NCBI GenBank assembly: GCA_965208025.1
Contig: OZ242302.1
Location: forward strand, 1,936,727 to 2,000,726
Source of the DNA: Rhodothermales bacterium
GTDB taxonomy: Bacteria; Bacteroidota; Rhodothermia; Rhodothermales; Bin80
DNA length: 64,000 bases
Direction of reading: 5' to 3'
Positions 1 to 64,000 of this stretch are shown one piece after another. The notes below the pieces were generated by a model, which did not search any database, had not been told where the DNA came from, and saw only the letters and a list, made by a program, of their open reading frames with translations. The translations under genes were made by a program, and so were the position numbers. How positions within the stretch are numbered: the stretch's first letter is position 1; the number at the start of each line of letters is the position of its first letter.

Positions 1-2
1 TC

Positions 3-1523
3 AGTACGTTGGCAGGAATCACTGGAGGGGGATATGTCACATGGAACTACAACTATACTGCTGGTGAAAAAGAAATACAATTAAGTTACTCAGAGGAAGA
101 AAATGAGAAGGCCTCAGCCGAAATCTTGAAGCGCTTCATATTAGGCGATCTGCAGGACTCACAGATTATCCGGGGCACTGATTTGGTCTTCAGTTACTCT
201 CGACCTGTTCCACAGGAATGGATTGATAAAGGACTACCACCTGATGAACAAATTGATGTAAAAGTTCGGTGTTCACTCTTTACACTTCTGTTGGACGGCC
301 CTCCCGTTCTGCACGAAAATATTATTCGCATCCTCATCAATCACCTGTCTGGCATTGATCCAGCCCTTGCTTACCAGATTTTACTGGCAGAGAATGATAT
401 ACTAGGTGATGATTCGGAGAGGAAGAAAAATTCCCGCCACAGATTAGGAGTTGAACTCCTTAGAAGCGCATACTTTGATCTTCGGCGTGACCTCGTTCAT
501 GCTATTCAACGTTTTAGACAGTATGATACACGTACCTTAACACAATTTTTAGGATGGGTCGGAGAAGATGTTGCCCAAGTTTTGGCGAATCACTCAACTA
601 AACCTAAAGTATGGCCCTTAGGTAATCTATTGGTACCTAAGTCACATTTACTCGCACGCGCCCTATTGACTGAAAAATTTGATGATGGAGCACTAATACA
701 TAATTACATTGACCAGTTGATTAATTCTAATAATGGTCAGGATCATGAAAATGCCATATTTTCAACTCTAACCGAATTCCTGGAAGATAAAGTGTTTATT
801 GCTGAAAACTATGACGATCCATTTGTTGCTGCTTGGGCACTTCGTTTAGTCCTTTTAGTTCTCACGAAAGTTAATCAGAAAATAGAAATAAATATCAATG
901 GGAGCGTAGTTGAGATTTCAGATTGGGTTATTAATCATCTAAGGCTCGTACTCGCTCCGGATATCAACCAGCCCTCAGAAATTCAACAGCGGATGATTGA
1001 TCGCTGCCGTCTTTCGTCATCAACATTATTACTATCCACATTTATTTGTAGTGGGCATAAACATCTTGAAGCCTTCAGCCAAGGTGATGACCCTTATGCA
1101 CTATGGTTGGAGCATGTATGGCTTATGGGAACTAAGCTTCATATCGCATTGATTTGCCAAAGAGGAGGGCTTTCGGATGCAGCAGAAGCATCCGCTCGAG
1201 CTGTGCGAGAACTTGAATTGGATACATCAGGTGCTTCCATTGTTGACGCATTTGATCCGTTTGCATTTGCTCCTAACGGTGATGATATAGGCATAGCGCT
1301 CACTTTGACAGCTATGTTAAAAGTAGTTTGCCAACTGTCTGATAAAGAGAGAGCACCAATCTGGTGGACTAATTCAATTTGTAACCTCGTAGAAGAACTG
1401 GCAGGTGCAGGTAATGACGAAATTTCCGCAAGTGGAGAAGAAATTGACAATCGCTTAGGATTGGCAACTCCTTTGCGGGTGCAGGTAATTGCCCAGCAGT
1501 TGAGAGTTTTCTTTACCACATGA
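3..1523 (+). CDS. hypothetical protein, 5' end lies outside the window (C-terminal >=504 aa)
   Basis: The long ORF is open to the window edge, with no stop between nt 3 and the first listed codon at nt 9. It has helical-repeat-like composition and no catalytic motif I recognise. Confidence 0.5.
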   Translation, partial: STLAGITGGGYVTWNYNYTAGEKEIQLSYSEEENEKASAEILKRFILGDLQDSQIIRGTDLVFSYSRPVPQEWIDKGLPPDEQIDVKVRCSLFTLLLDGPPVLHENIIRILINHLSGIDPALAYQILLAENDILGDDSERKKNSRHRLGVELLRSAYFDLRRDLVHAIQRFRQYDTRTLTQFLGWVGEDVAQVLANHSTKPKVWPLGNLLVPKSHLLARALLTEKFDDGALIHNYIDQLINSNNGQDHENAIFSTLTEFLEDKVFIAENYDDPFVAAWALRLVLLVLTKVNQKIEININGSVVEISDWVINHLRLVLAPDINQPSEIQQRMIDRCRLSSSTLLLSTFICSGHKHLEAFSQGDDPYALWLEHVWLMGTKLHIALICQRGGLSDAAEASARAVRELELDTSGASIVDAFDPFAFAPNGDDIGIALTLTAMLKVVCQLSDKERAPIWWTNSICNLVEELAGAGNDEISASGEEIDNRLGLATPLRVQVIAQQLRVFFTT

Positions 1524-2317
1524 ACTCTGAATACCTGCAAAATCACATTTGGAATTCGGGATGGTAATACTGTCCCTAAATCTCACTCCATGAAATGGGT
1601 TCAGAACAAATCACCACGGATCAAATCCTGACTTCGACAGGTACGGGTTGACTTGTCGGGGTTGCGAATGCCGTTCGTCTTCAGGTTTACCTTTTGGTGT
1701 ACATGCTTATGCACATTGCACGAGACATCCTATCATGCCCACCTCAGGCAGAGGAGTGTGAAACCGCGGAGACTCCACAGATGAAGGAGGCCAAGTCTCG
1801 CATGCACATTCATTCATTTCGAGAATATCTTTTGAATGTTGGTGCAATGTTCACGCGTCATAGTCGCTATGTTACATTCTTGATTGCCTCGTCTGGGGCA
1901 GAAGTGTGGGAGCGTTTTTGTACACACTCTGAGCAAGTGCGCTGGCACACAGAGTCAGACTTATAACTCGGCGCACCTCTTCTAGGTGCTTCCTGGCATA
2001 GATCAAAAATTTCGGAATTCCGCCGCATGGGAGAGGACCGCCCATGCGATACGCACCGGGTCATCATTTGCACAAATCAAGTGGAAAACTAGGTGGGGAG
2101 TGCATCTTTTTTGGCCCCAAATTACCAAATTGACACCCTAGGGCTCTCCCGTCAGATGTAATCCCGTAGAACCCCGTCTCAATCCACCAGTTTTAGCCTA
2201 ACTCAAGTTGAGGTGAATATTAAGGGATGATGAATGGAAAATATTGGACTACGGAGACACTGATGATGCATCAGGTGACTAAACCGTATGCCCAATCCAG
2301 ATATACCACCAAGTCAA

Positions 2318-4801
2318 CTATTCTTCGCCATCCAAAATATCTTCAATTCGTATGCTGATGTCTTCCAAATGCAACCGCGTCATACGGTCAGCGGTTCGTC
2401 TGGCAGCTCGATCAACAGCAGTCTTCAATGATTTGAGCTCCCCTCGCACATATGGTCGGATATCTGACTGGCTCACATCAACTGGTGCCATTCCAAAGCT
2501 GATATAGAAAGATGGAACCGAGGGAGCTTCCTCAGTCATTAAATATTCAAGTCGCTCAACATGTCCTCTCTGCAAATTACGGCGGAATGGGCCAATCGTC
2601 GTGGCTCTGGGTAACTCCGTCCAGATTCCATCACGTAAATCGCTTAATAGATCTGAAAATGTGTAGACGTCTTCCCCCAATGCCAACGCCTCAGTCTCCA
2701 TGAGACGCCCGATACGTATTGGGTTCAATAGTGTATTCACAGCACCCACCTGATAATTGCGGAGGCGATCCATCGCACCAACCCCCTCAATGCGACGGAG
2801 GATTTCATGGTTCAGAATCCATGTTGGAGATGCAAATGCCTCCCTGGAGAGCCAGTCCATAGCATCCCGCTGAATCTCAGTGGGAACTGGCGTATACACG
2901 ACACCTTCCTGATCATACGTTTTGAAGTTTTCGTAATGGCCTCCTACATGTGCGACAACATGACCAATATAGCGATTCCACTGGATCGCAATCTGACTGT
3001 AGAGTTCATTTAGATCTCCATAGTCCTTTGCATCCTCCGCAGTCCAGTTGATCAATTCATCTAGAATCACCTTCAAATTTGCAATGCCATAGTCACTGGC
3101 CTTAATGGCATCGTCACCCAAATCTTCATTCTGTGATCTTGGATCTACACGCGGTCCTTGGCGCCCGTAGAAATAGAGAGGATCGTCTGCACGCTCAATC
3201 ACCCATGCATTCAGGGTTTCGCGCTCTTCATCCGGTGACTGCGCATCTGGAAGGACTGAATACCCCCACTGCACTGACCATTTATCATAGATCCCCACAT
3301 CAGGCATGAAATTCGTTACCCCGTCACCAGGCTGTGCAACATAGTTGAACCGAGCGTAATCCATGATGGATGGAGCGGTGCCGTAGATGTCTGTGAACAT
3401 AGATGACCGAAGAGAATCTACTGGAAAGGCAAAGCTTGACCCCCAATTATGGGGTAATCCGATGGTATGTCCAACTTCATGGGCAGAAACAAACCGGATC
3501 AGCCTCCCCATCACCTCATCTCTGAACTTGACAGATCGGGCATCTGGATTGACCGCCGCGGTCTGTACAAAGAACCAGTTACGAAGTAGGTTCATCACAT
3601 TGTGGTACCACCCAATATCGCTCTCCAATATTTCTCCAGTACGGGGATCATGAACATGTGGACCAAATGCATTCTGAATGTTGGAAGAGAAGTATCGGAT
3701 CACCGAATATCGAATATCTTCGGGGCTAAATTCCGGATCTTCTTCTTCAGTAGGAGGGTCTTTCGCCATGATGGCGTTCTTGAACCCTGCCTCTTCAAAT
3801 GCTTGGTTCCAGTCTTCGACTCCCTGCTTCAAATATGGCCTCCACTTCATTGGTGTGGCTGGATCAATATAGTAGACGATTGGCTTTACTGGCTCAACCA
3901 ATTCCCCACGCGCATACGCTTCAGGATCTTTGGGTTCAAGTCTCCAACGAGTGATGTAACACCGTTCTTCAGCCTTCTGAGCATCCCGACCATAGTCCGT
4001 CATCGTTATATTGAAATATCCTACCCGTTGGTCGCAGAGTCGAGGCTGCATAGGATCCGCAGGAAGCAAAATCATGGACTGATTCATTTCAACTGAAATC
4101 GTTCCGGCAGCAGAGTTTGATGGGGGCTCGGCTGCATCGTAACTCAGAACGTGTCTGACTTCAATATTCAAAGGGTAACTCTTCGCAGATTCAATGTAAG
4201 TCCTGTCCGTGTCAAGACGTCGGACTTTGTATTGTTCTCGTCGGAATGAGGGCAATCCAAGCGAGGGGACATCCGAGGTGAATAAACTGGTCACATCAAT
4301 CACGCTGGCTGTAGAATCCGTGTTCAGCGTCTCGACCGCAAATGAGCGTAAGATGGGCTCGAAGTTTGAGTTGCGCACCGCCGTGTAAATGGGTTGATCT
4401 TCATCCGCAACATTTTCATAAGAAACGATCCGTAACAGAATCTTCTCGGATTGTTTTTGCCAGCGCAGCACCTGTGTACTTGTCTTCATGCCCCCGTACC
4501 CCATGTTATTCATCGTGGCGGACATACGTGAAACCAGCAGCATTTCTACATTCAGGAGCGAGTCAGGAATTTCAAAGTATAGTTTTTCATCAATCTGGTG
4601 CACCTTAAAGAGACCTTCATCTGTCTCTGCATCCTCGGTGATGATATCCGAATATTTTTTTGAATCATCTTCTTTTTCATCTGAAGACTCAGACGGTTCA
4701 TCAGCCACTGGTGATGTAGACTGACGCATGGATGAGCACCCTGAGGCCAAGGTGAATGCAAAGAATACGATGAATAGGTTGCGGAGAAGTTTCATGTTCA
4801 A
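2318..4801 (-). CDS. zinc-dependent metalloprotease lipoprotein (HExxH; resembles the DUF5117/DUF4953-type secreted metalloprotease family)
   Basis: 827-aa ORF. The N-terminal lipoprotein signal ends in ...FTLASGC. An HExxH zinc site sits in SAHEVGHTIGLPHN. Size and layout are typical of Bacteroidota secreted zinc metalloproteases. Confidence 0.8.
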   Translation of the reverse strand: MNMKLLRNLFIVFFAFTLASGCSSMRQSTSPVADEPSESSDEKEDDSKKYSDIITEDAETDEGLFKVHQIDEKLYFEIPDSLLNVEMLLVSRMSATMNNMGYGGMKTSTQVLRWQKQSEKILLRIVSYENVADEDQPIYTAVRNSNFEPILRSFAVETLNTDSTASVIDVTSLFTSDVPSLGLPSFRREQYKVRRLDTDRTYIESAKSYPLNIEVRHVLSYDAAEPPSNSAAGTISVEMNQSMILLPADPMQPRLCDQRVGYFNITMTDYGRDAQKAEERCYITRWRLEPKDPEAYARGELVEPVKPIVYYIDPATPMKWRPYLKQGVEDWNQAFEEAGFKNAIMAKDPPTEEEDPEFSPEDIRYSVIRYFSSNIQNAFGPHVHDPRTGEILESDIGWYHNVMNLLRNWFFVQTAAVNPDARSVKFRDEVMGRLIRFVSAHEVGHTIGLPHNWGSSFAFPVDSLRSSMFTDIYGTAPSIMDYARFNYVAQPGDGVTNFMPDVGIYDKWSVQWGYSVLPDAQSPDEERETLNAWVIERADDPLYFYGRQGPRVDPRSQNEDLGDDAIKASDYGIANLKVILDELINWTAEDAKDYGDLNELYSQIAIQWNRYIGHVVAHVGGHYENFKTYDQEGVVYTPVPTEIQRDAMDWLSREAFASPTWILNHEILRRIEGVGAMDRLRNYQVGAVNTLLNPIRIGRLMETEALALGEDVYTFSDLLSDLRDGIWTELPRATTIGPFRRNLQRGHVERLEYLMTEEAPSVPSFYISFGMAPVDVSQSDIRPYVRGELKSLKTAVDRAARRTADRMTRLHLEDISIRIEDILDGEE

Positions 4802-5024
4802 TTAGTTTGTTTGAATCCCAAGATACGACGAAGGCGAGTTCTAATCCTGATCATAATGATTCGCCCCGATACAAGATTTTTTCGGAAAATCTATACCTGA
4901 AATAAGTGCAGATCACCTTAGTATTCGTAAATTTGTCATCGGGAACTGGAAACTGAAATTTTGCATTTCCTTTTACTCTGTTCCCACGACTGTGTGTATC
5001 TTCCATCCATCTTAATGTTTATAA

Positions 5025-7226
<2,202 letters not shown>

Positions 7227-7527
7227 TCGACATTTATGGCCGACCTCCAAAATGTAATGGATCACCCGCTCCAATGCTTTGAGAAATATTCGCCATAGTT
7301 GTGTTGGGATGGAAAATCTTTAATATGATTTTCTCAGTCCGAAAGAATCTCTCTTTCCTCAAAATCAGATCACTTGGAGTATGAAATGGTACGTCACCAA
7401 ACAAGAATTGGAAATATATATATCTCGTGAAAAGTATCTGGAAACTCCAACTATCCTGACTTTTGGAACTTATTAGGTGGGATCGATGTGTTATACGTTT
7501 ACATGGTGAGTCCCCTTATTTTGGAGA

Positions 7528-7980
7528 ATGACTGCTACGATGCGAACCCACCGACTTCTGTGTGCTGTACTTAGCGTTAGCCTGCTATTCAGTACTTCAG
7601 GTTTTTTGTTGGGGGCAGACTGTTCTTCTGGTGATGACCGTGCCGATTTGCCAGCGGATCATCATTCCCCTGCCTCTACTCATAGACAACATCTTCCCTG
7701 TCCATCCGAACGTGATTCCACACCTGTGGAACCCATGCCTTGTTCTCAACATGCCATCCCGTGCTGTACAATTCAGGCAGTGCCTCCTGTTGAGATGTCC
7801 ACTACACTGTTTGAATCAAACCGAATTTCTTCAGGCGACCTGATCCCGTTGCGGCCCCTTGATCCCTTTCATGAGATTGACGCATGGGCAAAATGGTACA
7901 GGGCTTCCTCTTCCCCACTAGACCCTGTCTGTTGCCTCTTTTCTGATCGGCAAGCTTTTCTGGGTACGTTCCTGATCTGA
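7528..7980 (+). CDS. hypothetical secreted Cys/His/Pro-rich protein upstream of the metal efflux operon
   Basis: 150-aa ORF with a hydrophobic signal-like N-terminus (LLCAVLSVSLLFSTSGFLLG). It has multiple Cys and His residues (HHSPASTHRQHLPCP, PCSQHAIPCC, VCC). It is co-directional with, and 86 nt upstream of, the outer-membrane factor gene. No family recognised. Confidence 0.4.
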   Translation: MTATMRTHRLLCAVLSVSLLFSTSGFLLGADCSSGDDRADLPADHHSPASTHRQHLPCPSERDSTPVEPMPCSQHAIPCCTIQAVPPVEMSTTLFESNRISSGDLIPLRPLDPFHEIDAWAKWYRASSSPLDPVCCLFSDRQAFLGTFLI

Positions 7981-8066
7981 TAGGCCACTGGTGTGCCTGT
8001 TTCACGGGATGCAGATTCGCTGTACTTCCGTGCAGATGCTCAGCTAAACCTATTGTTCAGGAAATC

Positions 8067-9368
8067 ATGAAATTAATCCAATTTGCAGGTGCCAGCCTGC
8101 TACTGCTCTTATTGCCAAACCCAGTATGTGGTCAGGATCCCTCTGATACACCGACCGACACATTGCTGCATCTTGAAGATCTTATGGCAGAGGTGCGGAC
8201 TCATAATCCTTTGCTACAAGCATCCTCCCTTGAAGCACTTGCCCTCTCTAAACGAACGGCTCAGGTATCCGCACTTCCAGATCCATCCGTAAGAATCACC
8301 TACTTGCCAGCCCCTATTCTTACTGCCCGCGGTACGCAACGCAGTCAGTGGAGTATAGAACAAGAGATTCCCTATCCTGGCAAATTGGGGCTGCGGGGAT
8401 CCATCGCAGATCTGACAGCCGAAATTAAGAGCTTTGCAACCGCAACCCTGGAAAGAGATCTTCTCCACCAGGTCAAGATCTCCTACTATGAACTCTATCG
8501 CATCCAACAGCAGGAGTTGCGTATTCTTGCCTTCACGGATCGACTCCGAAACTTTGAAGAAGCCGCTGCTACGCAATATGAAGTGGGTGCCGGGGTTCAG
8601 CAGGCAATTCTGAAAACGCAATTAGAGAGAAACTCTCTGTCGGGCAGACAACTTGAACTATCCATAGAGCGACGTACCGCCACTGAGACTTTGACCCGTT
8701 TACTCAATCGTCCATTATCCGCCGAATCAAATGTCACGGTAAGCGTCAAGACTCCATCCTATATCAAATTGGATGAAATTGGACTCCTTGAAGTAGCTCT
8801 CCGTGAACGACCAGAGGTTCATGCCTTGCAGACGACCGAAAAACGTGCGGACAGGGAAATTGCATTGGCGCGCAAACAATTCAAACCTGACTTTCGGTTC
8901 AGCATAACTTATTTTGATATCGGCCAGCAAGACATGCCCCCAACGGCCTCTGGTCGCGATGCTTTCGGAATCAATGCAACCATACGTATCCCTCTTCAGC
9001 GCAGCCGACTGCGGGCTAAATTAGAAGAAGCCCGCATACATCGGAACCATGTCCTCGCACATCAGGAAGCCCTGGTGAGCTCCCTCTCAACTCAGGTCGC
9101 AGATCTGATCCATCATTTACAAGAGGAAGCACGGCAGTTGGAACTCTATGAGGAAGCGCTAATCCCTCAGGCTGAAATCGCACTCCAAGCTACACTCAAC
9201 TCTTACACGACGGGAGACACCGATTACCTTGACCTGCTTGATTCGGAGCGGACACTTTTTTTCCTCGGCATGAGTTACGACAACACGATTGGCCGTTACT
9301 TCCAAGCGACGGCCACACTTGAACGGGCGCTCGGTGTGGACTCTCTCACCGATCTGATTGCTCACTAA
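8067..9368 (+). CDS. TolC-family outer membrane efflux protein (outer membrane factor of the heavy-metal RND system)
   Basis: 433-aa ORF with a signal peptide and a two-repeat TolC/OEP-like coiled-coil/beta pattern. It is the first gene of an OMF-MFP-RND triplet. Confidence 0.85.
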   Translation: MKLIQFAGASLLLLLLPNPVCGQDPSDTPTDTLLHLEDLMAEVRTHNPLLQASSLEALALSKRTAQVSALPDPSVRITYLPAPILTARGTQRSQWSIEQEIPYPGKLGLRGSIADLTAEIKSFATATLERDLLHQVKISYYELYRIQQQELRILAFTDRLRNFEEAAATQYEVGAGVQQAILKTQLERNSLSGRQLELSIERRTATETLTRLLNRPLSAESNVTVSVKTPSYIKLDEIGLLEVALRERPEVHALQTTEKRADREIALARKQFKPDFRFSITYFDIGQQDMPPTASGRDAFGINATIRIPLQRSRLRAKLEEARIHRNHVLAHQEALVSSLSTQVADLIHHLQEEARQLELYEEALIPQAEIALQATLNSYTTGDTDYLDLLDSERTLFFLGMSYDNTIGRYFQATATLERALGVDSLTDLIAH

Positions 9369-9401
9369 TGTCTATTTCAGCATCGTACGACATCAACTGA
9401 C

Positions 9402-10754
9402 ATGAACTTGCAACAACACTTCAAACGGGCAGGACTTGGACTGATTCTCGTCCTGATTCTTATCTGTGGCTTTTTCCTCGGACGCATTTCAATTGAGCAG
9501 ACAGTAACGGAACCTGGAAATTCAGATCTACCTGACCAGAGAGAGGTCCTCTATTGGCAGGCTCCCATGGATCCAACGGAGATCTATGACCGTCCAGGTA
9601 AGTCAAAGATGGGAATGGATCTTGTCCCCGTCTATCAAGGAGGGGATTCAATTGAGGATGATCGCACCGTATCCATTGACCCGGCGGTGGTGCAAAATAT
9701 GGGGGTCCGAACTGGAAATGTTCAACGTATGGACTTTACGCGTACGATCCGCACGGTCGGGGAGGTTCAATATGATGAAGAGAGACTCTATCTGGTCAAT
9801 ACAAAAATTTCTGGTTGGATTGAGAACCTTTATGTCCATTTCGTGGGAGACCAAGTTGAGGAGGGAGACCCGATCCTTGAAATCTACTCACCAGAACTGG
9901 TCACGACACAACAGGAATATGTACTGGCGCTGAAAAATTTCCAGTTGGTATCCGAAAGCACTGTGCCCTCCGTTAGAGAAGATGCCGAGAAGCTGTTGGC
10001 CTCCGCACGGACGCGTCTTGAGAATTGGGACATTCCAGCATCAGAGATTGAACGGCTGGCAAAAACAGGTGAGATAAAGAAAACGATCCTCCTCGCAGCT
10101 CCAGCAACTGGAATCGTTGTGGAAAGAAATATCATTGAGGGTGCACATGTTGAGATCGGGGAAGATTTATTTCGGATCGCCGATTTACGAACGGTATGGG
10201 TGCATGCCAGCTTCTATGACGATGAAGTCCCGTGGATCAGCCATGGGCAGCAGGTCAAAATGGAATTGTCGTATCTGCCAGGCAAGACCTATACGGGCAA
10301 TGTATCCTATGTCTACCCTTACCTGAGGGAGAGGGCGCGTGATGTCCATGTTCGCTTGATCTTTTCCAATCCGGATCTAGATCTAAAACCAGGTATGTAT
10401 GCGAATGTGCAACTCCAAGGCAGGATCATTCCTGACGCGATTGTCGTCCCATCTGAGGCTGTCATTCGATCTGGTGCACGCGCAATTGTATTTATTGTCC
10501 ACGGTGATGGGCAATTTGAGCCCCGAGAAGTCTCGCTCGGCGAAGAAGGCGGGCCAAACAACAACTATATCCGAATCCTCGCAGGTCTACGAGGAAGTGA
10601 GGAAATTGTGACTTCCGCACAGTTCATGTTAGACAGCGAGAGCCGCCTGCAAGATGCGATTCGCAAGATGCTTCAAGGAGATCATATTCACGAAGAGGCT
10701 GGGGGAGGCCAACGTTCCGAATTGAACGAACCCGTAGAGCATCAACATCACTAA
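9402..10754 (+). CDS. cusB: efflux RND periplasmic adaptor (membrane fusion protein), CusB/CzcB-like
   Basis: 450-aa ORF with an N-terminal TM anchor and an HlyD_D23/barrel-sandwich-like core. The C-terminal tail is His-rich (HIHEE...VEHQHH). It lies between the OMF and RND pump genes. Confidence 0.85.
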   Translation: MNLQQHFKRAGLGLILVLILICGFFLGRISIEQTVTEPGNSDLPDQREVLYWQAPMDPTEIYDRPGKSKMGMDLVPVYQGGDSIEDDRTVSIDPAVVQNMGVRTGNVQRMDFTRTIRTVGEVQYDEERLYLVNTKISGWIENLYVHFVGDQVEEGDPILEIYSPELVTTQQEYVLALKNFQLVSESTVPSVREDAEKLLASARTRLENWDIPASEIERLAKTGEIKKTILLAAPATGIVVERNIIEGAHVEIGEDLFRIADLRTVWVHASFYDDEVPWISHGQQVKMELSYLPGKTYTGNVSYVYPYLRERARDVHVRLIFSNPDLDLKPGMYANVQLQGRIIPDAIVVPSEAVIRSGARAIVFIVHGDGQFEPREVSLGEEGGPNNNYIRILAGLRGSEEIVTSAQFMLDSESRLQDAIRKMLQGDHIHEEAGGGQRSELNEPVEHQHH

Positions 10755-10813
10755 ACGATCATGAGCATATCTCGCTTCACCTGAATGGAGATTCTTGGTC
10801 AGTCAGTCAAGTA

Positions 10814-13800
10814 ATGATGATAGAAAGAATCATTGAAGGATCAGTGAAAAACCGCTTCCTGATCATCCTGCTAACTCTTTTGATCGGGGCAGCCGGTGTG
10901 TATGTTCTATTCCGAACACCAGTTGATGCGATCCCTGATCTGAGCGATGTTCAGGTTATTGTCCACACTGAGTATCCCGGGCAGGCTCCGCAGGTCGTTG
11001 AAGATCAGGTTACCTACCCACTGACTACGGCGATGCTCGCAGTGCCATTCGCCAAGGCAGTGCGAGGCTATTCTTATTTCGGTTCGTCATTCGTCTACAT
11101 CATTTTTGAAGACGGGACAGACCTGTATTGGGCTCGGAGTCGTGTCTTAGAATCTCTGAACTATGTGGGAGGACGACTACCAAGTGGAGTAACCCCTGCA
11201 TTGGGGCCGGACGCTACGGGGGTGGGATGGGTATTCAAATATGTACTTCACAGTGACCACCTTCACGATCTTCAACAACTGCGCTCCATTCAAGACTGGT
11301 ATCTACGCTATGAGTTGATGAGTGTACCGGGAGTGGCTGAGGTCGCCTCTATTGGAGGCTATGTGAAGCAGTATCAGGTGGAAGTTGATCCCAATAAGCT
11401 TCTGGCCTACAATGTACCACTGTCCAGAGTTCGCACTGCTTTACGGCGAAGTAACAGTGATGTGGGTGGTCGCCTGATTGAGATGGGCGAAACCGAATTT
11501 ATGGTACGTGGGCTGGGGTATATCCAATCAATTGAAGATGTGGAGAATACGCCTGTCGGAGTGGACGAGAACGGCACCCCGGTACTCATTCGGAATATTG
11601 CTGATGTACACTTGGGACCCGAACTGCGGCGCGGACTCATTGACTGGAACGGTGAAGGTGAAGCTGTCGGTGGCATTGTCGTGATGCGTTACGGAGAAAA
11701 TGTACTCAGGACGATTGATGCTGTGAAAGAAAAATTGGAAGAATTAAAAAGGGGATTACCAGAAGGGATTACCATTCACACGACCTACGACCGCAGTAAC
11801 CTGATCAAGCGAGCCATTGACAACCTCAAAGATAAGCTATTGATTGAAAGCATCATTGTCGCAGTCGTGATCATGATGTTTCTGCTGCATGTCCGAAGTG
11901 CATTTGTAGTGATCCTCACCCTGCCTCTCGGCATTCTCATTGCGTTCTTCGTCATGTACATCCAGGGCCTGAATGCCAATATTATGTCCCTGAGTGGGAT
12001 TGCTATCGCCATTGGGGCCATGGTGGATGCCTCTGTCGTAATGGTTGAAAATGCCCATAAGCATCTTGAGCGTCAGAAAGGGGAAAAAGATCACTGGCGC
12101 ATCGTTGTGAATGCAGCAAAAGAGGTTGGACCAGCACTATTCTACTCGCTCCTGATCATCACACTTTCTTTCCTGCCTGTTTTCACATTGGAAGCTCAGG
12201 AGGGACGGCTTTTCAAGCCTCTGGCCTTTACAAAAACCTATGTGATGGCTGCCTCCGCCCTTTTATCTATCACGATAGTTCCAGTCCTGATGGGATATTT
12301 TGTTCGTGGCAGAATCCTGCCCGAAAAGAAGAATCCAGTTAGCCGCCTACTGATTAGAGCCTACAAGCCTGTGATTCAAATAGTTCTTCGTTTCAGATGG
12401 TTGACGATCATTGTGGCGCTGGTGATCCTTGGCGCTACGGTTTACCCACTTGGAAAACTTAGCAGGGAATTCATGCCTCCTTTGAATGAAGGAGATCTTC
12501 TCTACATGCCTACAACGGATCCCGGGATCAGTATCACGAAAGTCAAGGAGCTATTACAGCAGACCGACAAGATCATCAAAAGTTTTCCCGAGGTTGAACA
12601 TGTCATGGGCAAGGCTGGGCGGGCAGGAACTGCGACCGATCCTGCTCCCCTATCCATGTTGGAGACTATCATCACTCTCAAGCCTGAACATGAATGGCGC
12701 GAGGGGATGACAATGGATCATCTCATTGGTGAACTTAATGACGCAATCAATTTTCCCGGTTTAACCAACACATGGACAATGCCAATCAAGGCCCGCATTG
12801 ATATGCTTTCTACGGGGATCAAAACTCCTGTAGGTATCAAGCTCATGGGACCGGATCTGGCGGTCCTTGCTAATCTCAGCCAAGAGGTGGCTGCTGTGGT
12901 ACAGTCAATCCCTGGCACGCAGAGTGCGTATCCGGATAAGACGGTTGGAGGTAAATTTCTTGATTATAAAATCAACCGCACGGTTGGAGGTAAATTTCTT
13001 GATTATAAAATCAACCGCGAAGAATCCGCCCGATACGGGCTCACCGTAGGTGACGTACAGGATGTAATCCTGTCGGCCATCGGAGGGATGAACGTTACGC
13101 AGACCGTTGAGGGACTGGAGCGATATCCAGTCAATGTTCGATACAGCCGAGAGCTTCGGGACAATTTGCCTGCACTGAATCGGGTTCTGATCCCTACGCC
13201 CACGGGAGCACAGATTCCGCTCAGTTATGTAGCTGATTTTAACATTGTGAACGGACCTCCTGTGATCAAGAGCGAGAACGCTCGCAAGACATCTTGGGTG
13301 CACATTAATATGCAAGATTCTGATATAGAAACATATGTGAACCGTGCTCGCACAGCGGTCAATGAGCAGGTGACCTTCCCCGAGGGATACAGTATTGTCT
13401 GGAGTGGTCAATATGAATACATTACCCGTGCTCAGCAGCGCCTGCAGTTGGTCATCCCAATTACCCTACTCGTCATCTTTGTACTTCTATACCTGAATTT
13501 TAGAAATGTCACCGAAAGTTTGATTGTGATGCTGTCCTTACCTTTTTCAGTCGTTGGAGGAATCTGGTTACTCTATGTACTGGACTACCATCTCAGTGTC
13601 GCTTCTGGGGTGGGGTTTATTGCCCTTGCGGGCGTCGCAGCTGAAACAGGAGTGGTCATGCTGATCTACTTGAATCAAGCTTACAGGGAAAAGCTGTCTC
13701 AGGGTCGGATGAATTCGGTGAAGGATCTCTACGATGTGGTCATTTCTGGTGCTGTTGATCGTGTGCGTCCTAAAATGATCACTGTCATTACAATCATGGC

Positions 13801-13987
13801 AGGGCTGTTACCTATCCTGTGGGGTACTGGCACTGGTTCAGAGGTCATGAAGCGCATCGTGGCCCCGATGGTGGGCGGAATGGTTTCTGTAACAATATTG
13901 ACACTCATTGTCATCCCAGTAATTTACTATCTGTGGAAACGTCATGCCTTGCGGCGAGATGTAGAGAGGGATTCATTGGAATACTGA
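10814..13987 (+). CDS. cusA: heavy-metal efflux RND transporter, CusA-type (Cu/Ag)
   Basis: 1057-aa, 12-TM RND pump. TM4 reads GIAIAIGAMVDASVVMVENAHKHLE, which matches the CusA-type AxGAMVDA motif rather than the CzcA DFGIIVDGAVV motif. The gene contains an in-frame 13-aa tandem duplication, listed as a separate repeat feature. Confidence 0.93.
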   Translation: MMIERIIEGSVKNRFLIILLTLLIGAAGVYVLFRTPVDAIPDLSDVQVIVHTEYPGQAPQVVEDQVTYPLTTAMLAVPFAKAVRGYSYFGSSFVYIIFEDGTDLYWARSRVLESLNYVGGRLPSGVTPALGPDATGVGWVFKYVLHSDHLHDLQQLRSIQDWYLRYELMSVPGVAEVASIGGYVKQYQVEVDPNKLLAYNVPLSRVRTALRRSNSDVGGRLIEMGETEFMVRGLGYIQSIEDVENTPVGVDENGTPVLIRNIADVHLGPELRRGLIDWNGEGEAVGGIVVMRYGENVLRTIDAVKEKLEELKRGLPEGITIHTTYDRSNLIKRAIDNLKDKLLIESIIVAVVIMMFLLHVRSAFVVILTLPLGILIAFFVMYIQGLNANIMSLSGIAIAIGAMVDASVVMVENAHKHLERQKGEKDHWRIVVNAAKEVGPALFYSLLIITLSFLPVFTLEAQEGRLFKPLAFTKTYVMAASALLSITIVPVLMGYFVRGRILPEKKNPVSRLLIRAYKPVIQIVLRFRWLTIIVALVILGATVYPLGKLSREFMPPLNEGDLLYMPTTDPGISITKVKELLQQTDKIIKSFPEVEHVMGKAGRAGTATDPAPLSMLETIITLKPEHEWREGMTMDHLIGELNDAINFPGLTNTWTMPIKARIDMLSTGIKTPVGIKLMGPDLAVLANLSQEVAAVVQSIPGTQSAYPDKTVGGKFLDYKINRTVGGKFLDYKINREESARYGLTVGDVQDVILSAIGGMNVTQTVEGLERYPVNVRYSRELRDNLPALNRVLIPTPTGAQIPLSYVADFNIVNGPPVIKSENARKTSWVHINMQDSDIETYVNRARTAVNEQVTFPEGYSIVWSGQYEYITRAQQRLQLVIPITLLVIFVLLYLNFRNVTESLIVMLSLPFSVVGGIWLLYVLDYHLSVASGVGFIALAGVAAETGVVMLIYLNQAYREKLSQGRMNSVKDLYDVVISGAVDRVRPKMITVITIMAGLLPILWGTGTGSEVMKRIVAPMVGGMVSVTILTLIVIPVIYYLWKRHALRRDVERDSLEY
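12941..13018 (+). repeat. perfect 39-nt x2 tandem duplication inside cusA (13 codons, TVGGKFLDYKINR x2)
   Basis: nt 12941-12979 and 12980-13018 are identical (acggttggaggtaaatttcttgattataaaatcaaccgc). The duplication is in frame. Confidence 0.97.
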
Positions 13988-14856
13988 TCTCAAGTTGCTA
14001 CTTTATGGTGTTCCCAATGGATGGAATTTTCCCATTTCTGCTTTGAGGATTCCTAACTTCAATTTTCAGAGCTTCAGCAGCCTTGTTTGGCCCAACTAAC
14101 TGCTTTGAGTTCCTTGGCTTTGTTCACTGAAATGTAGAGGGCTTCCCTCCTTTATGAGACCAGAATCTAATCAAGAAACAACCCTAAGAATGTTTTTATT
14201 GATCACTCTTACATCATCTCTATCATGAATTCTCTAAAAGGTGGTTCGGTCTGCATTGATAGTCTCTTTCCATTCTGCCAGATCAATTTGCTTCATTATG
14301 GGAGGCAAGGCACACAGCATAAACGGCTTCTCCAGCAGCTATAATTGCACTTATTGCACCAATCCAATCATCTGGTATCGTAGTGATCGGGATAGATGTG
14401 AAGTTGTCGCATACTACAATGTGGTTCTGCAGTTACCCCGGCCTTCAAATTGTGTAAGAACTAGCAGACGCAAGGTAGAGAGATTTGAAATACCTGAGAC
14501 AAAAATCCAATTCATTTAAAAGTTGCCAGCTATTTTCTCTGGTAATCAGTGCCCATACATTTGATACGTAGAGTTGCTCGTCTAATAGAATTACAGTATA
14601 CGAGTTGGGGACCAACACCTGCACTGTTGACTATGCTGGTAATTTCATCTCAATACACAAAATAGCGAAGATTCCTAGTCAGGAGCCTGAAGCAGGCATC
14701 CCCAAAGGTCAAACCGCTAACCCATCAGCCATTTGCGCAGGAGCTGAGTGAGGAGTTTGATATGCCCAGTGCAAGTATGGAAAGAGTACGACAAGCATTA
14801 TTCATGCCCCTTGATACAACTGGTGACGTTTCGGAAAATCCGCAGGAGGAAGATAG

Positions 14857-15154
14857 CTAAAATTGCTTATCTTGATAATTGCTAAATAGGTACCGGGCGA
14901 GCAGTATAACGGGAGCAAATACAGTTGATAGTGCTGTGCCTAGCATAGCTATCAATACCGTATCACTCAATTTGAATCCAGAAGCATTAGGTCCACTCAG
15001 AAACAGGAATAAAATTGAACAAACAAGACTTCCTATTGCTATTCTGACAAAGAGATCTGCATACCGATAACGGTTCTCATTCTTCCGTTCTTTGCTCCTC
15101 TATACGAATCTCGTGTTGCCTATTTTACAACTCGAATTCACGAACTCTTTCTTT
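14857..15154. repeat. direct repeat copy A (~298 bp), partner at 17434-17729
   Basis: By eye there are only 3 substitutions over the first ~235 nt, and the last ~60 nt are more diverged. Copy A ends exactly where an ISL3-type terminal repeat (ggttctacc...) begins at 15155. Confidence 0.9.
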
Positions 15155-15601
15155 GGTTCTACCGCAATTCGTGTGGAATGCTTACCTTTCGTTCTCTCTA
15201 AATTTATATATTTTGGTTCTACCACAAACCTTATGGATAAAAGTCTAACCATCCGCGGATGAGTAGAATAATGCGTTCCATGTGTTCAAACCTACACTAT
15301 ATCTGGCAACCATTTTGAGTTCTTGGATTTTGCCATTAAGTTCTGTTATGGTGTTCAATCGTATGGGCTATGGCGCATTACAGGCTCCGTCAAGATGTCG
15401 CTGATACATTTCAGCAACCATGAGACAATCTTGATGCACCTCTATTCAACACGTATCATCTACATTTCTACAGATCCCTCTGGTTCATAAATGGTTCTCA
15501 TTCCACACAAATTGTGATCCTTTTTTTTCGTCCTACCCAGACCCCAGACCCTACCCAAGGTTCATAAATGGTTCTCATTCCACACAAATTGTGATAGAAC
15601 C
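15155..15601. mobile_element. nest of ISL3-family end fragments (solo inverted repeats plus a decayed transposase 3' end; MITE-like)
   Basis: Terminal repeat motifs of the intact ISL3 at 54180-55461 recur here. ggttctaccgcaattcgtgtggaatg is at 15155-15180 and ggttctaccacaaaccttatgg at 15215-15236. cattccacacaaattgtgatcc is at 15499-15520 and cattccacacaaattgtgatagaacc at 15576-15601. Region 15240-15440 resembles the 54200-54400 transposase 3' region (for example gcattacagg..caagatgtcgctga). A 37-nt direct repeat lies at 15482-15518 and 15559-15595. Confidence 0.7.
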
Positions 15602-15820
15602 ATATATTCTGACCTTCTAAATCAATCCATTTTTGAAGAGATCAACAAGAAAGCATGTCTCCTTGAAGATGCATTGGGGGGTGACGTTATTTTCTATCAT
15701 GGCGGGATTCATTTATCCTATTTTAGGGTTTTTCGAGATTTTGTTGAAAAAATAAAATCAAAGTCAGCGAGAGAAGAAGATGCTATCCTGAATTACCGGG
15801 AAGCATCTATGCTATGGAAA

Positions 15821-16652
15821 TCAGTGATAGGTGCCATAGTAGCCACGCTTGAGCAATGACCAGAAGGATTCCATACCGTTGATATGGGCTTCCCCGTTCA
15901 CGTATTCCTTGACCGAGTGTTTAACGGTCGCATAAGCAGCTCTTTTTAATGCCTGATACGCTCCTGCGGTCATCGGTATATACTTGTGCCTCTTTGTTTG
16001 AAGTGCTGTATACGAAGCCTGTGATCGTCTCTGCGGTCGTGTCTGTAACGACCTGCGCTTGAACCCTCTTGGTCTCACGGTCTTTGGCTCCTACGACAGC
16101 CGTTTTACCAACGGTTCCCCGTCCCGCGTTCAGTTTCTTGTGTTCGTGTTTGTTCTTTTCTTTACCTCCTACGTAGGTCTCATCTACTTCAACGGGGCCT
16201 GCAAACTCTTCAAGATCATTATTCCATGATTCACGGATCCAATGCGCCAAATGCCAAGCAGTTTTCTGAGTCACATCCAGATCGCGGTGTAGCTTCATAC
16301 CGGAAACGCCTTTGATTCCTGTGTCTATGATGTAGATCGCTAATGCCCATACTTGATAACTCAACTTGGAATCCCGTATGACCGTTCCTACGCGCACGCT
16401 GAACCGCTTACGACAGCCCTCTTCTCTGCACTGATAGGGCATGTGATGTTTGGCACCAGTCTGTACATTTGTGGATCCGCAGTGTGGGCAGCAAGGTTCG
16501 TTTCCCCAACGTTGCTGTGCAAACCACTTTTCAGCAGTAGCATCATCGGGAAACATCTGCATAAGCTTGACCCATGATATTCCCTTGCGGAATGATTTGC
16601 CTGGTCCTGTTCGTTGTTTACTCATTGTATTTAATTGTCGCTGTGTACCCAA
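15821..16652 (-). pseudogene. IS1595-family transposase, frameshifted and apparently 3'-truncated
   Basis: There is an N-terminal zinc-ribbon (CCPHCGS...CREEGC) and a DDE region. The reading frame switches from ORF 15921-16652 to ORF 15821-16078 by a 1-nt shift near nt 15965-15975 (...VYTDD | GAYQALKRAAYATVKHSVKEYVNGEAHINGMESFWSLLKRGYYGTYH). The ORF stops right after GTYH, where family members normally continue. Confidence 0.8.
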
Positions 16653-16799
16653 ATATGCGACATTGTCTGCTAATGGTTACAACAAATAGGTAGATTTTTC
16701 AACTTTTTTGGAAAATTGAAACTTTTTATGTACCGCCACATATTGTAAATATAAGTAGCGCCGGTACCGACAACACACACACAATACCGAGTACAATAC

Positions 16800-17252
16800 A
16801 TGGCTACAGTATTAGATGTTGCAGCTTACATATTGAAACAGAAAAAAGTTCTCTCTACATGGAAACTTCAGAAGCTGGTGTACTACAGTCAAGCATGGTC
16901 GCTTGTTTGGGACGAAGAACCCTTATTTAAAGAGAAAATCCAGGCATGGATCAATGGGCCTGTGTGTCCTGCTCTGTACAAAGAACATAAAGGAAGATTC
17001 CAAATTCGTAAAATCTCTTCTGGCGATCCAACAAAACTAAACCAAGATCAGAGGGAAACCGTGGATGCAGTTCTCAGATTCTACGGTGATAAACCTCCAC
17101 ATTGGCTAAGCCATTTGACGCACATGGAGCCCCCTTGGAAAAATGCACGCAAGGGGCTTTCAATGAGAGAACGGGGAAGTGCAGTTATCTCTCATGGTGC
17201 AATGGCAGATTATTACGGAGGCATCAATGCAGACGACCCTCTTCCGCTTTGA
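16800..17252 (+). CDS. Panacea (DUF4065)/SocA-type antitoxin domain protein
   Basis: 150-aa ORF. The pattern VAAYILKQ...STWKLQKLVYYSQAWSLVWDEEPLFKEKIQAWINGPVCPALY matches the KLQKLLYY...W..GPV.P.lY signature of DUF4065/Panacea proteins. Confidence 0.75.
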   Translation: MATVLDVAAYILKQKKVLSTWKLQKLVYYSQAWSLVWDEEPLFKEKIQAWINGPVCPALYKEHKGRFQIRKISSGDPTKLNQDQRETVDAVLRFYGDKPPHWLSHLTHMEPPWKNARKGLSMRERGSAVISHGAMADYYGGINADDPLPL

Positions 17253-17433
17253 TTGATGGGAGGGAGTGGATTGAATCAGGAATTTGATATGCCCGGAGCA
17301 AGCATGAAAACAGTACGAGAGGCTTTCTTCAAGTCTCTCGCTCCAAAGGAAAGCTCTCAGAAGCCTAAGAAATAGTGAGTCAATCTCTAGGGAAGGGATC
17401 CAGCTACCAATTGTTACTTTGGGATATAATTCC

Positions 17434-17729
17434 CTAAAATTGCTTATCTTGATAATTACTAAATGGGTACCGGGCGAGCAGTATAACGGGAGCAAATACA
17501 GTTGATAGTGCTGTGCCTAGCATAGCTATCAATACCGTATCACTCAATTTGAATCCAGAAGCATTAGGTCCACTTAGAAACAGGAATAAAATTGAACAAA
17601 CAAGACTTCCTATTGCTATTCTGACAAAGAGATCTGCATACCGATAACGGTTCTCATTCTTCCGTTCTTACTCCTCTATACGGATCTCGTTTTACCCATT
17701 TGACAGCTCGAATCCACGAACTCTTTCTT
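17434..17729. repeat. direct repeat copy B (~296 bp), partner at 14857-15154
   Basis: See copy A. Copy B ends exactly where a second, different ISL3-type terminal repeat (ggctcttc...) begins at 17730. Confidence 0.9.
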
Positions 17730-17922
17730 GGCTCTTCAATTATTTTAGTGAACGGGGTCTATTTCGAACACTTTCTGGATAGAGATCCAGACCTCCCAGA
17801 TAGAAGTAGATCGCGTTCCTCAACCGATCAACATTACGGAAGCCGCGGCTACGAATTTTTACGGTTTTGATTCGACTGTTAATGCTTTCTGCCGGGGCAG
17901 TTCTTACTTTTTCGTTCATCAT
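17730..17922 (-). pseudogene. ISL3-family transposase 3'-terminal fragment with its terminal inverted repeat
   Basis: The 60-aa ORF ...NSRIKTVKIRSRGFRNVDRLRNAIYFYLGGLDLYP parallels the C-terminus of the intact ISL3 transposase in this window (...INGKIQEIKTVGRGYRTFEKFRSAILFFCGGLDLYP). The terminal ggctcttc is a classic ISL3 inverted-repeat start. No upstream transposase sequence remains. Confidence 0.8.
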
Positions 17923-18386
17923 GAATCACCTTAGATTTTTTTCACACCTCCAAAACGAACTCACCCATAAAAATAGTTTTTCAACTGAATTTTGACATGG
18001 GCAACCTGCCATTTAGCCATTAATTGATTCAGTTCTTGACTTAAGATTAGTGGGTTAATCAGTCTGCTACTGATGAGGTTCCTAGTCATTACCTACCATT
18101 ATTTAACATGATTCAGACAAACTATCAGTAAGCAACGATATCCTGCTACTCTCAGTTCATGCTGGATGATGGTGTCCAACCAACGTTAGAGACAAATCAT
18201 CCGCAGACGCTTTTTTGGCGAGAAAAGACACGAAAGTGAAGTACAAATTGTATCTTTGATTTTGGTTGGTTTCTTCAGTTTGAATGAGTTCAGAGTGAAG
18301 AAATCCCCATAAAATCCCAAGTCAACAGGATTCAGTGATTTTACGAAAACCTGAATTAGGATGAGCATATTCCAAAGTATCACATA

Positions 18387-19148
18387 ATGCAATCTGAGAC
18401 GATTCTAAATAATAATCTGTCTCTAATCTCTCTTGAGCAGGATCACGCTGCGATAATACGGAAGAGAGTGCAAAAGTATCTTGAAACTGCTCTGATTGAG
18501 GATGATACGCCAACATTGGTCCGTAATACAGACCGAGTGGACAACTACGGTGAGGTTTTCACACCGAACTGGTTTGTCAAACAAATGCTTGACTTCATGC
18601 CCGGTGATCCAGTGGCAGACCTTGATAAGTCAGCACTTGATCCTTCCTGTGGGAATGGACAATTTCTAACGGAGGGACTACGTCGCAAATTGGTTACCGC
18701 TGCACTGCAGTACTCAGATTCACTTGATCACGAACAATATCAATTTGACTGCCTGCGCGCACTCTCTAAACTCTACGGGATTGATATTAACGCTGATACT
18801 GCTACCGAGGCTCAGGAGCGTTTGGCTGCCATCGTATTCAAGGCATATGAGTCAGTTACGGCCTGTACGCCTGAATTTGACTTTTGTCAGGCAGTTGAGT
18901 ATATCCTTCGTACCAATATTGTGATTGGAGACTTTCTGGCAGATAATTATAGATTGGTAGAATGGATCCCCCATGAAAAACACTCCTTTGAGAGGAAATT
19001 CTGGCATGCGGAGGTGATTTTTTCAAAGAAGAGTCGACGAAGCACACTCTTTGAAGACGTTGATGAACCTGTGAAGGTACTCCCACCAATACACTGGAGA
19101 TCCCTCACTGGTCATGAAATTGAAAATGCATACGCCCGACATTCTTGA
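18387..19148 (+). CDS. methyltransferase-like protein: N-terminal half of a gamma-class N6-adenine MTase fold, lacking catalytic motif IV
   Basis: 253-aa ORF with motif X (YGEVFTP), motif I (LDPSCGNGQFL) and a motif II/III-like LYGIDIN...NIVIGDFL. No (N/D)PP(Y/F) motif is present before the stop. It overlaps the next gene by 35 nt. Confidence 0.6.
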   Translation: MQSETILNNNLSLISLEQDHAAIIRKRVQKYLETALIEDDTPTLVRNTDRVDNYGEVFTPNWFVKQMLDFMPGDPVADLDKSALDPSCGNGQFLTEGLRRKLVTAALQYSDSLDHEQYQFDCLRALSKLYGIDINADTATEAQERLAAIVFKAYESVTACTPEFDFCQAVEYILRTNIVIGDFLADNYRLVEWIPHEKHSFERKFWHAEVIFSKKSRRSTLFEDVDEPVKVLPPIHWRSLTGHEIENAYARHS

Positions 19149-20643
19149 ATGCTTAGCGAATTTGTCGAGTGACGAGGTCTTCACGCCTCCAGCATTTGCG
19201 AATTCAATGTTGGATCATTTGCCAGATCGCGTCTGGAAAGACCCATCGCTCAAATGGCTTGATCCATGTACCAAGAGCGGGGTATTTCTGCGTGAGGCGG
19301 CACGGAGACTGATGAGAAGTTTGGAACCCGAGATTCCAAATTTTGAGCACCGCCGGGAGCATATCTATCAAAACATGCTTTTTGGTATTGCTATTTCAGA
19401 ACTTACCGCACTCATTTCTCGTCGCACGCTGTATCACTGCAAAGATGCCACACTTCCATCACACAGTATCGTCACCTTTGACACACCAGAGGGAAATGTT
19501 CGATTTCCCGAAGCAATATGCGAATGGAAAAATGGAAGATGTATTCATTGCGGGGTGAATGAGAACAAGGACCCGTTACCCGAGGGGAGAGAAGCACATG
19601 TTCATCCCTTCCTTCATATGGATTTAGACGAAATATTTGAAGAGGACAACATGCAAGTAGATATCATCATGGGAAACCCTCCCTATCAAATGCAAGATGG
19701 AGGCGGCACAGGGAAAAGTGCATGTCCACTATATAACAAATTTGTGAATAAGGCAATTGAGACTGAATCAGATTTGATCACCTATGTTATTCCTGCCCGC
19801 TGGTACGCAGGCGGGAGAGGATTGGATAAATTCAGATCTCAGATGCTTTCAGATTCTCGGATCTCAATCCTCCAAGACTACCCAAGGTCGGAAGATGTCT
19901 TCCCAGGAGTTGATATCGCAGGTGGAATTTGTTCGTTTTTGCGTGACAAGGATCACTCTGGCGACTGTTTGATCATTCCCAATGGGGACATTCAAGTGTC
20001 AAATATTCGCAGGTTAGATGCACATGAAGTATTTATACGAGATGTCTCTGATCTATCAATTTTAGAAAAAGTACGGGTGGTTGCCAAACACCAAGGATTT
20101 GATTCCATGAGCAGGTCTGTTCGATCTCATAATTTCTTTGGAATTCGGCCTCATGAACTTCCATCTTCAATTGCCGACAAATCATGTACCGAAGCCGATA
20201 TTCAACTGGTGACCAAAGATGGAGATAAGTATATCCCCAGATCCGCAGTGCTCAAGAATTCAGATAGAATTGATCAATGGAAAGTAATTGCATCTAAAAC
20301 TAACCCCCAAGGTGGAAGACCTGATAAACAAGGGCTTCGCCATGTGATTAGTAAGCCCCGGGTAATCCCCCCAGGAAGCGCATGCACCGAGACGTATCTT
20401 GTGATTGACCTCTTCAAGCAACCAGAACCAGCTGGTCGGCTATTTGATTATGTGAAGTCACAATTTTTTCGTTTCCTATTATCTCTCCGAACTCCAACTC
20501 ATAATATCTCTCGAACCTGTTTTGAATTTATTCCCTATCTGCCACTAGATCGTAACTGGACAGATGAGATTTTGTACCAATTCTTCTCATTAGACAGTGC
20601 AGATATTGATCATATTGAAAGCAAAATCAAGCCCATCAGTTGA
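19114..20643 (+). CDS. N6-adenine DNA methyltransferase (Eco57I/TaqI-like gamma class)
   Basis: 509-aa ORF with motif X (DEVFTPP), a degenerate motif I (LDPCTKSGVFL) and catalytic motif IV (IIMGNPPYQ, NPPY at nt 19675-19686). A Cys/His cluster (YHC...AICEWKNGRCIHCG) is inserted between motifs. An alternative start is at 19126. Confidence 0.8.
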   Translation: MKLKMHTPDILECLANLSSDEVFTPPAFANSMLDHLPDRVWKDPSLKWLDPCTKSGVFLREAARRLMRSLEPEIPNFEHRREHIYQNMLFGIAISELTALISRRTLYHCKDATLPSHSIVTFDTPEGNVRFPEAICEWKNGRCIHCGVNENKDPLPEGREAHVHPFLHMDLDEIFEEDNMQVDIIMGNPPYQMQDGGGTGKSACPLYNKFVNKAIETESDLITYVIPARWYAGGRGLDKFRSQMLSDSRISILQDYPRSEDVFPGVDIAGGICSFLRDKDHSGDCLIIPNGDIQVSNIRRLDAHEVFIRDVSDLSILEKVRVVAKHQGFDSMSRSVRSHNFFGIRPHELPSSIADKSCTEADIQLVTKDGDKYIPRSAVLKNSDRIDQWKVIASKTNPQGGRPDKQGLRHVISKPRVIPPGSACTETYLVIDLFKQPEPAGRLFDYVKSQFFRFLLSLRTPTHNISRTCFEFIPYLPLDRNWTDEILYQFFSLDSADIDHIESKIKPIS

Positions 20644-20781
20644 TCATCTCACTCCTCATTCCAGAAATTACCCGCTCCGCAAAGCGGCCTCCCTTTGGCA
20701 TGGTACAGTTGGATAATTACGGTTGGGTTACAATATTTGTCTCCCTGACTCAACACTTCGCGCTAAATTGTTTGTCAAGTG

Positions 20782-23217
20782 ATGGGTAGAGATTCCACCA
20801 ATTCGTCCAAATCCAGACGAATTCCAAAAATATACGCCTACTCCTACGGCGAGTATCTTGTTAAAACGTGGGAACACCGAAGCGGTGATGGAAAAGGATG
20901 GATGAAGATCGGTTACACTACCAAAGAAAACGTGATGGAGCGCATTCAGGAGCAAACCGGAGCCAGCGTTCCAATCAAAATTACTCTCTTGTTGGAAGAG
21001 ATTGCAGTTACAGATGATGGTCAGTCGTTCAGAGATACTGATATTCATCAGCAACTGATTAGCAATGGCGGACATCGAGTACACAATGAATGGTTTGAAG
21101 TCTCCTTAGATGAGCTGAAAATTGCCATTGCCGAGGTGAAACAGGGCCGAAAAGTAACCGCGCCCGAAAATTTTAGAATGCGCCCAGAACAGATCGCCGC
21201 CGTGAAGACTACAGCGGACTACTTCCGGCGACAGAATGATGAGAAGGCAAGGCATTTTCTGTGGAATGCGAAAATGCGATTTGGAAAAACATTTGCATCC
21301 TATCAATTAGCCCTGGAAATGGGTTGGACAAAAATCCTGATTCTTACCTATCTCCCTGCGGTTGAAGACTCATGGAAGAGTGATCTGGAACGGCATCAGG
21401 ATTTTGAAAGTTGGCAATTCATCGGAAAAGGAGAACGATTTGATACCATTGATGAACAGCGGCCATATGTCTGGTTTGTTTCCTTTCAGGATCTTAAGCA
21501 GCGGGATGAAGGAGGGGAAGTGAAAGACCGCCTCGAGTTGGTATTCGTGGAAGAGTGGGATTGTATCATCATTGATGAATATCATTTTGGTGCATGGCGA
21601 AGTAGTGCAAAAGACCTCTATGCTTCCGATGATTCGGACGAAGAAGCAGAACTAGTTGATGATTACGATTCGGAAACATCTCCAAGTGAGGAATTACCCA
21701 TTACAACTGCCCATAGACTCTATCTTTCAGGTACCCCATTTCGAGCCATAGCAGAAGGAGAATTTAGTGAGGATCAGATCTTCAATTGGACCTATGCTGA
21801 TGAGCAAGGCGCCAAGCGCAATTGGACAGAAAAAGATGGGAGTGTAAATCCGTACCTACCCCTGCCTCAGCTGAAGATGTACACCTATGAGATCAGCGAT
21901 GCCACTCGCTCATTTGCGGAAACCCAATTCGACGACGAATTCGGACTCAATCAATTCTTTCATGCCGAGAGTCAGAATCGAATCCCCCGCTTCCAGAATG
22001 AGAATGAAGTGCAGAAATGGTTAGATTGGTTGCACTCATCAGTAACGGTCAAGGATCAGAACCGGAATCTCGGACCATTTGCTGATCCTCAACTTCGGAG
22101 CTCTTTATGTCACACCGTATGGCATCTGCCCGATGTCAAGGCATGTAGAGCAATGGATCATCTCCTTAATGACCCGCGAAACCCCTTCTTTAACGACTTT
22201 CAGGTCATTTGTGCAGCGGGAGCACAAGCCGGGATTGGTGTCAATGCATTGCCGCCCGTTCGTCGTGCGATCGGTGATGGTTCAAAGACCAAAACGATTA
22301 CCCTTACCTGTGGTAAGCTGCTGACCGGCGTCACGGTGCCCCAATGGGGAGCAATCCTTATGCTCCGAGATACAAAATCAGCCGAAACATATTTTCAGGC
22401 AGCATTCCGAGTTCAGTCTCCTTGGACACTCCAGAATAGTCAAGATCCCAATCAATCCGAAATTATTAAGCCCGTCGCATATATTTTTGATTTTGCGCAA
22501 CATCGCGCTCTGGAGATGGTGTATGGATTCTGTGCACAGCAGGCGAATGCAAAAGGGGAGCGGGATACAAAATCCGAAGTCCGAGAATTTCTCAATTTCC
22601 TTCCCATACTTGCGTATAGTGATGGGCAACTTATTGAACTAGACGAATCAAATTTGATGGATATTGCAACATCTGGTGTTGGATCGGCAATGTTAGCCCG
22701 ACGCTGGCAGTCACCAAGGATGATCAACCTCAGTCGGGACGCATTACAGGCAATCCTCAATAATGAGGAACTCCTTCAATCACTGGAAAACATGGAGGCC
22801 TTTCGCTCATTGCGAAAAATTACTGCGGAAATCCTCACCGCAGAACAATCAATTAAACAAGCCAAATCGCAAGGAAAACCCCATAAATCTGCCCGTAACA
22901 AAATTAATAAACGCCGTAAAGAAATTCAGGATGCGCTCTTACAGTTTTTGACCCGAGTCCCAATCTTTATGTATCTGACCGATTACCGTGAGGAAAGCCT
23001 AGTAGATGTGATTCGTAATGTTGAACCTGCTCTCTTCACAAAGGTCACAGGTCTGAAAATTAAAGACTTTGACACACTTTGCCAACTGGGCGTATTCAAT
23101 ACACAGATATTGAATCAGTCCATTTATGCCTTCAAGCGACAAGAAGCACAGAGCTTCTTAGGGGAAAAGTCCGCCGAACTCTTGTCCGAAGATGATCATG
23201 AAAGTGCGTCAGTCTAA
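20782..23217 (+). CDS. T5orf172 (GIY-YIG-like) nuclease domain fused to an SF2 (ResIII/DExH) helicase
   Basis: The N-terminus reads IYAYSYGE...WMKIGYTTKENVMERI...HNEWFEVSLDEL, a T5orf172/MUG113-like pattern. Helicase motif I is AKMRFGKT (GKT at nt 21283-21291), motif II is IIIDEYH (nt 21574-21585), motif III is LSGTPF and motif VI-like is QAAFRVQSP. The ORF track starts at GTG 20779; ATG 20782 is preferred. Confidence 0.7.
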   Translation: MGRDSTNSSKSRRIPKIYAYSYGEYLVKTWEHRSGDGKGWMKIGYTTKENVMERIQEQTGASVPIKITLLLEEIAVTDDGQSFRDTDIHQQLISNGGHRVHNEWFEVSLDELKIAIAEVKQGRKVTAPENFRMRPEQIAAVKTTADYFRRQNDEKARHFLWNAKMRFGKTFASYQLALEMGWTKILILTYLPAVEDSWKSDLERHQDFESWQFIGKGERFDTIDEQRPYVWFVSFQDLKQRDEGGEVKDRLELVFVEEWDCIIIDEYHFGAWRSSAKDLYASDDSDEEAELVDDYDSETSPSEELPITTAHRLYLSGTPFRAIAEGEFSEDQIFNWTYADEQGAKRNWTEKDGSVNPYLPLPQLKMYTYEISDATRSFAETQFDDEFGLNQFFHAESQNRIPRFQNENEVQKWLDWLHSSVTVKDQNRNLGPFADPQLRSSLCHTVWHLPDVKACRAMDHLLNDPRNPFFNDFQVICAAGAQAGIGVNALPPVRRAIGDGSKTKTITLTCGKLLTGVTVPQWGAILMLRDTKSAETYFQAAFRVQSPWTLQNSQDPNQSEIIKPVAYIFDFAQHRALEMVYGFCAQQANAKGERDTKSEVREFLNFLPILAYSDGQLIELDESNLMDIATSGVGSAMLARRWQSPRMINLSRDALQAILNNEELLQSLENMEAFRSLRKITAEILTAEQSIKQAKSQGKPHKSARNKINKRRKEIQDALLQFLTRVPIFMYLTDYREESLVDVIRNVEPALFTKVTGLKIKDFDTLCQLGVFNTQILNQSIYAFKRQEAQSFLGEKSAELLSEDDHESASV

Positions 23218-23326
23218 CTACATGTTCGGGTTCGATGATTTAATCACTGACTACGGAAATCATGATTCAACCGATTCCGATCCATCTGTGCTTGCACTGA
23301 TTGGTGAAGGTTGCCGCACATAAATA

Positions 23327-26300
23327 ATGTCCGAATTCTGCCACTTACACTGCCATACCTCCTACTCCCTGTTAGACGGAGCTGCCCGAATTGACTCACT
23401 CGTGAAACAGGCGAAAAAACTTGGAATGACCTCGCTCGGAATTTCCGACCATGCCAATCTGTATGGTGTCCCTGAGTTTTATACGATTGCTAAAAGAAAT
23501 GATATTCAGCCCATCATTGGCTGTGAATTCTACCTTTGTGCAAGTCCAATGAACGAGCGTCAGGATCGAGTGCGGTATCACCAGATCTTATGGGCAAAGA
23601 ATGAAGTGGGGTATCGAAATCTGATAAAACTGTCTTCTCTTTCGTTCCTGGATGGATTTTACTTCAAACCCCGAATAGATTTTGATCTGCTCTCCCAACA
23701 TCATGAGGGACTGGTAGCATCCACCTGCTGTCTCCAAGGCCAAATTCCTCAGGCAATCCTTGCGGGGAATCTGGATGAGGCGCGCCGACTTCTGAAGAAA
23801 TATGTGGATCTATTTGGTCCAGAAGATTACTACATAGAAATTCAGGACCACGGGATTGACAAACAGCATGTAGTGAATGAAACACTTATTGAGTGGGCGA
23901 GTGAGTTCAATCTGCAAGTTGTGGCAACCAATGATGTCCACTATGTGAAGAAAGAGGATGCGTTTGCCCAAGACATCCTTCTTTGCCTCCAGACCGGGAA
24001 GGATTTAAATGATCCCCAGCGACTACGCTTTGACAAGAAAGAATTCTACCTGAAGTCTGCAGAGGAAATGCGTGCCACTCTGGGGACTGGGATAGAAGCC
24101 TCCACCTGGATGGAAAACAGCCAGGCGATTGCGGATAAGTGCCAATTTGAGTTGCCGCTGGGTAAACTTCTGATGCCCCATTTCCAAATTCCTGATGAGT
24201 TTGGGGACGATGCTGACCATTACCTAAAGCATCTGGTATTTGAACGTGGGAAAAAACGATATCCAGATTTTTCTGACTCGGTCCAGTCTCGCCTGCTCTA
24301 CGAACTTGGAATTATTCAGGAAATGAAGTACGCAGGGTATTTTCTAATCGTACAAGATTTCACTACCGCCGCCCGCGAAATGGGCGTGTCCGTCGGTCCT
24401 GGACGTGGATCTGCAGCTGGAAGTGCGGTGGCCTATTGCCTCGGAATTACCAATGTTGACCCCCTCAAATATGACTTGTTGTTTGAGCGCTTCCTGAATC
24501 CCGAGCGTACCTCCATGCCCGATATTGATATTGACTTTGATGATCATGGAAGGGCAAAAGTGATTGATTATGTGGTCGAAAAATATGGGCGAAAAAATGT
24601 GAGTCAAATCATCACCTTCGGGACCATGGGGGCACGTACCGTGGTTCGGGATGTAGCTCGAGTGCTCAAGATTCCATTGCAGGAAGCAGATAAAATCGCG
24701 AAGTCTATTCCCAATGGCAAAATCAGTCTAGATGAAGCACTGACCACCGTAGATGAATTGAAAGAACTAGTCAAATCCAATCGAAAGGAGATCAACAGCT
24801 TGCTCGAGGCCTCCAAAGTTCTGGAAGGGTGTGCCCGGCATACTGGCGTACATGCCGCTGGAGTCATCATTGCACCCAGCATCGTGAGTGATTATGTTCC
24901 CGTCGCAACCACCAAAAACAAAGATGAGCAGGTACTTACAACCCAATACTCCGGAGATTGGGTGGAAGATTTTGGGCTGCTCAAGATGGATTTCCTTGGG
25001 CTTTCAACATTGACGATCATTGAGGACACCTGTAAACTCGTCAATGAACGATCAGGCAGTTCGCCAGATATGGATTCGCTCCCTCTGGACGATGAACCCA
25101 CACTTAAACTCTTTCAGCGAGGGGATACCAATGCAATTTTCCAATTTGAATCTGACGGAATGCGAAAATGGCTCATCCAGTTGAAACCTACCTCTCTGGA
25201 TGATTTAATCGCCATGAATGCCCTCTACCGGCCTGGGCCGATGGATCTGATCCCCAACTATATTGAGCGTAAGCACGGCAGGGAACCCATTGAATATCCC
25301 CATGAATCTCTTGAACCGGTCCTGAAATCTACCTACGGAATCCCCGTTTTTCAGGAACAAGTCATGCAAATGGCGCAGGTGATGGGAGGGTATTCCCTCG
25401 GTGCAGCAGATATTTTGCGTCGAGCAATGGGCAAAAAGAAAAAATCTGAAATGGAAGCCCAACGTAGCCGATTTGTGGAAGGGGCAATTGCGAATGGGGT
25501 CTCCCAAGTCACCGCCAATGAAGTCTTTGATATGATGGATAAGTTTGCGGGATATGGGTTCAATAAATGTATTGACGAATCAACTCTGATCACCAATGCG
25601 CTCACGGAAGATCAAATCTCCGTTCGCCAGCTTCATGAAAAGGGATGGGAAGGATTCCGTGTCTATGCACTTACATCAGAATCCGATCTGGTTCCCAGAA
25701 AGATAGAAGCGGTCTACTATAACGGATTTAAGGAGGTATATGAATTGGTCACCTCCAGTGGACATCGCATCCGTACCACCTCTACCCATCGTTTCCACTC
25801 ACAGGAGGGCTGGCGGTGTCTGGGAGATCTTCGCGAAGGGATGAAGGTTGCAACCATTCAAACTGGAATGGTTGCTGAACCTGAGAATCCCATGAATGGG
25901 GGAACCTGTCTACTGGAAACCAACCTAAAAATAACATGGGATCGAATTGTGGAAGTCGTCCCCGTCGGGCATGCCCATACCTATGACCTAACGGTAGAGA
26001 AGGATCATAATTACCTTGCCAATGGGTTCGTGGTTCATAATAGCCACAGTGTTGCCTACTCTCTGATCGCCTATCAGACTGCCTATCTCAAAACTCATCA
26101 TACGGCCGAGTTCATGGCAGCCGTCATGACGAACGTCTCTGGAGATTCCAAGAAATTTAATGCGATGTTGGACGAAGCTCAGCGTTTGGGGCTTCGTCCC
26201 CAACCACCATCGGTGACGCACAGTAAAGAGAATTTCTCTGTTGACGAAGGTGGGACGATTCACTTCGGACTTTCTTCTGTCAAGGGCGTAGCAAAGAATG

Positions 26301-27265
26301 CAGTTGATCATATCGTTGCAAGTAGAGATAAGGAGGGACCTGCAAGTAGCCTCTTTGAATTTGTAAAGCGGCTGGATCCACTGATCCTGAATAAGAAATC
26401 TCTGGACTCCTTGGCGCGTGTTGGAGCATTAGACCAATTTGGAGATCACCGAGCCCAGATCGTTGAGGCTCTGGATCTGGCGGTTCATTACGCTGAATAC
26501 GTTAAGAAGGAAGAAGATTATGGTCAAGGATTCCTGTTTGCCGAGGACGATTCGCTCACTTCAAGGCCAGAACCCGAACTTCCAACCTGCGCAGAGTGGT
26601 CACATACTGAAATTCTTGCCCAAGAACGGGAGCTGGCCGGATTTTATATCTCTGGACATCCATTGGACGGTTGGGAAATTGAACAGCGATCCTGTTCGGA
26701 TGTAAATCTTGGAGAGATCATTACGCTTGCATCCAAGAGTGATGAAAAACGCTATCGTACGGCCTGCGGCGTCATCACACTGGTCAAACTCAGAAAAACG
26801 CGCAAAGGAGAACCAATGGCATCGGTGACTCTTGAAGATCGCACGGGCCAAGCCGAAGTGATCTGTTTCCCGTCTGTCCATTCTGAGGTAAGAGAATATC
26901 TTCAAGAAAATGCCCTAGTGGCTGCTTCAGGGGAGATTGAAGATGCCAGCGGCTCAGCAAAAATTCTCGCCCGACGCCTATTTCCTCTGAGCTTCATACG
27001 AAGTAAATTTCTGGATAATATTGTTATCACTTTGGATTTTGCTGTAGTAACTGAGACAAACCTCGCTCAATTCATTGACCTATGCAACGACAATCCTGGA
27101 GAAAAGAAAATTTTCTTTAAGTTCATGGACCAAGATCAAGAACTAAAATTGTTGAGCGAGAAAATCAGCGTAACGGCAAATGATGAGTTGAGCACCTCTT
27201 TGGCATCTACATTTGGAATCGAAAATATTCGCCTTGAATGGAATGAGAAAAAAACCAAAGGATAA
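23327..27265 (+). CDS. dnaE: DNA polymerase III alpha subunit, intein-containing
   Basis: The PHP domain reads FCHLHCHTSYSLLDGA, with polymerase core motifs and a C-terminal OB region. At 1312 aa it is about 150 aa longer than typical because of an insertion in GYGFNK|SHSVAYS. Confidence 0.97.
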   Translation: MSEFCHLHCHTSYSLLDGAARIDSLVKQAKKLGMTSLGISDHANLYGVPEFYTIAKRNDIQPIIGCEFYLCASPMNERQDRVRYHQILWAKNEVGYRNLIKLSSLSFLDGFYFKPRIDFDLLSQHHEGLVASTCCLQGQIPQAILAGNLDEARRLLKKYVDLFGPEDYYIEIQDHGIDKQHVVNETLIEWASEFNLQVVATNDVHYVKKEDAFAQDILLCLQTGKDLNDPQRLRFDKKEFYLKSAEEMRATLGTGIEASTWMENSQAIADKCQFELPLGKLLMPHFQIPDEFGDDADHYLKHLVFERGKKRYPDFSDSVQSRLLYELGIIQEMKYAGYFLIVQDFTTAAREMGVSVGPGRGSAAGSAVAYCLGITNVDPLKYDLLFERFLNPERTSMPDIDIDFDDHGRAKVIDYVVEKYGRKNVSQIITFGTMGARTVVRDVARVLKIPLQEADKIAKSIPNGKISLDEALTTVDELKELVKSNRKEINSLLEASKVLEGCARHTGVHAAGVIIAPSIVSDYVPVATTKNKDEQVLTTQYSGDWVEDFGLLKMDFLGLSTLTIIEDTCKLVNERSGSSPDMDSLPLDDEPTLKLFQRGDTNAIFQFESDGMRKWLIQLKPTSLDDLIAMNALYRPGPMDLIPNYIERKHGREPIEYPHESLEPVLKSTYGIPVFQEQVMQMAQVMGGYSLGAADILRRAMGKKKKSEMEAQRSRFVEGAIANGVSQVTANEVFDMMDKFAGYGFNKCIDESTLITNALTEDQISVRQLHEKGWEGFRVYALTSESDLVPRKIEAVYYNGFKEVYELVTSSGHRIRTTSTHRFHSQEGWRCLGDLREGMKVATIQTGMVAEPENPMNGGTCLLETNLKITWDRIVEVVPVGHAHTYDLTVEKDHNYLANGFVVHNSHSVAYSLIAYQTAYLKTHHTAEFMAAVMTNVSGDSKKFNAMLDEAQRLGLRPQPPSVTHSKENFSVDEGGTIHFGLSSVKGVAKNAVDHIVASRDKEGPASSLFEFVKRLDPLILNKKSLDSLARVGALDQFGDHRAQIVEALDLAVHYAEYVKKEEDYGQGFLFAEDDSLTSRPEPELPTCAEWSHTEILAQERELAGFYISGHPLDGWEIEQRSCSDVNLGEIITLASKSDEKRYRTACGVITLVKLRKTRKGEPMASVTLEDRTGQAEVICFPSVHSEVREYLQENALVAASGEIEDASGSAKILARRLFPLSFIRSKFLDNIVITLDFAVVTETNLAQFIDLCNDNPGEKKIFFKFMDQDQELKLLSEKISVTANDELSTSLASTFGIENIRLEWNEKKTKG
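25568..26041 (+). other. mini-intein (158 aa, no homing-endonuclease domain) within dnaE
   Basis: It begins with Cys (CIDESTLI, block A). Block B TxxH is in IRTTSTHRF. Blocks F/G read TYDLTVEKDHNYLANGFVVHN, followed by the +1 Ser. It splits the conserved extein motif GYGFNK/SHS. It is 474 nt long and in frame. Confidence 0.88.
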
Positions 27266-27677
27266 ATTGAGTGTGCTCTTTGTGTGTACCCATAACTCTT
27301 CTCGCTCCCAAATGGCCGAGGGATTGCTCAGACATCGGTATGGAGATTACTACGAAATATATAGCGCTGGAACTGAACCTGGAGGTGTGAGCCCCCTTGC
27401 AATTCAAGTCATGCATGAAATCGGGATCAATATTGAGCATCATACATCAAAAGATCTAAAGCAATTCCTGTCCATGAATCTGGATACGGTGGTCACGGTT
27501 TGTGATTCGGCCAGAGAGCATTGTCCCTTCGTGCCGGCAAGAAGCAATCTTCACCAACGCTTTGAAGATCCCCGAGCAGTCAACGGCTCTGGTGAAGAGA
27601 AGATGAAAACATTCCGACGAGTCCGAGATCAGATACGCCTTTGGATTGAAGAATATTTTATGCCGCCCTTATCATGA
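27243..27677 (+). CDS. arsC: arsenate reductase / low-molecular-weight phosphatase family (thioredoxin-coupled ArsC type)
   Basis: CX5R P-loop in LFVCTHNSSRSQMAEG, with downstream Cys residues (VCDSAREHCPF). ATG 27243 is preferred over the TTG at 27213 in the ORF track. It overlaps the dnaE 3' end by 23 nt. Confidence 0.8.
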   Translation: MRKKPKDKLSVLFVCTHNSSRSQMAEGLLRHRYGDYYEIYSAGTEPGGVSPLAIQVMHEIGINIEHHTSKDLKQFLSMNLDTVVTVCDSAREHCPFVPARSNLHQRFEDPRAVNGSGEEKMKTFRRVRDQIRLWIEEYFMPPLS

Positions 27678-28000
27678 TGCTCCGCCTCACCGATGATGGT
27701 GCTCGTCCAGAATTGGATTTACATGGGTGCACCGTGAACGAAGCATTACGTCTTACCCGTAGACTCCTTAGTGAAGCTGCCCGGTATGGTCGTAATTCAG
27801 TTCGTCTGATTCATGGCCAGTCTACCACTGCCTCTGGAAAACGCACAATTAAATCTGCACTAACGGAATTAATTGAGAGTGAACAACTGTCTCAAAATGT
27901 GAGCAGTACACTCAAATCTGAGGGATACATGATTGTTGCCCTGCGAAGAAAAGCTGGTCCCGCGCCCTCAGGACGGCTAACCTTACGCTCCATCAGTTGA
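27674..28000 (+). CDS. Smr domain-containing protein
   Basis: 108-aa ORF with LDLHGCTVNEAL...VRLIHGQS, typical of Smr/MutS2 C-terminal domains. It has a 4-nt overlap with arsC. Confidence 0.7.
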   Translation: MMLRLTDDGARPELDLHGCTVNEALRLTRRLLSEAARYGRNSVRLIHGQSTTASGKRTIKSALTELIESEQLSQNVSSTLKSEGYMIVALRRKAGPAPSGRLTLRSIS

Positions 28001-28689
28001 TCATGAATCCTCTCATTGGCATTACGACCTCAGTTAAGGACGGCCAGCAATATCTTGATAGCGCGTATGTGAATGCCGTCAGAGAGGCTAAGGGCCTATC
28101 TTTATTGATGCCTTGCATAAATTCATCTAATGAGGCGAATCAGCTCTGCAATCAGATTCACGGCTTGATCATCCCTGGTGGTCCAGGAATCACAATCAAC
28201 ACCAGAGGCACCCTCCCCCCTCAACTTGAACCAATAAGCCAAAAGCGCTGGGAATCAGATCTGTTGATCCTGAGTGCTGCGGTCAATAAAAATCTCCCGA
28301 TCCTTGGCATTTGCTATGGGATGCAGTTACTCTGCGTCCGTGCAGGGGGATCGCTGTATTCAGATGTCGAAAACCAAGTACCCAATGCATTCGTTCACAG
28401 TGAAAAACGAGGGGCATCTTATCACCCGATTAATATCGTTCCAGACTCCCACTTCGCACGTATCTGGAACCCTCATTTGAATTCCGTCAATTCCTGCCAC
28501 TTTCAAGCCGTTCGTGATCCGGGTGCAAACTACAGGGTAAGTGCGCGAAGCCCCGATGGGACAATTGAAGCAATTGAACACATCAATGGGCTTCATCTTG
28601 GCGTGCAATTCCACCCTGAACGTATGGATGCCCAATTTATCTTTGCACACCTCGTGAAGCAGTCCATTGACTATTCTCATGCTCCGTGA
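27997..28689 (+). CDS. class I glutamine amidotransferase / gamma-glutamyl hydrolase (peptidase C26, PuuD-like)
   Basis: Nucleophile elbow LGICYGMQLL and GVQFHPE His/Glu motif; 230 aa. Confidence 0.8.
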   Translation: MIMNPLIGITTSVKDGQQYLDSAYVNAVREAKGLSLLMPCINSSNEANQLCNQIHGLIIPGGPGITINTRGTLPPQLEPISQKRWESDLLILSAAVNKNLPILGICYGMQLLCVRAGGSLYSDVENQVPNAFVHSEKRGASYHPINIVPDSHFARIWNPHLNSVNSCHFQAVRDPGANYRVSARSPDGTIEAIEHINGLHLGVQFHPERMDAQFIFAHLVKQSIDYSHAP

Positions 28690-29095
28690 AGAGATTCAGT
28701 CACTGGACGCTGGAATCCGACAGTTCCGATCGTTCGGGATTACACTTGGAAGTGCATTGTTGATTCTTGCAGGAATATTTTACTGGCGTGAGATTTCAGG
28801 AAGCGCGGTGATCGCTGGGATTGGGATTCTACTTTTTTTTGCCGGACTGATTGCTCCGAGAACCTTACGCCCACTGTATAAACCATGGATGATCTTGGCC
28901 CTGGTCCTTGGGTTCATCATGACCCGCATTCTACTTGTCGGCATCTATGTTCTCCTATTTATTCCTATTGGTCTTCTCATGCGCCTGTTCGGTAAGGACC
29001 CGCTTCAGCGCAAACTTGATCCTAATGCAAAGACCTATTGGATCCCCAAACGGTATGATGCCAAAGATCCCAAACGCTTTGAGCGTTACTACTGA
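28679..29095 (+). CDS. small membrane protein, SxtJ-like
   Basis: Two or three TM helices. The C-terminal pattern LFIPIGLLMRLFGKDPLQRKLDPNAKTYWIPK resembles the SxtJ-family signature. The ATG at 28679 is preferred to the TTG at 28667. Confidence 0.5.
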   Translation: MLREEIQSLDAGIRQFRSFGITLGSALLILAGIFYWREISGSAVIAGIGILLFFAGLIAPRTLRPLYKPWMILALVLGFIMTRILLVGIYVLLFIPIGLLMRLFGKDPLQRKLDPNAKTYWIPKRYDAKDPKRFERYY

Positions 29096-29226
29096 TCCTC
29101 ACGAACAATGTCGGTGGTTCAATTCAGCATGAGAGATTCATTTCTAATCCACTTTCAACCCCAAATGCCTTGAATTGAATCCAAGAAGTGCGAACTTGAT
29201 TGGTGTCAATGATTGTTGTAGTTTTA

Positions 29227-31122
29227 TCAATGTGAGCCCTCACCTAAATCCAGAGATAGATCTGCGTCAGGCTCATCATCAAAACAATCCTCCCTATCAA
29301 GAACCTTTAAAAGCAGGCTCTTCTGCCGATATTCTTCCTGATAACCCAGTTGATCTGCACTCCCCTCATCTGAGTTGAGAACTTTTCGTGCTAATTCCGT
29401 CATCTGATTTTTGATGATTCTCTGCTTATTGCGTCGCATACATTCCTTAGCCACTCGCATCGAATCTTGATTCAATTCCGGGACGGCGATTTTCTTTTCT
29501 TCCCATCCTTTGGAAATTTCATGCTGATGGATCATTAATCCCCCAATCAACTGCTGGGTTGGTTGACTTACATCAAGTTTCCCATTCTGTATGGCCTCTA
29601 AAGTCCTCTCATCGTACTTGTTACAGAGCTTCGACAATGCCTCGGCAAGTTCATGAGACGGTCCATCCTGAAATTCCTCAAGGCTCATCTTAGGAAGGAT
29701 AAAATTGATCATTGGAGCCCCATTTTCCATCATCAACTGCAAGATTTTTTTCTCTGGCTCAGGAATATTATCGGTAGGATCATTTCTTACGGGAGGAGTC
29801 GGAGCTGGCGCGGTGGATCGAGGCTTGGCCATGAGATGCCGATTGACTTCTTGCAAGACATCCCCTTCCGCAATATCAAATAACCGACTTGCTTCTTTGA
29901 TATACTGTTTCTTGACAAGATCTCCTTCGATCATAGCAATTCGCCGGGCAATTTCAGAGAGTTCCTGTATTTTTCCGCGAATACTACTGAGTGCATTCTT
30001 ACTGTCTGCTGCTAAGTAAAGGGATTCAACCCAATTTTTTGAAGACGATGCAAGATATTCCTTGAACTCATCTGCACCCAGTCTCTGAACAAATGAATCT
30101 GGGTCTTCTCCTGGAGGAAGTCTGATCACACTGGCATCCAGACCATTTTCAAGAGCGCAATCTATCGCGCGCGTAGTGGCCTCAATCCCAGCATTATCTG
30201 CATCATAAAGCAACTGAATCTCATTGACATAACGTGTCAGTAAGCGAACCTGTTCGGCAGTCAATGCAGTGCCACAGCTTGCCACCGATCCGATTCCTGC
30301 CTGATCCAGTGCCAATACATCCGTGTATCCCTCCACCAAGAGAACCTTCTCATGCGAACGGGCTGTTCGCTTGGACTGATACAGTCCGTATAATACTTCT
30401 TTTTTTGAATAGACTTCGGTTTCGGTTGAGTTGATATACTTTGGAGTATTCGGGACATCTGCAAGAATTCGCCCCCCGAATCCGACAATCTTTCCCACAT
30501 GAGACCAGATTGGAAAGATGAGCCGACCTCGAAATCGATCATAGTACCCCTCCCTCTCCTCTCGCTTGACAACCAAGCCGGCTCTAACCAGAGTTTCCTG
30601 TTTGATGTGTCCACGCTCCGCTTCCTTGAGCAAGCCATCCCAAGACTCAGTGGCGTACCCCAACTTAAATCGCTCAACTGTTTTCTGCGTCAACCCTCGC
30701 TCAGCGATATAGTCTCGTGCCTGTTTCCCAACCGTCGGTTCCTGAAGATTGCGCATATAGTACTCGGATGCGAAGCGAAGTGCATGGTAGACGGTCTCTT
30801 TTTTCTCAAATGCCTCCCGATCGTGAACCTGTTCAGGAATTTTAATCCCCATACGACTAGCCAGCCATCGTACCGCATCCACAAACTCAAGTCGCTCCTT
30901 CTCCATGACGAATGTGATCACATTCCCTCCTATTCCACATCCAAAACATTTGAAAAATCCCTTTTGTGGATTCACATTGAAGGATGGAGTCTTCTCATCG
31001 TGGAACGGGCAGAGCCCCATGAATCTACTACCCACCTTCTTCATCCGCGTATAATCCTCCACAATACCCAGAAAATCCGAGTGGTCACGTACCTGCTCAA
31101 CAATTTCTTCTGGTATTCGCAT
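29227..31122 (-). CDS. dnaG: DNA primase
   Basis: Zinc-binding motif CPFHDEKTPSFNVNPQKGFFKCFGCGIGG, TOPRIM motifs (LVEGYTDV, LLYDADNAG), 631 aa. Confidence 0.96.
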   Translation of the reverse strand: MRIPEEIVEQVRDHSDFLGIVEDYTRMKKVGSRFMGLCPFHDEKTPSFNVNPQKGFFKCFGCGIGGNVITFVMEKERLEFVDAVRWLASRMGIKIPEQVHDREAFEKKETVYHALRFASEYYMRNLQEPTVGKQARDYIAERGLTQKTVERFKLGYATESWDGLLKEAERGHIKQETLVRAGLVVKREEREGYYDRFRGRLIFPIWSHVGKIVGFGGRILADVPNTPKYINSTETEVYSKKEVLYGLYQSKRTARSHEKVLLVEGYTDVLALDQAGIGSVASCGTALTAEQVRLLTRYVNEIQLLYDADNAGIEATTRAIDCALENGLDASVIRLPPGEDPDSFVQRLGADEFKEYLASSSKNWVESLYLAADSKNALSSIRGKIQELSEIARRIAMIEGDLVKKQYIKEASRLFDIAEGDVLQEVNRHLMAKPRSTAPAPTPPVRNDPTDNIPEPEKKILQLMMENGAPMINFILPKMSLEEFQDGPSHELAEALSKLCNKYDERTLEAIQNGKLDVSQPTQQLIGGLMIHQHEISKGWEEKKIAVPELNQDSMRVAKECMRRNKQRIIKNQMTELARKVLNSDEGSADQLGYQEEYRQKSLLLKVLDREDCFDDEPDADLSLDLGEGSH

Positions 31123-31128
31123 TCTGGC

Positions 31129-31236
31129 TTATGTGCGGGTTTCTTCAACCGGCGCCTGCTCTGGCTTGTCCGAACACTGACACGCACCCAAAGATAGGAC
31201 TGCCACAAGAAAGGTAACGAACATTACTCTGATCAT
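31129..31236 (-). CDS. possible 35-aa lipoprotein immediately upstream of dnaG
   Basis: ATG-initiated ORF MIRVMFVTFLVAVLSLGACQCSDKPEQAPVEETRT with a lipobox (LSLGAC). Its stop lies 6 nt before the dnaG start. It is too short to be in the ORF track. Confidence 0.3.
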   Translation of the reverse strand: MIRVMFVTFLVAVLSLGACQCSDKPEQAPVEETRT

Positions 31237-31306
31237 GATGAATTAAATTTGGTTTCGTATAGTATACGCACATCTCGTTGTTTATGCTGCCAAATTTGCC
31301 CTATCT

Positions 31307-32080
31307 TTGGGGATAGATGATCTTGCTTGTGTCTTGAATATTCTCGGAATTGACATAGGAGGGACCGGAATCAAGGGTGCCCCGGTCCGAATTAAGTCTG
31401 GGAAACTGGCTTCGGAGCGTTTCCGCCTGCCCACTCCGGAAGGAGGACGTCCCAAAGATGTGGCAAAAACCGTTCGTGCCATTGTCCAACATTTTAAGTG
31501 GCATGGAAAAATTGGAATCACGATGCCTGTGCGAATCCGTAATGGAATTGCCTGCACTGCTGCTAATATTCATCCTTCGTGGATCGGCACAAATGTAGAT
31601 TCACTTTTCACCAAGATTCTCGGCTCAGACGTAACGACGCTCAATGATGCCGATGCAGCGGGTTACGCAGAAGTACATCATGGCGCTGGGAAGGGGGCAA
31701 AAGGAAAGACACTTGTTTTGACCCTTGGCACAGGGATTGGCTCTAGTATGTTCATCAAATCCACCTTAGTCCCTAATCTTGAACTTGGCCATTTACGAAT
31801 GTCTGGAAAAACGGCAGAACAATGGGCTGCCAATAGTATTCGAAAGCGTGATCATCTATCCTGGGAGATTTGGGCTGAACGGCTCCAGGACTATTTAACG
31901 TATATTGAGTTCTTACTCGATCCTGATCTGATCATTCTTGGGGGTGGAGTTAGCCGACCGAAGCGGACGAAACATTATTTCCACTTACTCGAGACATATG
32001 CCCGGCTACTTCCGGCTCATTTTCAGAACGAAGCTGGAATTATTGGTGCTGCCTGTGCAGCGCATTCCAAAAAAAACTGA
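31307..32080 (+). CDS. ppgK: ROK-family polyphosphate/ATP glucokinase
   Basis: N-terminal LGIDIGGTGIKGA motif and ROK-like core; 257 aa. Both candidate starts are TTG (31307, or 31334 giving MNILGIDIGG). Confidence 0.8.
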   Translation: MGIDDLACVLNILGIDIGGTGIKGAPVRIKSGKLASERFRLPTPEGGRPKDVAKTVRAIVQHFKWHGKIGITMPVRIRNGIACTAANIHPSWIGTNVDSLFTKILGSDVTTLNDADAAGYAEVHHGAGKGAKGKTLVLTLGTGIGSSMFIKSTLVPNLELGHLRMSGKTAEQWAANSIRKRDHLSWEIWAERLQDYLTYIEFLLDPDLIILGGGVSRPKRTKHYFHLLETYARLLPAHFQNEAGIIGAACAAHSKKN

Positions 32081-32901
32081 TGCACCCTACCCCATCACTG
32101 ATTCAAGAGCATTTATTCTCCGAAGACCCTGATGTTCAGCTTGCCGGTTTTGATCAGTTGATCCACGCCCTGAACACTGGCACGGTCCGGGCTGCTACCC
32201 GCGACGAAGACGGGAACTGGACTGTACATGCATGGGTCAAGAAAGGGTTACTCTTTGGATTCCGAGTGGGCAGACTTGAACAAATTCCCGCTAGGCCTGC
32301 TCCTTTCTTTGACAAGCACACCTTTCCCTTGAAGCCTCTTGAGCTCACCGATCAAGTTCGAATCGTACCTGGTGGATCTTCCATTCGGACTGGCAGCTAT
32401 GTTAGCCCTGATGTCGTCTGTATGCCCCCAATGTATATCAATACAGGAGCCTATGTAGACGAAAAAACGATGGTAGATTCACACGCTCTGATTGGCAGTT
32501 GTGCCCAGGTGGGAAAGCGGGTTCATGTATCGGCAGCGACTCAGATTGGTGGTGTCTTGGAGCCTCCGGGTGCTCTACCAGTTATCGTAGAGGATGATTG
32601 TTTTCTCGGGGGAGGCTGTGGGATCTACGAGGGCTGTGTAATTCGAAAGGGGGCCGTCCTTGCTCCTGGCGTCATCCTTACCAATTCAACACGGATCTAT
32701 GACTTGGTCCATGAACGAGTCATTGAGCCCGGCGAAGTTCCGATGGGGGCGGTTGTAGTATCTGGCAGTAAGACGAGGCCTAACGCATTTGCGCGCGCCC
32801 ATGGAATCTCCACATATATTCCAGTCATCATCAAGTACAGGGATGCTCAGACAGATGCTGCAACCGCACTTGAGTCTGCTCTCCGCGAATCTATTGGATG
32901 A
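32080..32901 (+). CDS. dapD: 2,3,4,5-tetrahydropyridine-2,6-dicarboxylate N-succinyltransferase
   Basis: Strong similarity to the DapD core: YINTGAYVDEKTMVDSHALIGSCAQVGKRVHVSAATQIGGVLEP...IVEDDCFLGG, with hexapeptide repeats; 273 aa. Confidence 0.95.
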   Translation: MHPTPSLIQEHLFSEDPDVQLAGFDQLIHALNTGTVRAATRDEDGNWTVHAWVKKGLLFGFRVGRLEQIPARPAPFFDKHTFPLKPLELTDQVRIVPGGSSIRTGSYVSPDVVCMPPMYINTGAYVDEKTMVDSHALIGSCAQVGKRVHVSAATQIGGVLEPPGALPVIVEDDCFLGGGCGIYEGCVIRKGAVLAPGVILTNSTRIYDLVHERVIEPGEVPMGAVVVSGSKTRPNAFARAHGISTYIPVIIKYRDAQTDAATALESALRESIG

Positions 32902-33451
32902 TCACCAAATCGGGTGCGATAAACGCTCGTGCATAATCCCGCTCAATCACATCTAGAATGGATTGGGCCTCTTCGCGCGAGATAAAATTTCCAATCCTTA
33001 CACGATGATAAGGCACGCGGAAATCTTGATAAACTGGTGGTTGCTCTTCTGTGCGCGGGTATAATTCCATGAGATCGGGATCCTGAACAAACCCCTTCCA
33101 CCATGCCAAGGCATCCTCAACAGTACGATCAGCCTCCTGCTTATCCAGTGTGGAAATAATCTGAATTCGATATCCTGATACTTGATCTGATGAGTTGCGT
33201 GATTGCGGGGATGGAGTATTTGCGGAACGTAAGAGTTCAGGCACATCGTGAAGAGTGATGGCTGAGTGATCTATTGGGTCTTCACGGTAGGGGGTAAGGT
33301 CAAAATCTTCGTACTGCGCCCACTGAAACGGGACATCCCCAGACGTCTCCTCTGTAATTGTACTGACCAATGGCCGAGGCCCTGGCCCCGCACAACTGGC
33401 AACACTCAGGAATAGAAAAAACAAGATGGAGCGTTGAATAGAATTAGACAT
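32891..33451 (-). CDS. SPOR domain-containing lipoprotein
   Basis: Signal plus lipobox (FLFLSVASCAG), and a C-terminal SPOR-like repeat (GYRIQIISTLDKQEADRTVEDAL...YHRVRIGNFISREEAQ). The internal ATG at 33451 is preferred to 33514. Confidence 0.65.
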   Translation of the reverse strand: MSNSIQRSILFFLFLSVASCAGPGPRPLVSTITEETSGDVPFQWAQYEDFDLTPYREDPIDHSAITLHDVPELLRSANTPSPQSRNSSDQVSGYRIQIISTLDKQEADRTVEDALAWWKGFVQDPDLMELYPRTEEQPPVYQDFRVPYHRVRIGNFISREEAQSILDVIERDYARAFIAPDLVIIQ

Positions 33452-34139
33452 TCCCCAATCCTTGAATAATGGACAATGAGGAACTGGCACCAATCCGCGT
33501 GGCACCTGCTTCAATCATCATGAGGGCATCATCTGCTGTTCGAATCCCTCCAGATGCCTTGACACCCAGATCTCTACCAACCGTATCCCGCATGAGAAGG
33601 ACATCTTCTCTGGTCGCTCCTCCATTCGCATATCCCGTTGATGTCTTAACATAGTCCGCCCCTGCATCTCTGGCTAACAGGCAGGCAGTTCGTTTCTCCT
33701 CATCGGTGAGCAGAGAACATTCTAGAATCACTTTGACCAGAGCCATCCCCTCACATGCTCGTACCGTCTCTTCAATATCTTTCTCTACGGCCCCATAGAA
33801 ACCACTCTTGAGCAATCCTACCGCCATGACAAGATCCACCTCCTTTGCGCCCTCGTTGATTGCAACGGTTGCTTCCATAGCTTTGGCGGCGCTGCAACCA
33901 TTTCCATGGGGGAATCCTAACACAGTACAGACAACGGGAGACTGTTCCGTGAGCATCAAATTGGCCTCTTTGACGTAGCACGGAGGGACACATACACTCG
34001 CAAAGCCAAACTTTGCCGCCTCCTGACACAGAATATTGATGTCCTGTACAGTGGTATCAGGACTCAGGTTGGTATGATCAATCATACCGGCTAGGTCTGC
34101 CACACTGTAATCAATCGTGTCGTAGGCTGGATCACTCAT
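33444..34139 (-). CDS. deoC: deoxyribose-phosphate aldolase
   Basis: 231-aa class I aldolase with the DeoC pattern (IDHTNL, FASVCV, VKVILE, DYVKTSTG, GVKASGGIR). Confidence 0.92.
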   Translation of the reverse strand: MSDPAYDTIDYSVADLAGMIDHTNLSPDTTVQDINILCQEAAKFGFASVCVPPCYVKEANLMLTEQSPVVCTVLGFPHGNGCSAAKAMEATVAINEGAKEVDLVMAVGLLKSGFYGAVEKDIEETVRACEGMALVKVILECSLLTDEEKRTACLLARDAGADYVKTSTGYANGGATREDVLLMRDTVGRDLGVKASGGIRTADDALMMIEAGATRIGASSSLSIIQGLGNV

Positions 34140-34205
34140 TCGTACTGCATCAATTCTGTACTCTAACTTTTGACTGGTTTGGTGGTGCCAACCAATTCAA
34201 GTTCT

Positions 34206-35090
34206 ATGCGTGAAATTTGTCTATTCTTCATTTTCGTCACTGGCTGTTCATCCAGCCTTGAAGGCGACCGCACAGTTGAGGATGATCTGGGACGCATCGT
34301 TCATTTACCTTCGGAGATTGAACGGATTGCCCCTTTGGCGCCCAGCATCACAGAGCTACTGTTTGCCTCTGGGGCTGGATCAAGAGTCGTGGGGGTATCA
34401 ACCGTTGATGACTTCCCTCCTGCCGTGAATTCTCTACCAAAATATAGTCTGATCCCTATGGATTTTGAGGCGATTGTCGCGCTAGACCTTGACTTGGTTG
34501 TTGCCAGTGAGCAGGTCAATCAACCTAAAGATGCAGATCTATTTGCGAAGGTAGGCATTCCCGTCTACTTTGTTGCGGTGAACACATTAGAAGATGTCAC
34601 GAGGGCAATTCGTGACTTGGGAGAACTTTTTTCTACCTCCGAATTTGCCAACCATCGCGCAACAGAGTTAGAGGATTCCTTAGCGGTACTCTCTGCACTT
34701 ACCGAGGATCTCCTTAATAAACCGGATGTACTCTTTTTGATTGAGCATACCACCCTCTATGCTTTTGGGCAGGGGAGTCATATCCACGACATGATCCATA
34801 TTGCGGGAGGTTCCAGTATTACGAGCAATTTATCCACACGTTTTCCCATCTTGACGGACGAATTTGTATTAACCTCCATGCCTGATGTCATTGCTGGCTC
34901 ATTTGGTGAGGAGTTTGAAAATTTCCAACTGCTTTCCAGCCATCCGACTTGGGATATTGTCCCTGCTGTTCGCTCCAACAGGGTTTATGGATTTGACTCT
35001 GCCTATTTCTTGCGACCCGGTCCCCGTCTGGTGAAAGGAACCTGGGAAATTGCTCGAGTGCTGCATCCATTGGTGGTGACAGATCTATGA
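34206..35090 (+). CDS. ABC transporter periplasmic binding lipoprotein, BtuF/siderophore (class 8) type
   Basis: Lipoprotein signal FIFVTGCSS and the typical RIAPLAPSITELLFALGAG..VVGV / DLVVAS pattern. It overlaps the permease gene by 4 nt. Confidence 0.75.
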   Translation: MREICLFFIFVTGCSSSLEGDRTVEDDLGRIVHLPSEIERIAPLAPSITELLFASGAGSRVVGVSTVDDFPPAVNSLPKYSLIPMDFEAIVALDLDLVVASEQVNQPKDADLFAKVGIPVYFVAVNTLEDVTRAIRDLGELFSTSEFANHRATELEDSLAVLSALTEDLLNKPDVLFLIEHTTLYAFGQGSHIHDMIHIAGGSSITSNLSTRFPILTDEFVLTSMPDVIAGSFGEEFENFQLLSSHPTWDIVPAVRSNRVYGFDSAYFLRPGPRLVKGTWEIARVLHPLVVTDL

Positions 35091-36103
35091 ATCGCTGGAC
35101 GGCTAGCCTTCTGGCCATGGCGCTTTTTAGCGTAGTGATTGCCGTAAGCACTGGACGCAGTGTATCCTTCGTTGATGCACTCTCTGTTCTATGGTATCAT
35201 GTAACATTGGGATATGGTCCTGCACCAGATCCGATCGCTGACCGTATTGTGTGGCAGCTTCGATTGCCTCGTGCGCTCCTTGCTCTCATCGTTGGAGGTG
35301 GACTGGGGATCATTGGAACTGCCATGCAGACTCTGGTTCGAAATCCACTGGCGGAACCTTATATTCTTGGCATCTCTGGTGGAGCAACGGCTGGCGCCTC
35401 GCTCTTCTATCTTGGCTTTTTACCTCCCTTGATCTCGAAGGCGATTTCAATGCCAGTTGCCGCATTCGCTGGGGGATTATGTGCCATTCTAATTGTGTAT
35501 GGTGTGGCGGGGAGCCGGGGGCGAATTTCGGTCACGCGGCTACTCTTGGCGGGTGTCGCTGTAGCATCTCTCATGGGAGCACTATCCTCCTTTATTACCT
35601 TATCCTCGCCCGAGCCCGATAAACTCCGTTCGGTTCTATTTTGGCTTCTCGGATCGCTCCATCTTGCGACATGGCCCTCACTCCTATGGCCCGCCATTGC
35701 GGTTTCATTTGGATTCATTGTGTTAATGGGTTTAGCCCGTCCATTAGATGGGATGCTGACTGGGGATGAATCGGCTCACTCCTTGGGTGTCCCCGTTGAA
35801 TCTATCAAGCGAATCCTCATTGTTCTTGCATCATTAGTCACTGGATCAATTGTTGCCGCCAGCGGGGCGATTGGGTTCGTCGGACTGATTGTGCCTCATG
35901 CGGTTCGCTCATTTACGGGCGTCACCCATCGACGGGTACTACCAGCAAGCTTTATTGGAGGGGCAATTTTTCTCCTTTGGGCAGATCTTGCAGCGAGAGC
36001 TCTCCTGCCTGGAGCACAACTACCTGTCGGGATTGTGACGGCTCTCTGCGGGGTCCCTTTTTTCCTGATCCTGCTCCACCGAAAGCCATATGGTTTTAAT
36101 TGA
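35087..36103 (+). CDS. FecCD/BtuC-family ABC transporter permease
   Basis: 338 aa and about 9-10 TM segments. Characteristic LRLPRALLALIVGGGLGIIGTAMQTLVRNPLAEPYILGISGGA. Confidence 0.9.
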   Translation: MNRWTASLLAMALFSVVIAVSTGRSVSFVDALSVLWYHVTLGYGPAPDPIADRIVWQLRLPRALLALIVGGGLGIIGTAMQTLVRNPLAEPYILGISGGATAGASLFYLGFLPPLISKAISMPVAAFAGGLCAILIVYGVAGSRGRISVTRLLLAGVAVASLMGALSSFITLSSPEPDKLRSVLFWLLGSLHLATWPSLLWPAIAVSFGFIVLMGLARPLDGMLTGDESAHSLGVPVESIKRILIVLASLVTGSIVAASGAIGFVGLIVPHAVRSFTGVTHRRVLPASFIGGAIFLLWADLAARALLPGAQLPVGIVTALCGVPFFLILLHRKPYGFN

Positions 36104-36406
36104 TCCGTAATGGAATCCGCTCTGGAACCGTTTCTTGACAGATGCTTGCTCTTTTACCATCTTAAAATCATTCTCCAAATCTTAACGATTGATTTTCACT
36201 TACCCTGACCAATTTTGCCCGCACATGGGATGCCCATGTGGTAAACGTCCGTTGAGATCAGGTTCTTGAAACCTCCCGAATCTTTACGGTCTACAAGATG
36301 ATTCTTGCTTATATTTCCTAGTCTTTCCATCCAAATCTGGGAATTACCTCGCCTACCTTGAAAATAATTGATCCCGTACGATACAGATTGGTCGCTCATC
36401 CAGTAG

Positions 36407-39400
36407 ATGGACAGCCCACCTAAGTCCCTATATGTCAAGAAAATCATGTCAAGATCATTTCTTTCCTGTTCGGGATTGGTGGTGGGTTTTATTCTACTGT
36501 TCTTTGTGCAGGATGTCACTTCACAAACAATAGTGAACATTTGCGACCGAACTGACAAAATTAGAGACGAGATTCTTGCCCAAATCCCGAATCAAACCGA
36601 CTGTGCAACTGTAACGGCCGATCAGTTGTTAGGCATCACGAGTCTTAATTTTAGGATTAAGAGAATCAGAGAGTTACAAGAAGGGGACTTTGCCGGGCTC
36701 ACCAACTTGCAATTTTTGGGCTTGATCAACCGGGGCAATCCTTTTAACCGACCCGAATACTCCACTCTACCTGAGAATCTCTTTGCCGGTCTCTCTAACC
36801 TGACATCATTGTCGCTTGAGAATTCTGAAATCCGTACCCTGCCTGAAAATATCTTTACCCCTCTCACTAACTTGAAAAATCTAGATCTTCAGAGTAATAG
36901 TGGCTTAACCCTATATGCAGATCTCTTTAACGGACTCTCCAAATTGAAAAGTCTGGATTTAGCCTTAATAAACCTAAACAAGTCCCTATCTGCAAATCTC
37001 TTTGCCGGTCTATCCAGCCTGGAAACGCTGGATATGCACAACACTCGCCTCAACAGCTTACCTGTGAATCTATTTACCGGTCTCACCAATCTGAAAAATC
37101 TGAAATTGGATTTTAATTCTTTCAGTGAATTGCGTACCGATTTTTTTGCGGATTTCTCTGGACTACAACTTCTGGAGTTACAGTTTAATTCCTTTAAGAC
37201 ATTGCCTTCAAATTTTTTTGATGGCGTTTCAGGACTGCATGTTAATCTTACGAATAACCCTCTGGAATGCCTACCTCAAAAGATCCTTGATCTCATAAGT
37301 ATGGGGACAATCACAATTTCACATACTTCTGGTGACCTGATGGCCTGTCAGTTTCCAGAGGTCATGTTGGCCTTATCTGAAGATATGATTTTGGAAGGCG
37401 AGTTTACAACGGTCACCGCGACTCTGGATCAAGAATCAACTGAGGAGACGACGGTCACCGTGACGGTCACACCTGATTCACCTGATACGGATGATTTCGC
37501 CATGTTAAGTACGAATGCCGTCCTCACATTTGCGGCGGGAGAAACGGAGAGTTCTGGGGTGGTCACCATCACCGCGGTGGATGATGATATTTACACGGGG
37601 ACCCATATTTTCCATATTGGCGGGATGTCGGAGAATGATTTGGGGATTTACGGTCCTGCTTCTGTGCAACTGACGATCACGGATGACGAAATAGAGCCCT
37701 CCGTCACACTATTGGTCGTGCCCGACGAGGTACGTGAAGATGCTGGAGCAACGAATGTGACGGTGACGGCGATGCTGAATGCGGCGCAGACGACCGACAC
37801 CGAAATAAGGGTTTCGGTGGAATCTGGGACTGCCACATCGGGGATCGACTTTGAGCTCGTCTCTCCGCTCTTTATGACCATTGTGGCAGGTGAGACGGTT
37901 TCGTTCTCTCAGGGGTTTCGCTTTGTACCAATTCAGGATACGGATGTGGACGAGGGAGATGAGACGGTTCAGCTTATCCCGGCGAGTCCGATTCAAATTA
38001 ACACCCCTGCGACGCTTACGATCCTTGATGTGCCTCCTCCTTCGGTGGTCTCGCTGGAGTTGGACGAAGAGAGGATTTCGGAAAACGGCGGCCGCGCGCT
38101 GGTGGAGGCAACTTTGAGTCCCGCCTCCACCGCCGTAACCACCGTCGAAGTCTCTGTAACGCCTGTTTCGCCTGCTACAGAGAGCGATTACGAACCTCTC
38201 ACCACCACCACGCTCACGATTGCTGCAGGGGAGACCTCCAGCACTGGAGCGGTGACGATCACGGCGGTAGACAATGATGTGGATGCGCCGGACAAGATGT
38301 TGCGGGTAAGGGGGGAGGCAACGAGTGTGGAAAGCGTGGTCAGTCCTCCGCCAAGGGAGCTGACCATTGAGGATGATGATCAGGCAACCGAGGTCACGCT
38401 TACGATTTCTCCTGAGGAAGTACTCGAGGACGCAGGAAGCGTACCCATCACGGTCACGGCAGAGCTGGATGTTCTGCGCGGTGAGGACACGGAGGTGAAT
38501 GTTTCGCTCGCAGACGGGACGGCAAATGTGGGCGACGATTTTACTGCCGTCCCCACATTTACGATCACGATTCCCGGGGGAGAGTCCGAGGCTTCGGAGA
38601 CGTTTAGGTTCATGCCGACCAATGACAATGTGGATGAGCCGGATGAGACGGTTCAGGTCACGGGAACGACGCCGGTGGATGGTCTCGCGGTGGCCCCCGC
38701 GGAAGTTACGATTCTGGATGCGACCGAGATGCCCATCGTGACGCTGGCATTAGCCCAACCAATGATTGAAGAAAATGGCGGGAGTACGACCGTGACCGCA
38801 CATCTGGATGCCGCGTCCAGCACGCCGACGGAGATTACGGTCTCGGTGATGCCAAATGCCCCTGCCACTCCAGCGGATTATAACCTGAGTACCAATCGCA
38901 CATTGACGATTCCCCCTGAGGCAACCGAGAGCACGGGGCTGGTCACGATCACGGCGCGGGATAACAATATTGATGCGATGGACAAGACGGTTCGGGTCCA
39001 AGGGCGCGCGATGAACGCGCAACCGGTGACGGATCCTGCGGATGAGACGCTTACGATCACGGATGATGACGATGTCTCCGAGGTCAAGCTTTCGGTTTTT
39101 CCTGAGGAAGTGAACGAAGAGGATGGGCCTACGACGGTCAGGGTCACGGCGTCCATTGAGAATCCACGGGCCGAGGCTACGATGGTCACGATTGCGGTAC
39201 GCTCGGGCACGGCGACTTCGGGAGACGATTTTGCCCCGGTGAACTCGTTTCCCTTGACGATTCCGATCGATGCGACAAGCGAAACGGGGGCGTTTACGTT
39301 GAACCCGACCCCGGACGAGATTCACGAGAGGGACGAGACGATCCTCATTACGGGGAGTAGCGCTCTGGGGACTGATTCCCAGACCCTCCTCTACCTCCGG

Positions 39401-42400
39401 GACAGGGATTCCCCACCCCAGGTGACGTTGAATCTGTCTCCGCCATCTATTTCAGAAAATGGCGGGAGTTCGACGGTCACAGCCATGCTGAGCGCTCCCT
39501 CCAGTGAACCGACCGAGATCATAATCTCAGCCGATCCTATCTTCCCCGCAACGGATGAGGATTATCTGCCGATCGTGGATCATATCCTGACGATTCCAGC
39601 ACTTGCGACTGCGAGTGAGGGAGGGGTGACGATCACGGCCGTAGACAATGCCATTGATGCGCCGGACAAGAGGGTTACCCTAAGGGGCAGCGCAATGAAT
39701 GATTTGGACGTTACGGGCCCCTCGGAGCGGACGCTCACGATCACAGATGACGACAATCTGTCAGGGATTCAACTTACGGTGACGCCTTCCTCCAATGTGA
39801 GTGAAGACGGTGGCACCACGCAGATCACGGTGACGGCAACCTGGGAGGTGGCGCGGAGCGAAGACACACAAGTGACGATTGCGCTGGAGTCCGGCACGGC
39901 GATCTTGGGGGTTGACTTTGCCCCGGTGGATCCCTTTCCCCTCACGATTCTTGCAAATGCGACGAACGGGACGGCGCGCTTTGAATTTACACCGCTCCCC
40001 GATGATCTGCATGAGCCAGAGGAGACGATCCATGTGACGGGATCCAGTCCGCTGGTGCCGGTGGAGCCGGGCACGCTCGCACTCTTTGATTCCGATCTGA
40101 CGCCGGAGGTGATCCTGGAACTGGTCCCGAGCGTCATTGAAGAAGGCGGCGAGTCAAGGATCTCCGCTCGTTTGACAGGCAAGTCCAGCGAGGCAACGAT
40201 GATCACGGTCTCGGCAAGCCATGATCTGCCCGTTACGGAGGAAGACTACGCGTTGAGTCCCGCCCGTACGCTAACCATTGCGGCGGGGGAGTTTACCAGT
40301 ACGGGAGCGGTCACGATCACCGCCGCGGACAATGCCATTGATGCGCCGGATAAGAGGGTCACCGTAAGCGGAACGGCAACGAATCAGAATGGCGTCATGG
40401 GGCCTGCGGATCAGACGCTCACGATCACGGATGAAGACGAAGCGACGGGCATCACGCTTGCGGTGAATCCTACCGAGGTTGATGAAGATGCAGAAAGCGT
40501 ACCGATCACGGTGACCGCAACGCTGGAGGGTGCGCAGCGGAGCACGCCCACGGAGGTGACCATTATGGTAGAAGACGCAACCGCCACCGCAGGAGAGGAC
40601 TATGAGGCCGTGGAGTCCTTTGCGCTCACGATTCCCGCCAATGCCTCCGAAGGGACAGGCACGTTTACGTTCGTGCCGACCGCGGATGAGACTCATGAGC
40701 CAGAGGAAACGGTGCACGTGACGGGGCGGAGCAGTTTGGGCGCCGCAGCGCCAGCCCTGCTCACGATCACGGATACAAATGACATGCCGGAGGTGATGCT
40801 AGTGCTGGATCCTGAAAGTATTCAGGAGAATGAGGAATCTTCAAGTGTGAGGGCGCGCCTGAATGTGGCATCAAGCGAAGTGACGGTGGTGACGATCTCT
40901 GCCGCGGCCATCCCCCCGGCGCGGGAGTCGGATTATAGGCTGATTGAACCCACTACACTTGCGATTGAGGCGGGCGAGATGGAGAGTGTGGGGGCGGTCA
41001 CGATCACGGCGGTGGATAATGCGGTTTCCTCGTCGGAGGACAAGCAGGTGACGGTGAGCGGCCAAGCGTCCAATCCATTGGAGGTAAAGGATCCAGAAGA
41101 TGAAGTGCTGACGATCACCGATGATGAAGGGCCGACGGCGTTCGAGCTTGAGGTGGACCCTCCTGTGGTGAATGAAGGCGATGAACCTCAGCCCGTCACG
41201 GTGACCGTAAAGCTCAACGCTCTGCGCGCTACCGAAACCACTGTGGGGATCACCGTAGCGGATGGCTCGGCCCTGACAGGAGAGGACTATACAGCTGTGC
41301 CACCATCCATTGACGTGAGGATTGCCCCGGATGAGACCACTGGCGAGGGAATGTTTGCGTTGACGCTAAGGGAGGATGCGCTGTACGAGCCCGATGAAAC
41401 GATCCTCCTTATCGGTACAAATGAAGCACTCGGAACGGTCGAGACCTCCCTCACCATCAAGGATGACGATGATGAGATTATTCTGGCGATTCAGGATACG
41501 ACGGTCATGGAGGGGGTCGGGATGGCCCGGGTCCGAATCACGGTGACTCCGGCGGCCCCGGCCGATCTAACGGTGCACTACCAAACGGCGGACGGGAGTG
41601 CCACGGAGGGAGCGGATTATACAGGCGTGGAGGAGGTCCTGACGATCTTGGAGGGGAGCGAGGAGGCATTCATTCCGATTCCGATTACGAACGATGACTT
41701 ATCGGAGGAAGACGAAACGTTCCGGATCCAACTCTCGGATCCTACGGGTGCCGTACTGGAACGAGATCAGGCAACGGTGACCATTGAGGAGGATGATGTG
41801 TACCGTTTACGTGTGGAAGATGCTTCGGCGCAGGAGAGCGATCCAGAGATGATCTTCACGGTGATGCTGGACCCTCCGAACCCCGCGCAGAGGGTACGGG
41901 TCCGGTATGAGACGCTAGACGGGACCGCAATTGCGGGCGTAGATTATGTGTCCCAAAGTGATGTGCTGGAATTTATGCCCAACCAGCCGAGCCGTGAGGT
42001 CAAAGTGCCTCTGGTGCCGGATGATGACCAAGAGGAAATGGACAAGTACTTTTTCCTGCAACTGTCCGATCCCACCCATGCGGTGGTAGACAACGAACAG
42101 GTCCGAGGCACGATTCTGGATGATGACGGGCTGCCGGTAGTCAACATCACGCCAGTGGTCTCCGTAGGGGAAGGGGACGGGATGGTCCGCGTTGAGGTCT
42201 CCCTAACGGGTCCGCTTCCCGAGCAGACGGTCAGTGTGGACTTTCGAGTCACTGAAGAAAGTGCCAAGCCCGCGCAGGATTATGAAGTACAGACTCGAAG
42301 CCCCCTGCGTTTTTCTTCGGGACAGAGGGTGCAGTCCATTGAGATTGAGATCATGGATGATGAACTCTTTGAAGGGGATGAAACGTTTCGGATTGTGCTC

Positions 42401-44653
42401 ATGGATGCAATGCATGGGAGGCTGGGGGAGTCCACCCGTCGCGTCACCATTGAGGACAATGAACAGCCCGTCACCGTGCACATGGAGGGGGGGACGGTCA
42501 ACGAGTCGGCCATGGAGGCCGTCCTCCCGGTAATCCTGAGCGGCAAGGATGGCCGCGTGCGGACATTCAACTACCAGACGGAGGATGGATCTGCGGTAGC
42601 TGGGGAGGACTACACCGCCGGCATGGCCACTGTCACGATCCCGGCGGGTGAATTGCGTCGAGAGATCCGGGTTCCGATCCTGGACGATGAAATCCCCGAA
42701 CCGACCGAAACGTTTCGGGTGGTTCTACAGGGAGGAGAGGACATTCCGGAGGTGAGCGCACAGGTCACGATTCTGGACAATGAGGGGGCGCTCACGGTGG
42801 ATCTTGATGATGCGCGTGCCTCAGAGGGAGATGGGGCGATCCTGCTCCCCATTCGCCTCAGCCGGCCAAGCCTGCAAGCGGTCATGGTAGAGTTTGCCTC
42901 GTCGGATGGGAGTGCAACCGAGGGATCCGATTATGTCTCTTCCAAAGGGATTGTCATCTTTGAGGCGGGGAGTACGAACGGGAAGATCCGCATCCAGATC
43001 CTGGAGGATACGGAGGAAGAACCCGAGGAGACCTTTGCGGTGACGCTTTCCAATGCACGACATGCGGCACTTGGCAAAGGCACCGGGATCGGAACGATTG
43101 TGGACAATGACGGGGGCTCTAATGTCTCGGTCCAAAGCGTCACGGTCTCGCGAAGCGCCGCCATCTTTGAAATGAACCTGTCCAAGCCCTCCACCCTGCC
43201 TGTGCTGGTCAGCTATGCCACCGAAGACGGGACAGCGCTGGCGGGAGAGGATTATGAACCCACCGCCGGGCAGGTGACCTTTGCACCAAGCGAGGTCTCC
43301 AAGACGATTGACGTGAAGCTACTCTCGGGTGAGCGCATCTGGGAGGCGAAGACGTTTGCACTGGTCGTGCTCTCGGCCGTGAATGCAGAGGTCGCGCAGG
43401 CGCGCACGGAAGCGGTGATGGAAGAGGAGAGCGAGGAGAGCATCCAGAATGCGTATGTGGCCCGCGTGCTTCGGACCTGGGCATCCCAACTTGTGGATGC
43501 ATTGTCCCGGCGGATGGAGGGGATGGCGCAGTGCCAGATCCCGGACCTGACATGGCTGCGTGATGGGAGAGCGCGTTGGTCGCTCGGCGAAATCTTTCGC
43601 GGGTGTGGGGCCGAATTTACGCAGGGAGGATGGAGCGTCTGGGGGCAGGGTGCCTATTCGCGTATGCGTGGACAAGATGGTGCGCTCTCGTTGCGTTCGG
43701 ATGTCACGACCATGCTCCTGGGCGCTGACTATGCATGGGATCAGGGATGGATGGCGGGACTCGTCGCCGCACAAAGTTGGGATCAAGGCACCTATGAGAC
43801 GCCAGCGCGCGCTGGCACAGCATCCTCACGATTGACGGGTTTCTATCCCTATGTCAGTTATCAAACGGGAGCGGGCATGCGTGCGTGGATGCTCTTGGGA
43901 TTGGGACGAGGGGAGTCTGAACTGGAAGCCCTGGAAACGGAACTGGATGCAGCGCTGGTTGCGCTCGGGCTGACAGGAACCCTGACGGGCAGCACCACGG
44001 GGCGGTTGGGCTACGAAGTGGATGCCTTCTGGGCGACGGCGGACATGGAGACGGGAACGGATCTAGGCGTCCGGCGGGTCCGGGCAGGTGTGGAAGGGAG
44101 TCTGCGATTGGGAGCGGGCATGGAGCCCTATCTGGAAACTGCGCTTCGGCAGGATGGAGGCGATGCCGAGACAGGACTGGGCATAGAGCTCGGGGGAGGC
44201 ATGCGCTGGTCAGCGAGTCAGTTGCGCGCGGAGGTTGGGGGTCGGACCCTGGTGCTACATACCGATGAAGGACTGCGCGAATGGGGACTGATGGGATCCG
44301 TTGAGTATGGAACGCCGGGCGGGCTGGGCCCCTCTATGCGGGTACGTCCGCTCTGGGGGAATGTGTACGGGGGAGATCTATGGCGCGAAGCACCGCTGCA
44401 TACCATAGGCGTGGGAAGCACGGATCAACGCGTTGAGATGGAACTGGGGTATGGGGCGCCGATCCAGAAAAGCATTGGGCAATCCATTGTGGGAATGACA
44501 GTGGATCCGAGTGGACGCGCTTATCGGGTTGGATACAACGTGCGCATGCGCCAAGGACTGCAAGTCTCGGTCGCGACGACCGCACGCACGATGGAGGCAA
44601 ATGAGGCCCCACCCTCGTACGGACTCAGTGCACGCATGGATCTGAAATGGTGA
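36407..44653 (+). CDS. giant surface protein: signal/TM + leucine-rich repeats + 18 Calx-beta-like modules + C-terminal autotransporter-like beta-barrel
   Basis: 2748-aa ORF. The likely real start is M14 at nt 36446 (MSRSFLSCSGLVVGFILLFFVQ). LRRs (LxxLxLxxNxLxxLPxxLFxGL) span about nt 36640-37290. Twelve alternating A/B Calx-like modules span about 37352-41472, and six canonical Calx-beta modules (DGSA.eG.DY...DDxxxExDExF) span about 41473-43430. A Trp/Gly/Tyr-rich beta-strand region spans about 43560-44650 and ends in ...SARMDLKW. Confidence 0.85.
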   Translation: MDSPPKSLYVKKIMSRSFLSCSGLVVGFILLFFVQDVTSQTIVNICDRTDKIRDEILAQIPNQTDCATVTADQLLGITSLNFRIKRIRELQEGDFAGLTNLQFLGLINRGNPFNRPEYSTLPENLFAGLSNLTSLSLENSEIRTLPENIFTPLTNLKNLDLQSNSGLTLYADLFNGLSKLKSLDLALINLNKSLSANLFAGLSSLETLDMHNTRLNSLPVNLFTGLTNLKNLKLDFNSFSELRTDFFADFSGLQLLELQFNSFKTLPSNFFDGVSGLHVNLTNNPLECLPQKILDLISMGTITISHTSGDLMACQFPEVMLALSEDMILEGEFTTVTATLDQESTEETTVTVTVTPDSPDTDDFAMLSTNAVLTFAAGETESSGVVTITAVDDDIYTGTHIFHIGGMSENDLGIYGPASVQLTITDDEIEPSVTLLVVPDEVREDAGATNVTVTAMLNAAQTTDTEIRVSVESGTATSGIDFELVSPLFMTIVAGETVSFSQGFRFVPIQDTDVDEGDETVQLIPASPIQINTPATLTILDVPPPSVVSLELDEERISENGGRALVEATLSPASTAVTTVEVSVTPVSPATESDYEPLTTTTLTIAAGETSSTGAVTITAVDNDVDAPDKMLRVRGEATSVESVVSPPPRELTIEDDDQATEVTLTISPEEVLEDAGSVPITVTAELDVLRGEDTEVNVSLADGTANVGDDFTAVPTFTITIPGGESEASETFRFMPTNDNVDEPDETVQVTGTTPVDGLAVAPAEVTILDATEMPIVTLALAQPMIEENGGSTTVTAHLDAASSTPTEITVSVMPNAPATPADYNLSTNRTLTIPPEATESTGLVTITARDNNIDAMDKTVRVQGRAMNAQPVTDPADETLTITDDDDVSEVKLSVFPEEVNEEDGPTTVRVTASIENPRAEATMVTIAVRSGTATSGDDFAPVNSFPLTIPIDATSETGAFTLNPTPDEIHERDETILITGSSALGTDSQTLLYLRDRDSPPQVTLNLSPPSISENGGSSTVTAMLSAPSSEPTEIIISADPIFPATDEDYLPIVDHILTIPALATASEGGVTITAVDNAIDAPDKRVTLRGSAMNDLDVTGPSERTLTITDDDNLSGIQLTVTPSSNVSEDGGTTQITVTATWEVARSEDTQVTIALESGTAILGVDFAPVDPFPLTILANATNGTARFEFTPLPDDLHEPEETIHVTGSSPLVPVEPGTLALFDSDLTPEVILELVPSVIEEGGESRISARLTGKSSEATMITVSASHDLPVTEEDYALSPARTLTIAAGEFTSTGAVTITAADNAIDAPDKRVTVSGTATNQNGVMGPADQTLTITDEDEATGITLAVNPTEVDEDAESVPITVTATLEGAQRSTPTEVTIMVEDATATAGEDYEAVESFALTIPANASEGTGTFTFVPTADETHEPEETVHVTGRSSLGAAAPALLTITDTNDMPEVMLVLDPESIQENEESSSVRARLNVASSEVTVVTISAAAIPPARESDYRLIEPTTLAIEAGEMESVGAVTITAVDNAVSSSEDKQVTVSGQASNPLEVKDPEDEVLTITDDEGPTAFELEVDPPVVNEGDEPQPVTVTVKLNALRATETTVGITVADGSALTGEDYTAVPPSIDVRIAPDETTGEGMFALTLREDALYEPDETILLIGTNEALGTVETSLTIKDDDDEIILAIQDTTVMEGVGMARVRITVTPAAPADLTVHYQTADGSATEGADYTGVEEVLTILEGSEEAFIPIPITNDDLSEEDETFRIQLSDPTGAVLERDQATVTIEEDDVYRLRVEDASAQESDPEMIFTVMLDPPNPAQRVRVRYETLDGTAIAGVDYVSQSDVLEFMPNQPSREVKVPLVPDDDQEEMDKYFFLQLSDPTHAVVDNEQVRGTILDDDGLPVVNITPVVSVGEGDGMVRVEVSLTGPLPEQTVSVDFRVTEESAKPAQDYEVQTRSPLRFSSGQRVQSIEIEIMDDELFEGDETFRIVLMDAMHGRLGESTRRVTIEDNEQPVTVHMEGGTVNESAMEAVLPVILSGKDGRVRTFNYQTEDGSAVAGEDYTAGMATVTIPAGELRREIRVPILDDEIPEPTETFRVVLQGGEDIPEVSAQVTILDNEGALTVDLDDARASEGDGAILLPIRLSRPSLQAVMVEFASSDGSATEGSDYVSSKGIVIFEAGSTNGKIRIQILEDTEEEPEETFAVTLSNARHAALGKGTGIGTIVDNDGGSNVSVQSVTVSRSAAIFEMNLSKPSTLPVLVSYATEDGTALAGEDYEPTAGQVTFAPSEVSKTIDVKLLSGERIWEAKTFALVVLSAVNAEVAQARTEAVMEEESEESIQNAYVARVLRTWASQLVDALSRRMEGMAQCQIPDLTWLRDGRARWSLGEIFRGCGAEFTQGGWSVWGQGAYSRMRGQDGALSLRSDVTTMLLGADYAWDQGWMAGLVAAQSWDQGTYETPARAGTASSRLTGFYPYVSYQTGAGMRAWMLLGLGRGESELEALETELDAALVALGLTGTLTGSTTGRLGYEVDAFWATADMETGTDLGVRRVRAGVEGSLRLGAGMEPYLETALRQDGGDAETGLGIELGGGMRWSASQLRAEVGGRTLVLHTDEGLREWGLMGSVEYGTPGGLGPSMRVRPLWGNVYGGDLWREAPLHTIGVGSTDQRVEMELGYGAPIQKSIGQSIVGMTVDPSGRAYRVGYNVRMRQGLQVSVATTARTMEANEAPPSYGLSARMDLKW
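37352..43430 (+). repeat. array of 18 Calx-beta-like coding modules (~110 aa each)
   Basis: Repeated ...TITDDD / ...TILD module boundaries are read from the translation. Modules 1-12 alternate between two sub-types: A is ...ENGGS..V.A.L...S....I.VS......A...DY...., and B is ...V.EDAG...ITVTA.L.......T.V.....GTA..G.DF. Confidence 0.8.
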
Positions 44654-44876
44654 TCCGGGGAGGATCACCAGTCGCTGTTGGATCAAACATCTTTATTACG
44701 ATCCCCAGTCCTTGGGGTAGAGCCATAATTTTCAGTCAGTTAGCTAAAATCAGACACATATATCCCATTGAATACGAGAGTGAGTAGTGTGGTTGGAGTT
44801 CTTACAAAATTCACCATTGACCAAAAACATAAGAGTTGAACCCCGGTTCACTACTCATAATAGCTTAACGTAACCC

Positions 44877-47800
44877 ATGGGAATCAATCGTCCATTTTCT
44901 CTACTGACGCTAAGCTTCATCTTGGTCTTACACTCTGGTAGTGTCCGAGTAGTTGCCCAGAATGTCTCAGAGACAGTGCCCCAAGTTGTAGTGGTTCAAT
45001 TTAAAGAAGGAATTGATTTTCAAGGAAAAACAGCTACGACGGGCTTGCAGGTTTTTGATCGCATGGCGGCAACGTATGGGGTGCATACCATTGAGCGAAT
45101 GTACCCAATGTTAGATCATGTAGAACCGACCCCAAAGATACGGGATAATCTGATGGCCCTGCGCCGCACCTACTATGTGCGCTACAGTGCCAGTGATCTT
45201 CCTCAAGAAGTTTCCAACTCCCTATCTCTCGCGCCTGGCATCGTCTACGCCGAACCCGTTCCTGTCATTCGTATTCATGAATCCGTTGACTGGGAGCGCA
45301 TTGATCCTAACGACCCCAGATTCGATGAACAGACACATTTGAATGTCCTAAACCTGCCAGAAGCCTGGAATGTGGTAAAAAGCGAAGATACGAATCCCCG
45401 AGTAGTAATCGCGATCGTGGACGGAGGAGGCGAATGGAGACACGAGGATCTTCGCGCCAATGTCTGGACGAACGAAGATGAAATACCGAATAACGGGATT
45501 GATGACGATAATAATGGATTCATTGATGATGTGCATGGCATTAACTTTGCCAATGAAGACGATAATGATCATGATCCAACAGGACTACGACTGAGTCCAC
45601 GAAATGCACGCCATGGCACTGCGGTTGCAGGGTCGGCCAGTGCAGTGACAGACAACAACATAGGCGTGTCAGGTGCGGCCTGGAATGCAGAACTCATGCA
45701 CATCAATGCGGGATGTGCCGAATCTGGATCTGATAGGACACTGTGCAGACCTTATCCTGGCGTTGTTTATGCTGCTATGAATGGCGCCGACATTATTAAT
45801 GCAAGTTGGGGCAGTCAACCGGGAGAAGACGAAGGGTTGTTTCGGTTCGTGGACCAGACGATTAACTTGGTTACCGACATGGGTGCATTGGTTGTAGCCT
45901 CGGCGGGAAATAGAAATGTAAGTCTGGATGTATCCCCCCAATATCCAGCGGTACACCCGCGTGTTCTCTCCGTGGGATCCATCAGGAATGATCGCATGAA
46001 AGCAGGCTCTTCCAACTACGGGAAACTGGTTAACGTATTTGCTCCTGGAGCCGGAATCACTACTACTAGTTCAAATAACGACTACACCATCACCAACGGG
46101 ACCTCACATGCGGCACCTCTGATTTCTGGAGTGGCCGCCTTGGTGAAGACAAGGTCCCCGAACCTGTCTGCAGATGCACTTCGGGAACAAGTCAGGCTTT
46201 CCAGTGAGAGCATTGACGCTGAGAATCCCAGTTTTGCCGGCCTAATGGGGAGGGGATTAGTCAATGCGCTGGCTGCCGTTCAAGAACCCAGCCTGCCCGC
46301 CATACGACTCCAGCGCTGGTCGTGGGAAGATCAGGATGGTGATTTGATCATAGAGTCTGGCGACCGTGTCACCATCGAAATGGTCATCGTTAACCATCTC
46401 GCCGATGCCAATCAACTCCGAGTGGAGCTTGTGGGAAGTCGCTCCTATCCATTTTTGCAGTGGTCCACATCCGAAGTTGAAGTTGGCACTCTTGCCAGCG
46501 GTGATGAAACCGAAATAACCTTTGAGTTTACCGTAGAGTCCAACTCTCCTTCCAACCCATTACTACGACTCTTCCTTAATATTCGTGACGGAGACTTTAA
46601 AGATAGGTTGGATCGGATTACACTTGGTGCTAACTCCCAACAACCAGCATCAGCGGTTTTCCCAAGTTTGCAGGCATTTTATCTAGCGACAGACGGCGAT
46701 AATTGGGCCCGCAATGACAACTGGGATCTTTCAAAAAGTCCGACCGCAGACGAACTTGAGAATTGGTTCGGGATCACGATGAACCAAGGATTATTGTCTC
46801 AATTATCCATGGGAAGAAATAACCTCAATGGGACCTTGCCTCCCGAACTTGCCAATCTAAGTGATCTTCAGATTCTTGAACTTTTTAATAATGAGAAACT
46901 TGCAGGCCAGATTCCTGCCGAACTTGGAACCCTCCCCCAACTGTGGGGGCTGTACCTTGAATCCAATTCCCTTTCTGGATTGATCCCAACGGAACTCGGA
47001 AACCTTGAACAACTCATTGACCTGCGCCTGCCCAATAATTCTCTCTCCGGGCCAATCCCGTCCGAATTCGGAAACCTTAAACAACTGGTTGGACTGATCC
47101 TGCATAACAATTTCCTTTCTGGGTCAATCCCACCCGAACTTGGGAATCTTTCTCAACTGGGGCAACTGTCCTTTGGTCTCAATGACCTTACTGGACCGAT
47201 TCCACCCGAACTGGGGAACCTTGAACATTTGGTGGATCTGGATCTGTCCCAAAATGCCCTCTCTGGATCCATTCCAGCCGAACTGGGGAAGCTTTCCAAA
47301 TTGGAACAGCTATATCTTCAAGGAAATAACCTCTCTGGGCCCATCCCTAGAAGTTTGATGCAATTAGATAACTTACAATTATTTTTTTTCGGTGGCCAAA
47401 GGGTTTGTTCTCCCCCTGATGATGAGTTTCAAACGTGGCTGAAAAGTATTCCGAGTACGTTTGGACCTGTATGTAGAGGATTCCAGTTTTTTAGTGTTAT
47501 CACGGATCAAGCATTCCCGCTTGGACTTCCTATTTCTCCGTTAATCCTGCCCGAGGCCCAAGGGGGTACTCCGCCGATCACCTACACTCTAACCCCCTCA
47601 CTCCCCACCGGGCTTGAATACGATTCATCAACCCGCACCATTCATGGAACGCCGTCGGTGGTTACCTCTACTCCAATTCCCTATACATTCAAGGCCACCG
47701 ATGCCAATGGTGCGGAGGCTACTGTGATTTTCAGTATTGAAGTCTTCGGCCCCGTCTCGTCGGAGCAGGAAGGATTACCAGAATTATTTGCGGTCTATGA

Positions 47801-48059
47801 AAATTATCCGAATCCTTTCTCAGAGTCCACGCTTCTGGTCGTAAACCTCCCCTGGCCTGCCACTCTGAATGTGGAGGTTTTTGATGTAACAGGACGGAAT
47901 GTACTTTCTCGGACTCCTGTGAATCTGACGGCTGGCTGGCGTCAAAGTATTCGTCTGGATGGCTCGGACCTACCCTCTGGCATATACTTATATCAGATTC
48001 ATGTTCAATCGGAGGTGGGAACTCAAACACAATCTGGTCGCTTCGTGCGGATGCAATAG
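44877..48059 (+). CDS. secreted S8 (subtilisin-like) serine protease with plant-type LRR array, Ig-like domain and T9SS C-terminal sorting domain
   Basis: The catalytic triad is in VVIAIVDGG, HGTAVAG and GTSHAAPLISG. There are about 8 LRRs of 24 aa (L.GPIPPELGNL.QL..L.L..N.LSG) at about nt 46790-47390. A putative Ig domain (PPITYTLTPSLPTGLEYDSSTRTIHGTP) follows. The C-terminus YENYPNPFSESTLL...GIYLYQIH...RFVRMQ is a T9SS type A sorting domain. Confidence 0.9.
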   Translation: MGINRPFSLLTLSFILVLHSGSVRVVAQNVSETVPQVVVVQFKEGIDFQGKTATTGLQVFDRMAATYGVHTIERMYPMLDHVEPTPKIRDNLMALRRTYYVRYSASDLPQEVSNSLSLAPGIVYAEPVPVIRIHESVDWERIDPNDPRFDEQTHLNVLNLPEAWNVVKSEDTNPRVVIAIVDGGGEWRHEDLRANVWTNEDEIPNNGIDDDNNGFIDDVHGINFANEDDNDHDPTGLRLSPRNARHGTAVAGSASAVTDNNIGVSGAAWNAELMHINAGCAESGSDRTLCRPYPGVVYAAMNGADIINASWGSQPGEDEGLFRFVDQTINLVTDMGALVVASAGNRNVSLDVSPQYPAVHPRVLSVGSIRNDRMKAGSSNYGKLVNVFAPGAGITTTSSNNDYTITNGTSHAAPLISGVAALVKTRSPNLSADALREQVRLSSESIDAENPSFAGLMGRGLVNALAAVQEPSLPAIRLQRWSWEDQDGDLIIESGDRVTIEMVIVNHLADANQLRVELVGSRSYPFLQWSTSEVEVGTLASGDETEITFEFTVESNSPSNPLLRLFLNIRDGDFKDRLDRITLGANSQQPASAVFPSLQAFYLATDGDNWARNDNWDLSKSPTADELENWFGITMNQGLLSQLSMGRNNLNGTLPPELANLSDLQILELFNNEKLAGQIPAELGTLPQLWGLYLESNSLSGLIPTELGNLEQLIDLRLPNNSLSGPIPSEFGNLKQLVGLILHNNFLSGSIPPELGNLSQLGQLSFGLNDLTGPIPPELGNLEHLVDLDLSQNALSGSIPAELGKLSKLEQLYLQGNNLSGPIPRSLMQLDNLQLFFFGGQRVCSPPDDEFQTWLKSIPSTFGPVCRGFQFFSVITDQAFPLGLPISPLILPEAQGGTPPITYTLTPSLPTGLEYDSSTRTIHGTPSVVTSTPIPYTFKATDANGAEATVIFSIEVFGPVSSEQEGLPELFAVYENYPNPFSESTLLVVNLPWPATLNVEVFDVTGRNVLSRTPVNLTAGWRQSIRLDGSDLPSGIYLYQIHVQSEVGTQTQSGRFVRMQ

Positions 48060-48356
48060 TTAGTGCACTCGGGCTGGATTTGCTTCGTGTGAGTCCGACT
48101 GAATACTCCCATTGACCTCCACATTGAATTTCCGTCCAGTACCTCCGCCGACCGCTGTCTCTGCGTCAAAGACAAAAGTACTTGTACAGATTCAGATAAT
48201 TTTGCTACTTTGCTATCAATCTGGAACCAGAATTGCACCGTCAAAACCGAAAACCTGTTTGGAGATTCTTCGCTCCGATAGTGATTTCTTGTAAGTCTTA
48301 ATCATGATCAAAAAGGATGATCTCTTTATAGATCAGCATCCTTTTCAATATGAACC

Positions 48357-51300
48357 ATGAGAATTGATCCATCATTATTTCTACTGACACTGGGCTTCTC
48401 TTTTGTTTCGCTCTTCGGTAGCATGCGAGTAATTGCCCAGAGCGTCTCCGAGGTAGTGCCTCAGGTGGTGGTGGTGCAATTTGAAGAGGGCGTTGATTTA
48501 CTCGGAAAAACAGTCACCACTGGCTTACAGATCTTTGATCGTAAAGCAGCCGCCTATGGAGTACATACCATTGAGCGGATGTATCCTTTTCTTGATTATG
48601 TAGAACCGACTCCCCAGACGAGGGATAATCTGATGGCCCTGCGCCGAACCTACTCTGTGCACTACAGCGCCAATGACATTCCTCAGCGGGTTTCAACGGA
48701 CTTATCTCATGCATCAGGTGTCGTCTACGCCGAACCCTTACTTGTGAATCATATTTCTGGATCAGCTCACTGGGATCATATCAATCCGAATGATCCCAGA
48801 TTTGTAGAGCAAATCGAATTGACAGCTCTAAACCTTCCCGAGGCATGGGATGTTGTGAAAGCTTCGGACAGTACGCCGACAGTGGTAATCGCAATTGTTG
48901 ACGGAGGGAGCGAATGGCGACATGAGGATCTTCTCGCCAATGTGTGGACGAACGAAGATGAAATTCCTGACAACAGGATTGATGACGACATGAATGGATT
49001 CATTGATGATGTGCATGGTGTGAACTTCGCCAATCAGGATGATTATGACCATGACCCTACTGGGCTACGTCTAACTCCGCGAAACGCAATGCATGGCACG
49101 GCGGTTGCCGGAGCAGCAAGTGCAGTGACCGACAATAAGTTAGGAGTGTCAGGTGCTGCCTGGAATGCGGAACTGATGCATATCAATGTGGGATGTGCTA
49201 CCTCTGATCGTCGAATTTGTGAAGGATACACTGGCATTCTTTATGCAGCTACCAATGGCGCCGACATCATCAATACCAGTTGGGGCGCAACGTTACAAAA
49301 TGACTTTGATGCTAGGCTTCCTGTTCAAACGCTTGAACTTGTCACCGATATGGGATCTCTGGTTGTCGCCTCAGCGGGGAATTTTGATACAAACCTGGAC
49401 GAAAATACTCGCTATCCGGCCCAACACCCGCGTGTACTCTCAGTAGGGTCTACACAGAAGGATATGCGCGTGAAAGCGCGATCATCCAGCTTTGGTAGAC
49501 AGGTCAGTGTGTTTGCCCCCGGAGTCAATATTATTACCACGGGATCAGATAACGAATACATTACGATCAGCGGCACATCATTTTCGACTCCCCTTACTTC
49601 AGGGGTGGCTGCCTTGGTGAGGACTCGGTTCCCCAATCTATCTCCAGATGCCCTGCGAGAGCATGTACGGTTAACGAGCGAGAACATTGACGCTGAAAAC
49701 CCTGACTTTGCTGGCTTGATGGGGCGGGGATTTGTCAATGCACAGCGAGCCACGCAAGAACCCAACCTACCTGCGATACGTCTCAAGGACTGGTCATGGG
49801 CAGATCATGATGGTAATCGCATCATTGAGCCTACCGACCGGGTGACGATCTCAATGGACATAGTCAACTATCTCAACGATGCCAACCAATTCCATGTGGA
49901 ACTTGCAGGAGACGAAGTCTATCCATTCATTGAGTGGGCTACATCTGAGATTGAGATCGGCCCTCTTGCTGGTGGTGCTTCAACCGAAGTAGACTTTGAG
50001 TTCACAGTTGGCCCCAATGCTCCACCCGATCAGTTCATACGACTTTTCGTACATGTTCGTGATGGAGACTTTAACGATGTTACGGACCGGATCACGTTTC
50101 GTGTGAACCGACAGCTTGAACAAGTCTATCAGGGTCTGAGAGCATTTTACAATGCGACAGGCGGAGATCACTGGACTGAGAAACACAATTGGGATGTTTC
50201 AAACATTCCGACCGAGACAGAACTGGCCAGTTGGGTTGGTGTTACGGTCAAGGAGGGGTTGGTCGTTGAACTGAAGATGGAAAAAAACAATCTCAATGGA
50301 ACCTTGCCTCCTGAACTTGGGAACCTGAGAAATCTTCAGATTCTTGAACTTGTTGAGAATAGGGGATTGAGTGGTCAGATTCCATCCCAACTCGGAAACC
50401 TTGAACGACTGATAGAACTGAACCTATCCGAAAATTCTCTCTCTGGCCCGATCCCGCCTGAATTAGAGAACCTCAAACAACTTGACGATCTGGATCTATC
50501 GCACAATTCTCTTTCTGGTTCAATCCCCCCTGAACTCGGGAATCTTGAACAACTGGAAAAACTAATCCTTACACGCAATTCTCTCACTGGCCCAGTCCCC
50601 CCTGAAATCGGAAACCTTAAACGGCTGTGGATTCTATTTTTGTCTGGCAATTCCCTTTCTGGCTCTATCCCGCCTGAACTAGAAAATAGTACAGGATTAC
50701 GATTCATTGGTCTGTCCTATAATCTGCTGTCCGGTCCGATTCCACCTGAGCTTGGGAATCTCGAACCACTATGGCAATTGAACCTGGGGCATAATTCCCT
50801 TTCAGGATCCATCCCGGCGGAACTTGGAAAAATAAAACAACTTCGATCTCTGAACCTTTCCAGCAACACACTTTCTGGGCCAATTCCTCCAGAACTTGGT
50901 GATCTTGAACAACTGGAAGAATTAATCCTATCCAATAACGCTCTCTCCGGTCCCATTCCGCCTGAACTTGGAAACCTCAAAATGCTTGAAGAACTGGATC
51001 TGTCACGTAATTCCCTGGGAGGCCCAATCCCCCCCGAACTGGGGAATCTCCCACAGTTGAGGCGTCTAATCCTCAGTCAGAATACTCTCACTGGGCAGAT
51101 TCCTCGAAGCTTCTTGGGGTTAAATCGTCTGGAAGTTTTTCATTTTAAGGGGCAGAATCTGTGTGCTCCTGCCGATGATGAATTTCAAATGTGGCTGAAT
51201 CGTATTCGAGATCATCTGGGGCCTACCTGCACTCCGTTACAGGTTGACGATGAAACCTCAGATTATTCGTCGACACACGGACTACCCGAATCGTTCAAGG

Positions 51301-51566
51301 TATATGAAAACTATCCTAACCCTTTTCATGAATTCACACTCTTGACGGTTGACCTGCCCTGGCCTGCCACACTCAATGTGGATATATTTGATGTCACTGG
51401 ACGGAGGGTATTATCCCAAACAGCTGCAGATCTAACGCCAGGCTGGCGCCAGAGTATCCATCTCACGGGATCATCATTGCCCTCAGGTCTATATCTTTAC
51501 CAGATTCATGTGCAATCACAGGCAGGTATTGAGACACATGCCGGCCGCATTGTTCGTATGCGCTAA
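48357..51566 (+). CDS. secreted S8 serine protease with expanded plant-type LRR array and T9SS C-terminal sorting domain (tandem paralog of 44877-48059)
   Basis: The triad is in VVIAIVDGG, HGTAVAG and GTSFSTPLTSG. There are about 12 LRRs at about nt 50270-51150, and no Ig domain. The C-terminus is YENYPNPFHEFTLL...GLYLYQIH...RIVRMR. Confidence 0.9.
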   Translation: MRIDPSLFLLTLGFSFVSLFGSMRVIAQSVSEVVPQVVVVQFEEGVDLLGKTVTTGLQIFDRKAAAYGVHTIERMYPFLDYVEPTPQTRDNLMALRRTYSVHYSANDIPQRVSTDLSHASGVVYAEPLLVNHISGSAHWDHINPNDPRFVEQIELTALNLPEAWDVVKASDSTPTVVIAIVDGGSEWRHEDLLANVWTNEDEIPDNRIDDDMNGFIDDVHGVNFANQDDYDHDPTGLRLTPRNAMHGTAVAGAASAVTDNKLGVSGAAWNAELMHINVGCATSDRRICEGYTGILYAATNGADIINTSWGATLQNDFDARLPVQTLELVTDMGSLVVASAGNFDTNLDENTRYPAQHPRVLSVGSTQKDMRVKARSSSFGRQVSVFAPGVNIITTGSDNEYITISGTSFSTPLTSGVAALVRTRFPNLSPDALREHVRLTSENIDAENPDFAGLMGRGFVNAQRATQEPNLPAIRLKDWSWADHDGNRIIEPTDRVTISMDIVNYLNDANQFHVELAGDEVYPFIEWATSEIEIGPLAGGASTEVDFEFTVGPNAPPDQFIRLFVHVRDGDFNDVTDRITFRVNRQLEQVYQGLRAFYNATGGDHWTEKHNWDVSNIPTETELASWVGVTVKEGLVVELKMEKNNLNGTLPPELGNLRNLQILELVENRGLSGQIPSQLGNLERLIELNLSENSLSGPIPPELENLKQLDDLDLSHNSLSGSIPPELGNLEQLEKLILTRNSLTGPVPPEIGNLKRLWILFLSGNSLSGSIPPELENSTGLRFIGLSYNLLSGPIPPELGNLEPLWQLNLGHNSLSGSIPAELGKIKQLRSLNLSSNTLSGPIPPELGDLEQLEELILSNNALSGPIPPELGNLKMLEELDLSRNSLGGPIPPELGNLPQLRRLILSQNTLTGQIPRSFLGLNRLEVFHFKGQNLCAPADDEFQMWLNRIRDHLGPTCTPLQVDDETSDYSSTHGLPESFKVYENYPNPFHEFTLLTVDLPWPATLNVDIFDVTGRRVLSQTAADLTPGWRQSIHLTGSSLPSGLYLYQIHVQSQAGIETHAGRIVRMR

Positions 51567-51576
51567 TGAATTAGCA

Positions 51577-51595
51577 GGTGAGGCATGGCCTCACC
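51577..51595 (+). terminator. possible stem-loop terminator after the second S8 gene
   Basis: Perfect 8-bp stem ggtgaggc/gcctcacc with a 3-nt loop, 11 nt after the stop codon. No U-tract follows, so function is uncertain. Confidence 0.3.
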
Positions 51596-52139
51596 CGTAT
51601 CAAGTAGTTCACCTTTCGCTGGACAACAGTATTATTATCGCATCATTCTCAAAGCCAATTTGAACAACACAACCTGTTGATCGCACTACCCCCCGTCGAA
51701 TGATATAAGGGATGTATCGCCTCACGCAATGGTAGGGTGTTTATCGTTGCGTTAGGAAACTTAATGCTCCATTTATATGGATCATATCATGAATTACACG
51801 TCAATGAGGCTTCATCCATGGACTGCACAACAGCAAAATGAAGCGCCGAGAGGATGAGGATATCCCTCAATGTAGCAAATCTATTCCTTGGGATACAATC
51901 TACTCCCCATAGCCCTCACGAAAGTGTAGACACAAAGAGTTGATAGACCATGAGACGACGGTGGCCCCATACCAAAGGATATGATGGTGGAAATTTATTG
52001 ATCCAAACTGTGGCTAGTGGATCAATCTGCGTTAACTCTAATATACCGAAGTCCGAATCATTTTACCCTTACACGCCCTGCAATAGTACCCAATAAACCG
52101 CCATCTATATAGGATTCATGACATTTAAGCCACTGATTG

Positions 52140-53135
52140 ATGGATGAAAACCTGAATGAAACCACGATCTCACTTCGAGATTTTCAGTCAGTGGTAGAAG
52201 ACGATCTCAATGAATTTTCGCGTCACTTTCGAGAAGCTGTACGAGTAGAGCACGGACTCTTGAATCTGGTGATTCGATATTTTCTCCGTCAGAAGGGCAA
52301 ACGCATTCGGCCGTTATTGGTCCTCTTGACCGCCAAGACTTGTGGAGGTATCCGTGAACGAAGCCATCGTGCTGCCGCACTGGTTGAACTCCTTCATACC
52401 GCTACTCTGGTACATGATGATGTCGTAGATGAATCTGAGAAGAGACGAGGGACTTACTCTATCAATGCACTCTGGGGGAATAAGGTCGCCGTCTTACTTG
52501 GCGACTATTTTCTGAGCCGCGGACTTCTTTTGGCACTGGAGCATGATGATTATGACCTGCTTCGCGTGCTGAGCCATGCCGTAAAACGTATGAGTGAAGG
52601 AGAATTGAGACAGGTTCAGCGATCGCGTAGCATGGATGTAGATGAAGAGTCTTACTATAAGATCATTTCAGATAAAACTGCATCTCTTATTTCCGCCTGT
52701 ACACGCTGTGGAGCTCTGAGTGCAGATGCAGATCCGGATAGTCTTCGCTCTATGGAAGAGTTTGGCGAACAACTGGGGCTCGCATTCCAAATTCGAGATG
52801 ATCTCTTTGATTATGGAACTCAAGAAGTCGGAAAACCGGTGGGAGCGGATATTCAGAAAAAATTGGTCACCCTCCCCTTGATCCATGCTCTCGAGGTCTC
52901 TGGCAAGTCGGAGCGACGACGAATCCTAAAACTTATACGCAGCGGAAAAAAGACAAAACAGAATCGGCAAATCATCTTTGAATTTGCTGAATCAACTGGC
53001 GGTTTAGCTTATGCACAAGAACGTATGGAGTATCATATCAAATCGGCACAGTCCCTCCTCACATCGTTCCCCGATTCTGATGCTCGCAGAGCAATGCATG
53101 CACTCAGCCAGTATGTGATCATGCGAAAAAAGTGA
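52140..53135 (+). CDS. ispB: polyprenyl diphosphate synthase (octaprenyl/long-chain type)
   Basis: First and second Asp-rich motifs: LVHDDVVDESEKRRG and FQIRDDLFD. About 331 aa. Confidence 0.88.
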   Translation: MDENLNETTISLRDFQSVVEDDLNEFSRHFREAVRVEHGLLNLVIRYFLRQKGKRIRPLLVLLTAKTCGGIRERSHRAAALVELLHTATLVHDDVVDESEKRRGTYSINALWGNKVAVLLGDYFLSRGLLLALEHDDYDLLRVLSHAVKRMSEGELRQVQRSRSMDVDEESYYKIISDKTASLISACTRCGALSADADPDSLRSMEEFGEQLGLAFQIRDDLFDYGTQEVGKPVGADIQKKLVTLPLIHALEVSGKSERRRILKLIRSGKKTKQNRQIIFEFAESTGGLAYAQERMEYHIKSAQSLLTSFPDSDARRAMHALSQYVIMRKK

Positions 53136-54179
53136 TTCCTCAACAGCACATGATACAAGGTGGAACTCACTTATCCGGTATCACTAAGCCGACTGATCCA
53201 TGGATGCGGAGAGTCGCCCGGAATCAATGAGACTCGGCCTCACGCGGAGAAGCCCCAGATCGTGTCCAATTCTTCGCAGGAAATCAAATTGGTAGACAGA
53301 TGCCTCGCAAGATTGATTGGTCCACACCTGTACTCCATCTAACCGAAATCACCTCGGAAACAGCTTCAAGATCGGTTAAGTTTGACCAAATAGACGCACA
53401 ACCATTATTCGCCCTGTCGTTGAACAAATTCGGAGTTATTTTAGATACTCATAGACCCCAATGGATACGGTCCTAATCACACATATGTCCTTACTCCACA
53501 CAGATATTCAAAGCACTTGTTTCAGGAACCCAAGTTCCTGTAATTCGTCCAACAATTCTACCCGTATCTTTATGTGATGACTGAAGATCCACATTCTCCC
53601 CCTCACTCATTACCTGCTGCGGTTGACCGAGGCCCTGCAAGATACTTTCATGGATGAAATAGTATTCTGCAGAATTTTGACGAACTCCTAGCACGAGCAC
53701 TTGACACAAATACTGGGACGATCTTCCTGATTCAGGGGGCTCCAGGAGTGGGGAAGAGTGCTCTGCTTTATGAATGTGAAAGACTTGCAAAATCCCTACA
53801 TTGGGATGTTGTGAATATTGGGGTGACCGCTCTCTGGGATCCACATCAGTTACTTAGTTCCCTGGGGTTTGGAGATAAATATGAGGTGACAGAAAAATCC
53901 ACTCAGGTCGGGCTGAAAAATTTTTTTAGGAGGGGATATAAAAATATCCGCCCAAAGCCTACGGTTGAGGATATTCTTAAAGATGAGAAAGAACCATTGC
54001 TCTTAATTCTTGATGAAGCCCAAGCACTATTGGATGAAAATGTTCCTCCCTCTCAGCACATTGGGAATACGATCCGTATACTTGAACTCATCCATAATGG
54101 CAAATTGGGTAGACCCATCGTCCTACTGACCGCAGGGCTTGATGGGATAACGAGGGGGGGTCGTAAGTTGAAAATTTCA

Positions 54180-55461
54180 GGTTCTACCCCGAACCTTGTG
54201 GATAGAGGTCTAAGCCTCCACAGAAGAATAGAATCGCACTTCTGAATTTTTCAAACGTTCGGTATCCTCTCCCGACCGTTTTGATTTCTTGAATTTTGCC
54301 GTTAATGCGTTCTGCCTTGGCGTTGGATTGTGAGTGGGAAAGTGCATTACAGACGCCATCAAAATGTCGCTGAAACCTTTCCCCCACCTTGGTGACTTCC
54401 CTGACGCCCATCTGCTCAACACTCTTTAGCCAGAGATCAAAATACCTCTTTGCTTCGGCGAAGGAACTACACTCAAAGATCCCTTTAAACTCTTCGCGTA
54501 CCCGCCAGGCGTGACTGACTTCCAAGTTGGCTTCTTGAACGACTTTGAAGATCTCGTCTTGCTTGGCCGTACGGTTCTTTTCGTTCTTCAAAAGCACATA
54601 ACGCGTCCCTTTCAACTCGGGATGGCTCTTCACTTCCCGTCTGCGCACCTGATTGATTGCTTTGTTCAGATCCTGAATCAGATGAAACCGATCATGAATC
54701 AAGGTTGCGTTCGGAAAGACTCGTTCAACGGCGCGAATAAACGCCTTTAACATGTCCGTCGTCACCGTTACGACCTTCTCCTTCATTCCCTCAAACACAC
54801 GCTCAAACAGCACTATAGCGCCTTCTTTGGTCTTTCCCTCCCCCACATCAAGGACAATCCCCCGTGTGGAATCTGTTACCACGGTCCCATAGACATGCCC
54901 CCGTTTGAGTGCTTTCTCATCCACACCGATATGGGGGATCTCTCCCAGATCCCTACGTGCTAATCCGCGCTCTACACTACGATGCATGATCCGATTCAGT
55001 TGGTTAAATCCACACCGTAGAAGCTTGGCGGTGCTGGTTTGATTTTTGGTTGCTTTCAACAGATCAATCGCAGCGCGCTCAAAGGCATAGGTTACACGAC
55101 TGGATGAATCTGCCCAAGGAAGCTTAATCGTCTTGATTCCCTTTGAAGACTTGACCCGAGGGATACGACAGTGGATATAACTCTTGGATTGACACCAGTC
55201 AATATGACGCCACGAACGCTCCTTGCGGTGGTCATACAACGTCCCAGATTCCCCCGTTTCTGGACAAACAAGATTCTCTCCCGAATGGCGAAGATATACA
55301 TCAATCCGGTGAGACGTTGGATCCAAAGTGATTCGGTCAAGCTGCCACTCAGGAGTGAGATCCAGAGTGTAGCGCATAAATAAATCTATGAAATTTGACA
55401 TGAAATTGAGTAGGTTTAGTTCGCCGAAATATACTCATTCCACACAAATTGTGGTAGAACC
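54180..55461 (-). mobile_element. intact ISL3-family insertion sequence (1282 bp) with 8-bp target-site duplication
   Basis: The imperfect terminal inverted repeats are ggttctaccccgaaccttgtgg... (54180 onward) and ...cacaaattgtggtagaacc (ending at 55461). They are flanked by identical aaatttca at 54172-54179 and 55462-55469. One transposase ORF lies inside. Confidence 0.92.
54184..55401 (-). CDS. ISL3-family transposase
   Basis: 405-aa ORF with typical ISL3 features: an N-terminal zinc-finger-like region, HIGVDEKALKRGH, DMLKAF and the C-terminal ...AERINGKIQEIKTVGRGYRTFEKFRSAILFFCGGLDLYP. Confidence 0.92.
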   Translation of the reverse strand: MSNFIDLFMRYTLDLTPEWQLDRITLDPTSHRIDVYLRHSGENLVCPETGESGTLYDHRKERSWRHIDWCQSKSYIHCRIPRVKSSKGIKTIKLPWADSSSRVTYAFERAAIDLLKATKNQTSTAKLLRCGFNQLNRIMHRSVERGLARRDLGEIPHIGVDEKALKRGHVYGTVVTDSTRGIVLDVGEGKTKEGAIVLFERVFEGMKEKVVTVTTDMLKAFIRAVERVFPNATLIHDRFHLIQDLNKAINQVRRREVKSHPELKGTRYVLLKNEKNRTAKQDEIFKVVQEANLEVSHAWRVREEFKGIFECSSFAEAKRYFDLWLKSVEQMGVREVTKVGERFQRHFDGVCNALSHSQSNAKAERINGKIQEIKTVGRGYRTFEKFRSAILFFCGGLDLYPQGSG

Positions 55462-56533
55462 AAATTTCAAGATTTGCAGACAATTGTCTTGTAGAGTTAG
55501 GCGCATTAAGCAAAGAGTCCGAGCGGGCCGTGATTCTGGATTGGCTCACGAAGGAAGGCGGTACAAAAGAAGATCCTACGGACTGGATCAACGCAATTGC
55601 GCTTGAAACGCATGGATGGCCCCAGCACATCCTGTCCTATACGTACCCCGCCGCAAAGCATCTCAAAGCGAATGGTGGCATCATGACCCATGACGGACTA
55701 CTTGCGTTGATGGAAGCAGGACGGAAAAGTCGCAATGTATACTATAAGCAGAGGGTAAGTGATTTCCGTGTTGATCAGATCCGCTGTCTGGCAGGGTCAA
55801 TTGTAGAAGTCCCCCATGGAGAGCCTGCGGAGTATAAACACATCATGTCTTCGCTGATTCAGGAATATGGCCAAAGTGAGGCGGAGGATCTGTTTCAGAA
55901 ATTTGAGCAGAAGGGGTTACTCATAGAAAGTGGCATGGGATATGCCGTTCCCATCCCTTCCATGCTCACTTGGCTGGCATTAAATTACACTCATCAACAG
56001 ATCTAAATTTCTCAATCAGGGCGACTAGAATCAATCCTGTCCACGAGATTCTGGGTTGGAATGTTGATCTTAACGTTCACGGGGATCTCCTTTCTTTTGC
56101 TGGGGGGTGGGTCGTATAGATTGACTGATTACGAATTGAAGTGGAGACAATCAGGAATATAGGAATGGAATGTATATCTCAGATGTTAATCACTCATTGG
56201 GTGTAAACTGACGTCCTGTCTATGGAGTACAGCAGATGGGGTGAATCGGAATAACGAATTCGGAGATAGTGTTGAAACGTCGTTTCAAATGACTTTTTAG
56301 AGATTGAATTTTGCCGTAATAAGGTGCTACACCTCCAAAAAATACTGACTTCCAGTACTAAGGAAAGGTTGTTTCGGTACCGTGTTAAGGAGTGAATTGG
56401 CTCTCCTGAACCCTATACTCAGGGAATTCAGGGAATGGTTAGGGATGTATTGGAGAACCAAGAGGAGAAGGTTGTGCGGAAGCGCAATGATGGCAAGTAG
56501 CGACGGAGTCAAAGATCAGACCCAGCAAAGGAA

Positions 56534-56731
56534 TCAAATAATCGCACTAATTTTTTGAAATATTTCGCTTCTTGGCTCACCCGTCTTGTCGTGAATGAGT
56601 TGGACCATCTTGCGCATATTTCCACGAGCGCGCTTCATTTCCTTCTCTTCAAATTCAACTTCGCTCCAAATAGACTCAATCTGGCTGCACACCTGCCGCC
56701 AATTTTCGTTCATGCGCTCTGTCGCCATCAA
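56534..56731 (-). CDS. small CsbD-like stress protein (tentative)
   Basis: 65-aa ORF. Its pattern NENWRQVCSQIESIWSEV...EEKEM...RGNMRKMVQLIHDKTGEPRSEI loosely parallels the CsbD signature NWxQxKGxxKxxWGxLTDDDL...G...L.G.iQe.yG. Confidence 0.4.
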   Translation of the reverse strand: MMATERMNENWRQVCSQIESIWSEVEFEEKEMKRARGNMRKMVQLIHDKTGEPRSEIFQKISAII

Positions 56732-56776
56732 TGTAGTCGGGTAAGTGAGGTGAGTTAAATCATATCCATTTAATGC

Positions 56777-57238
56777 TTATGATGTGAGTCTGTTCCAGAA
56801 CATGAGGACCAAAAGGACAACCCACAATAGATGTCCAATACCTGAAGTGATGGAAACCGTCCGAGCATAAGAGGAGGGATTCTCTTGATTCAATTCCATA
56901 TATTCTTGATTTCCAGTATTTTCCAGCGCTGAGCGCAATCTGCTCCATGCTGGGCGCAAAAACACGAATTGTATACCCAAAAGAACGAGAATGAGCGCGG
57001 AAGCAATATGGTACTGGATCTGCCCTGGATATCCACCCCCCAGAATCAATAGCATCATGGAAAAAACAAAGGTCGCAATGAGCATGGATCCCATCAGAGA
57101 GAGGGTTCGAGCTCCATCAACAGCAACAATTGGTTGACCGCCTGCAGCTAATCTCGCTTGACTACCCAGCCGAATGCTTAGTCCAAACCAGGCGGATGCA
57201 GTTAAAACATGGAGAATCAGCAGGATCGTATGAATCAT
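56777..57238 (-). CDS. integral membrane protein (4 TM), co-transcribed with fadE
   Basis: 153-aa hydrophobic ORF with a 4-nt overlap with the fadE stop. No family recognised. Confidence 0.55.
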   Translation of the reverse strand: MIHTILLILHVLTASAWFGLSIRLGSQARLAAGGQPIVAVDGARTLSLMGSMLIATFVFSMMLLILGGGYPGQIQYHIASALILVLLGIQFVFLRPAWSRLRSALENTGNQEYMELNQENPSSYARTVSITSGIGHLLWVVLLVLMFWNRLTS

Positions 57239-59709
57239 GTTTTTGGGGTAGTTACACTGGCGTGATGGCGTAAGTAGGATGCCTCATCAAAATCATCTAC
57301 CTGTACGGCTTCCCATGCAGCACTAGCTGCTTCTTTGATTTTTTTGACCTCATCTTCCGATATGATTCCTGCCTCGCAGGCCCTCTCAAATCGTGTGTTC
57401 TTGGGCTTGCGTTCCAACTGGCCTGCACGCACCGCTGCCAGCACTTTTTTTTCTATTGGGCGAACCCCAGCTACCAGACTGAAAGCATGTTCAAACCGGC
57501 TGATTCCACGAGTGATATCTTTTCCAAGATAAATTCCTGCCGCCATACGATCACGCTGCGGACCAGGGGTTTGCATTCGTCTTGCCACTTCGTGTCCCAA
57601 TTCATCGGACGGGCCATTTCCAAAACTATTCAACTTGTGCCATAGCAGCGCCGGCCCACGCATCCACCATGTAAATCCAGTGATCCTAATATTTGCGAGT
57701 AGCCCTTCAAATGCTTTTTGAATTTCAGCAAAAGCGTATTCCATTGACCATTGGAAGAATGGAAGGTCTTCTTTTCGCTCACCTTCCACTTCAAATCGCC
57801 TGATGGTAGCAGTCGCGAGATACATCCAAGAAAAGATATCGGCGAAGCGTCCTGTAATTTTTTCTTTGCGCTTGAGTTCCCCTCCCAGAGAAGCCATAGC
57901 TAAGTCGGCCATGAATGCAAAGGAAGTGCTAATCCAGGTTAATCGACGAACATACTTCCGAACCACTCCACGACCAGAAACTGGAGTCGCGTGGCCCCTT
58001 GCAATTCCCAAGATCAGACATCTGGCGGCATTCCGAATGACATGTCCAACATGTCCGACAAAAGCACAATCAAATTCAGCAATATTTTTGTTGCCCAATG
58101 CTACAATTTCTTTGTACGCCCATGGATGAGAGCGAAGGGCTCCTTGACCAAAGATGATCAAAGTTCGGGTCAAGATATTTGCACCTTCAACCGTAATGGC
58201 GATGGGATTATTTATGTAATGATGGGCCAAAATATTCTTGGGACCAGACGAGATGGCACTCCCCCCCATTATATCCATTCCATCATTGATAATTTTTCGG
58301 GATAGTTCTGTAAGATTGTACTTTAGCACCGCGGTCACTACAGCTGGTGCCTCTCCACTATCAATAGCCCCAAGTGTATAGAGTCGTGCCGCATCCATGA
58401 GATATACGAAGCCCCCAATCCTGGCCAACGGCTCTTCAATTCCTTCAAATTTTCCAATTGGAAGTCCAAATTGACGTCGGACAGCAGCATACGCGGAAAC
58501 ACCCAGAAAGACAGCCTTAGCGCTCCCAACCGAGGAAGCAGGAAGTGAGATCCCCCTCCCAGCAGCAAGGGATTCCATTAACATCTTCCATCCCGCTCCC
58601 ACGCCTTTGTGCTCTCCTATGATGGCATCCATTGGCACGACCACATCACGCCCCTTGAAAGGAGCATTAATAAAGGGAACCCCCAGCGGGTCATGCCTTC
58701 GTCCTCGTTCAATTCCCGGGGTATCCGCTGGGATGAGCGCACAGGTAATCCCAAGATGTTCGCCAAGTCCAAGGAGATTCTCAGGATCTCTGAGCTTAAA
58801 AGCCAGTCCCAGAACATCTGCTATACTGGAAAGAGTGATATATCTCTTTTCCCAGTTCAGCCGGACATGCGTCCTGTTTGTTTCATCCTGAAATACAACC
58901 CCATTAGCCAGGAGTGCACCCGCATCACTACCTGCACCAGGCTCCGTTAAAGCAAAAGCCGGGAGAAGTGCCCCAGAAGCTAAACGGCCCAGATAATATT
59001 CCCGCTGTTTTTGAGTCCCGTAGTGTATCAAGAGTTCAGAGGGGCCCAGTGAATTAGGAACCATGACGGTCGTGGCAATAGGGCCACAGTGTGATTGAAG
59101 CTTCATCACCACCGCACTATTTGCCATTGCGGAGAATCCAAGACCACCATACTCGGTCGGGATGATCATCCCAAACATTTTCTCACGCTTCATCAAATCC
59201 CAAGCTTCCTCAGGGATCTGTCGATCAGCCCAAACCTTCCAATCGTCAACTAAATCACAGAGATCCTGTACCGGTCCATCCAGGAAATTTTTCTCCTCTT
59301 CACTCAGTTCAGGAAAAGACGTCGCTCGAATCCGTGACCAGTTCGGACGACCAGAAAATAATTCTCCCTCTACCCATACTTTCCCCGCTTCCAATGCAAC
59401 TCGCTCCGTATCTGAGATCTCCGGCAGTATATTCAATCGGTGAATTACACGCATGACCGGGTCGGTCACCAGAGCTCTGCGAAGCGCGGGTACAACCAGG
59501 ATTAAGATCAATACCGCCGCCACAAGAATCAACCAAAGCGGTGCCCCCGCAAAGAAAATAAATAGGAGGGAAGCCAACCCCCACATCCAGATACGTGCAC
59601 CATGATAGGCGAGGAAGAGTGCACCCAGAAGACCAATTGTAATACCTTGCCAGAGGATTAGAATACCATATCCGTATTGCTCCATAGAATTCTCCGTTGG
59701 CACAGCCAA
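57235..59709 (-). CDS. fadE: large acyl-CoA dehydrogenase (E. coli FadE type, with N-terminal TM segments)
   Basis: 824 aa, with N-terminal hydrophobic helices and an acyl-CoA dehydrogenase core (LTEPGAGSDAG, ...GEHKGVGAGWKMLMESLAAGR). A long C-terminal extension is typical of FadE. Confidence 0.88.
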   Translation of the reverse strand: MAVPTENSMEQYGYGILILWQGITIGLLGALFLAYHGARIWMWGLASLLFIFFAGAPLWLILVAAVLILILVVPALRRALVTDPVMRVIHRLNILPEISDTERVALEAGKVWVEGELFSGRPNWSRIRATSFPELSEEEKNFLDGPVQDLCDLVDDWKVWADRQIPEEAWDLMKREKMFGMIIPTEYGGLGFSAMANSAVVMKLQSHCGPIATTVMVPNSLGPSELLIHYGTQKQREYYLGRLASGALLPAFALTEPGAGSDAGALLANGVVFQDETNRTHVRLNWEKRYITLSSIADVLGLAFKLRDPENLLGLGEHLGITCALIPADTPGIERGRRHDPLGVPFINAPFKGRDVVVPMDAIIGEHKGVGAGWKMLMESLAAGRGISLPASSVGSAKAVFLGVSAYAAVRRQFGLPIGKFEGIEEPLARIGGFVYLMDAARLYTLGAIDSGEAPAVVTAVLKYNLTELSRKIINDGMDIMGGSAISSGPKNILAHHYINNPIAITVEGANILTRTLIIFGQGALRSHPWAYKEIVALGNKNIAEFDCAFVGHVGHVIRNAARCLILGIARGHATPVSGRGVVRKYVRRLTWISTSFAFMADLAMASLGGELKRKEKITGRFADIFSWMYLATATIRRFEVEGERKEDLPFFQWSMEYAFAEIQKAFEGLLANIRITGFTWWMRGPALLWHKLNSFGNGPSDELGHEVARRMQTPGPQRDRMAAGIYLGKDITRGISRFEHAFSLVAGVRPIEKKVLAAVRAGQLERKPKNTRFERACEAGIISEDEVKKIKEAASAAWEAVQVDDFDEASYLRHHASVTTPKT

Positions 59710-60284
59710 CCACAGGTGATTTCAAAAAGATTGTACGACCTAACGATCAAAAAGACATTTCCAATCAATAAGAGAAAGATAAGGACTAGCTATTGATGCA
59801 TTCATCAACCGATCAATTCGCCTGCTTCCGTCTATTCATGAAAATGATACGTTTACTCAGAGTTCATCGGCCAAAATTCATGGGATCCCCGAATGCGGTC
59901 TTTGTTCCACTGGATCTTTCAATGAGTGCGAAATCCATGTCAACCCATCTAGCCAACAATGCTACGATACTAGCTCAGCAGGTCTCACTACAATGGAAAT
60001 CTCCGAGATGGCAGGCAGATCATAGAGTATCAACATTAAAATCGTTCAACAATAGGTCCACCTTCAGCCAAACAAATTAACGGAAGTCCTCCCACCAGCG
60101 GGTCGTACATCCAGTCCATTGGTGAACTGATCCCTCTCGGCATCCAACAAGACCGAAACCTGTGGCTATATCTGGTTCAGAGAGCAGCACGAATTAAACG
60201 TTCTGTTCAAGCGAATCAAGATTGGTAGCGTTGCATTATGAATCTCCTGGCGGATGACTTGCCATGATTCTGGAAGAGCAAAGA

Positions 60285-61463
60285 CTACAGACGTTCAAAG
60301 ATGGCTGCTGCCCCCATGCCTCCACCAATGCACATGGTACACAGCCCGTATTGAACCCGTTCTCGTTTCATGGCATGGAGTAATGTGGCGGTCAACTTTG
60401 CTCCTGTACATCCAAGTGGATGCCCCAATGCAATCGCCCCTCCCTGCACATTTACGATCGTTTCGTCAAGATGCCCCTCACGAATGACCGCCAGAGCTTG
60501 GGCAGCAAATGCTTCATTCAGTTCAATGAGCCCGATCTGATCCAGACGAAGATTCGTTTTTTTCAGCACCTTCTCAATGGCGGGTACAGGGCCAATGCCC
60601 ATTAAGTCTGGGGAGACACCTGTCACAGCAAACCCAACCATACGGGCAAGCGGCTCCGCGCCTAAACGTGTAGCCATTGCTTCAGACATGACGACTGTTG
60701 CCGCAGCACCATCAGACATTTGGGAGGAGTTCCCTGCCGTGACGCTGCCCTTGTTGCGAAATACAGGACGTAGGCGAGCCAGCGCCTCTAAACTAGTATC
60801 TGCTCTCGGTCCCTCATCCTTGCCAAATTGATAGCTGATCTTTTGAGAAGCCCCATTCTGATAACTTGACTGCTGGATATTCAAGGGAATAATCTCATCG
60901 TGAAAGAGGCCCGCTGACTGGGCGGCAAGTGCACACTCATGTGACCGCAATGCAAATCGATCCTGATCTTCACGAGAGATATGATATTTCTCAACGATAT
61001 TCTCCGCTGTATTCCCCATTGAGACATAGACCTCTGGCTGATGATCTACAATATGCGGATCAGGTTGAAAATAATATCCGCTCATAGGGACCAGAGTCAT
61101 GCTCTCCGTTCCACCTGCAATGATACATTCGGCTTCTCCAATACTGATTGCCTGATTCGCCATTGCAATCGTCTGAAGTCCAGAGGAACAGAAACGATTG
61201 ACTGTAGCCCCAGGGACAGAATCTGGTAGCCCCGCGCGTCCTGCGATGATACGACCGACATTCATCCCTTGCGGTCCTTCCGGGAATGCACATCCGATGA
61301 GCACATCATCCACATCCTCGGCACTGAGGTTCGGAGTGCGCTCCAGGGCAACCCGAACCGCCTGCGCTCCGATATCTTCGGGACGAGTCAAGTGAAGCGC
61401 TCCCCGTTTTGCCTTGGCAACTGGTGTACGAAGACTGGTGACTATTACTGCTGATGATTGCAT
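60285..61463 (-). CDS. fadA: acetyl-CoA C-acyltransferase (3-ketoacyl-CoA thiolase)
   Basis: 392 aa. The active-site Cys is in [13 protein letters not shown], with C-terminal [21 protein letters not shown] and CIGGGMG motifs. Confidence 0.95.
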
Positions 61464-61475
61464 AGTTTGAGGGAC

Positions 61476-63851
61476 TCAGTTACGAATGGGACGATTATGC
61501 TTCAAGAGACCGATGATTCTCTCTTGGGTTTTCGGCTCGCCCAAAAGACCAAGAAACACCTCCCGCTCCAAGTCTAATAGATAGGACTCAGAGACATACT
61601 GTGCTCCACTTAAATCTCCCCCTGTAAAAACATGTGCCAGTTTCTGAGCCAAATGCATATCATAATCACTGATGTATCTACCCTGATGTAACTGATAGAC
61701 TGCGGCACTTAACGCCGCTGCGCCTGGACGCCCGAGTACACGAATGGGTGCAGAGGTTGGGGGGGGATAGTCCTGCCCGGAAAGCCTTAGTACTTCATGT
61801 TTTGCAGCAAAGAAGCGTCGCCGCGGATTCATCACAATGCTAGATTGATCGGGAAGAAGTCCTAACTCACGGGCTTCATATGCGCTGGTAGAAACAGTTG
61901 CCTTCGCAACGGTCTCAAAAGATCTCATCAGATCAGCGAGCAGATTACTGTCATAGCCAAAATTTCTCTGGCTGGCCCACGATGCAAGTCGCATACTTCC
62001 AGTCCCCGCTGGTATGAGTCCCACCCCCAGTTCTACCAGTCCGATATAAGATTCCGCAACCGCAACTGGATTTGCAGAGGCCATCATCAGTTCACATCCC
62101 CCACCCAGCACACGTTGGTGAATAGCAGCTACAACAGGCTTTCGCGCATAATGTATACGTTGCATTGCAGCCTGAAAATGCGCAATATATTGATCAATCT
62201 GATCAAACTTGCCTTCCTGCAAGGCACCCGCCATTTCGGCCAGATTCGCCCCGACGGAAAAGTGTGTCCCTTCATTGGCAATCACCAAGCCAACAAAATC
62301 AGGACTGTTTTCAACATAATCAATTGCTTCAAATAGTCCATTGATCACATTAAATCCAAGCGTGCATGCCTTGGATCGAAATTCAAATAGAGCCGTTGCC
62401 TCCCCCAGGTCAATGAGCCCCGATTCTTCATTTGACCACAGATCTGCTCCCGTTTCCTTTTTGATCACGGACAGGGACCGCTCCGTGGGTGAGCTTTCCT
62501 CAAGTATATATTCTTTTTGCTCTGGAACATAGACACTGGCGGGGTGCTCCCTATAGAAAGACGCATCGTCTGGCATGGTCAGTACCCACTCGGGTAGCTC
62601 AATTCCATCACGGAGCATGGCCGTCCGAACCGAATTAAATCCGATTGCGTCCCAGATTTGAAATGGTCCCATCTTCCATCCAAATCCTGCAGCGATTGCC
62701 CGATCCACACGAGCAGGACTATCCGTAATCTCACCAATCCGCCGTGCTGCATATCCCATCAGATCCAGCATAGTAGATCGGAAGAACGAGCCTGCACGGC
62801 CTTCATCTTCAAAGAGAGCCGAAAGGCGGTGAGGAAGTGAGCCAGCGGACTTGAACGAGGATAGATCTCCAAGATCAAGATTCCGGGGGGCCTCATATTC
62901 CCCCGTAGAGAGATTTAGAGACCGAATCTGTCCACTTTCTTTTTGATAAAATCCAGCCCCAGACTTTGCACCCAGAGCTCCCTTCTTCACTAACTCATGC
63001 AGTACATCTGGAACCTTGAATCGTTCTCTGGACTCGTCCTCTGGAACGCTGTCAAAAAGGTTCGCACATACAAGCTGGATCACATCCAGACCGATTAAAT
63101 CTGACGTTCTGAATGTACCAGACTTCGGCCGTCCCGTTAGTGGCCCAGTCAGTGTATCAATTTCTTCAATCGTATACTCGCCACTGACAAAGTGCTGGAT
63201 CGCCCCCAACATGCCATAAATGCCAATCCGATTCGCTATGAAGTAAGGGACATCATTGGCGAGAACAACTTCTTTACCAAGGCGAACGCGAGTATACCAC
63301 TCAATCTGTTCAAGCACATTGGGGTCCGTTTTGGGATGGGGAATCAATTCCATAAGACTCAGATACCTGGGTGGATTAAAAAAGTGAGTTCCCAGAAATC
63401 GCGGTCGGAACTCTTCACTAAATCCTTGGGCCAGAGAATGAATAGGAATCCCGCTGGTATTCGTAGAGACGATACAATCTGGGCCGATATGGAATTCAAT
63501 TTGTGCGTACAGAGATTTTTTGATGTCTGATCGCTCAATGATCGCCTCAATGATCCATTCAGCCTCGGAAAGTTCCTCGAGATCATGCTCAATGGTCCCA
63601 CAACGAATACGCTGTACGGTTACCTTCGTAAAGAATGGATTTGGACTGAACTTTGAAGCGGTCTTGAGCTGCTTCTTGACGAGAGCCTTTGGATCTGTAC
63701 CCTCTGGAGCTGCCAAATCCAAGAGCAAAACATTAAGTCCTGCATTTGCCAGATGGGCAGCAATCTGTACTCCCATCGTGCCAGCTCCGATCACAGCGGC
63801 ACGCCGAAACGGCAAAGGCATAAAATCACTTTGCATCAGATCTCTCCACAA
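61476..63851 (-). CDS. fadN: bifunctional 3-hydroxyacyl-CoA dehydrogenase / enoyl-CoA hydratase (FadN/FadB-like; dehydrogenase N-terminal, hydratase C-terminal)
   Basis: The N-terminal Rossmann motif is AAVIGAGTMGVQIAAHLANAG, and a C-terminal crotonase-fold region includes VIANEGTHFSVGANL. 791 aa. The start may be one of the internal Met residues at codons 6 or 11. Confidence 0.88.
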   Translation of the reverse strand: MWRDLMQSDFMPLPFRRAAVIGAGTMGVQIAAHLANAGLNVLLLDLAAPEGTDPKALVKKQLKTASKFSPNPFFTKVTVQRIRCGTIEHDLEELSEAEWIIEAIIERSDIKKSLYAQIEFHIGPDCIVSTNTSGIPIHSLAQGFSEEFRPRFLGTHFFNPPRYLSLMELIPHPKTDPNVLEQIEWYTRVRLGKEVVLANDVPYFIANRIGIYGMLGAIQHFVSGEYTIEEIDTLTGPLTGRPKSGTFRTSDLIGLDVIQLVCANLFDSVPEDESRERFKVPDVLHELVKKGALGAKSGAGFYQKESGQIRSLNLSTGEYEAPRNLDLGDLSSFKSAGSLPHRLSALFEDEGRAGSFFRSTMLDLMGYAARRIGEITDSPARVDRAIAAGFGWKMGPFQIWDAIGFNSVRTAMLRDGIELPEWVLTMPDDASFYREHPASVYVPEQKEYILEESSPTERSLSVIKKETGADLWSNEESGLIDLGEATALFEFRSKACTLGFNVINGLFEAIDYVENSPDFVGLVIANEGTHFSVGANLAEMAGALQEGKFDQIDQYIAHFQAAMQRIHYARKPVVAAIHQRVLGGGCELMMASANPVAVAESYIGLVELGVGLIPAGTGSMRLASWASQRNFGYDSNLLADLMRSFETVAKATVSTSAYEARELGLLPDQSSIVMNPRRRFFAAKHEVLRLSGQDYPPPTSAPIRVLGRPGAAALSAAVYQLHQGRYISDYDMHLAQKLAHVFTGGDLSGAQYVSESYLLDLEREVFLGLLGEPKTQERIIGLLKHNRPIRN

Positions 63852-64000
63852 TCTATTTCCAAGGTTGAACCCTTGAGATTCCTACTGTTCCATGGGGATA
63901 GTGGGCAACCACTGCACTTTTAATCTCATACCTATTCGCTCCCTCTACCATGACATGATTCAATGAACGATGATCTAATATACTTCATTCAATCATAATG

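Follow-up and report, generated by a model that had tools for sequence, protein, structure and literature searches.

Three co-directional open reading frames, here called A, B and C, lie on the forward strand of the window, the 64,000-nucleotide stretch of a Rhodothermales bacterium contig that was analysed (Table 1). An ORF check confirmed the layout given in the first-pass annotation of this DNA. The last 35 nt of A overlap the start of B, and B is separated from C by 135 nt if C begins at the alternative GTG start at 20779 (812 aa), or by 138 nt if it begins at the ATG at 20782. All three genes are full length when compared with relatives of 70–74% identity (A 253 versus 254–255 aa, B 509 versus 505–508 aa and C 811 versus 803–811 aa), and the catalytic and motor motifs of their products are all intact. 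The cluster belongs to an island flanked by acrB and dnaE, which also contains a Panacea antitoxin gene, a repeat of about 400 nt, a frameshifted IS1595 transposase (15821–16652) and an ISL3 transposase fragment (17740–17922). Its surroundings are IS debris, in agreement with the IS-littered island described earlier.

Table 1. Features of the A-B-C locus, in window coordinates
Feature	Position	Strand	Description
Gene A	18387..19148	+	253 aa; half-methyltransferase, non-catalytic; ORF intact
Gene B	19114..20643	+	509 aa; Eco57I-type gamma-class N6-adenine DNA methyltransferase with C-terminal target-recognition region (TRD)
Cys/His cluster in B, ahead of motif IV	19540..19617	+	C143-x2-C146 ... 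H162 ... H168; putative zinc site
Catalytic motif IV NPPY of B	19675..19686	+	residues 188–191
Variable region of B, presumed TRD	19969..20523	+	residues 286–470
Gene C	20782..23217	+	811 aa; nuclease-translocase
T5orf172 (GIY-YIG-superfamily) domain of C	20815..21156	+	residues about 12–125; presumed endonuclease
SF2 helicase-like motor of C	21166..22665	+	residues 129–628; GKT, DEYH, SGTPF, QAAFRVQ
C-terminal helical region of C	22702..23151	+	residues about 641–790; presumed coupler to B

Domain content of the three proteins

B aligned with the Pfam profile Eco57I (E 2.6e-22) and with the PADLOC models MTase_II PDLC03375 (E 5.5e-32) and IIG PDLC03626 (E 2.4e-30, model positions 1006–1357); MmeI_Mtase scored 23.8 bits, under its cut-off of 27. 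The motifs follow the gamma-class order, X-I-II and then IV (NPPY), followed by a variable C-terminal region. Homologues of B form more than 8000 clusters at 90% identity. NPP(Y/F) occurs in 61/61 homologues, as does a K-type motif I, and G187, N188, P189, P190 and Y191 are invariant across an alignment of 24 homologues. The first-pass annotation had called B a complete N6-adenine methyltransferase with an inserted Cys/His cluster, and both statements were borne out, with conservation of each of the four Cys/His residues at 90% or higher among 24 homologues. Mean identity is highest in the N-terminal half (64%), 58% in the catalytic core and lowest in the presumed TRD (40%). One locus (L060) encodes two tandem copies of B whose differences lie mostly beyond motif IV, the equivalent of residues 286–470 among them, and its second copy lacks the Cys/His cluster. 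In the pocket of B, a Lys occupies the position of the first Gly of the GxG of PglX, and an Ala that of the first Asp of the PglX GLDID, which we take to be the ribose-binding acid. As this S-adenosylmethionine pocket is non-canonical, methylase activity of B alone is not assured.

C was retrieved with the Pfam profiles T5orf172 (E 9.8e-9), MUG113 (E 1.5e-7) and ResIII (E 7e-7) and with PDLC03626 (E 5.1e-39, model positions 154–676). Its homologues, labelled 'GIY-YIG nuclease family protein' at NCBI, form more than 8000 clusters at 90% identity; the 120 best-scoring clusters are mostly 770–865 aa long, and T5orf172 and/or ResIII is recorded for nearly all. The T5orf172 domain has a beta-beta-alpha-beta-alpha secondary structure in the AF2 model, and K42, G44, T46, R54, H89, E103 and F105 are invariant in a family alignment of 23 sequences (46–73% identity). 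The GKT (residues 168–170, 21283–21291), DEYH (residues 265–268, 21574–21585), LSGTPF and QAAFR motifs that the first-pass annotation had listed for a T5orf172-SF2 helicase fusion are all present, and all motor motifs are invariant in the same alignment. Foldseek matched the motor with Chd1/Snf2, LlaBIII, RIG-I, XPB, SauUSI and ZorD, LlaBIII (4xqk) being the best match among restriction enzymes (E 1e-10, TMq 0.36); the modelled structure of C resembles double-stranded-DNA translocases. The region beyond the motor, residues about 641–790, is predicted to be all-helical (AF2).

A contains the gamma-class motifs X (EVFTP), I (DPSCGNGQFL), II (YGIDI) and III (IVIGDFL), whereas motif IV and a target-recognition region are absent. 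The only Pfam match was a weak one to the N terminus of N6_Mtase (residues 52–98, E 0.013). HHalign identified A as a paralogue of the N-terminal half of B (98.6%, E 1e-15), with homology stopping after motif II. The AF2 model (pLDDT 83) has partial structural neighbours in the methylase domains of BsaXI, PglX, EcoKI M and LlaBIII. The A family comprises about 1000 representatives at 50% identity, with lengths of only 200–260 aa throughout, and E56, V57, F58, T59, P60, P86, G89, G91 and F93 are invariant in its alignment. The absence of (N/D)PPY had already been noticed in the window; a search for (N/D/S)PP(Y/F/W/H) found it in 0/56 homologues, while motif I was kept in 55/56. As no homologue in this set has an NPPY-like catalytic motif, A counts as a core subunit preserved across the family rather than as debris.

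Gene order, fusions and genomic context

Relatives of C were found in at least 597 species-level genomes from many phyla. The order A-B-C on one strand was conserved in all 41 informative loci (those with at least 5.5 kb of DNA upstream of C), from Melainabacteria, Campylobacterota, Bacteroidota, Proteobacteria, Chloroflexota, Firmicutes, Verrucomicrobiota and Myxococcota. Considering that these phyla are unrelated, the arrangement is not due to chance. The window and the 41 loci share an A with motifs X-I-II-III and no motif IV, an Eco57I-type B with a K-S-G motif I and a T5orf172-SF2 protein, all co-directional, and we used these features as the operational definition of the family. Stop and start codons usually overlap by 4–29 nt, suggesting translational coupling. 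No conserved fourth gene was found in 80 loci. About 20 loci have co-directional genes inserted between B and C, among them YhcG/DUF1016, AAA_15+DUF4276 (PARIS-like), RhuM, Bro-N and Schlafen/AlbA_2, and plasmid-borne copies adjoin AbiE and integrase genes. No biochemical characterisation of the family was found in the literature, nor was a solved structure detectable by sequence.

Natural fusions join the same parts. On the Pediococcus pentosaceus plasmid pRS5, a 1417-aa protein (WP_012660355.1) with the architecture T5orf172-ResIII-Eco57I methylase-TRD is collinear with residues 15–790 of C (E 2e-92) and then residues 6–506 of B (E 8e-41), and matches PDLC03626 with E 1e-117. Residues 714–790 of C align with its residues 854–931, immediately ahead of the methylase domain (~940), and an A-like gene lies directly upstream. 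In another locus (P0322), an A-B fusion precedes a T5orf172-ResIII gene. In a 580-aa protein (P0336), the whole of A is followed by the part of B that starts near residue 150, and the B motifs X, I and II are absent. The REBASE-derived PADLOC models treat the A-like protein (PDLC03390, 327 positions) and the C-terminal half of B (PDLC03375, 348 positions) separately.

Relation to known restriction and defence systems

The first-pass annotation regarded the module as restriction-like, a self-marking methylase with an ATP-driven translocase-nuclease, and as fitting no known class. The first part holds. The second was too strong, as collinear Firmicutes fusions exist and PDLC03626 matches both C and B, and the universal conservation of the half-methylase had been underplayed. 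The Firmicutes plasmid fusions are homologous to the window proteins and have the order nuclease-helicase-coupler-Eco57I methylase-TRD, that is, C and then B; the K-S-G variant of motif I is common to them and B, and an A-like gene (PDLC03390 'MTase_II') lies upstream, as in A-B-C. However, they unite in one polypeptide what the window encodes as two genes, B and then C, identity to the window proteins is only 25–33%, and the Cys/His insertion of B is missing, leaving a gap in the alignment. The motif I of their A-like partner is degenerate (LEITCGEAPYM), whereas that of the window's A is canonical, so cofactor binding by A is not universal. No published characterisation of the fused form was found.

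The Type ISP enzymes LlaGI and LlaBIII have the same logic and order, an N-terminal nuclease, an SF2 dsDNA translocase, a gamma-class adenine methylase and a TRD. Their ATP-driven translocation starts at an asymmetric site, and cleavage follows head-to-head collision. HMMER detected no sequence-level similarity between them and A-B-C. The ResIII match, the motor motifs and the structural match to LlaBIII identify an SF2 translocase in C, and the motif order and the variable C-terminal region identify a gamma-class N6-adenine methylase with a presumed TRD in B. That Type ISP is a single polypeptide had been raised as an objection, and B and C are indeed separate, gapped ORFs. The objection falls because C and B are collinear with single-chain Firmicutes proteins and are matched by one model, PDLC03626, which points to a Type ISP-like architecture that is split and equipped with another nuclease. 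The Type ISP nuclease is of the Mrr-type PD-(D/E)xK kind, whereas the N terminus of C matches T5orf172 and MUG113 and not Mrr, and A is an additional subunit. Relative to Type ISP, A-B-C is best read as having a GIY-YIG-type nuclease in place of Mrr, plus a non-catalytic half-methylase. PDLC03626 itself is a REBASE-derived 'REase_MTase_IIG' profile. Type IIG enzymes combine restriction and modification in one protein and cut near their site without ATP. The label fits A-B-C poorly, as the functions are split between two genes and the SF2 ATPase motor is complete, and it looks like a filing convenience.

The DnmA(YeeA)-YeeB-YeeC operon shares a gamma-class adenine methylase, an SF2 helicase and a T5orf172 domain with A-B-C and is conserved in defence islands (PMC9973331, PMC2731913). 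Going by the descriptions, the two differ: in DnmA-YeeB-YeeC the helicase and T5orf172 are separate, the methylase is a MmeI-type protein of ~880 aa and no half-methylase is described, whereas in A-B-C the MmeI_Mtase match is sub-threshold and T5orf172 is fused to the N terminus of the helicase. Relatives of such enzymes associated with helicases and GIY-YIG domains were noted in 2009 and 2012 (PMC2731913, PMC3553950). The Bacillus subtilis operon gave neither restriction nor phage protection when tested (PMC9973331), YeeA alone showed no endonuclease activity (PMC2731913), and in Vibrio crassostreae the related pair yeeA/yeeB (methylase and helicase) confers protection against phage (bioRxiv 10.1101/2021.05.05.442762).

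Type I systems (HsdM/HsdS/HsdR) likewise have a separate gamma-class methylase and a motor subunit with an N-terminal nuclease, but their specificity subunit HsdS is separate and their nuclease is PD-(D/E)xK, while A-B-C has its TRD within B, no HsdS and a nuclease domain of another kind. Searches of the three proteins with Pfam and PADLOC gave no Methylase_S or HsdR match, and the PADLOC HsdR/HsdM models gave nothing beyond weak motif X/I matches. Type I operons are an insertion hotspot for RhuM, YhcG, PARIS-like and AlbA_2 genes, and known defence genes lie between B and C in the same manner. Type III differs in its beta-class Mod (B is gamma-class) and in its C-terminal PD-(D/E)xK nuclease (in C the nuclease-type domain is of the T5orf172 kind and lies at the N terminus), and no PADLOC Type III model matched. 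The core genes of BREX (PglZ/BrxC), DISARM (DrmA/B), MADS (Mad1-8) and Hma (HmaA/C) were not found by PADLOC; weak partial matches of the A and B methylase motifs to PglX, DrmMI and mad2 had E values of 1e-4 to 1e-2, and there were none for C. The earlier exclusion of Type I, Type III, BREX, DISARM and Hma therefore stands. For A-B only, METTL3-METTL14 and the Type III Mod2 dimer may serve as functional analogies, in which the active protein is assisted by a non-methylating protomer or an inactive paralogue; no homology is implied, A being merely a half-domain paralogue.

Proposed mode of action and implications

A-B-C is probably an ATP-dependent restriction-modification system of three subunits, the counterpart, in split form, of a Type ISP-like single-chain enzyme. 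The biochemical steps below, including site recognition and the function of A, are inferences. With its variable C-terminal region, B would recognise a site in the DNA and, as its motifs suggest, N6-methylate adenine, marking host DNA. C would dock on B by its C-terminal helical region, as the natural C-B fusions indicate. On unmethylated foreign DNA, the SF2 motor of C would translocate dsDNA, spending ATP, and the T5orf172/GIY-YIG-type domain would cut or nick, by analogy with Type ISP probably away from the site, where motors collide or stall. A, the dead paralogue of that half of B which binds S-adenosylmethionine, would be required by B as a partner, most likely in a catalytic/dead pseudo-dimer, and would stabilize or regulate B, possibly binding S-adenosylmethionine itself.

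The half-methylase is the most unusual feature of the system. One tentative idea, which we think less likely than not, is that B needs A as a pseudo-methyltransferase partner: a dead half-domain, able to bind the cofactor, through which the system would be gated. Such a subunit might complete or regulate the S-adenosylmethionine site of B or, alternatively, might couple restriction to cofactor availability, a target of phage SAM-degrading enzymes. In both cases the restriction complex would have a heterodimer of a catalytic and a dead methylase as its base, and no restriction-modification class is known to contain this type of subunit. A different division of labour, which we consider unlikely, makes A the working S-adenosylmethionine half of a composite methyltransferase; the catalytic half of B (NPPY and TRD) would flip bases and provide specificity, its divergent N-terminal half would serve only as scaffold or coupler to C, and the rest would proceed as above. 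The canonical GxG and GID acid of A, aligned with an invariant Lys and Ala in B, agree with this, as do the separate PADLOC models and P0336; P0336, however, is represented by one sequence only, from one contig where no C gene adjoins it, and may be a deletion product. Moreover, the N-terminal half is the most conserved part of B and keeps motif X (EVFTPP) and the Gly-x-Phe-Leu core, M.TaqI also lacks the first motif I glycines and is nevertheless active, a Rossmann sheet cannot accommodate a second set of strands 1–3 unless those of B are displaced, and motif I of the Firmicutes counterpart of A is degenerate. That A is an independent second methyltransferase for the other strand, like M.Eco57I beside Eco57I, is extremely improbable: REBASE-derived PADLOC models and NCBI do label A-like proteins 'Type II methyltransferase' or 'N-6 DNA methylase', but the missing catalytic motif and target-recognition region, the end of A-B homology after motif II and the uniformly small size of the family all speak against it.

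A further reading, quite unlikely in our view, is modification-linked defence that does not cleave, or whose T5orf172 domain is no nuclease: C, as a translocase, would block or remodel invading DNA in a BREX-like manner, and T5orf172 would be a DNA-binding or regulatory module. Some T5orf172 domains (ICP1/PLE literature) are DNA binders rather than nucleases, and domesticated binders exist. The positions of the GIY-YIG Arg/Glu site in C come from the family alignment only, and neither DnmA-YeeB-YeeC (PMC9973331) nor YeeA alone (PMC2731913) showed cleavage. Against this, K42, R54, H89 and E103 are invariant across the 23 aligned sequences, and the domain is kept even in fused relatives. It also sits N-terminal to the motor, where Type I HsdR and Type ISP enzymes have their nuclease. 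A decayed or domesticated relic that no longer restricts in this genome, with B as an orphan regulatory methylase, has a precedent in the proposal made for B. subtilis DnmA (PMC9973331), and both the IS debris and the B-C gap (many relatives overlap) would suit it; with full-length ORFs and intact catalytic and motor motifs, we regard it as very unlikely.

If the reading as a split, ATP-dependent restriction-modification system is right, A-B-C is among the commonest restriction-type systems that nobody has characterized. Its annotation is scattered over 'N-6 DNA methylase', 'Eco57I methylase domain protein' and 'GIY-YIG nuclease / DEAD-box helicase', and in counts of defence systems it is probably either entered under Type IIG or overlooked. 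The range of translocating Type I, ISP and III enzymes would grow to include a GIY-YIG-type nuclease, and the split and fused forms would offer a natural pair for studying communication between methylase and motor. When methylomes are interpreted, an m6A motif produced by a B-type enzyme would have to be assigned to an ATP-dependent system instead of an orphan or Type II methylase, and a conserved inactive methylase paralogue would enter the list of core subunits.

The three genes and their genomic island

Genes A, B and C are ORFs exactly as described in the first-pass annotation. The motif coordinates proposed for them are also exact: NPPY corresponds to residues 188-191 of B, and GKT and DEYH to residues 168-170 and 265-268 of C. 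The reported 135-nt gap between B and C counts from an alternative GTG start of C, located three bases upstream of the ATG at 20782. The Pfam searches that had been suggested retrieved Eco57I for B (E 2.6e-22), T5orf172 (E 9.8e-9), MUG113 (E 1.5e-7) and ResIII (E 7e-7) for C, and only a weak N-terminal match to N6_Mtase for A (E 0.013). Against NCBIfam, C had no match, and A and B scored far below threshold. Scanning 17200-23500 for promoters and terminators gave no more candidates than expected from shuffled sequence, and none on the plus strand of the B-C gap.

The module is located in an island bounded by acrB and dnaE, which contains transposase remnants and an antitoxin gene, along with a duplicated segment of around 400 nt. 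Next to the Panacea gene no obvious toxin partner was called, and no tRNA gene that might mark an integration site was found. The duplicated segment flanks both IS1595 fragments and the Panacea gene, and may represent either a duplication of the target region or the termini of a composite element. The intein in dnaE, immediately downstream of C, is inserted after the finger domain (Pfam Intein_splicing, residues 775-905, E 4e-16). Elsewhere in the window, the block holding a 2748-aa ORF has 58-59% G+C and a strong positive GC skew, the rest of the window having 44-50%.

Features of the module and its surroundings
Feature	Position	Strand	Remarks
acrB	10814-13987		island boundary
Direct repeat, ~400-460 nt	14745-15153 and 17272-17729		236-nt core, 99% identical (14857-15092 vs 17434-17669)
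Perfect 37-nt direct repeat	15482-15518 and 15559-15595		77 nt apart; non-coding, upstream of the IS1595 fragments
IS1595/ISXO2-type transposase	15821-16652	-	two overlapping frames (frameshifted); mobile-element debris beside the module
SocA/Panacea-domain antitoxin gene	16800-17252	+	E 2e-17
ISL3 transposase, C-terminal fragment	17740-17922	-	60 aa; mobile-element debris beside the module
Gene A	18387-19148	+	ORF, 253 aa
Gene B	19114-20643	+	ORF, 509 aa; 35-nt overlap with A
Gene C	20782-23217	+	ORF, 811 aa
dnaE	23327-27265		island boundary; Pol III alpha, 1312 aa; intein at about 25649-26041
Large ORF	36407-44653	+	2748 aa; LRR, eight Calx-beta matches, autotransporter beta-domain

Conservation, insertions and mobility

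C homologues form more than 8000 clusters; the best-scoring 120 listed are mostly 770-865 aa long, and T5orf172 and/or ResIII matches were recorded for nearly all of these 120. When a single genome per species was scanned, C relatives were present in at least 597 genomes, the hosts including Melainabacteria, Campylobacterota, Bacteroidota, Proteobacteria, Chloroflexota, Firmicutes, Verrucomicrobiota and Myxococcota. Longer C proteins of about 970-1005 aa are encoded in ten loci from metagenome-assembled genomes of Bacteroidales, Clostridia and Anaerolineaceae (L061, L062, L064, L065, L067, L068, L069, L072, L075 and L080). Their C-terminal extension of ~140 aa matched no Pfam family with confidence, giving only a sub-threshold match to the PcrA/UvrD tudor domain.

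To assess synteny, A, B and C were searched by tblastn in 80 fetched loci, and ORFs were then called. Co-occurrence of C homologues with A and B, proposed as a check on the module, was borne out: the order A, B, C on a single strand was conserved in every one of the 41 loci that extend 5.5 kb or more upstream of C. In most loci A and B overlap by 4-29 nt. No conserved fourth gene was found up- or downstream in the 80 loci, the largest flank cluster having four members. A proteins are 198-290 aa long in 55 of the 56 A-bearing loci (the outlier, L028, has 339 aa), and the A-family profile retrieved 986 representatives of 50%-identity clusters at E<=1e-30, nearly all of the best-scoring 150 listed being 150-300 aa. 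Given this conserved order and size and the breadth of the family, the sequences indicate that A is a core component rather than a pseudogene fragment.

Co-directional genes are inserted between B and C in ~20 loci, including L008, L050, L016, L019, L059, L012, L021, L035 and L073. Among their products are a nuclease of the YhcG/DUF1016 type, an AAA_15 ATPase paired with DUF4276 (PARIS-like), RhuM, Bro-N, a Schlafen/AlbA_2 protein accompanied by HATPase_c_4, and a Tn5 transposase. Gene types of this kind typically lodge within Type I operons. The B-C junction is a hotspot at which other defence-type genes insert. The split system is also carried by plasmids of Variovorax, Sphingopyxis, Mycobacteroides, Rhizobium, Deinococcus and Legionella, where it adjoins integrase and AbiE genes. 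A phage origin was rejected, a full-length C relative being present in only three metagenomic phage records. Some very large phages (records H29-H34), namely Prevotella Lak megaphages and the Synechococcus phages MA01, MA10, ME01 and MC09, do encode proteins distantly related to the C motor, at 24-25% identity; those of the Synechococcus phages are annotated as Eco57I or Type II restriction subunits.

Fused relatives and the nature of subunit A

Searching Firmicutes plasmids with C by tblastn (Pediococcus pRS5, Enterococcus, Lactococcus and Lactiplantibacillus) retrieved proteins of ~1400 aa annotated as 'Eco57I restriction-modification methylase domain-containing protein'. The 1417-aa pRS5 protein (WP_012660355.1) has the domain order T5orf172, ResIII, Eco57I and aligns first with C 15-790 (E 2e-92) and, further along, with B 6-506 (E 8e-41); the C-terminal helices of C are the counterpart of the segment preceding the methylase in the fused proteins. 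The gene immediately upstream of the fusion gene encodes an A-like protein of 306 aa (E 2e-6) that contains EVFTPTW. The PADLOC profile PDLC03626 'REase_MTase_IIG' matches both the pRS5 fusion (E 1e-117) and the B and C proteins of the window, and PDLC03390 'MTase_II' matches the 306-aa protein (E 1e-73) and some A proteins of the split family. A-B-C belongs to a recognisable lineage, as the split form of a family labelled Type IIG by REBASE-derived profiles. Two further proteins are fusions. In P0322, A is fused to B, and a T5orf172-ResIII gene follows; in P0336 (580 aa; L084 6001-7743), the whole of A is linked to the part of B that begins just ahead of NPPY. The latter resembles a canonical single methylase and may be a deletion product; its gene is solitary, has no C gene beside it, and adjoins an integrase gene and hsdM-hsdS of a Type I system.

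HHalign (probability 98.6%, E 1e-15) identified A 55-146 as homologous to B 20-106, a segment spanning motifs X, I and II, the two proteins diverging past motif II. The motif I GxG and the motif II Asp are canonical in A, whereas the aligned positions of B hold an invariant Lys and Ala. The N-half is nevertheless the best-conserved part of B (mean identity 64%), and all 61 B proteins combine NPP(Y/F) with the Lys-containing motif I (D/E)(P/L)xxKxGx(F/Y). The motif (D/E)PxxGxGx(F/Y) is kept in 55 of 56 A proteins, none of which contains (N/D/S)PP(Y/F/W/H). An AF2 model of A (pLDDT 83) shows methylase-fold strands 1-3 and then three more strands; in structure searches it partially matched the methylase domains of BsaXI, PglX, EcoKI M, LlaBIII, CamA and DrdV (E 0.03-0.3).

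A might be read as a decayed methylase fragment, a reading rejected because A is conserved and coupled to B in all loci. Alternatively, A might be a methylase that is active through a cryptic motif IV. Two candidate sites were checked: the conserved Glu-aromatic pair E192-W193 is not an (N/D)PPY-type loop, and 'LPPIHW' (residues 231-236) is conserved among close relatives only, and this alternative was likewise rejected. The most economical reading of these sequences is that A would be a non-catalytic partner of B.

Relation to known systems and a candidate mechanism

The first-pass annotation had set the module apart from Type I, Type III, BREX, DISARM and Hma, and this exclusion holds, as A-B-C lacks the defining features of these systems and of MADS. 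Type I systems require HsdS, which is absent; Type III systems pair a Mod of the beta class with a Res whose PD-(D/E)xK nuclease is C-terminal, neither of which matches A-B-C; and BREX, DISARM, MADS and Hma each need core genes that A-B-C does not contain. PDB sequence searches with C, B, their profiles and the pRS5 fusion returned nothing useful, the best match being the N-half of PglX with the B profile (E 0.014). A-B-C shares its architecture with the single-chain Type ISP enzymes LlaGI and LlaBIII, but not their nuclease, their single chain or any detectable sequence similarity. Part of the earlier interpretation stands, namely that the module is uncharacterised and restriction-like. Rather than fitting no known class, however, it has a recognisable lineage and a Type ISP-like architecture.

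Literature searches found no published description of the three-gene family. Helicase- and GIY-YIG-associated relatives have been remarked on as existing but unstudied (PMC2731913; PMC3553950), and a 2024 survey of 132 defence systems recorded GIY-YIG domains in three single-gene systems only. In B. subtilis, the separate-subunit analogue DnmA-YeeB-YeeC had no restriction activity (PMC9973331); the Vibrio crassostreae version was protective (bioRxiv 10.1101/2021.05.05.442762).

All SF2 motor motifs are present in C and invariant. The C model resembles double-stranded-DNA translocases, with LlaBIII as the best restriction-enzyme match; other structural matches were Snf2/Chd1, RIG-I, XPB, SauUSI and ZorD. 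In the N-terminal domain of C, K42, G44, T46, R54, H89 and E103 are invariant. GIY-YIG-type catalytic sites are by published definition built on Arg and Glu, and R54 and E103 may be these residues. Specificity presumably resides in the variable region of B, residues 286-470. In L060, two tandem B genes (6914-8416 and 8569-9960) differ at two positions in their first 122 residues and share 54% identity overall, including this near-identical start, the catalytic and TRD parts being far more diverged; the second copy lacks the Cys/His insertion and looks like a spare specificity cassette, which could recombine via the identical 5' part.

The most economical reading is that A-B-C is a split Type ISP-like enzyme, for which we infer all of the biochemistry: B would mark self DNA, and C, bound to B, would translocate on unmarked DNA and then cut, with A as the putative non-catalytic partner of B. 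The most unusual part of the module is this universally conserved, apparently dead half-methylase.

Follow-up and report, generated by a model that had tools for sequence, protein, structure and literature searches.

A giant leucine-rich repeat and Calx-beta protein with a predicted autotransporter-like outer-membrane barrel in a Rhodothermales bacterium

The window analyzed here, a 64,000-nt stretch of the Rhodothermales contig OZ242302.1 (assembly GCA_965208025.1), contains a giant gene whose product is probably an adhesin-like protein of the cell surface, with export and anchoring through a type V-like (autotransporter-like) mechanism. From the N terminus to the C terminus, the product comprises a Sec signal, leucine-rich repeats (LRRs), 18 modules in the arrangement (AB)6C6, a conserved helix, and a C-terminal domain that is predicted to be an outer-membrane beta-barrel of 18 rather than 12 strands. 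Translation revealed no stop codon across the 8.2 kb of the open reading frame. A preliminary description of the sequence had reported a single 2748-aa frame beginning with a signal segment; the frame was intact and an n-h-c region was indeed found at its start. The features and their positions are listed in Table 1.

Table 1. Features of the giant gene and its downstream neighbors, with positions in the window
Feature	Position	Strand	Basis
Whole open reading frame, 2748 aa from the first ATG	36407..44653	+	Sequence
Sec-type signal peptide, aa 14-39, MSRSFLSCSGLVVGFILLFFVQDVTS, then Q40	36446..36523	+	Sequence and paralogue N termini
LRR head, aa 40-312	36524..37342	+	Pfam, 72-nt DNA period, Cys positions
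Six A/B di-modules M1-M12, aa 313-1688	37343..41470	+	In-protein HMM, identities, DNA period, Pfam
Six canonical Calx-beta modules M13-M18, aa 1686-2342	41462..43432	+	Pfam; bounds from in-protein HMM
Junction alpha-helix, aa 2346-2371 (IQNAYVARVLRTWASQLVDALSRRMEG)	43442..43519	+	AF2, pLDDT 92-93
Linker with Cys2376/Cys2400 and a short strand	43520..43630	+	AF2, low model confidence; Cys positions
Predicted outer-membrane beta-barrel, aa 2409-2748	43631..44650	+	AF2, amphipathicity, PF03797, TIGR01414, Foldseek
DGGDAETG motif, aa 2583-2590, turn between predicted strands 9 and 10	44153..44176	+	Alignments, AF2
Two paralogous S8 peptidase, LRR and T9SS C-terminal-domain proteins, downstream	44877-48059, 48357-51566	+	Domain search

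An alignment of the N termini of 27 paralogues indicated that the true start is probably M14 (ATG at window position 36446), which would give a protein of 2735 aa. The n-h-c layout was common to all 27, as was the sequence ...(T/S)A followed, across the putative cleavage site, by Q(T/P)V.IC.RT. The signal peptide of the giant protein was recognized by inspection, and we infer that cleavage occurs after MSRSFLSCSGLVVGFILLFFVQDVTS. A Pfam search of aa 1-313 gave matches above the gathering score to LRR_8 (PF13855; 81.3 bits in four stretches) and LRR_5 (PF13306; 57.3 bits), and the DNA encoding the LRR head had a 72-nt period with six copies. Approximately nine LRR units were counted by eye at aa 77-300, close to the 9-10 repeats first estimated, and they are flanked by an N-cap (Cys46/Cys66) and a C-cap (Cys288/Cys314).

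An HMM iterated within the protein delimited exactly 18 contiguous modules of approximately 115 aa each between aa 313 and 2342. The odd-numbered modules of the first twelve (A; M1-M11) were 38-58% identical to one another and the even-numbered modules (B; M2-M12) 30-51%, whereas the identity between A and B was 22-37%; the DNA period of 684-690 nt corresponded to two modules. These bounds and identities bear out the six A/B pairs followed by six canonical modules that were originally proposed. Calx-beta (PF03160) was matched by the whole protein at an E-value of 1e-127 (419.6 bits, 11 stretches). The initial assignment of all 18 modules to Calx-beta holds for their number and for the strongly matching M13-M18 (80 bits for M13 alone), and less well for the others. 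The two B modules scanned scored 18 and 30.5 bits, one below and one above the cut-off of 27, and the A modules remained under the Pfam cut-offs, at 23 bits against Calx-beta for the one that matched it and at 21-25 bits against the LapA domain. On these scores, the A modules are LapA-domain/Calx-beta-like and the B modules are divergent Calx-beta. Their family membership and acidic junction motifs suggest that the stalk modules would bind Ca2+.

The A/B unit had also been proposed to have been amplified as a block. The architectures of the 28 closest paralogues support this proposal, since all 28 follow the pattern LRR-(AB)n-C6 with n ranging from 0.5 to 7; the support does not come from within the gene, where a Mantel test did not find the histories of the A and B modules significantly congruent (r 0.38; reached by 122 of 720 permutations). 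Tandem Repeats Finder found no tandem array in the gene, on which ground we rejected recent repeat amplification or collapse, and the internal repeats were only 60-76% identical in DNA.

The structure of the C-terminal region was predicted with AF2. The model of the window protein contains 18 long strands and one short strand after a 26-residue helix, with a pLDDT of 85.7 and a pTM of 0.81, and an amphipathic period-2 signal runs along the barrel region. An alphaproteobacterial homologue that is 32% identical gave the same 18+1 strand count (pLDDT 81.3) from an independent 57-sequence alignment. The Gly/Trp/Tyr-rich C terminus had been read as a barrel from its alternating composition and aromatic ending, and this reading agrees with the model: the protein ends in ...SARMDLKW, and a W/F/Y-ended beta-signal such as ...R[WFY] was present in nearly all of 120 homologues. 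The predicted helix lies 38 residues ahead of strand 1 and is conserved across phyla; the pattern A[YW][LV][AS]RF.RT... for its motif matched 72 of the 120 homologues, and in one MAG of an alphaproteobacterium the motif likewise directly precedes the barrel. In the linker, Cys2376 and Cys2400 were invariant in a five-sequence Rhodothermales-type alignment. The DGGDAETG turn is predicted, by strand parity, to be on the extracellular side. This motif was highly conserved, although not invariant, in an unbiased set of homologues; its invariance in another alignment is circular, as that alignment was gathered with patterns that included DGGDAET.

The kinship of the barrel with autotransporter domains was sought in the profile databases. 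The isolated last 399 aa matched the autotransporter beta-domain PF03797 barely above threshold (27.7 bits against a cut-off of 26), while the whole protein reached only 23.1 bits; TIGR01414 gave 23.4 bits against a cut-off of 16. Thirteen of 24 diverse family members matched PF03797, with a best E-value of 3.2e-14. At the level of the family, these profile matches show that the barrel is homologous to autotransporter beta-domains. The proposed likeness to a type Va translocator thus stands as far as these matches go, but not in strand number, nor over the full profile, of which only positions 1-94 of 255 were matched. When the PDB was searched by sequence profile from the alignment of barrels, nothing was found (best E 0.27), and Foldseek found no close fold in the PDB, the best TM-scores being only 0.46-0.56. 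The top Foldseek matches were 22-strand TonB-dependent transporters (TMq 0.46-0.48), which we read as an effect of size and not as kinship. The barrels of BrkA, Hbp, EstA, and EspP were also among the matches and had the highest sequence identity there.

These autotransporter barrels, together with the PF03797 and TIGR01414 matches, would equally be expected if the domain were an ordinary 12-strand type Va barrel in which AlphaFold had over-counted long extracellular hairpins or an extra sheet. We consider this unlikely. In both models, made for such divergent proteins from different alignments, short turns connect 18 long strands. The stretch between the start of strand 1 and the C terminus measures 340 residues, against 255 positions in the Pfam model, and in a paralogue, profile positions 1-208 were consumed by the initial ~180 residues, with a further ~158 residues falling outside the alignment. 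Moreover, the target-normalized TM-score to 12-strand barrels was only 0.52-0.56, and 22-strand barrels aligned over more columns. Duplication of a six-strand unit may have given rise to the 18-strand barrel predicted by both models.

Homologous loci, which the preliminary description had suggested seeking in relatives, proved to be widespread. In its own phylum, the barrel is confined to one family. Beyond that phylum it was found in MAGs from about ten others, and a tree of the barrels does not separate the phyla but interleaves them. Clustering at 50% identity gives the barrel family 10,861 representatives, and among the 150 matches listed, nearly all have the domain at, or a few residues from, the C terminus. 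The passengers of the homologues all consist of beta-sandwich or LRR repeats (Calx-beta, FN3, cadherin, He_PIG, and BIg). The symbiont sets of Aplysina aerophoba and Ircinia ramosa, whose MAGs are labeled APA_bin and SB0661, include relatives of the barrel. The family is common to uncultured bacteria of many phyla, several of which are known sponge symbionts. The eukaryote-like domain classes LRR, Calx-beta, fn3, and cadherin have been found to be enriched in sponge-associated genomes (PMC11706023). Eukaryote-like proteins of sponge symbionts resemble the giant protein in having identical domain classes and, through the MAGs above, relatives of its barrel; surveys of such proteins, however, count domains only. 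Our literature search found no account of the common C-terminal barrel, of its size or of its multi-phylum spread, and no description of either an 18-strand autotransporter or a Calx-beta-passenger autotransporter in sponge symbionts.

Two S8 peptidases, 57% identical to each other, are encoded immediately downstream, and the product of the first also contains a He_PIG domain. Both have a T9SS C-terminal sorting domain (PF18962, Por_Secre_tail), which Pfam did not find in the giant protein. BLASTP detected no similarity at E<=1e-3 between the LRR head of the giant protein and the LRR regions of these peptidases. BspA-type LRR proteins, which are T9SS cargo in Bacteroidota, share the LRR_5 match (57 bits in the head), and many T9SS LRR cargo proteins occur in this organism, the products of the next two genes included; the giant protein differs from them in having a barrel anchor and no T9SS C-terminal domain. 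A protein with such a barrel had been thought unusual in an organism that uses T9SS. This view was not upheld, since the genome contains 39 such genes (280,014 bp, or 7.43% of the genome) beside 55 T9SS C-terminal-domain sites.

Comparison with the nearest paralogue revealed a gradient along the gene: identity was 55% in the LRR tip and 99.5% in the barrel, and dS from head to barrel was 0.655, 0.125, 0.085, and 0.023. With dS climbing in this way from the barrel to the head, either the 3' ends have been homogenized or the heads swapped. Upstream of the paralogues, a common promoter or an invertible element was sought and the idea rejected, the sole similarities there being the 3' ends of upstream tandem paralogues. 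Stalk lengths were graded across the paralogues from 6 to 20 modules. Such a graded set of 39 genes would fit a layered coat, and in other adhesins, cited in PMC12153261, Calx-beta arrays make homophilic contacts that depend on Ca. The protein might accordingly be exported for a purpose other than host adhesion, such as a shed or coat-forming matrix, for example a glycocalyx-like layer of long stalks through which bacteria aggregate with one another, or a shield against phage or sponge phagocytosis. We regard this as distinctly improbable; no cleavage motif or sign of shedding was found, and the variability of the LRR tips relative to the barrels favors diversified ligand recognition over a uniform coat. 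Given the domain types and the habitat of the related genomes, the ligands of the adhesin-like protein are likely to be molecules of the matrix or cell surface of the sponge host, or else other bacteria.

Among known systems, the type Va autotransporters (Hbp, EspP, BrkA, EstA, and NalP) share with the giant protein a Sec signal, a passenger, a helical junction, a C-terminal barrel, and an aromatic beta-signal, as well as sequence homology over the first part of the barrel. They differ in having 12 strands instead of the predicted 18 and a beta-helical passenger in place of LRR and Ig-like Calx-beta domains; the DGGDAETG turn and the AY(V/L)ARF.RT helix motif are conserved in the present family. 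The giant adhesins of type I secretion systems (T1SS), such as LapA and SiiE, have no Sec signal and carry a C-terminal RTX/T1SS signal and an N-terminal retention module. They are similar in their long Calx-beta/LapA-domain/Ig-like stalk, acidic junctions, and distal ligand-binding region, and the A modules give sub-threshold LapA-domain matches; in contrast to them, the giant protein combines a Sec signal with a C-terminal barrel, and no RTX family was found in it by Pfam or NCBIfam searches. Calx-beta-like domains have been noted in LapA itself (PMC12153261). The type Ve proteins intimin and invasin likewise present a barrel-anchored tandem Ig-like passenger with a recognition domain at its tip, but with reversed topology: the type Ve barrel, which has 12 strands, is N-terminal, and the barrel described here is C-terminal. 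Pfam found no match to type Ve families in the giant protein. These inverse autotransporters are the subject of a review (PMC4943183).

A search for BamA/TamA partners, proposed at the outset, located five Omp85 genes and two TamB genes in the genome, one TamB gene being ~4 kb from an Omp85 gene. They suggest a capacity for BAM/TAM-dependent passenger export and are not proof of it. We propose that the Sec signal would direct the unfolded chain into the periplasm, where BAM/TAM would insert the C-terminal domain in the outer membrane via the terminal aromatic beta-signal, with the conserved helix and the linker placed in or under the pore. The passenger of ~2,300 residues would then be threaded outward, C-terminal end first, so that the six canonical Calx-beta modules would be the first to emerge. 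Once outside the cell, successive Ig-like modules would fold in a Ca2+-dependent manner, which might both provide a directional pull and stiffen the stalk, and the disulfide-capped LRR head would form the ligand-binding part at the distal tip. An Ig-like module spans ~4 nm, which would place the tip ~70 nm out, and the stalk length would be set by the number of AB di-modules. Gene conversion or recent copying would keep the barrel ends similar while the heads diverge, yielding a repertoire of tips on a common anchor. One point against this explanation is that a single helix would leave part of an 18-strand pore unoccupied.

BcsC and PgaA have periplasmic repeats and a C-terminal 16-strand barrel. 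The domain order of the giant protein, with large N-terminal repeats and a C-terminal barrel, is identical to theirs, and its barrel might likewise serve only as a pore or anchor for 2,300 N-terminal residues that stay in the periplasm. Such a location is very unlikely. The passenger is composed of LRR and Calx-beta/Ig-like adhesion modules with disulfide caps, and when extended it would be several periplasm widths long; furthermore, the barrel is homologous to those of autotransporters and not to the BcsC/PgaA types, and the junction helix typical of autotransporters is conserved.

The repetitive nature of the gene, its many paralogues, and a step up in GC3 between the head (0.45) and the body (0.66) could point to repeat collapse, chimeric assembly, or a decaying pseudogene, but an artefact is scarcely credible for an uninterrupted frame with such divergent internal repeats and no detectable array, given that the nearest paralogue and one protein from another genome are collinear with the giant protein over its full length, that the paralogues have the identical GC break, and that the chromosome is a single 3.745-Mb contig. 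GC-biased gene conversion was examined as the source of the high GC3, and barrel GC3 correlated weakly with how similar each barrel is to that of its nearest paralogue (rho 0.30, p 0.12).

To our knowledge, the fused type V barrels described to date all have 12 strands, except that the Omp85-like type Vd has 16. A broader reading, which we hold to be doubtful as a whole, is that the family represents an undescribed wide-bore type V subclass, in which an 18-strand fused barrel derived from a 12-strand autotransporter and a six-strand duplication would be specialized for Ca2+-folding Ig-like/LRR passengers and would have spread horizontally among sponge-microbiome phyla. The host-like Calx-beta stalks and variable LRR tips might then interact with the Calx-beta-rich aggregation factor of the sponge or with its matrix, so that the bearer would be marked as a resident and not as food.

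If true, a fused 18-strand relative of the autotransporters would widen the meaning of "autotransport", and its barrel would be a natural system for testing whether the export of folded or fast-folding passengers is limited by pore size. The dS gradient along the gene represents a clear case in which the anchor undergoes concerted evolution while the binding head diversifies. The family provides a common outer-membrane anchor that comprises more than 10,000 sequence clusters, crosses phyla, and occupies 7% of one genome, with interchangeable tips and graded stalks, and it thus constitutes a testable molecular object behind the enrichment, noted for a long time, of "eukaryote-like" domains (LRR, Calx-beta, fn3, and cadherin) among sponge symbionts.

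The gene under study comprises 2748 codons in one open frame and encodes a protein with a leucine-rich repeat (LRR) head, 18 modules (M1-M18), a junction helix and a C-terminal barrel. In an alignment with 27 full-length paralogues, their N-termini coincide with its second methionine, M14; a start there yields a 2735-aa product, equal in length to the nearest paralogue, with a leader of classical Sec type (MSRSFLSCSGLVVGFILLFFVQDVTS followed by QTIVNICDRT). Pfam detected LRR matches in the head and 11 stretches of Calx-beta (E 1e-127), and no T9SS sorting domain in the protein. Its seven cysteines follow an orderly arrangement.

Features of the window gene and related loci (aa, residues of the window protein; C1, chromosome of the source genome; identity and dS are relative to the nearest paralogue)
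Feature	Position	Properties	Amino-acid identity	dS
Window gene	36407-44653 (+)
M14	window 36446
Cys, signal peptide		one
Cys pair, LRR N-cap	46, 66
Head			55%	0.655
LRR_8 and LRR_5 matches	aa ~94-286	Pfam
Cys pair, LRR C-cap	288, 314
Modules M1-M18	aa 313-2342
AB array			90%	0.125
C array			94.6%	0.085
Junction helix	aa 2346-2371	26 residues; AlphaFold2, pLDDT above 90
Linker between helix and barrel		AlphaFold2, low confidence
Cys pair, linker before barrel	2376, 2400
Barrel		18 long strands and one short, turns mostly 2-7 residues; AlphaFold2	99.5%	0.023
Partial autotransporter beta-domain match	aa 2411-2504	Pfam
Nearest paralogue	C1:2799592-2807799
Member beginning inside an A module	C1:3437434-3441789 (-)	1451 aa
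Gene adjoining it	C1:3428173-3437232
QLKRQF-type member	C1:332465-345607	4380 aa
Pair with near-identical barrels	C1:852830-857455	ABC6
	C1:864149-870754	(AB)3C6
S8 peptidase-LRR neighbours	44877-48059 (+)
	48357-51566 (+)
T9SS sorting domain	around C1:26718-26963 (+)	end of 8,989-aa open frame
DNA polymerase III alpha subunit	23327-27265 (+)	1312 aa; Intein_splicing match aa 775-905

A module HMM seeded with one canonical module and iterated on the window protein itself recovered exactly 18 contiguous modules. The module identity matrix bore out the A/B alternation of the preliminary description: the odd modules of M1-M11 (A) share 38-58% identity and the even modules of M2-M12 (B) 30-51%, with 22-37% between odd and even, and M13-M18 (C) form a third, looser class (21-35%). 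The label of 18 Calx-beta modules holds as homology within the protein but is generous as a family assignment, since, scanned singly, M13 matched Calx-beta strongly (80 bits), the B modules weakly (18-30 bits), and the A modules scored below both cut-offs, at 23 bits for Calx-beta and 21-25 bits for the LapA domain. The DNA period of the array is 684-690 nt, or two modules. As DNA identity between copies is just 60-76% and Tandem Repeats Finder reported no array in the gene, the array is old, and repeat collapse is an unlikely artefact.

The source genome (G+C 47.6%) consists of a single-contig chromosome of 3.745 Mb, which holds the window, and a 23-kb second contig (22,994 bp), whose G+C content is 39.8%, versus 47.6% for the chromosome; this contig may be a plasmid or phage. 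A family search with the last 400 residues retrieved 39 ORFs of 1385-4380 aa, totalling 280,014 bp or 7.43% of the genome, and in 28 of them the barrel is 75-100% identical to that of the window gene. These close paralogues have an LRR head, (AB)n and nearly always C6 (four or five C modules in a few), where n is 0.5, 1, 1.5, 2, 2.5, 3, 4, 6 or 7; classification of every module as A, B or C made the window gene (AB)6C6. Since n varies among the paralogues, their sequences indicate that the AB pair is the unit of stalk-length variation. Block amplification of a two-module unit, as proposed earlier, is supported by these architectures; within the window gene taken alone, however, congruence between the A and B identity matrices was not significant (Mantel r 0.38, 122/720 permutations). 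One of the 28 is a headless, 5'-truncated copy. The 1451-aa family member begins within an A module (MTITAVDNDIDGPDK...) and lacks a signal peptide and LRR head, so it is probably a copy from a tandem cluster that has lost its 5' part. Six ORFs ending in QLKRQF or similar form a second barrel subfamily, in which a single B-like module precedes 11-27 A-like (LapA-domain-like) ones. The closely similar, QLKREF-ending barrel of a related Rhodothermales genome (L065) clusters with alphaproteobacterial barrels in our tree, which suggests that this subfamily was acquired separately.

AlphaFold2 modelling of the window sequence together with A1, an alignment of 24 diverse homologues from a 5.8-billion-protein collection, each cut to its last ~400-440 residues, predicted a C-terminal barrel (mean pLDDT 85.7, pTM 0.81) in which one 22-residue loop separates strands 13 and 14. 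A second model, for an alphaproteobacterial MAG protein 32% identical to the window sequence, used A3, a 57-sequence barrel alignment from genome loci; it again gave 18 long strands and one short (pLDDT 81.3), both models coming from the same protein family. The period-2 hydrophobic signal of the alignment tracks the predicted strands, and an outer-membrane beta-signal, ...R/x-[WFY], terminates nearly all homologues. We regard a true count of 18 strands as rather likely.

A profile search of PDB sequences with the barrel domain found nothing, and Foldseek found no close fold for it. The 22-strand TonB-dependent barrels aligned over more columns than any other hits (TMq 0.46-0.48); Hbp, EstA, BrkA and EspP, autotransporter barrels of 12 strands, reached TM 0.52-0.56 (own-length normalised) and had the highest sequence identity among the Foldseek matches (12-18%). 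PF03797 matched 13 of the 24 A1 members (best E 3.2e-14), and the NCBIfam model TIGR01414, 'autotransporter outer membrane beta-barrel domain', scored 23.4 bits on the window protein (cut-off 16). Together with the strand counts, these matches indicate that the domain is related to autotransporter beta-domains, with a predicted size one and a half times theirs. The classical autotransporter is the closest known system: the window protein shares its signal peptide, beta-domain model and beta-signal but, by prediction, not its 12 strands. Giant Ca-dependent repeat adhesins of the LapA and SiiE type resemble the window protein in working but differ in export route. The first ~180 barrel residues of one paralogue already use up positions 1-208 of the Pfam profile. 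In a profile-profile comparison, strands 7-12 matched strands 13-18 (75% probability, E 2.5e-5). Both results tentatively hint at duplication of a six-strand unit in the C-terminal half of the barrel.

The turn between strands 9 and 10 carries the motif DGGDAETG, which is highly conserved in the unbiased A1; in A3 its invariance reflects ascertainment, since the locus search behind A3 used the same motif. Counting strand parity from the periplasmic C-terminus would place this turn outside the cell. The junction helix carries the motif A-[YW]-[LV]-[AS]-R-F-x-R-T, whose regular expression matched 72 of 120 homologues; in the alphaproteobacterial protein it occurs as AWLARFGRTVAEQALDGIAGRI, directly after the last Calx-beta module.

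Divergence from the nearest paralogue was graded along the gene, and relative to a third paralogue dS was 1.40 in the head, 0.84 in the AB array, 0.40 in the C array and 0.05 in the barrel. The sequences point either to gene conversion that homogenises the 3' ends or to exchange of heads; purifying selection alone was ruled out because the synonymous rate is graded too. The head has a dN/dS ratio of about 0.5, against about 0.1 for the barrel, and 17 of the 28 close-paralogue barrels have a partner at least 96% identical in DNA. One pair, whose barrels are 99.8% identical in DNA on stalks of different length, reflects a conversion or duplication that is very recent and confined to the 3' end. 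A sharp composition break was also observed within the window gene and likewise in its paralogues: GC3 is 0.45 in the head, near the genome value of 0.46 +/- 0.06, and rises to 0.66 and 0.64 in stalk and barrel, respectively. Either foreign origin or GC-biased gene conversion may account for the elevated values; among the close-paralogue barrels, GC3 correlated weakly with identity to the nearest paralogue barrel (rho 0.30, p 0.12).

Searched with the barrel profile, 1.84 billion cluster representatives gave 10,861 matching proteins at a threshold of E<=1e-3 and 6,274 at E<=1e-30. Of the 150 matches listed, nearly all had the domain ending at the C-terminus or a few residues off. Within the genus the barrel was present in 23 of 24 genomes (1-39 copies each), and the sole genome sampled from a second genus of the family had 34 copies. 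At E<=1e-10, 16 other families of the order and 150 further genomes of the phylum (89 genera) all lacked it. A scan of 185,579 species genomes yielded >475 barrel relatives, the best 80 of which were all from MAGs; two sponges, Aplysina aerophoba and Ircinia ramosa, are the source of the bins labelled APA_bin and SB0661 (PMC11706023). Taxa among the best 80 were Rhodothermales, Vicinamibacterales, Longimicrobiales, Alpha- and Gammaproteobacteria, Nitrospirales, Spirochaetia, Latescibacterota, Binatia, Entotheonella/Tectimicrobiota and one Dehalococcoidia bin. Apart from the bins of these two sponges, the taxa listed are, as groups, usual members of high-microbial-abundance sponge consortia. 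The Dehalococcoidia-labelled MAG has a complete family barrel (L059, on the 442-kb contig CBDHFB010000011.1; beta-signal ...GLMLRGALRW), although this lineage is usually regarded as being without an outer membrane; mis-binning, mis-labelling or a real surprise could be responsible.

In a maximum-likelihood tree of 57 barrels, those of Rhodothermota/Bacteroidota, including that of the window gene, formed a single clade (support 100/100). Outside it phyla were interleaved, with groups of Nitrospirota, Binatota, Alpha- and Gammaproteobacteria (100/98), of Spirochaetota and Acidobacteriota (100/100), and of Gemmatimonadota, Acidobacteriota and Latescibacterota (100/100); this interleaving indicates transfer of the barrel between phyla. 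Repeats of Calx-beta, fn3, cadherin, He_PIG, BIg or LRR type occur in the passengers of relatives, and the beta-helix families typical of classical autotransporter passengers were listed for no homologue.

The next two genes encode S8 peptidase-LRR proteins with a T9SS C-terminal sorting domain; they are tandem paralogues (57% identical), the first also with a He_PIG domain, and the LRR regions of both lack BLASTP similarity to the window protein's LRR head at E<=1e-3. One 15-kb locus thus displays LRR modules via two export routes. The genome has 55 T9SS sorting-domain matches, as well as five Omp85-family and two TamB genes, one TamB lying ~4 kb from an Omp85 gene. The 8,989-aa open frame with a terminal T9SS sorting domain encodes a still larger surface protein on the T9SS route. 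With the 39 barrel genes, the counts of sorting-domain, Omp85 and TamB matches indicate that both routes coexist at large scale; a barrel-anchored protein, earlier thought unusual among T9SS exoproteins, belongs to a major class here. Elsewhere in the window, the Intein_splicing match in DNA polymerase III alpha sits between the finger and HhH domains and suggests a mini-intein in DnaE.

The kind of protein is already known, since the NCBI model would give the name 'autotransporter outer membrane beta-barrel domain-containing protein'. No such barrel was described in the literature searched; new here are how large it is, its conserved motifs in helix and turn, the rule of (AB)n stalks, and the concerted evolution and multi-phylum spread. 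Overall, the window gene quite probably encodes an exported, barrel-anchored, adhesin-like surface protein. Sec would export it, BAM/TAM would insert the barrel into the outer membrane, and the passenger would thread C-to-N, the helix and linker staying in or under the pore. Seawater Ca2+ would drive folding of the Calx-beta modules outside the cell, and the LRR tip would bind a ligand tens of nanometres off the cell. Sponge aggregation factors are themselves made of Calx-beta domains (PMC5400394), and sponge symbionts are enriched in Calx-beta, LRR, fn3 and cadherin domains (PMC11706023), which makes a host-directed role of the window protein plausible.
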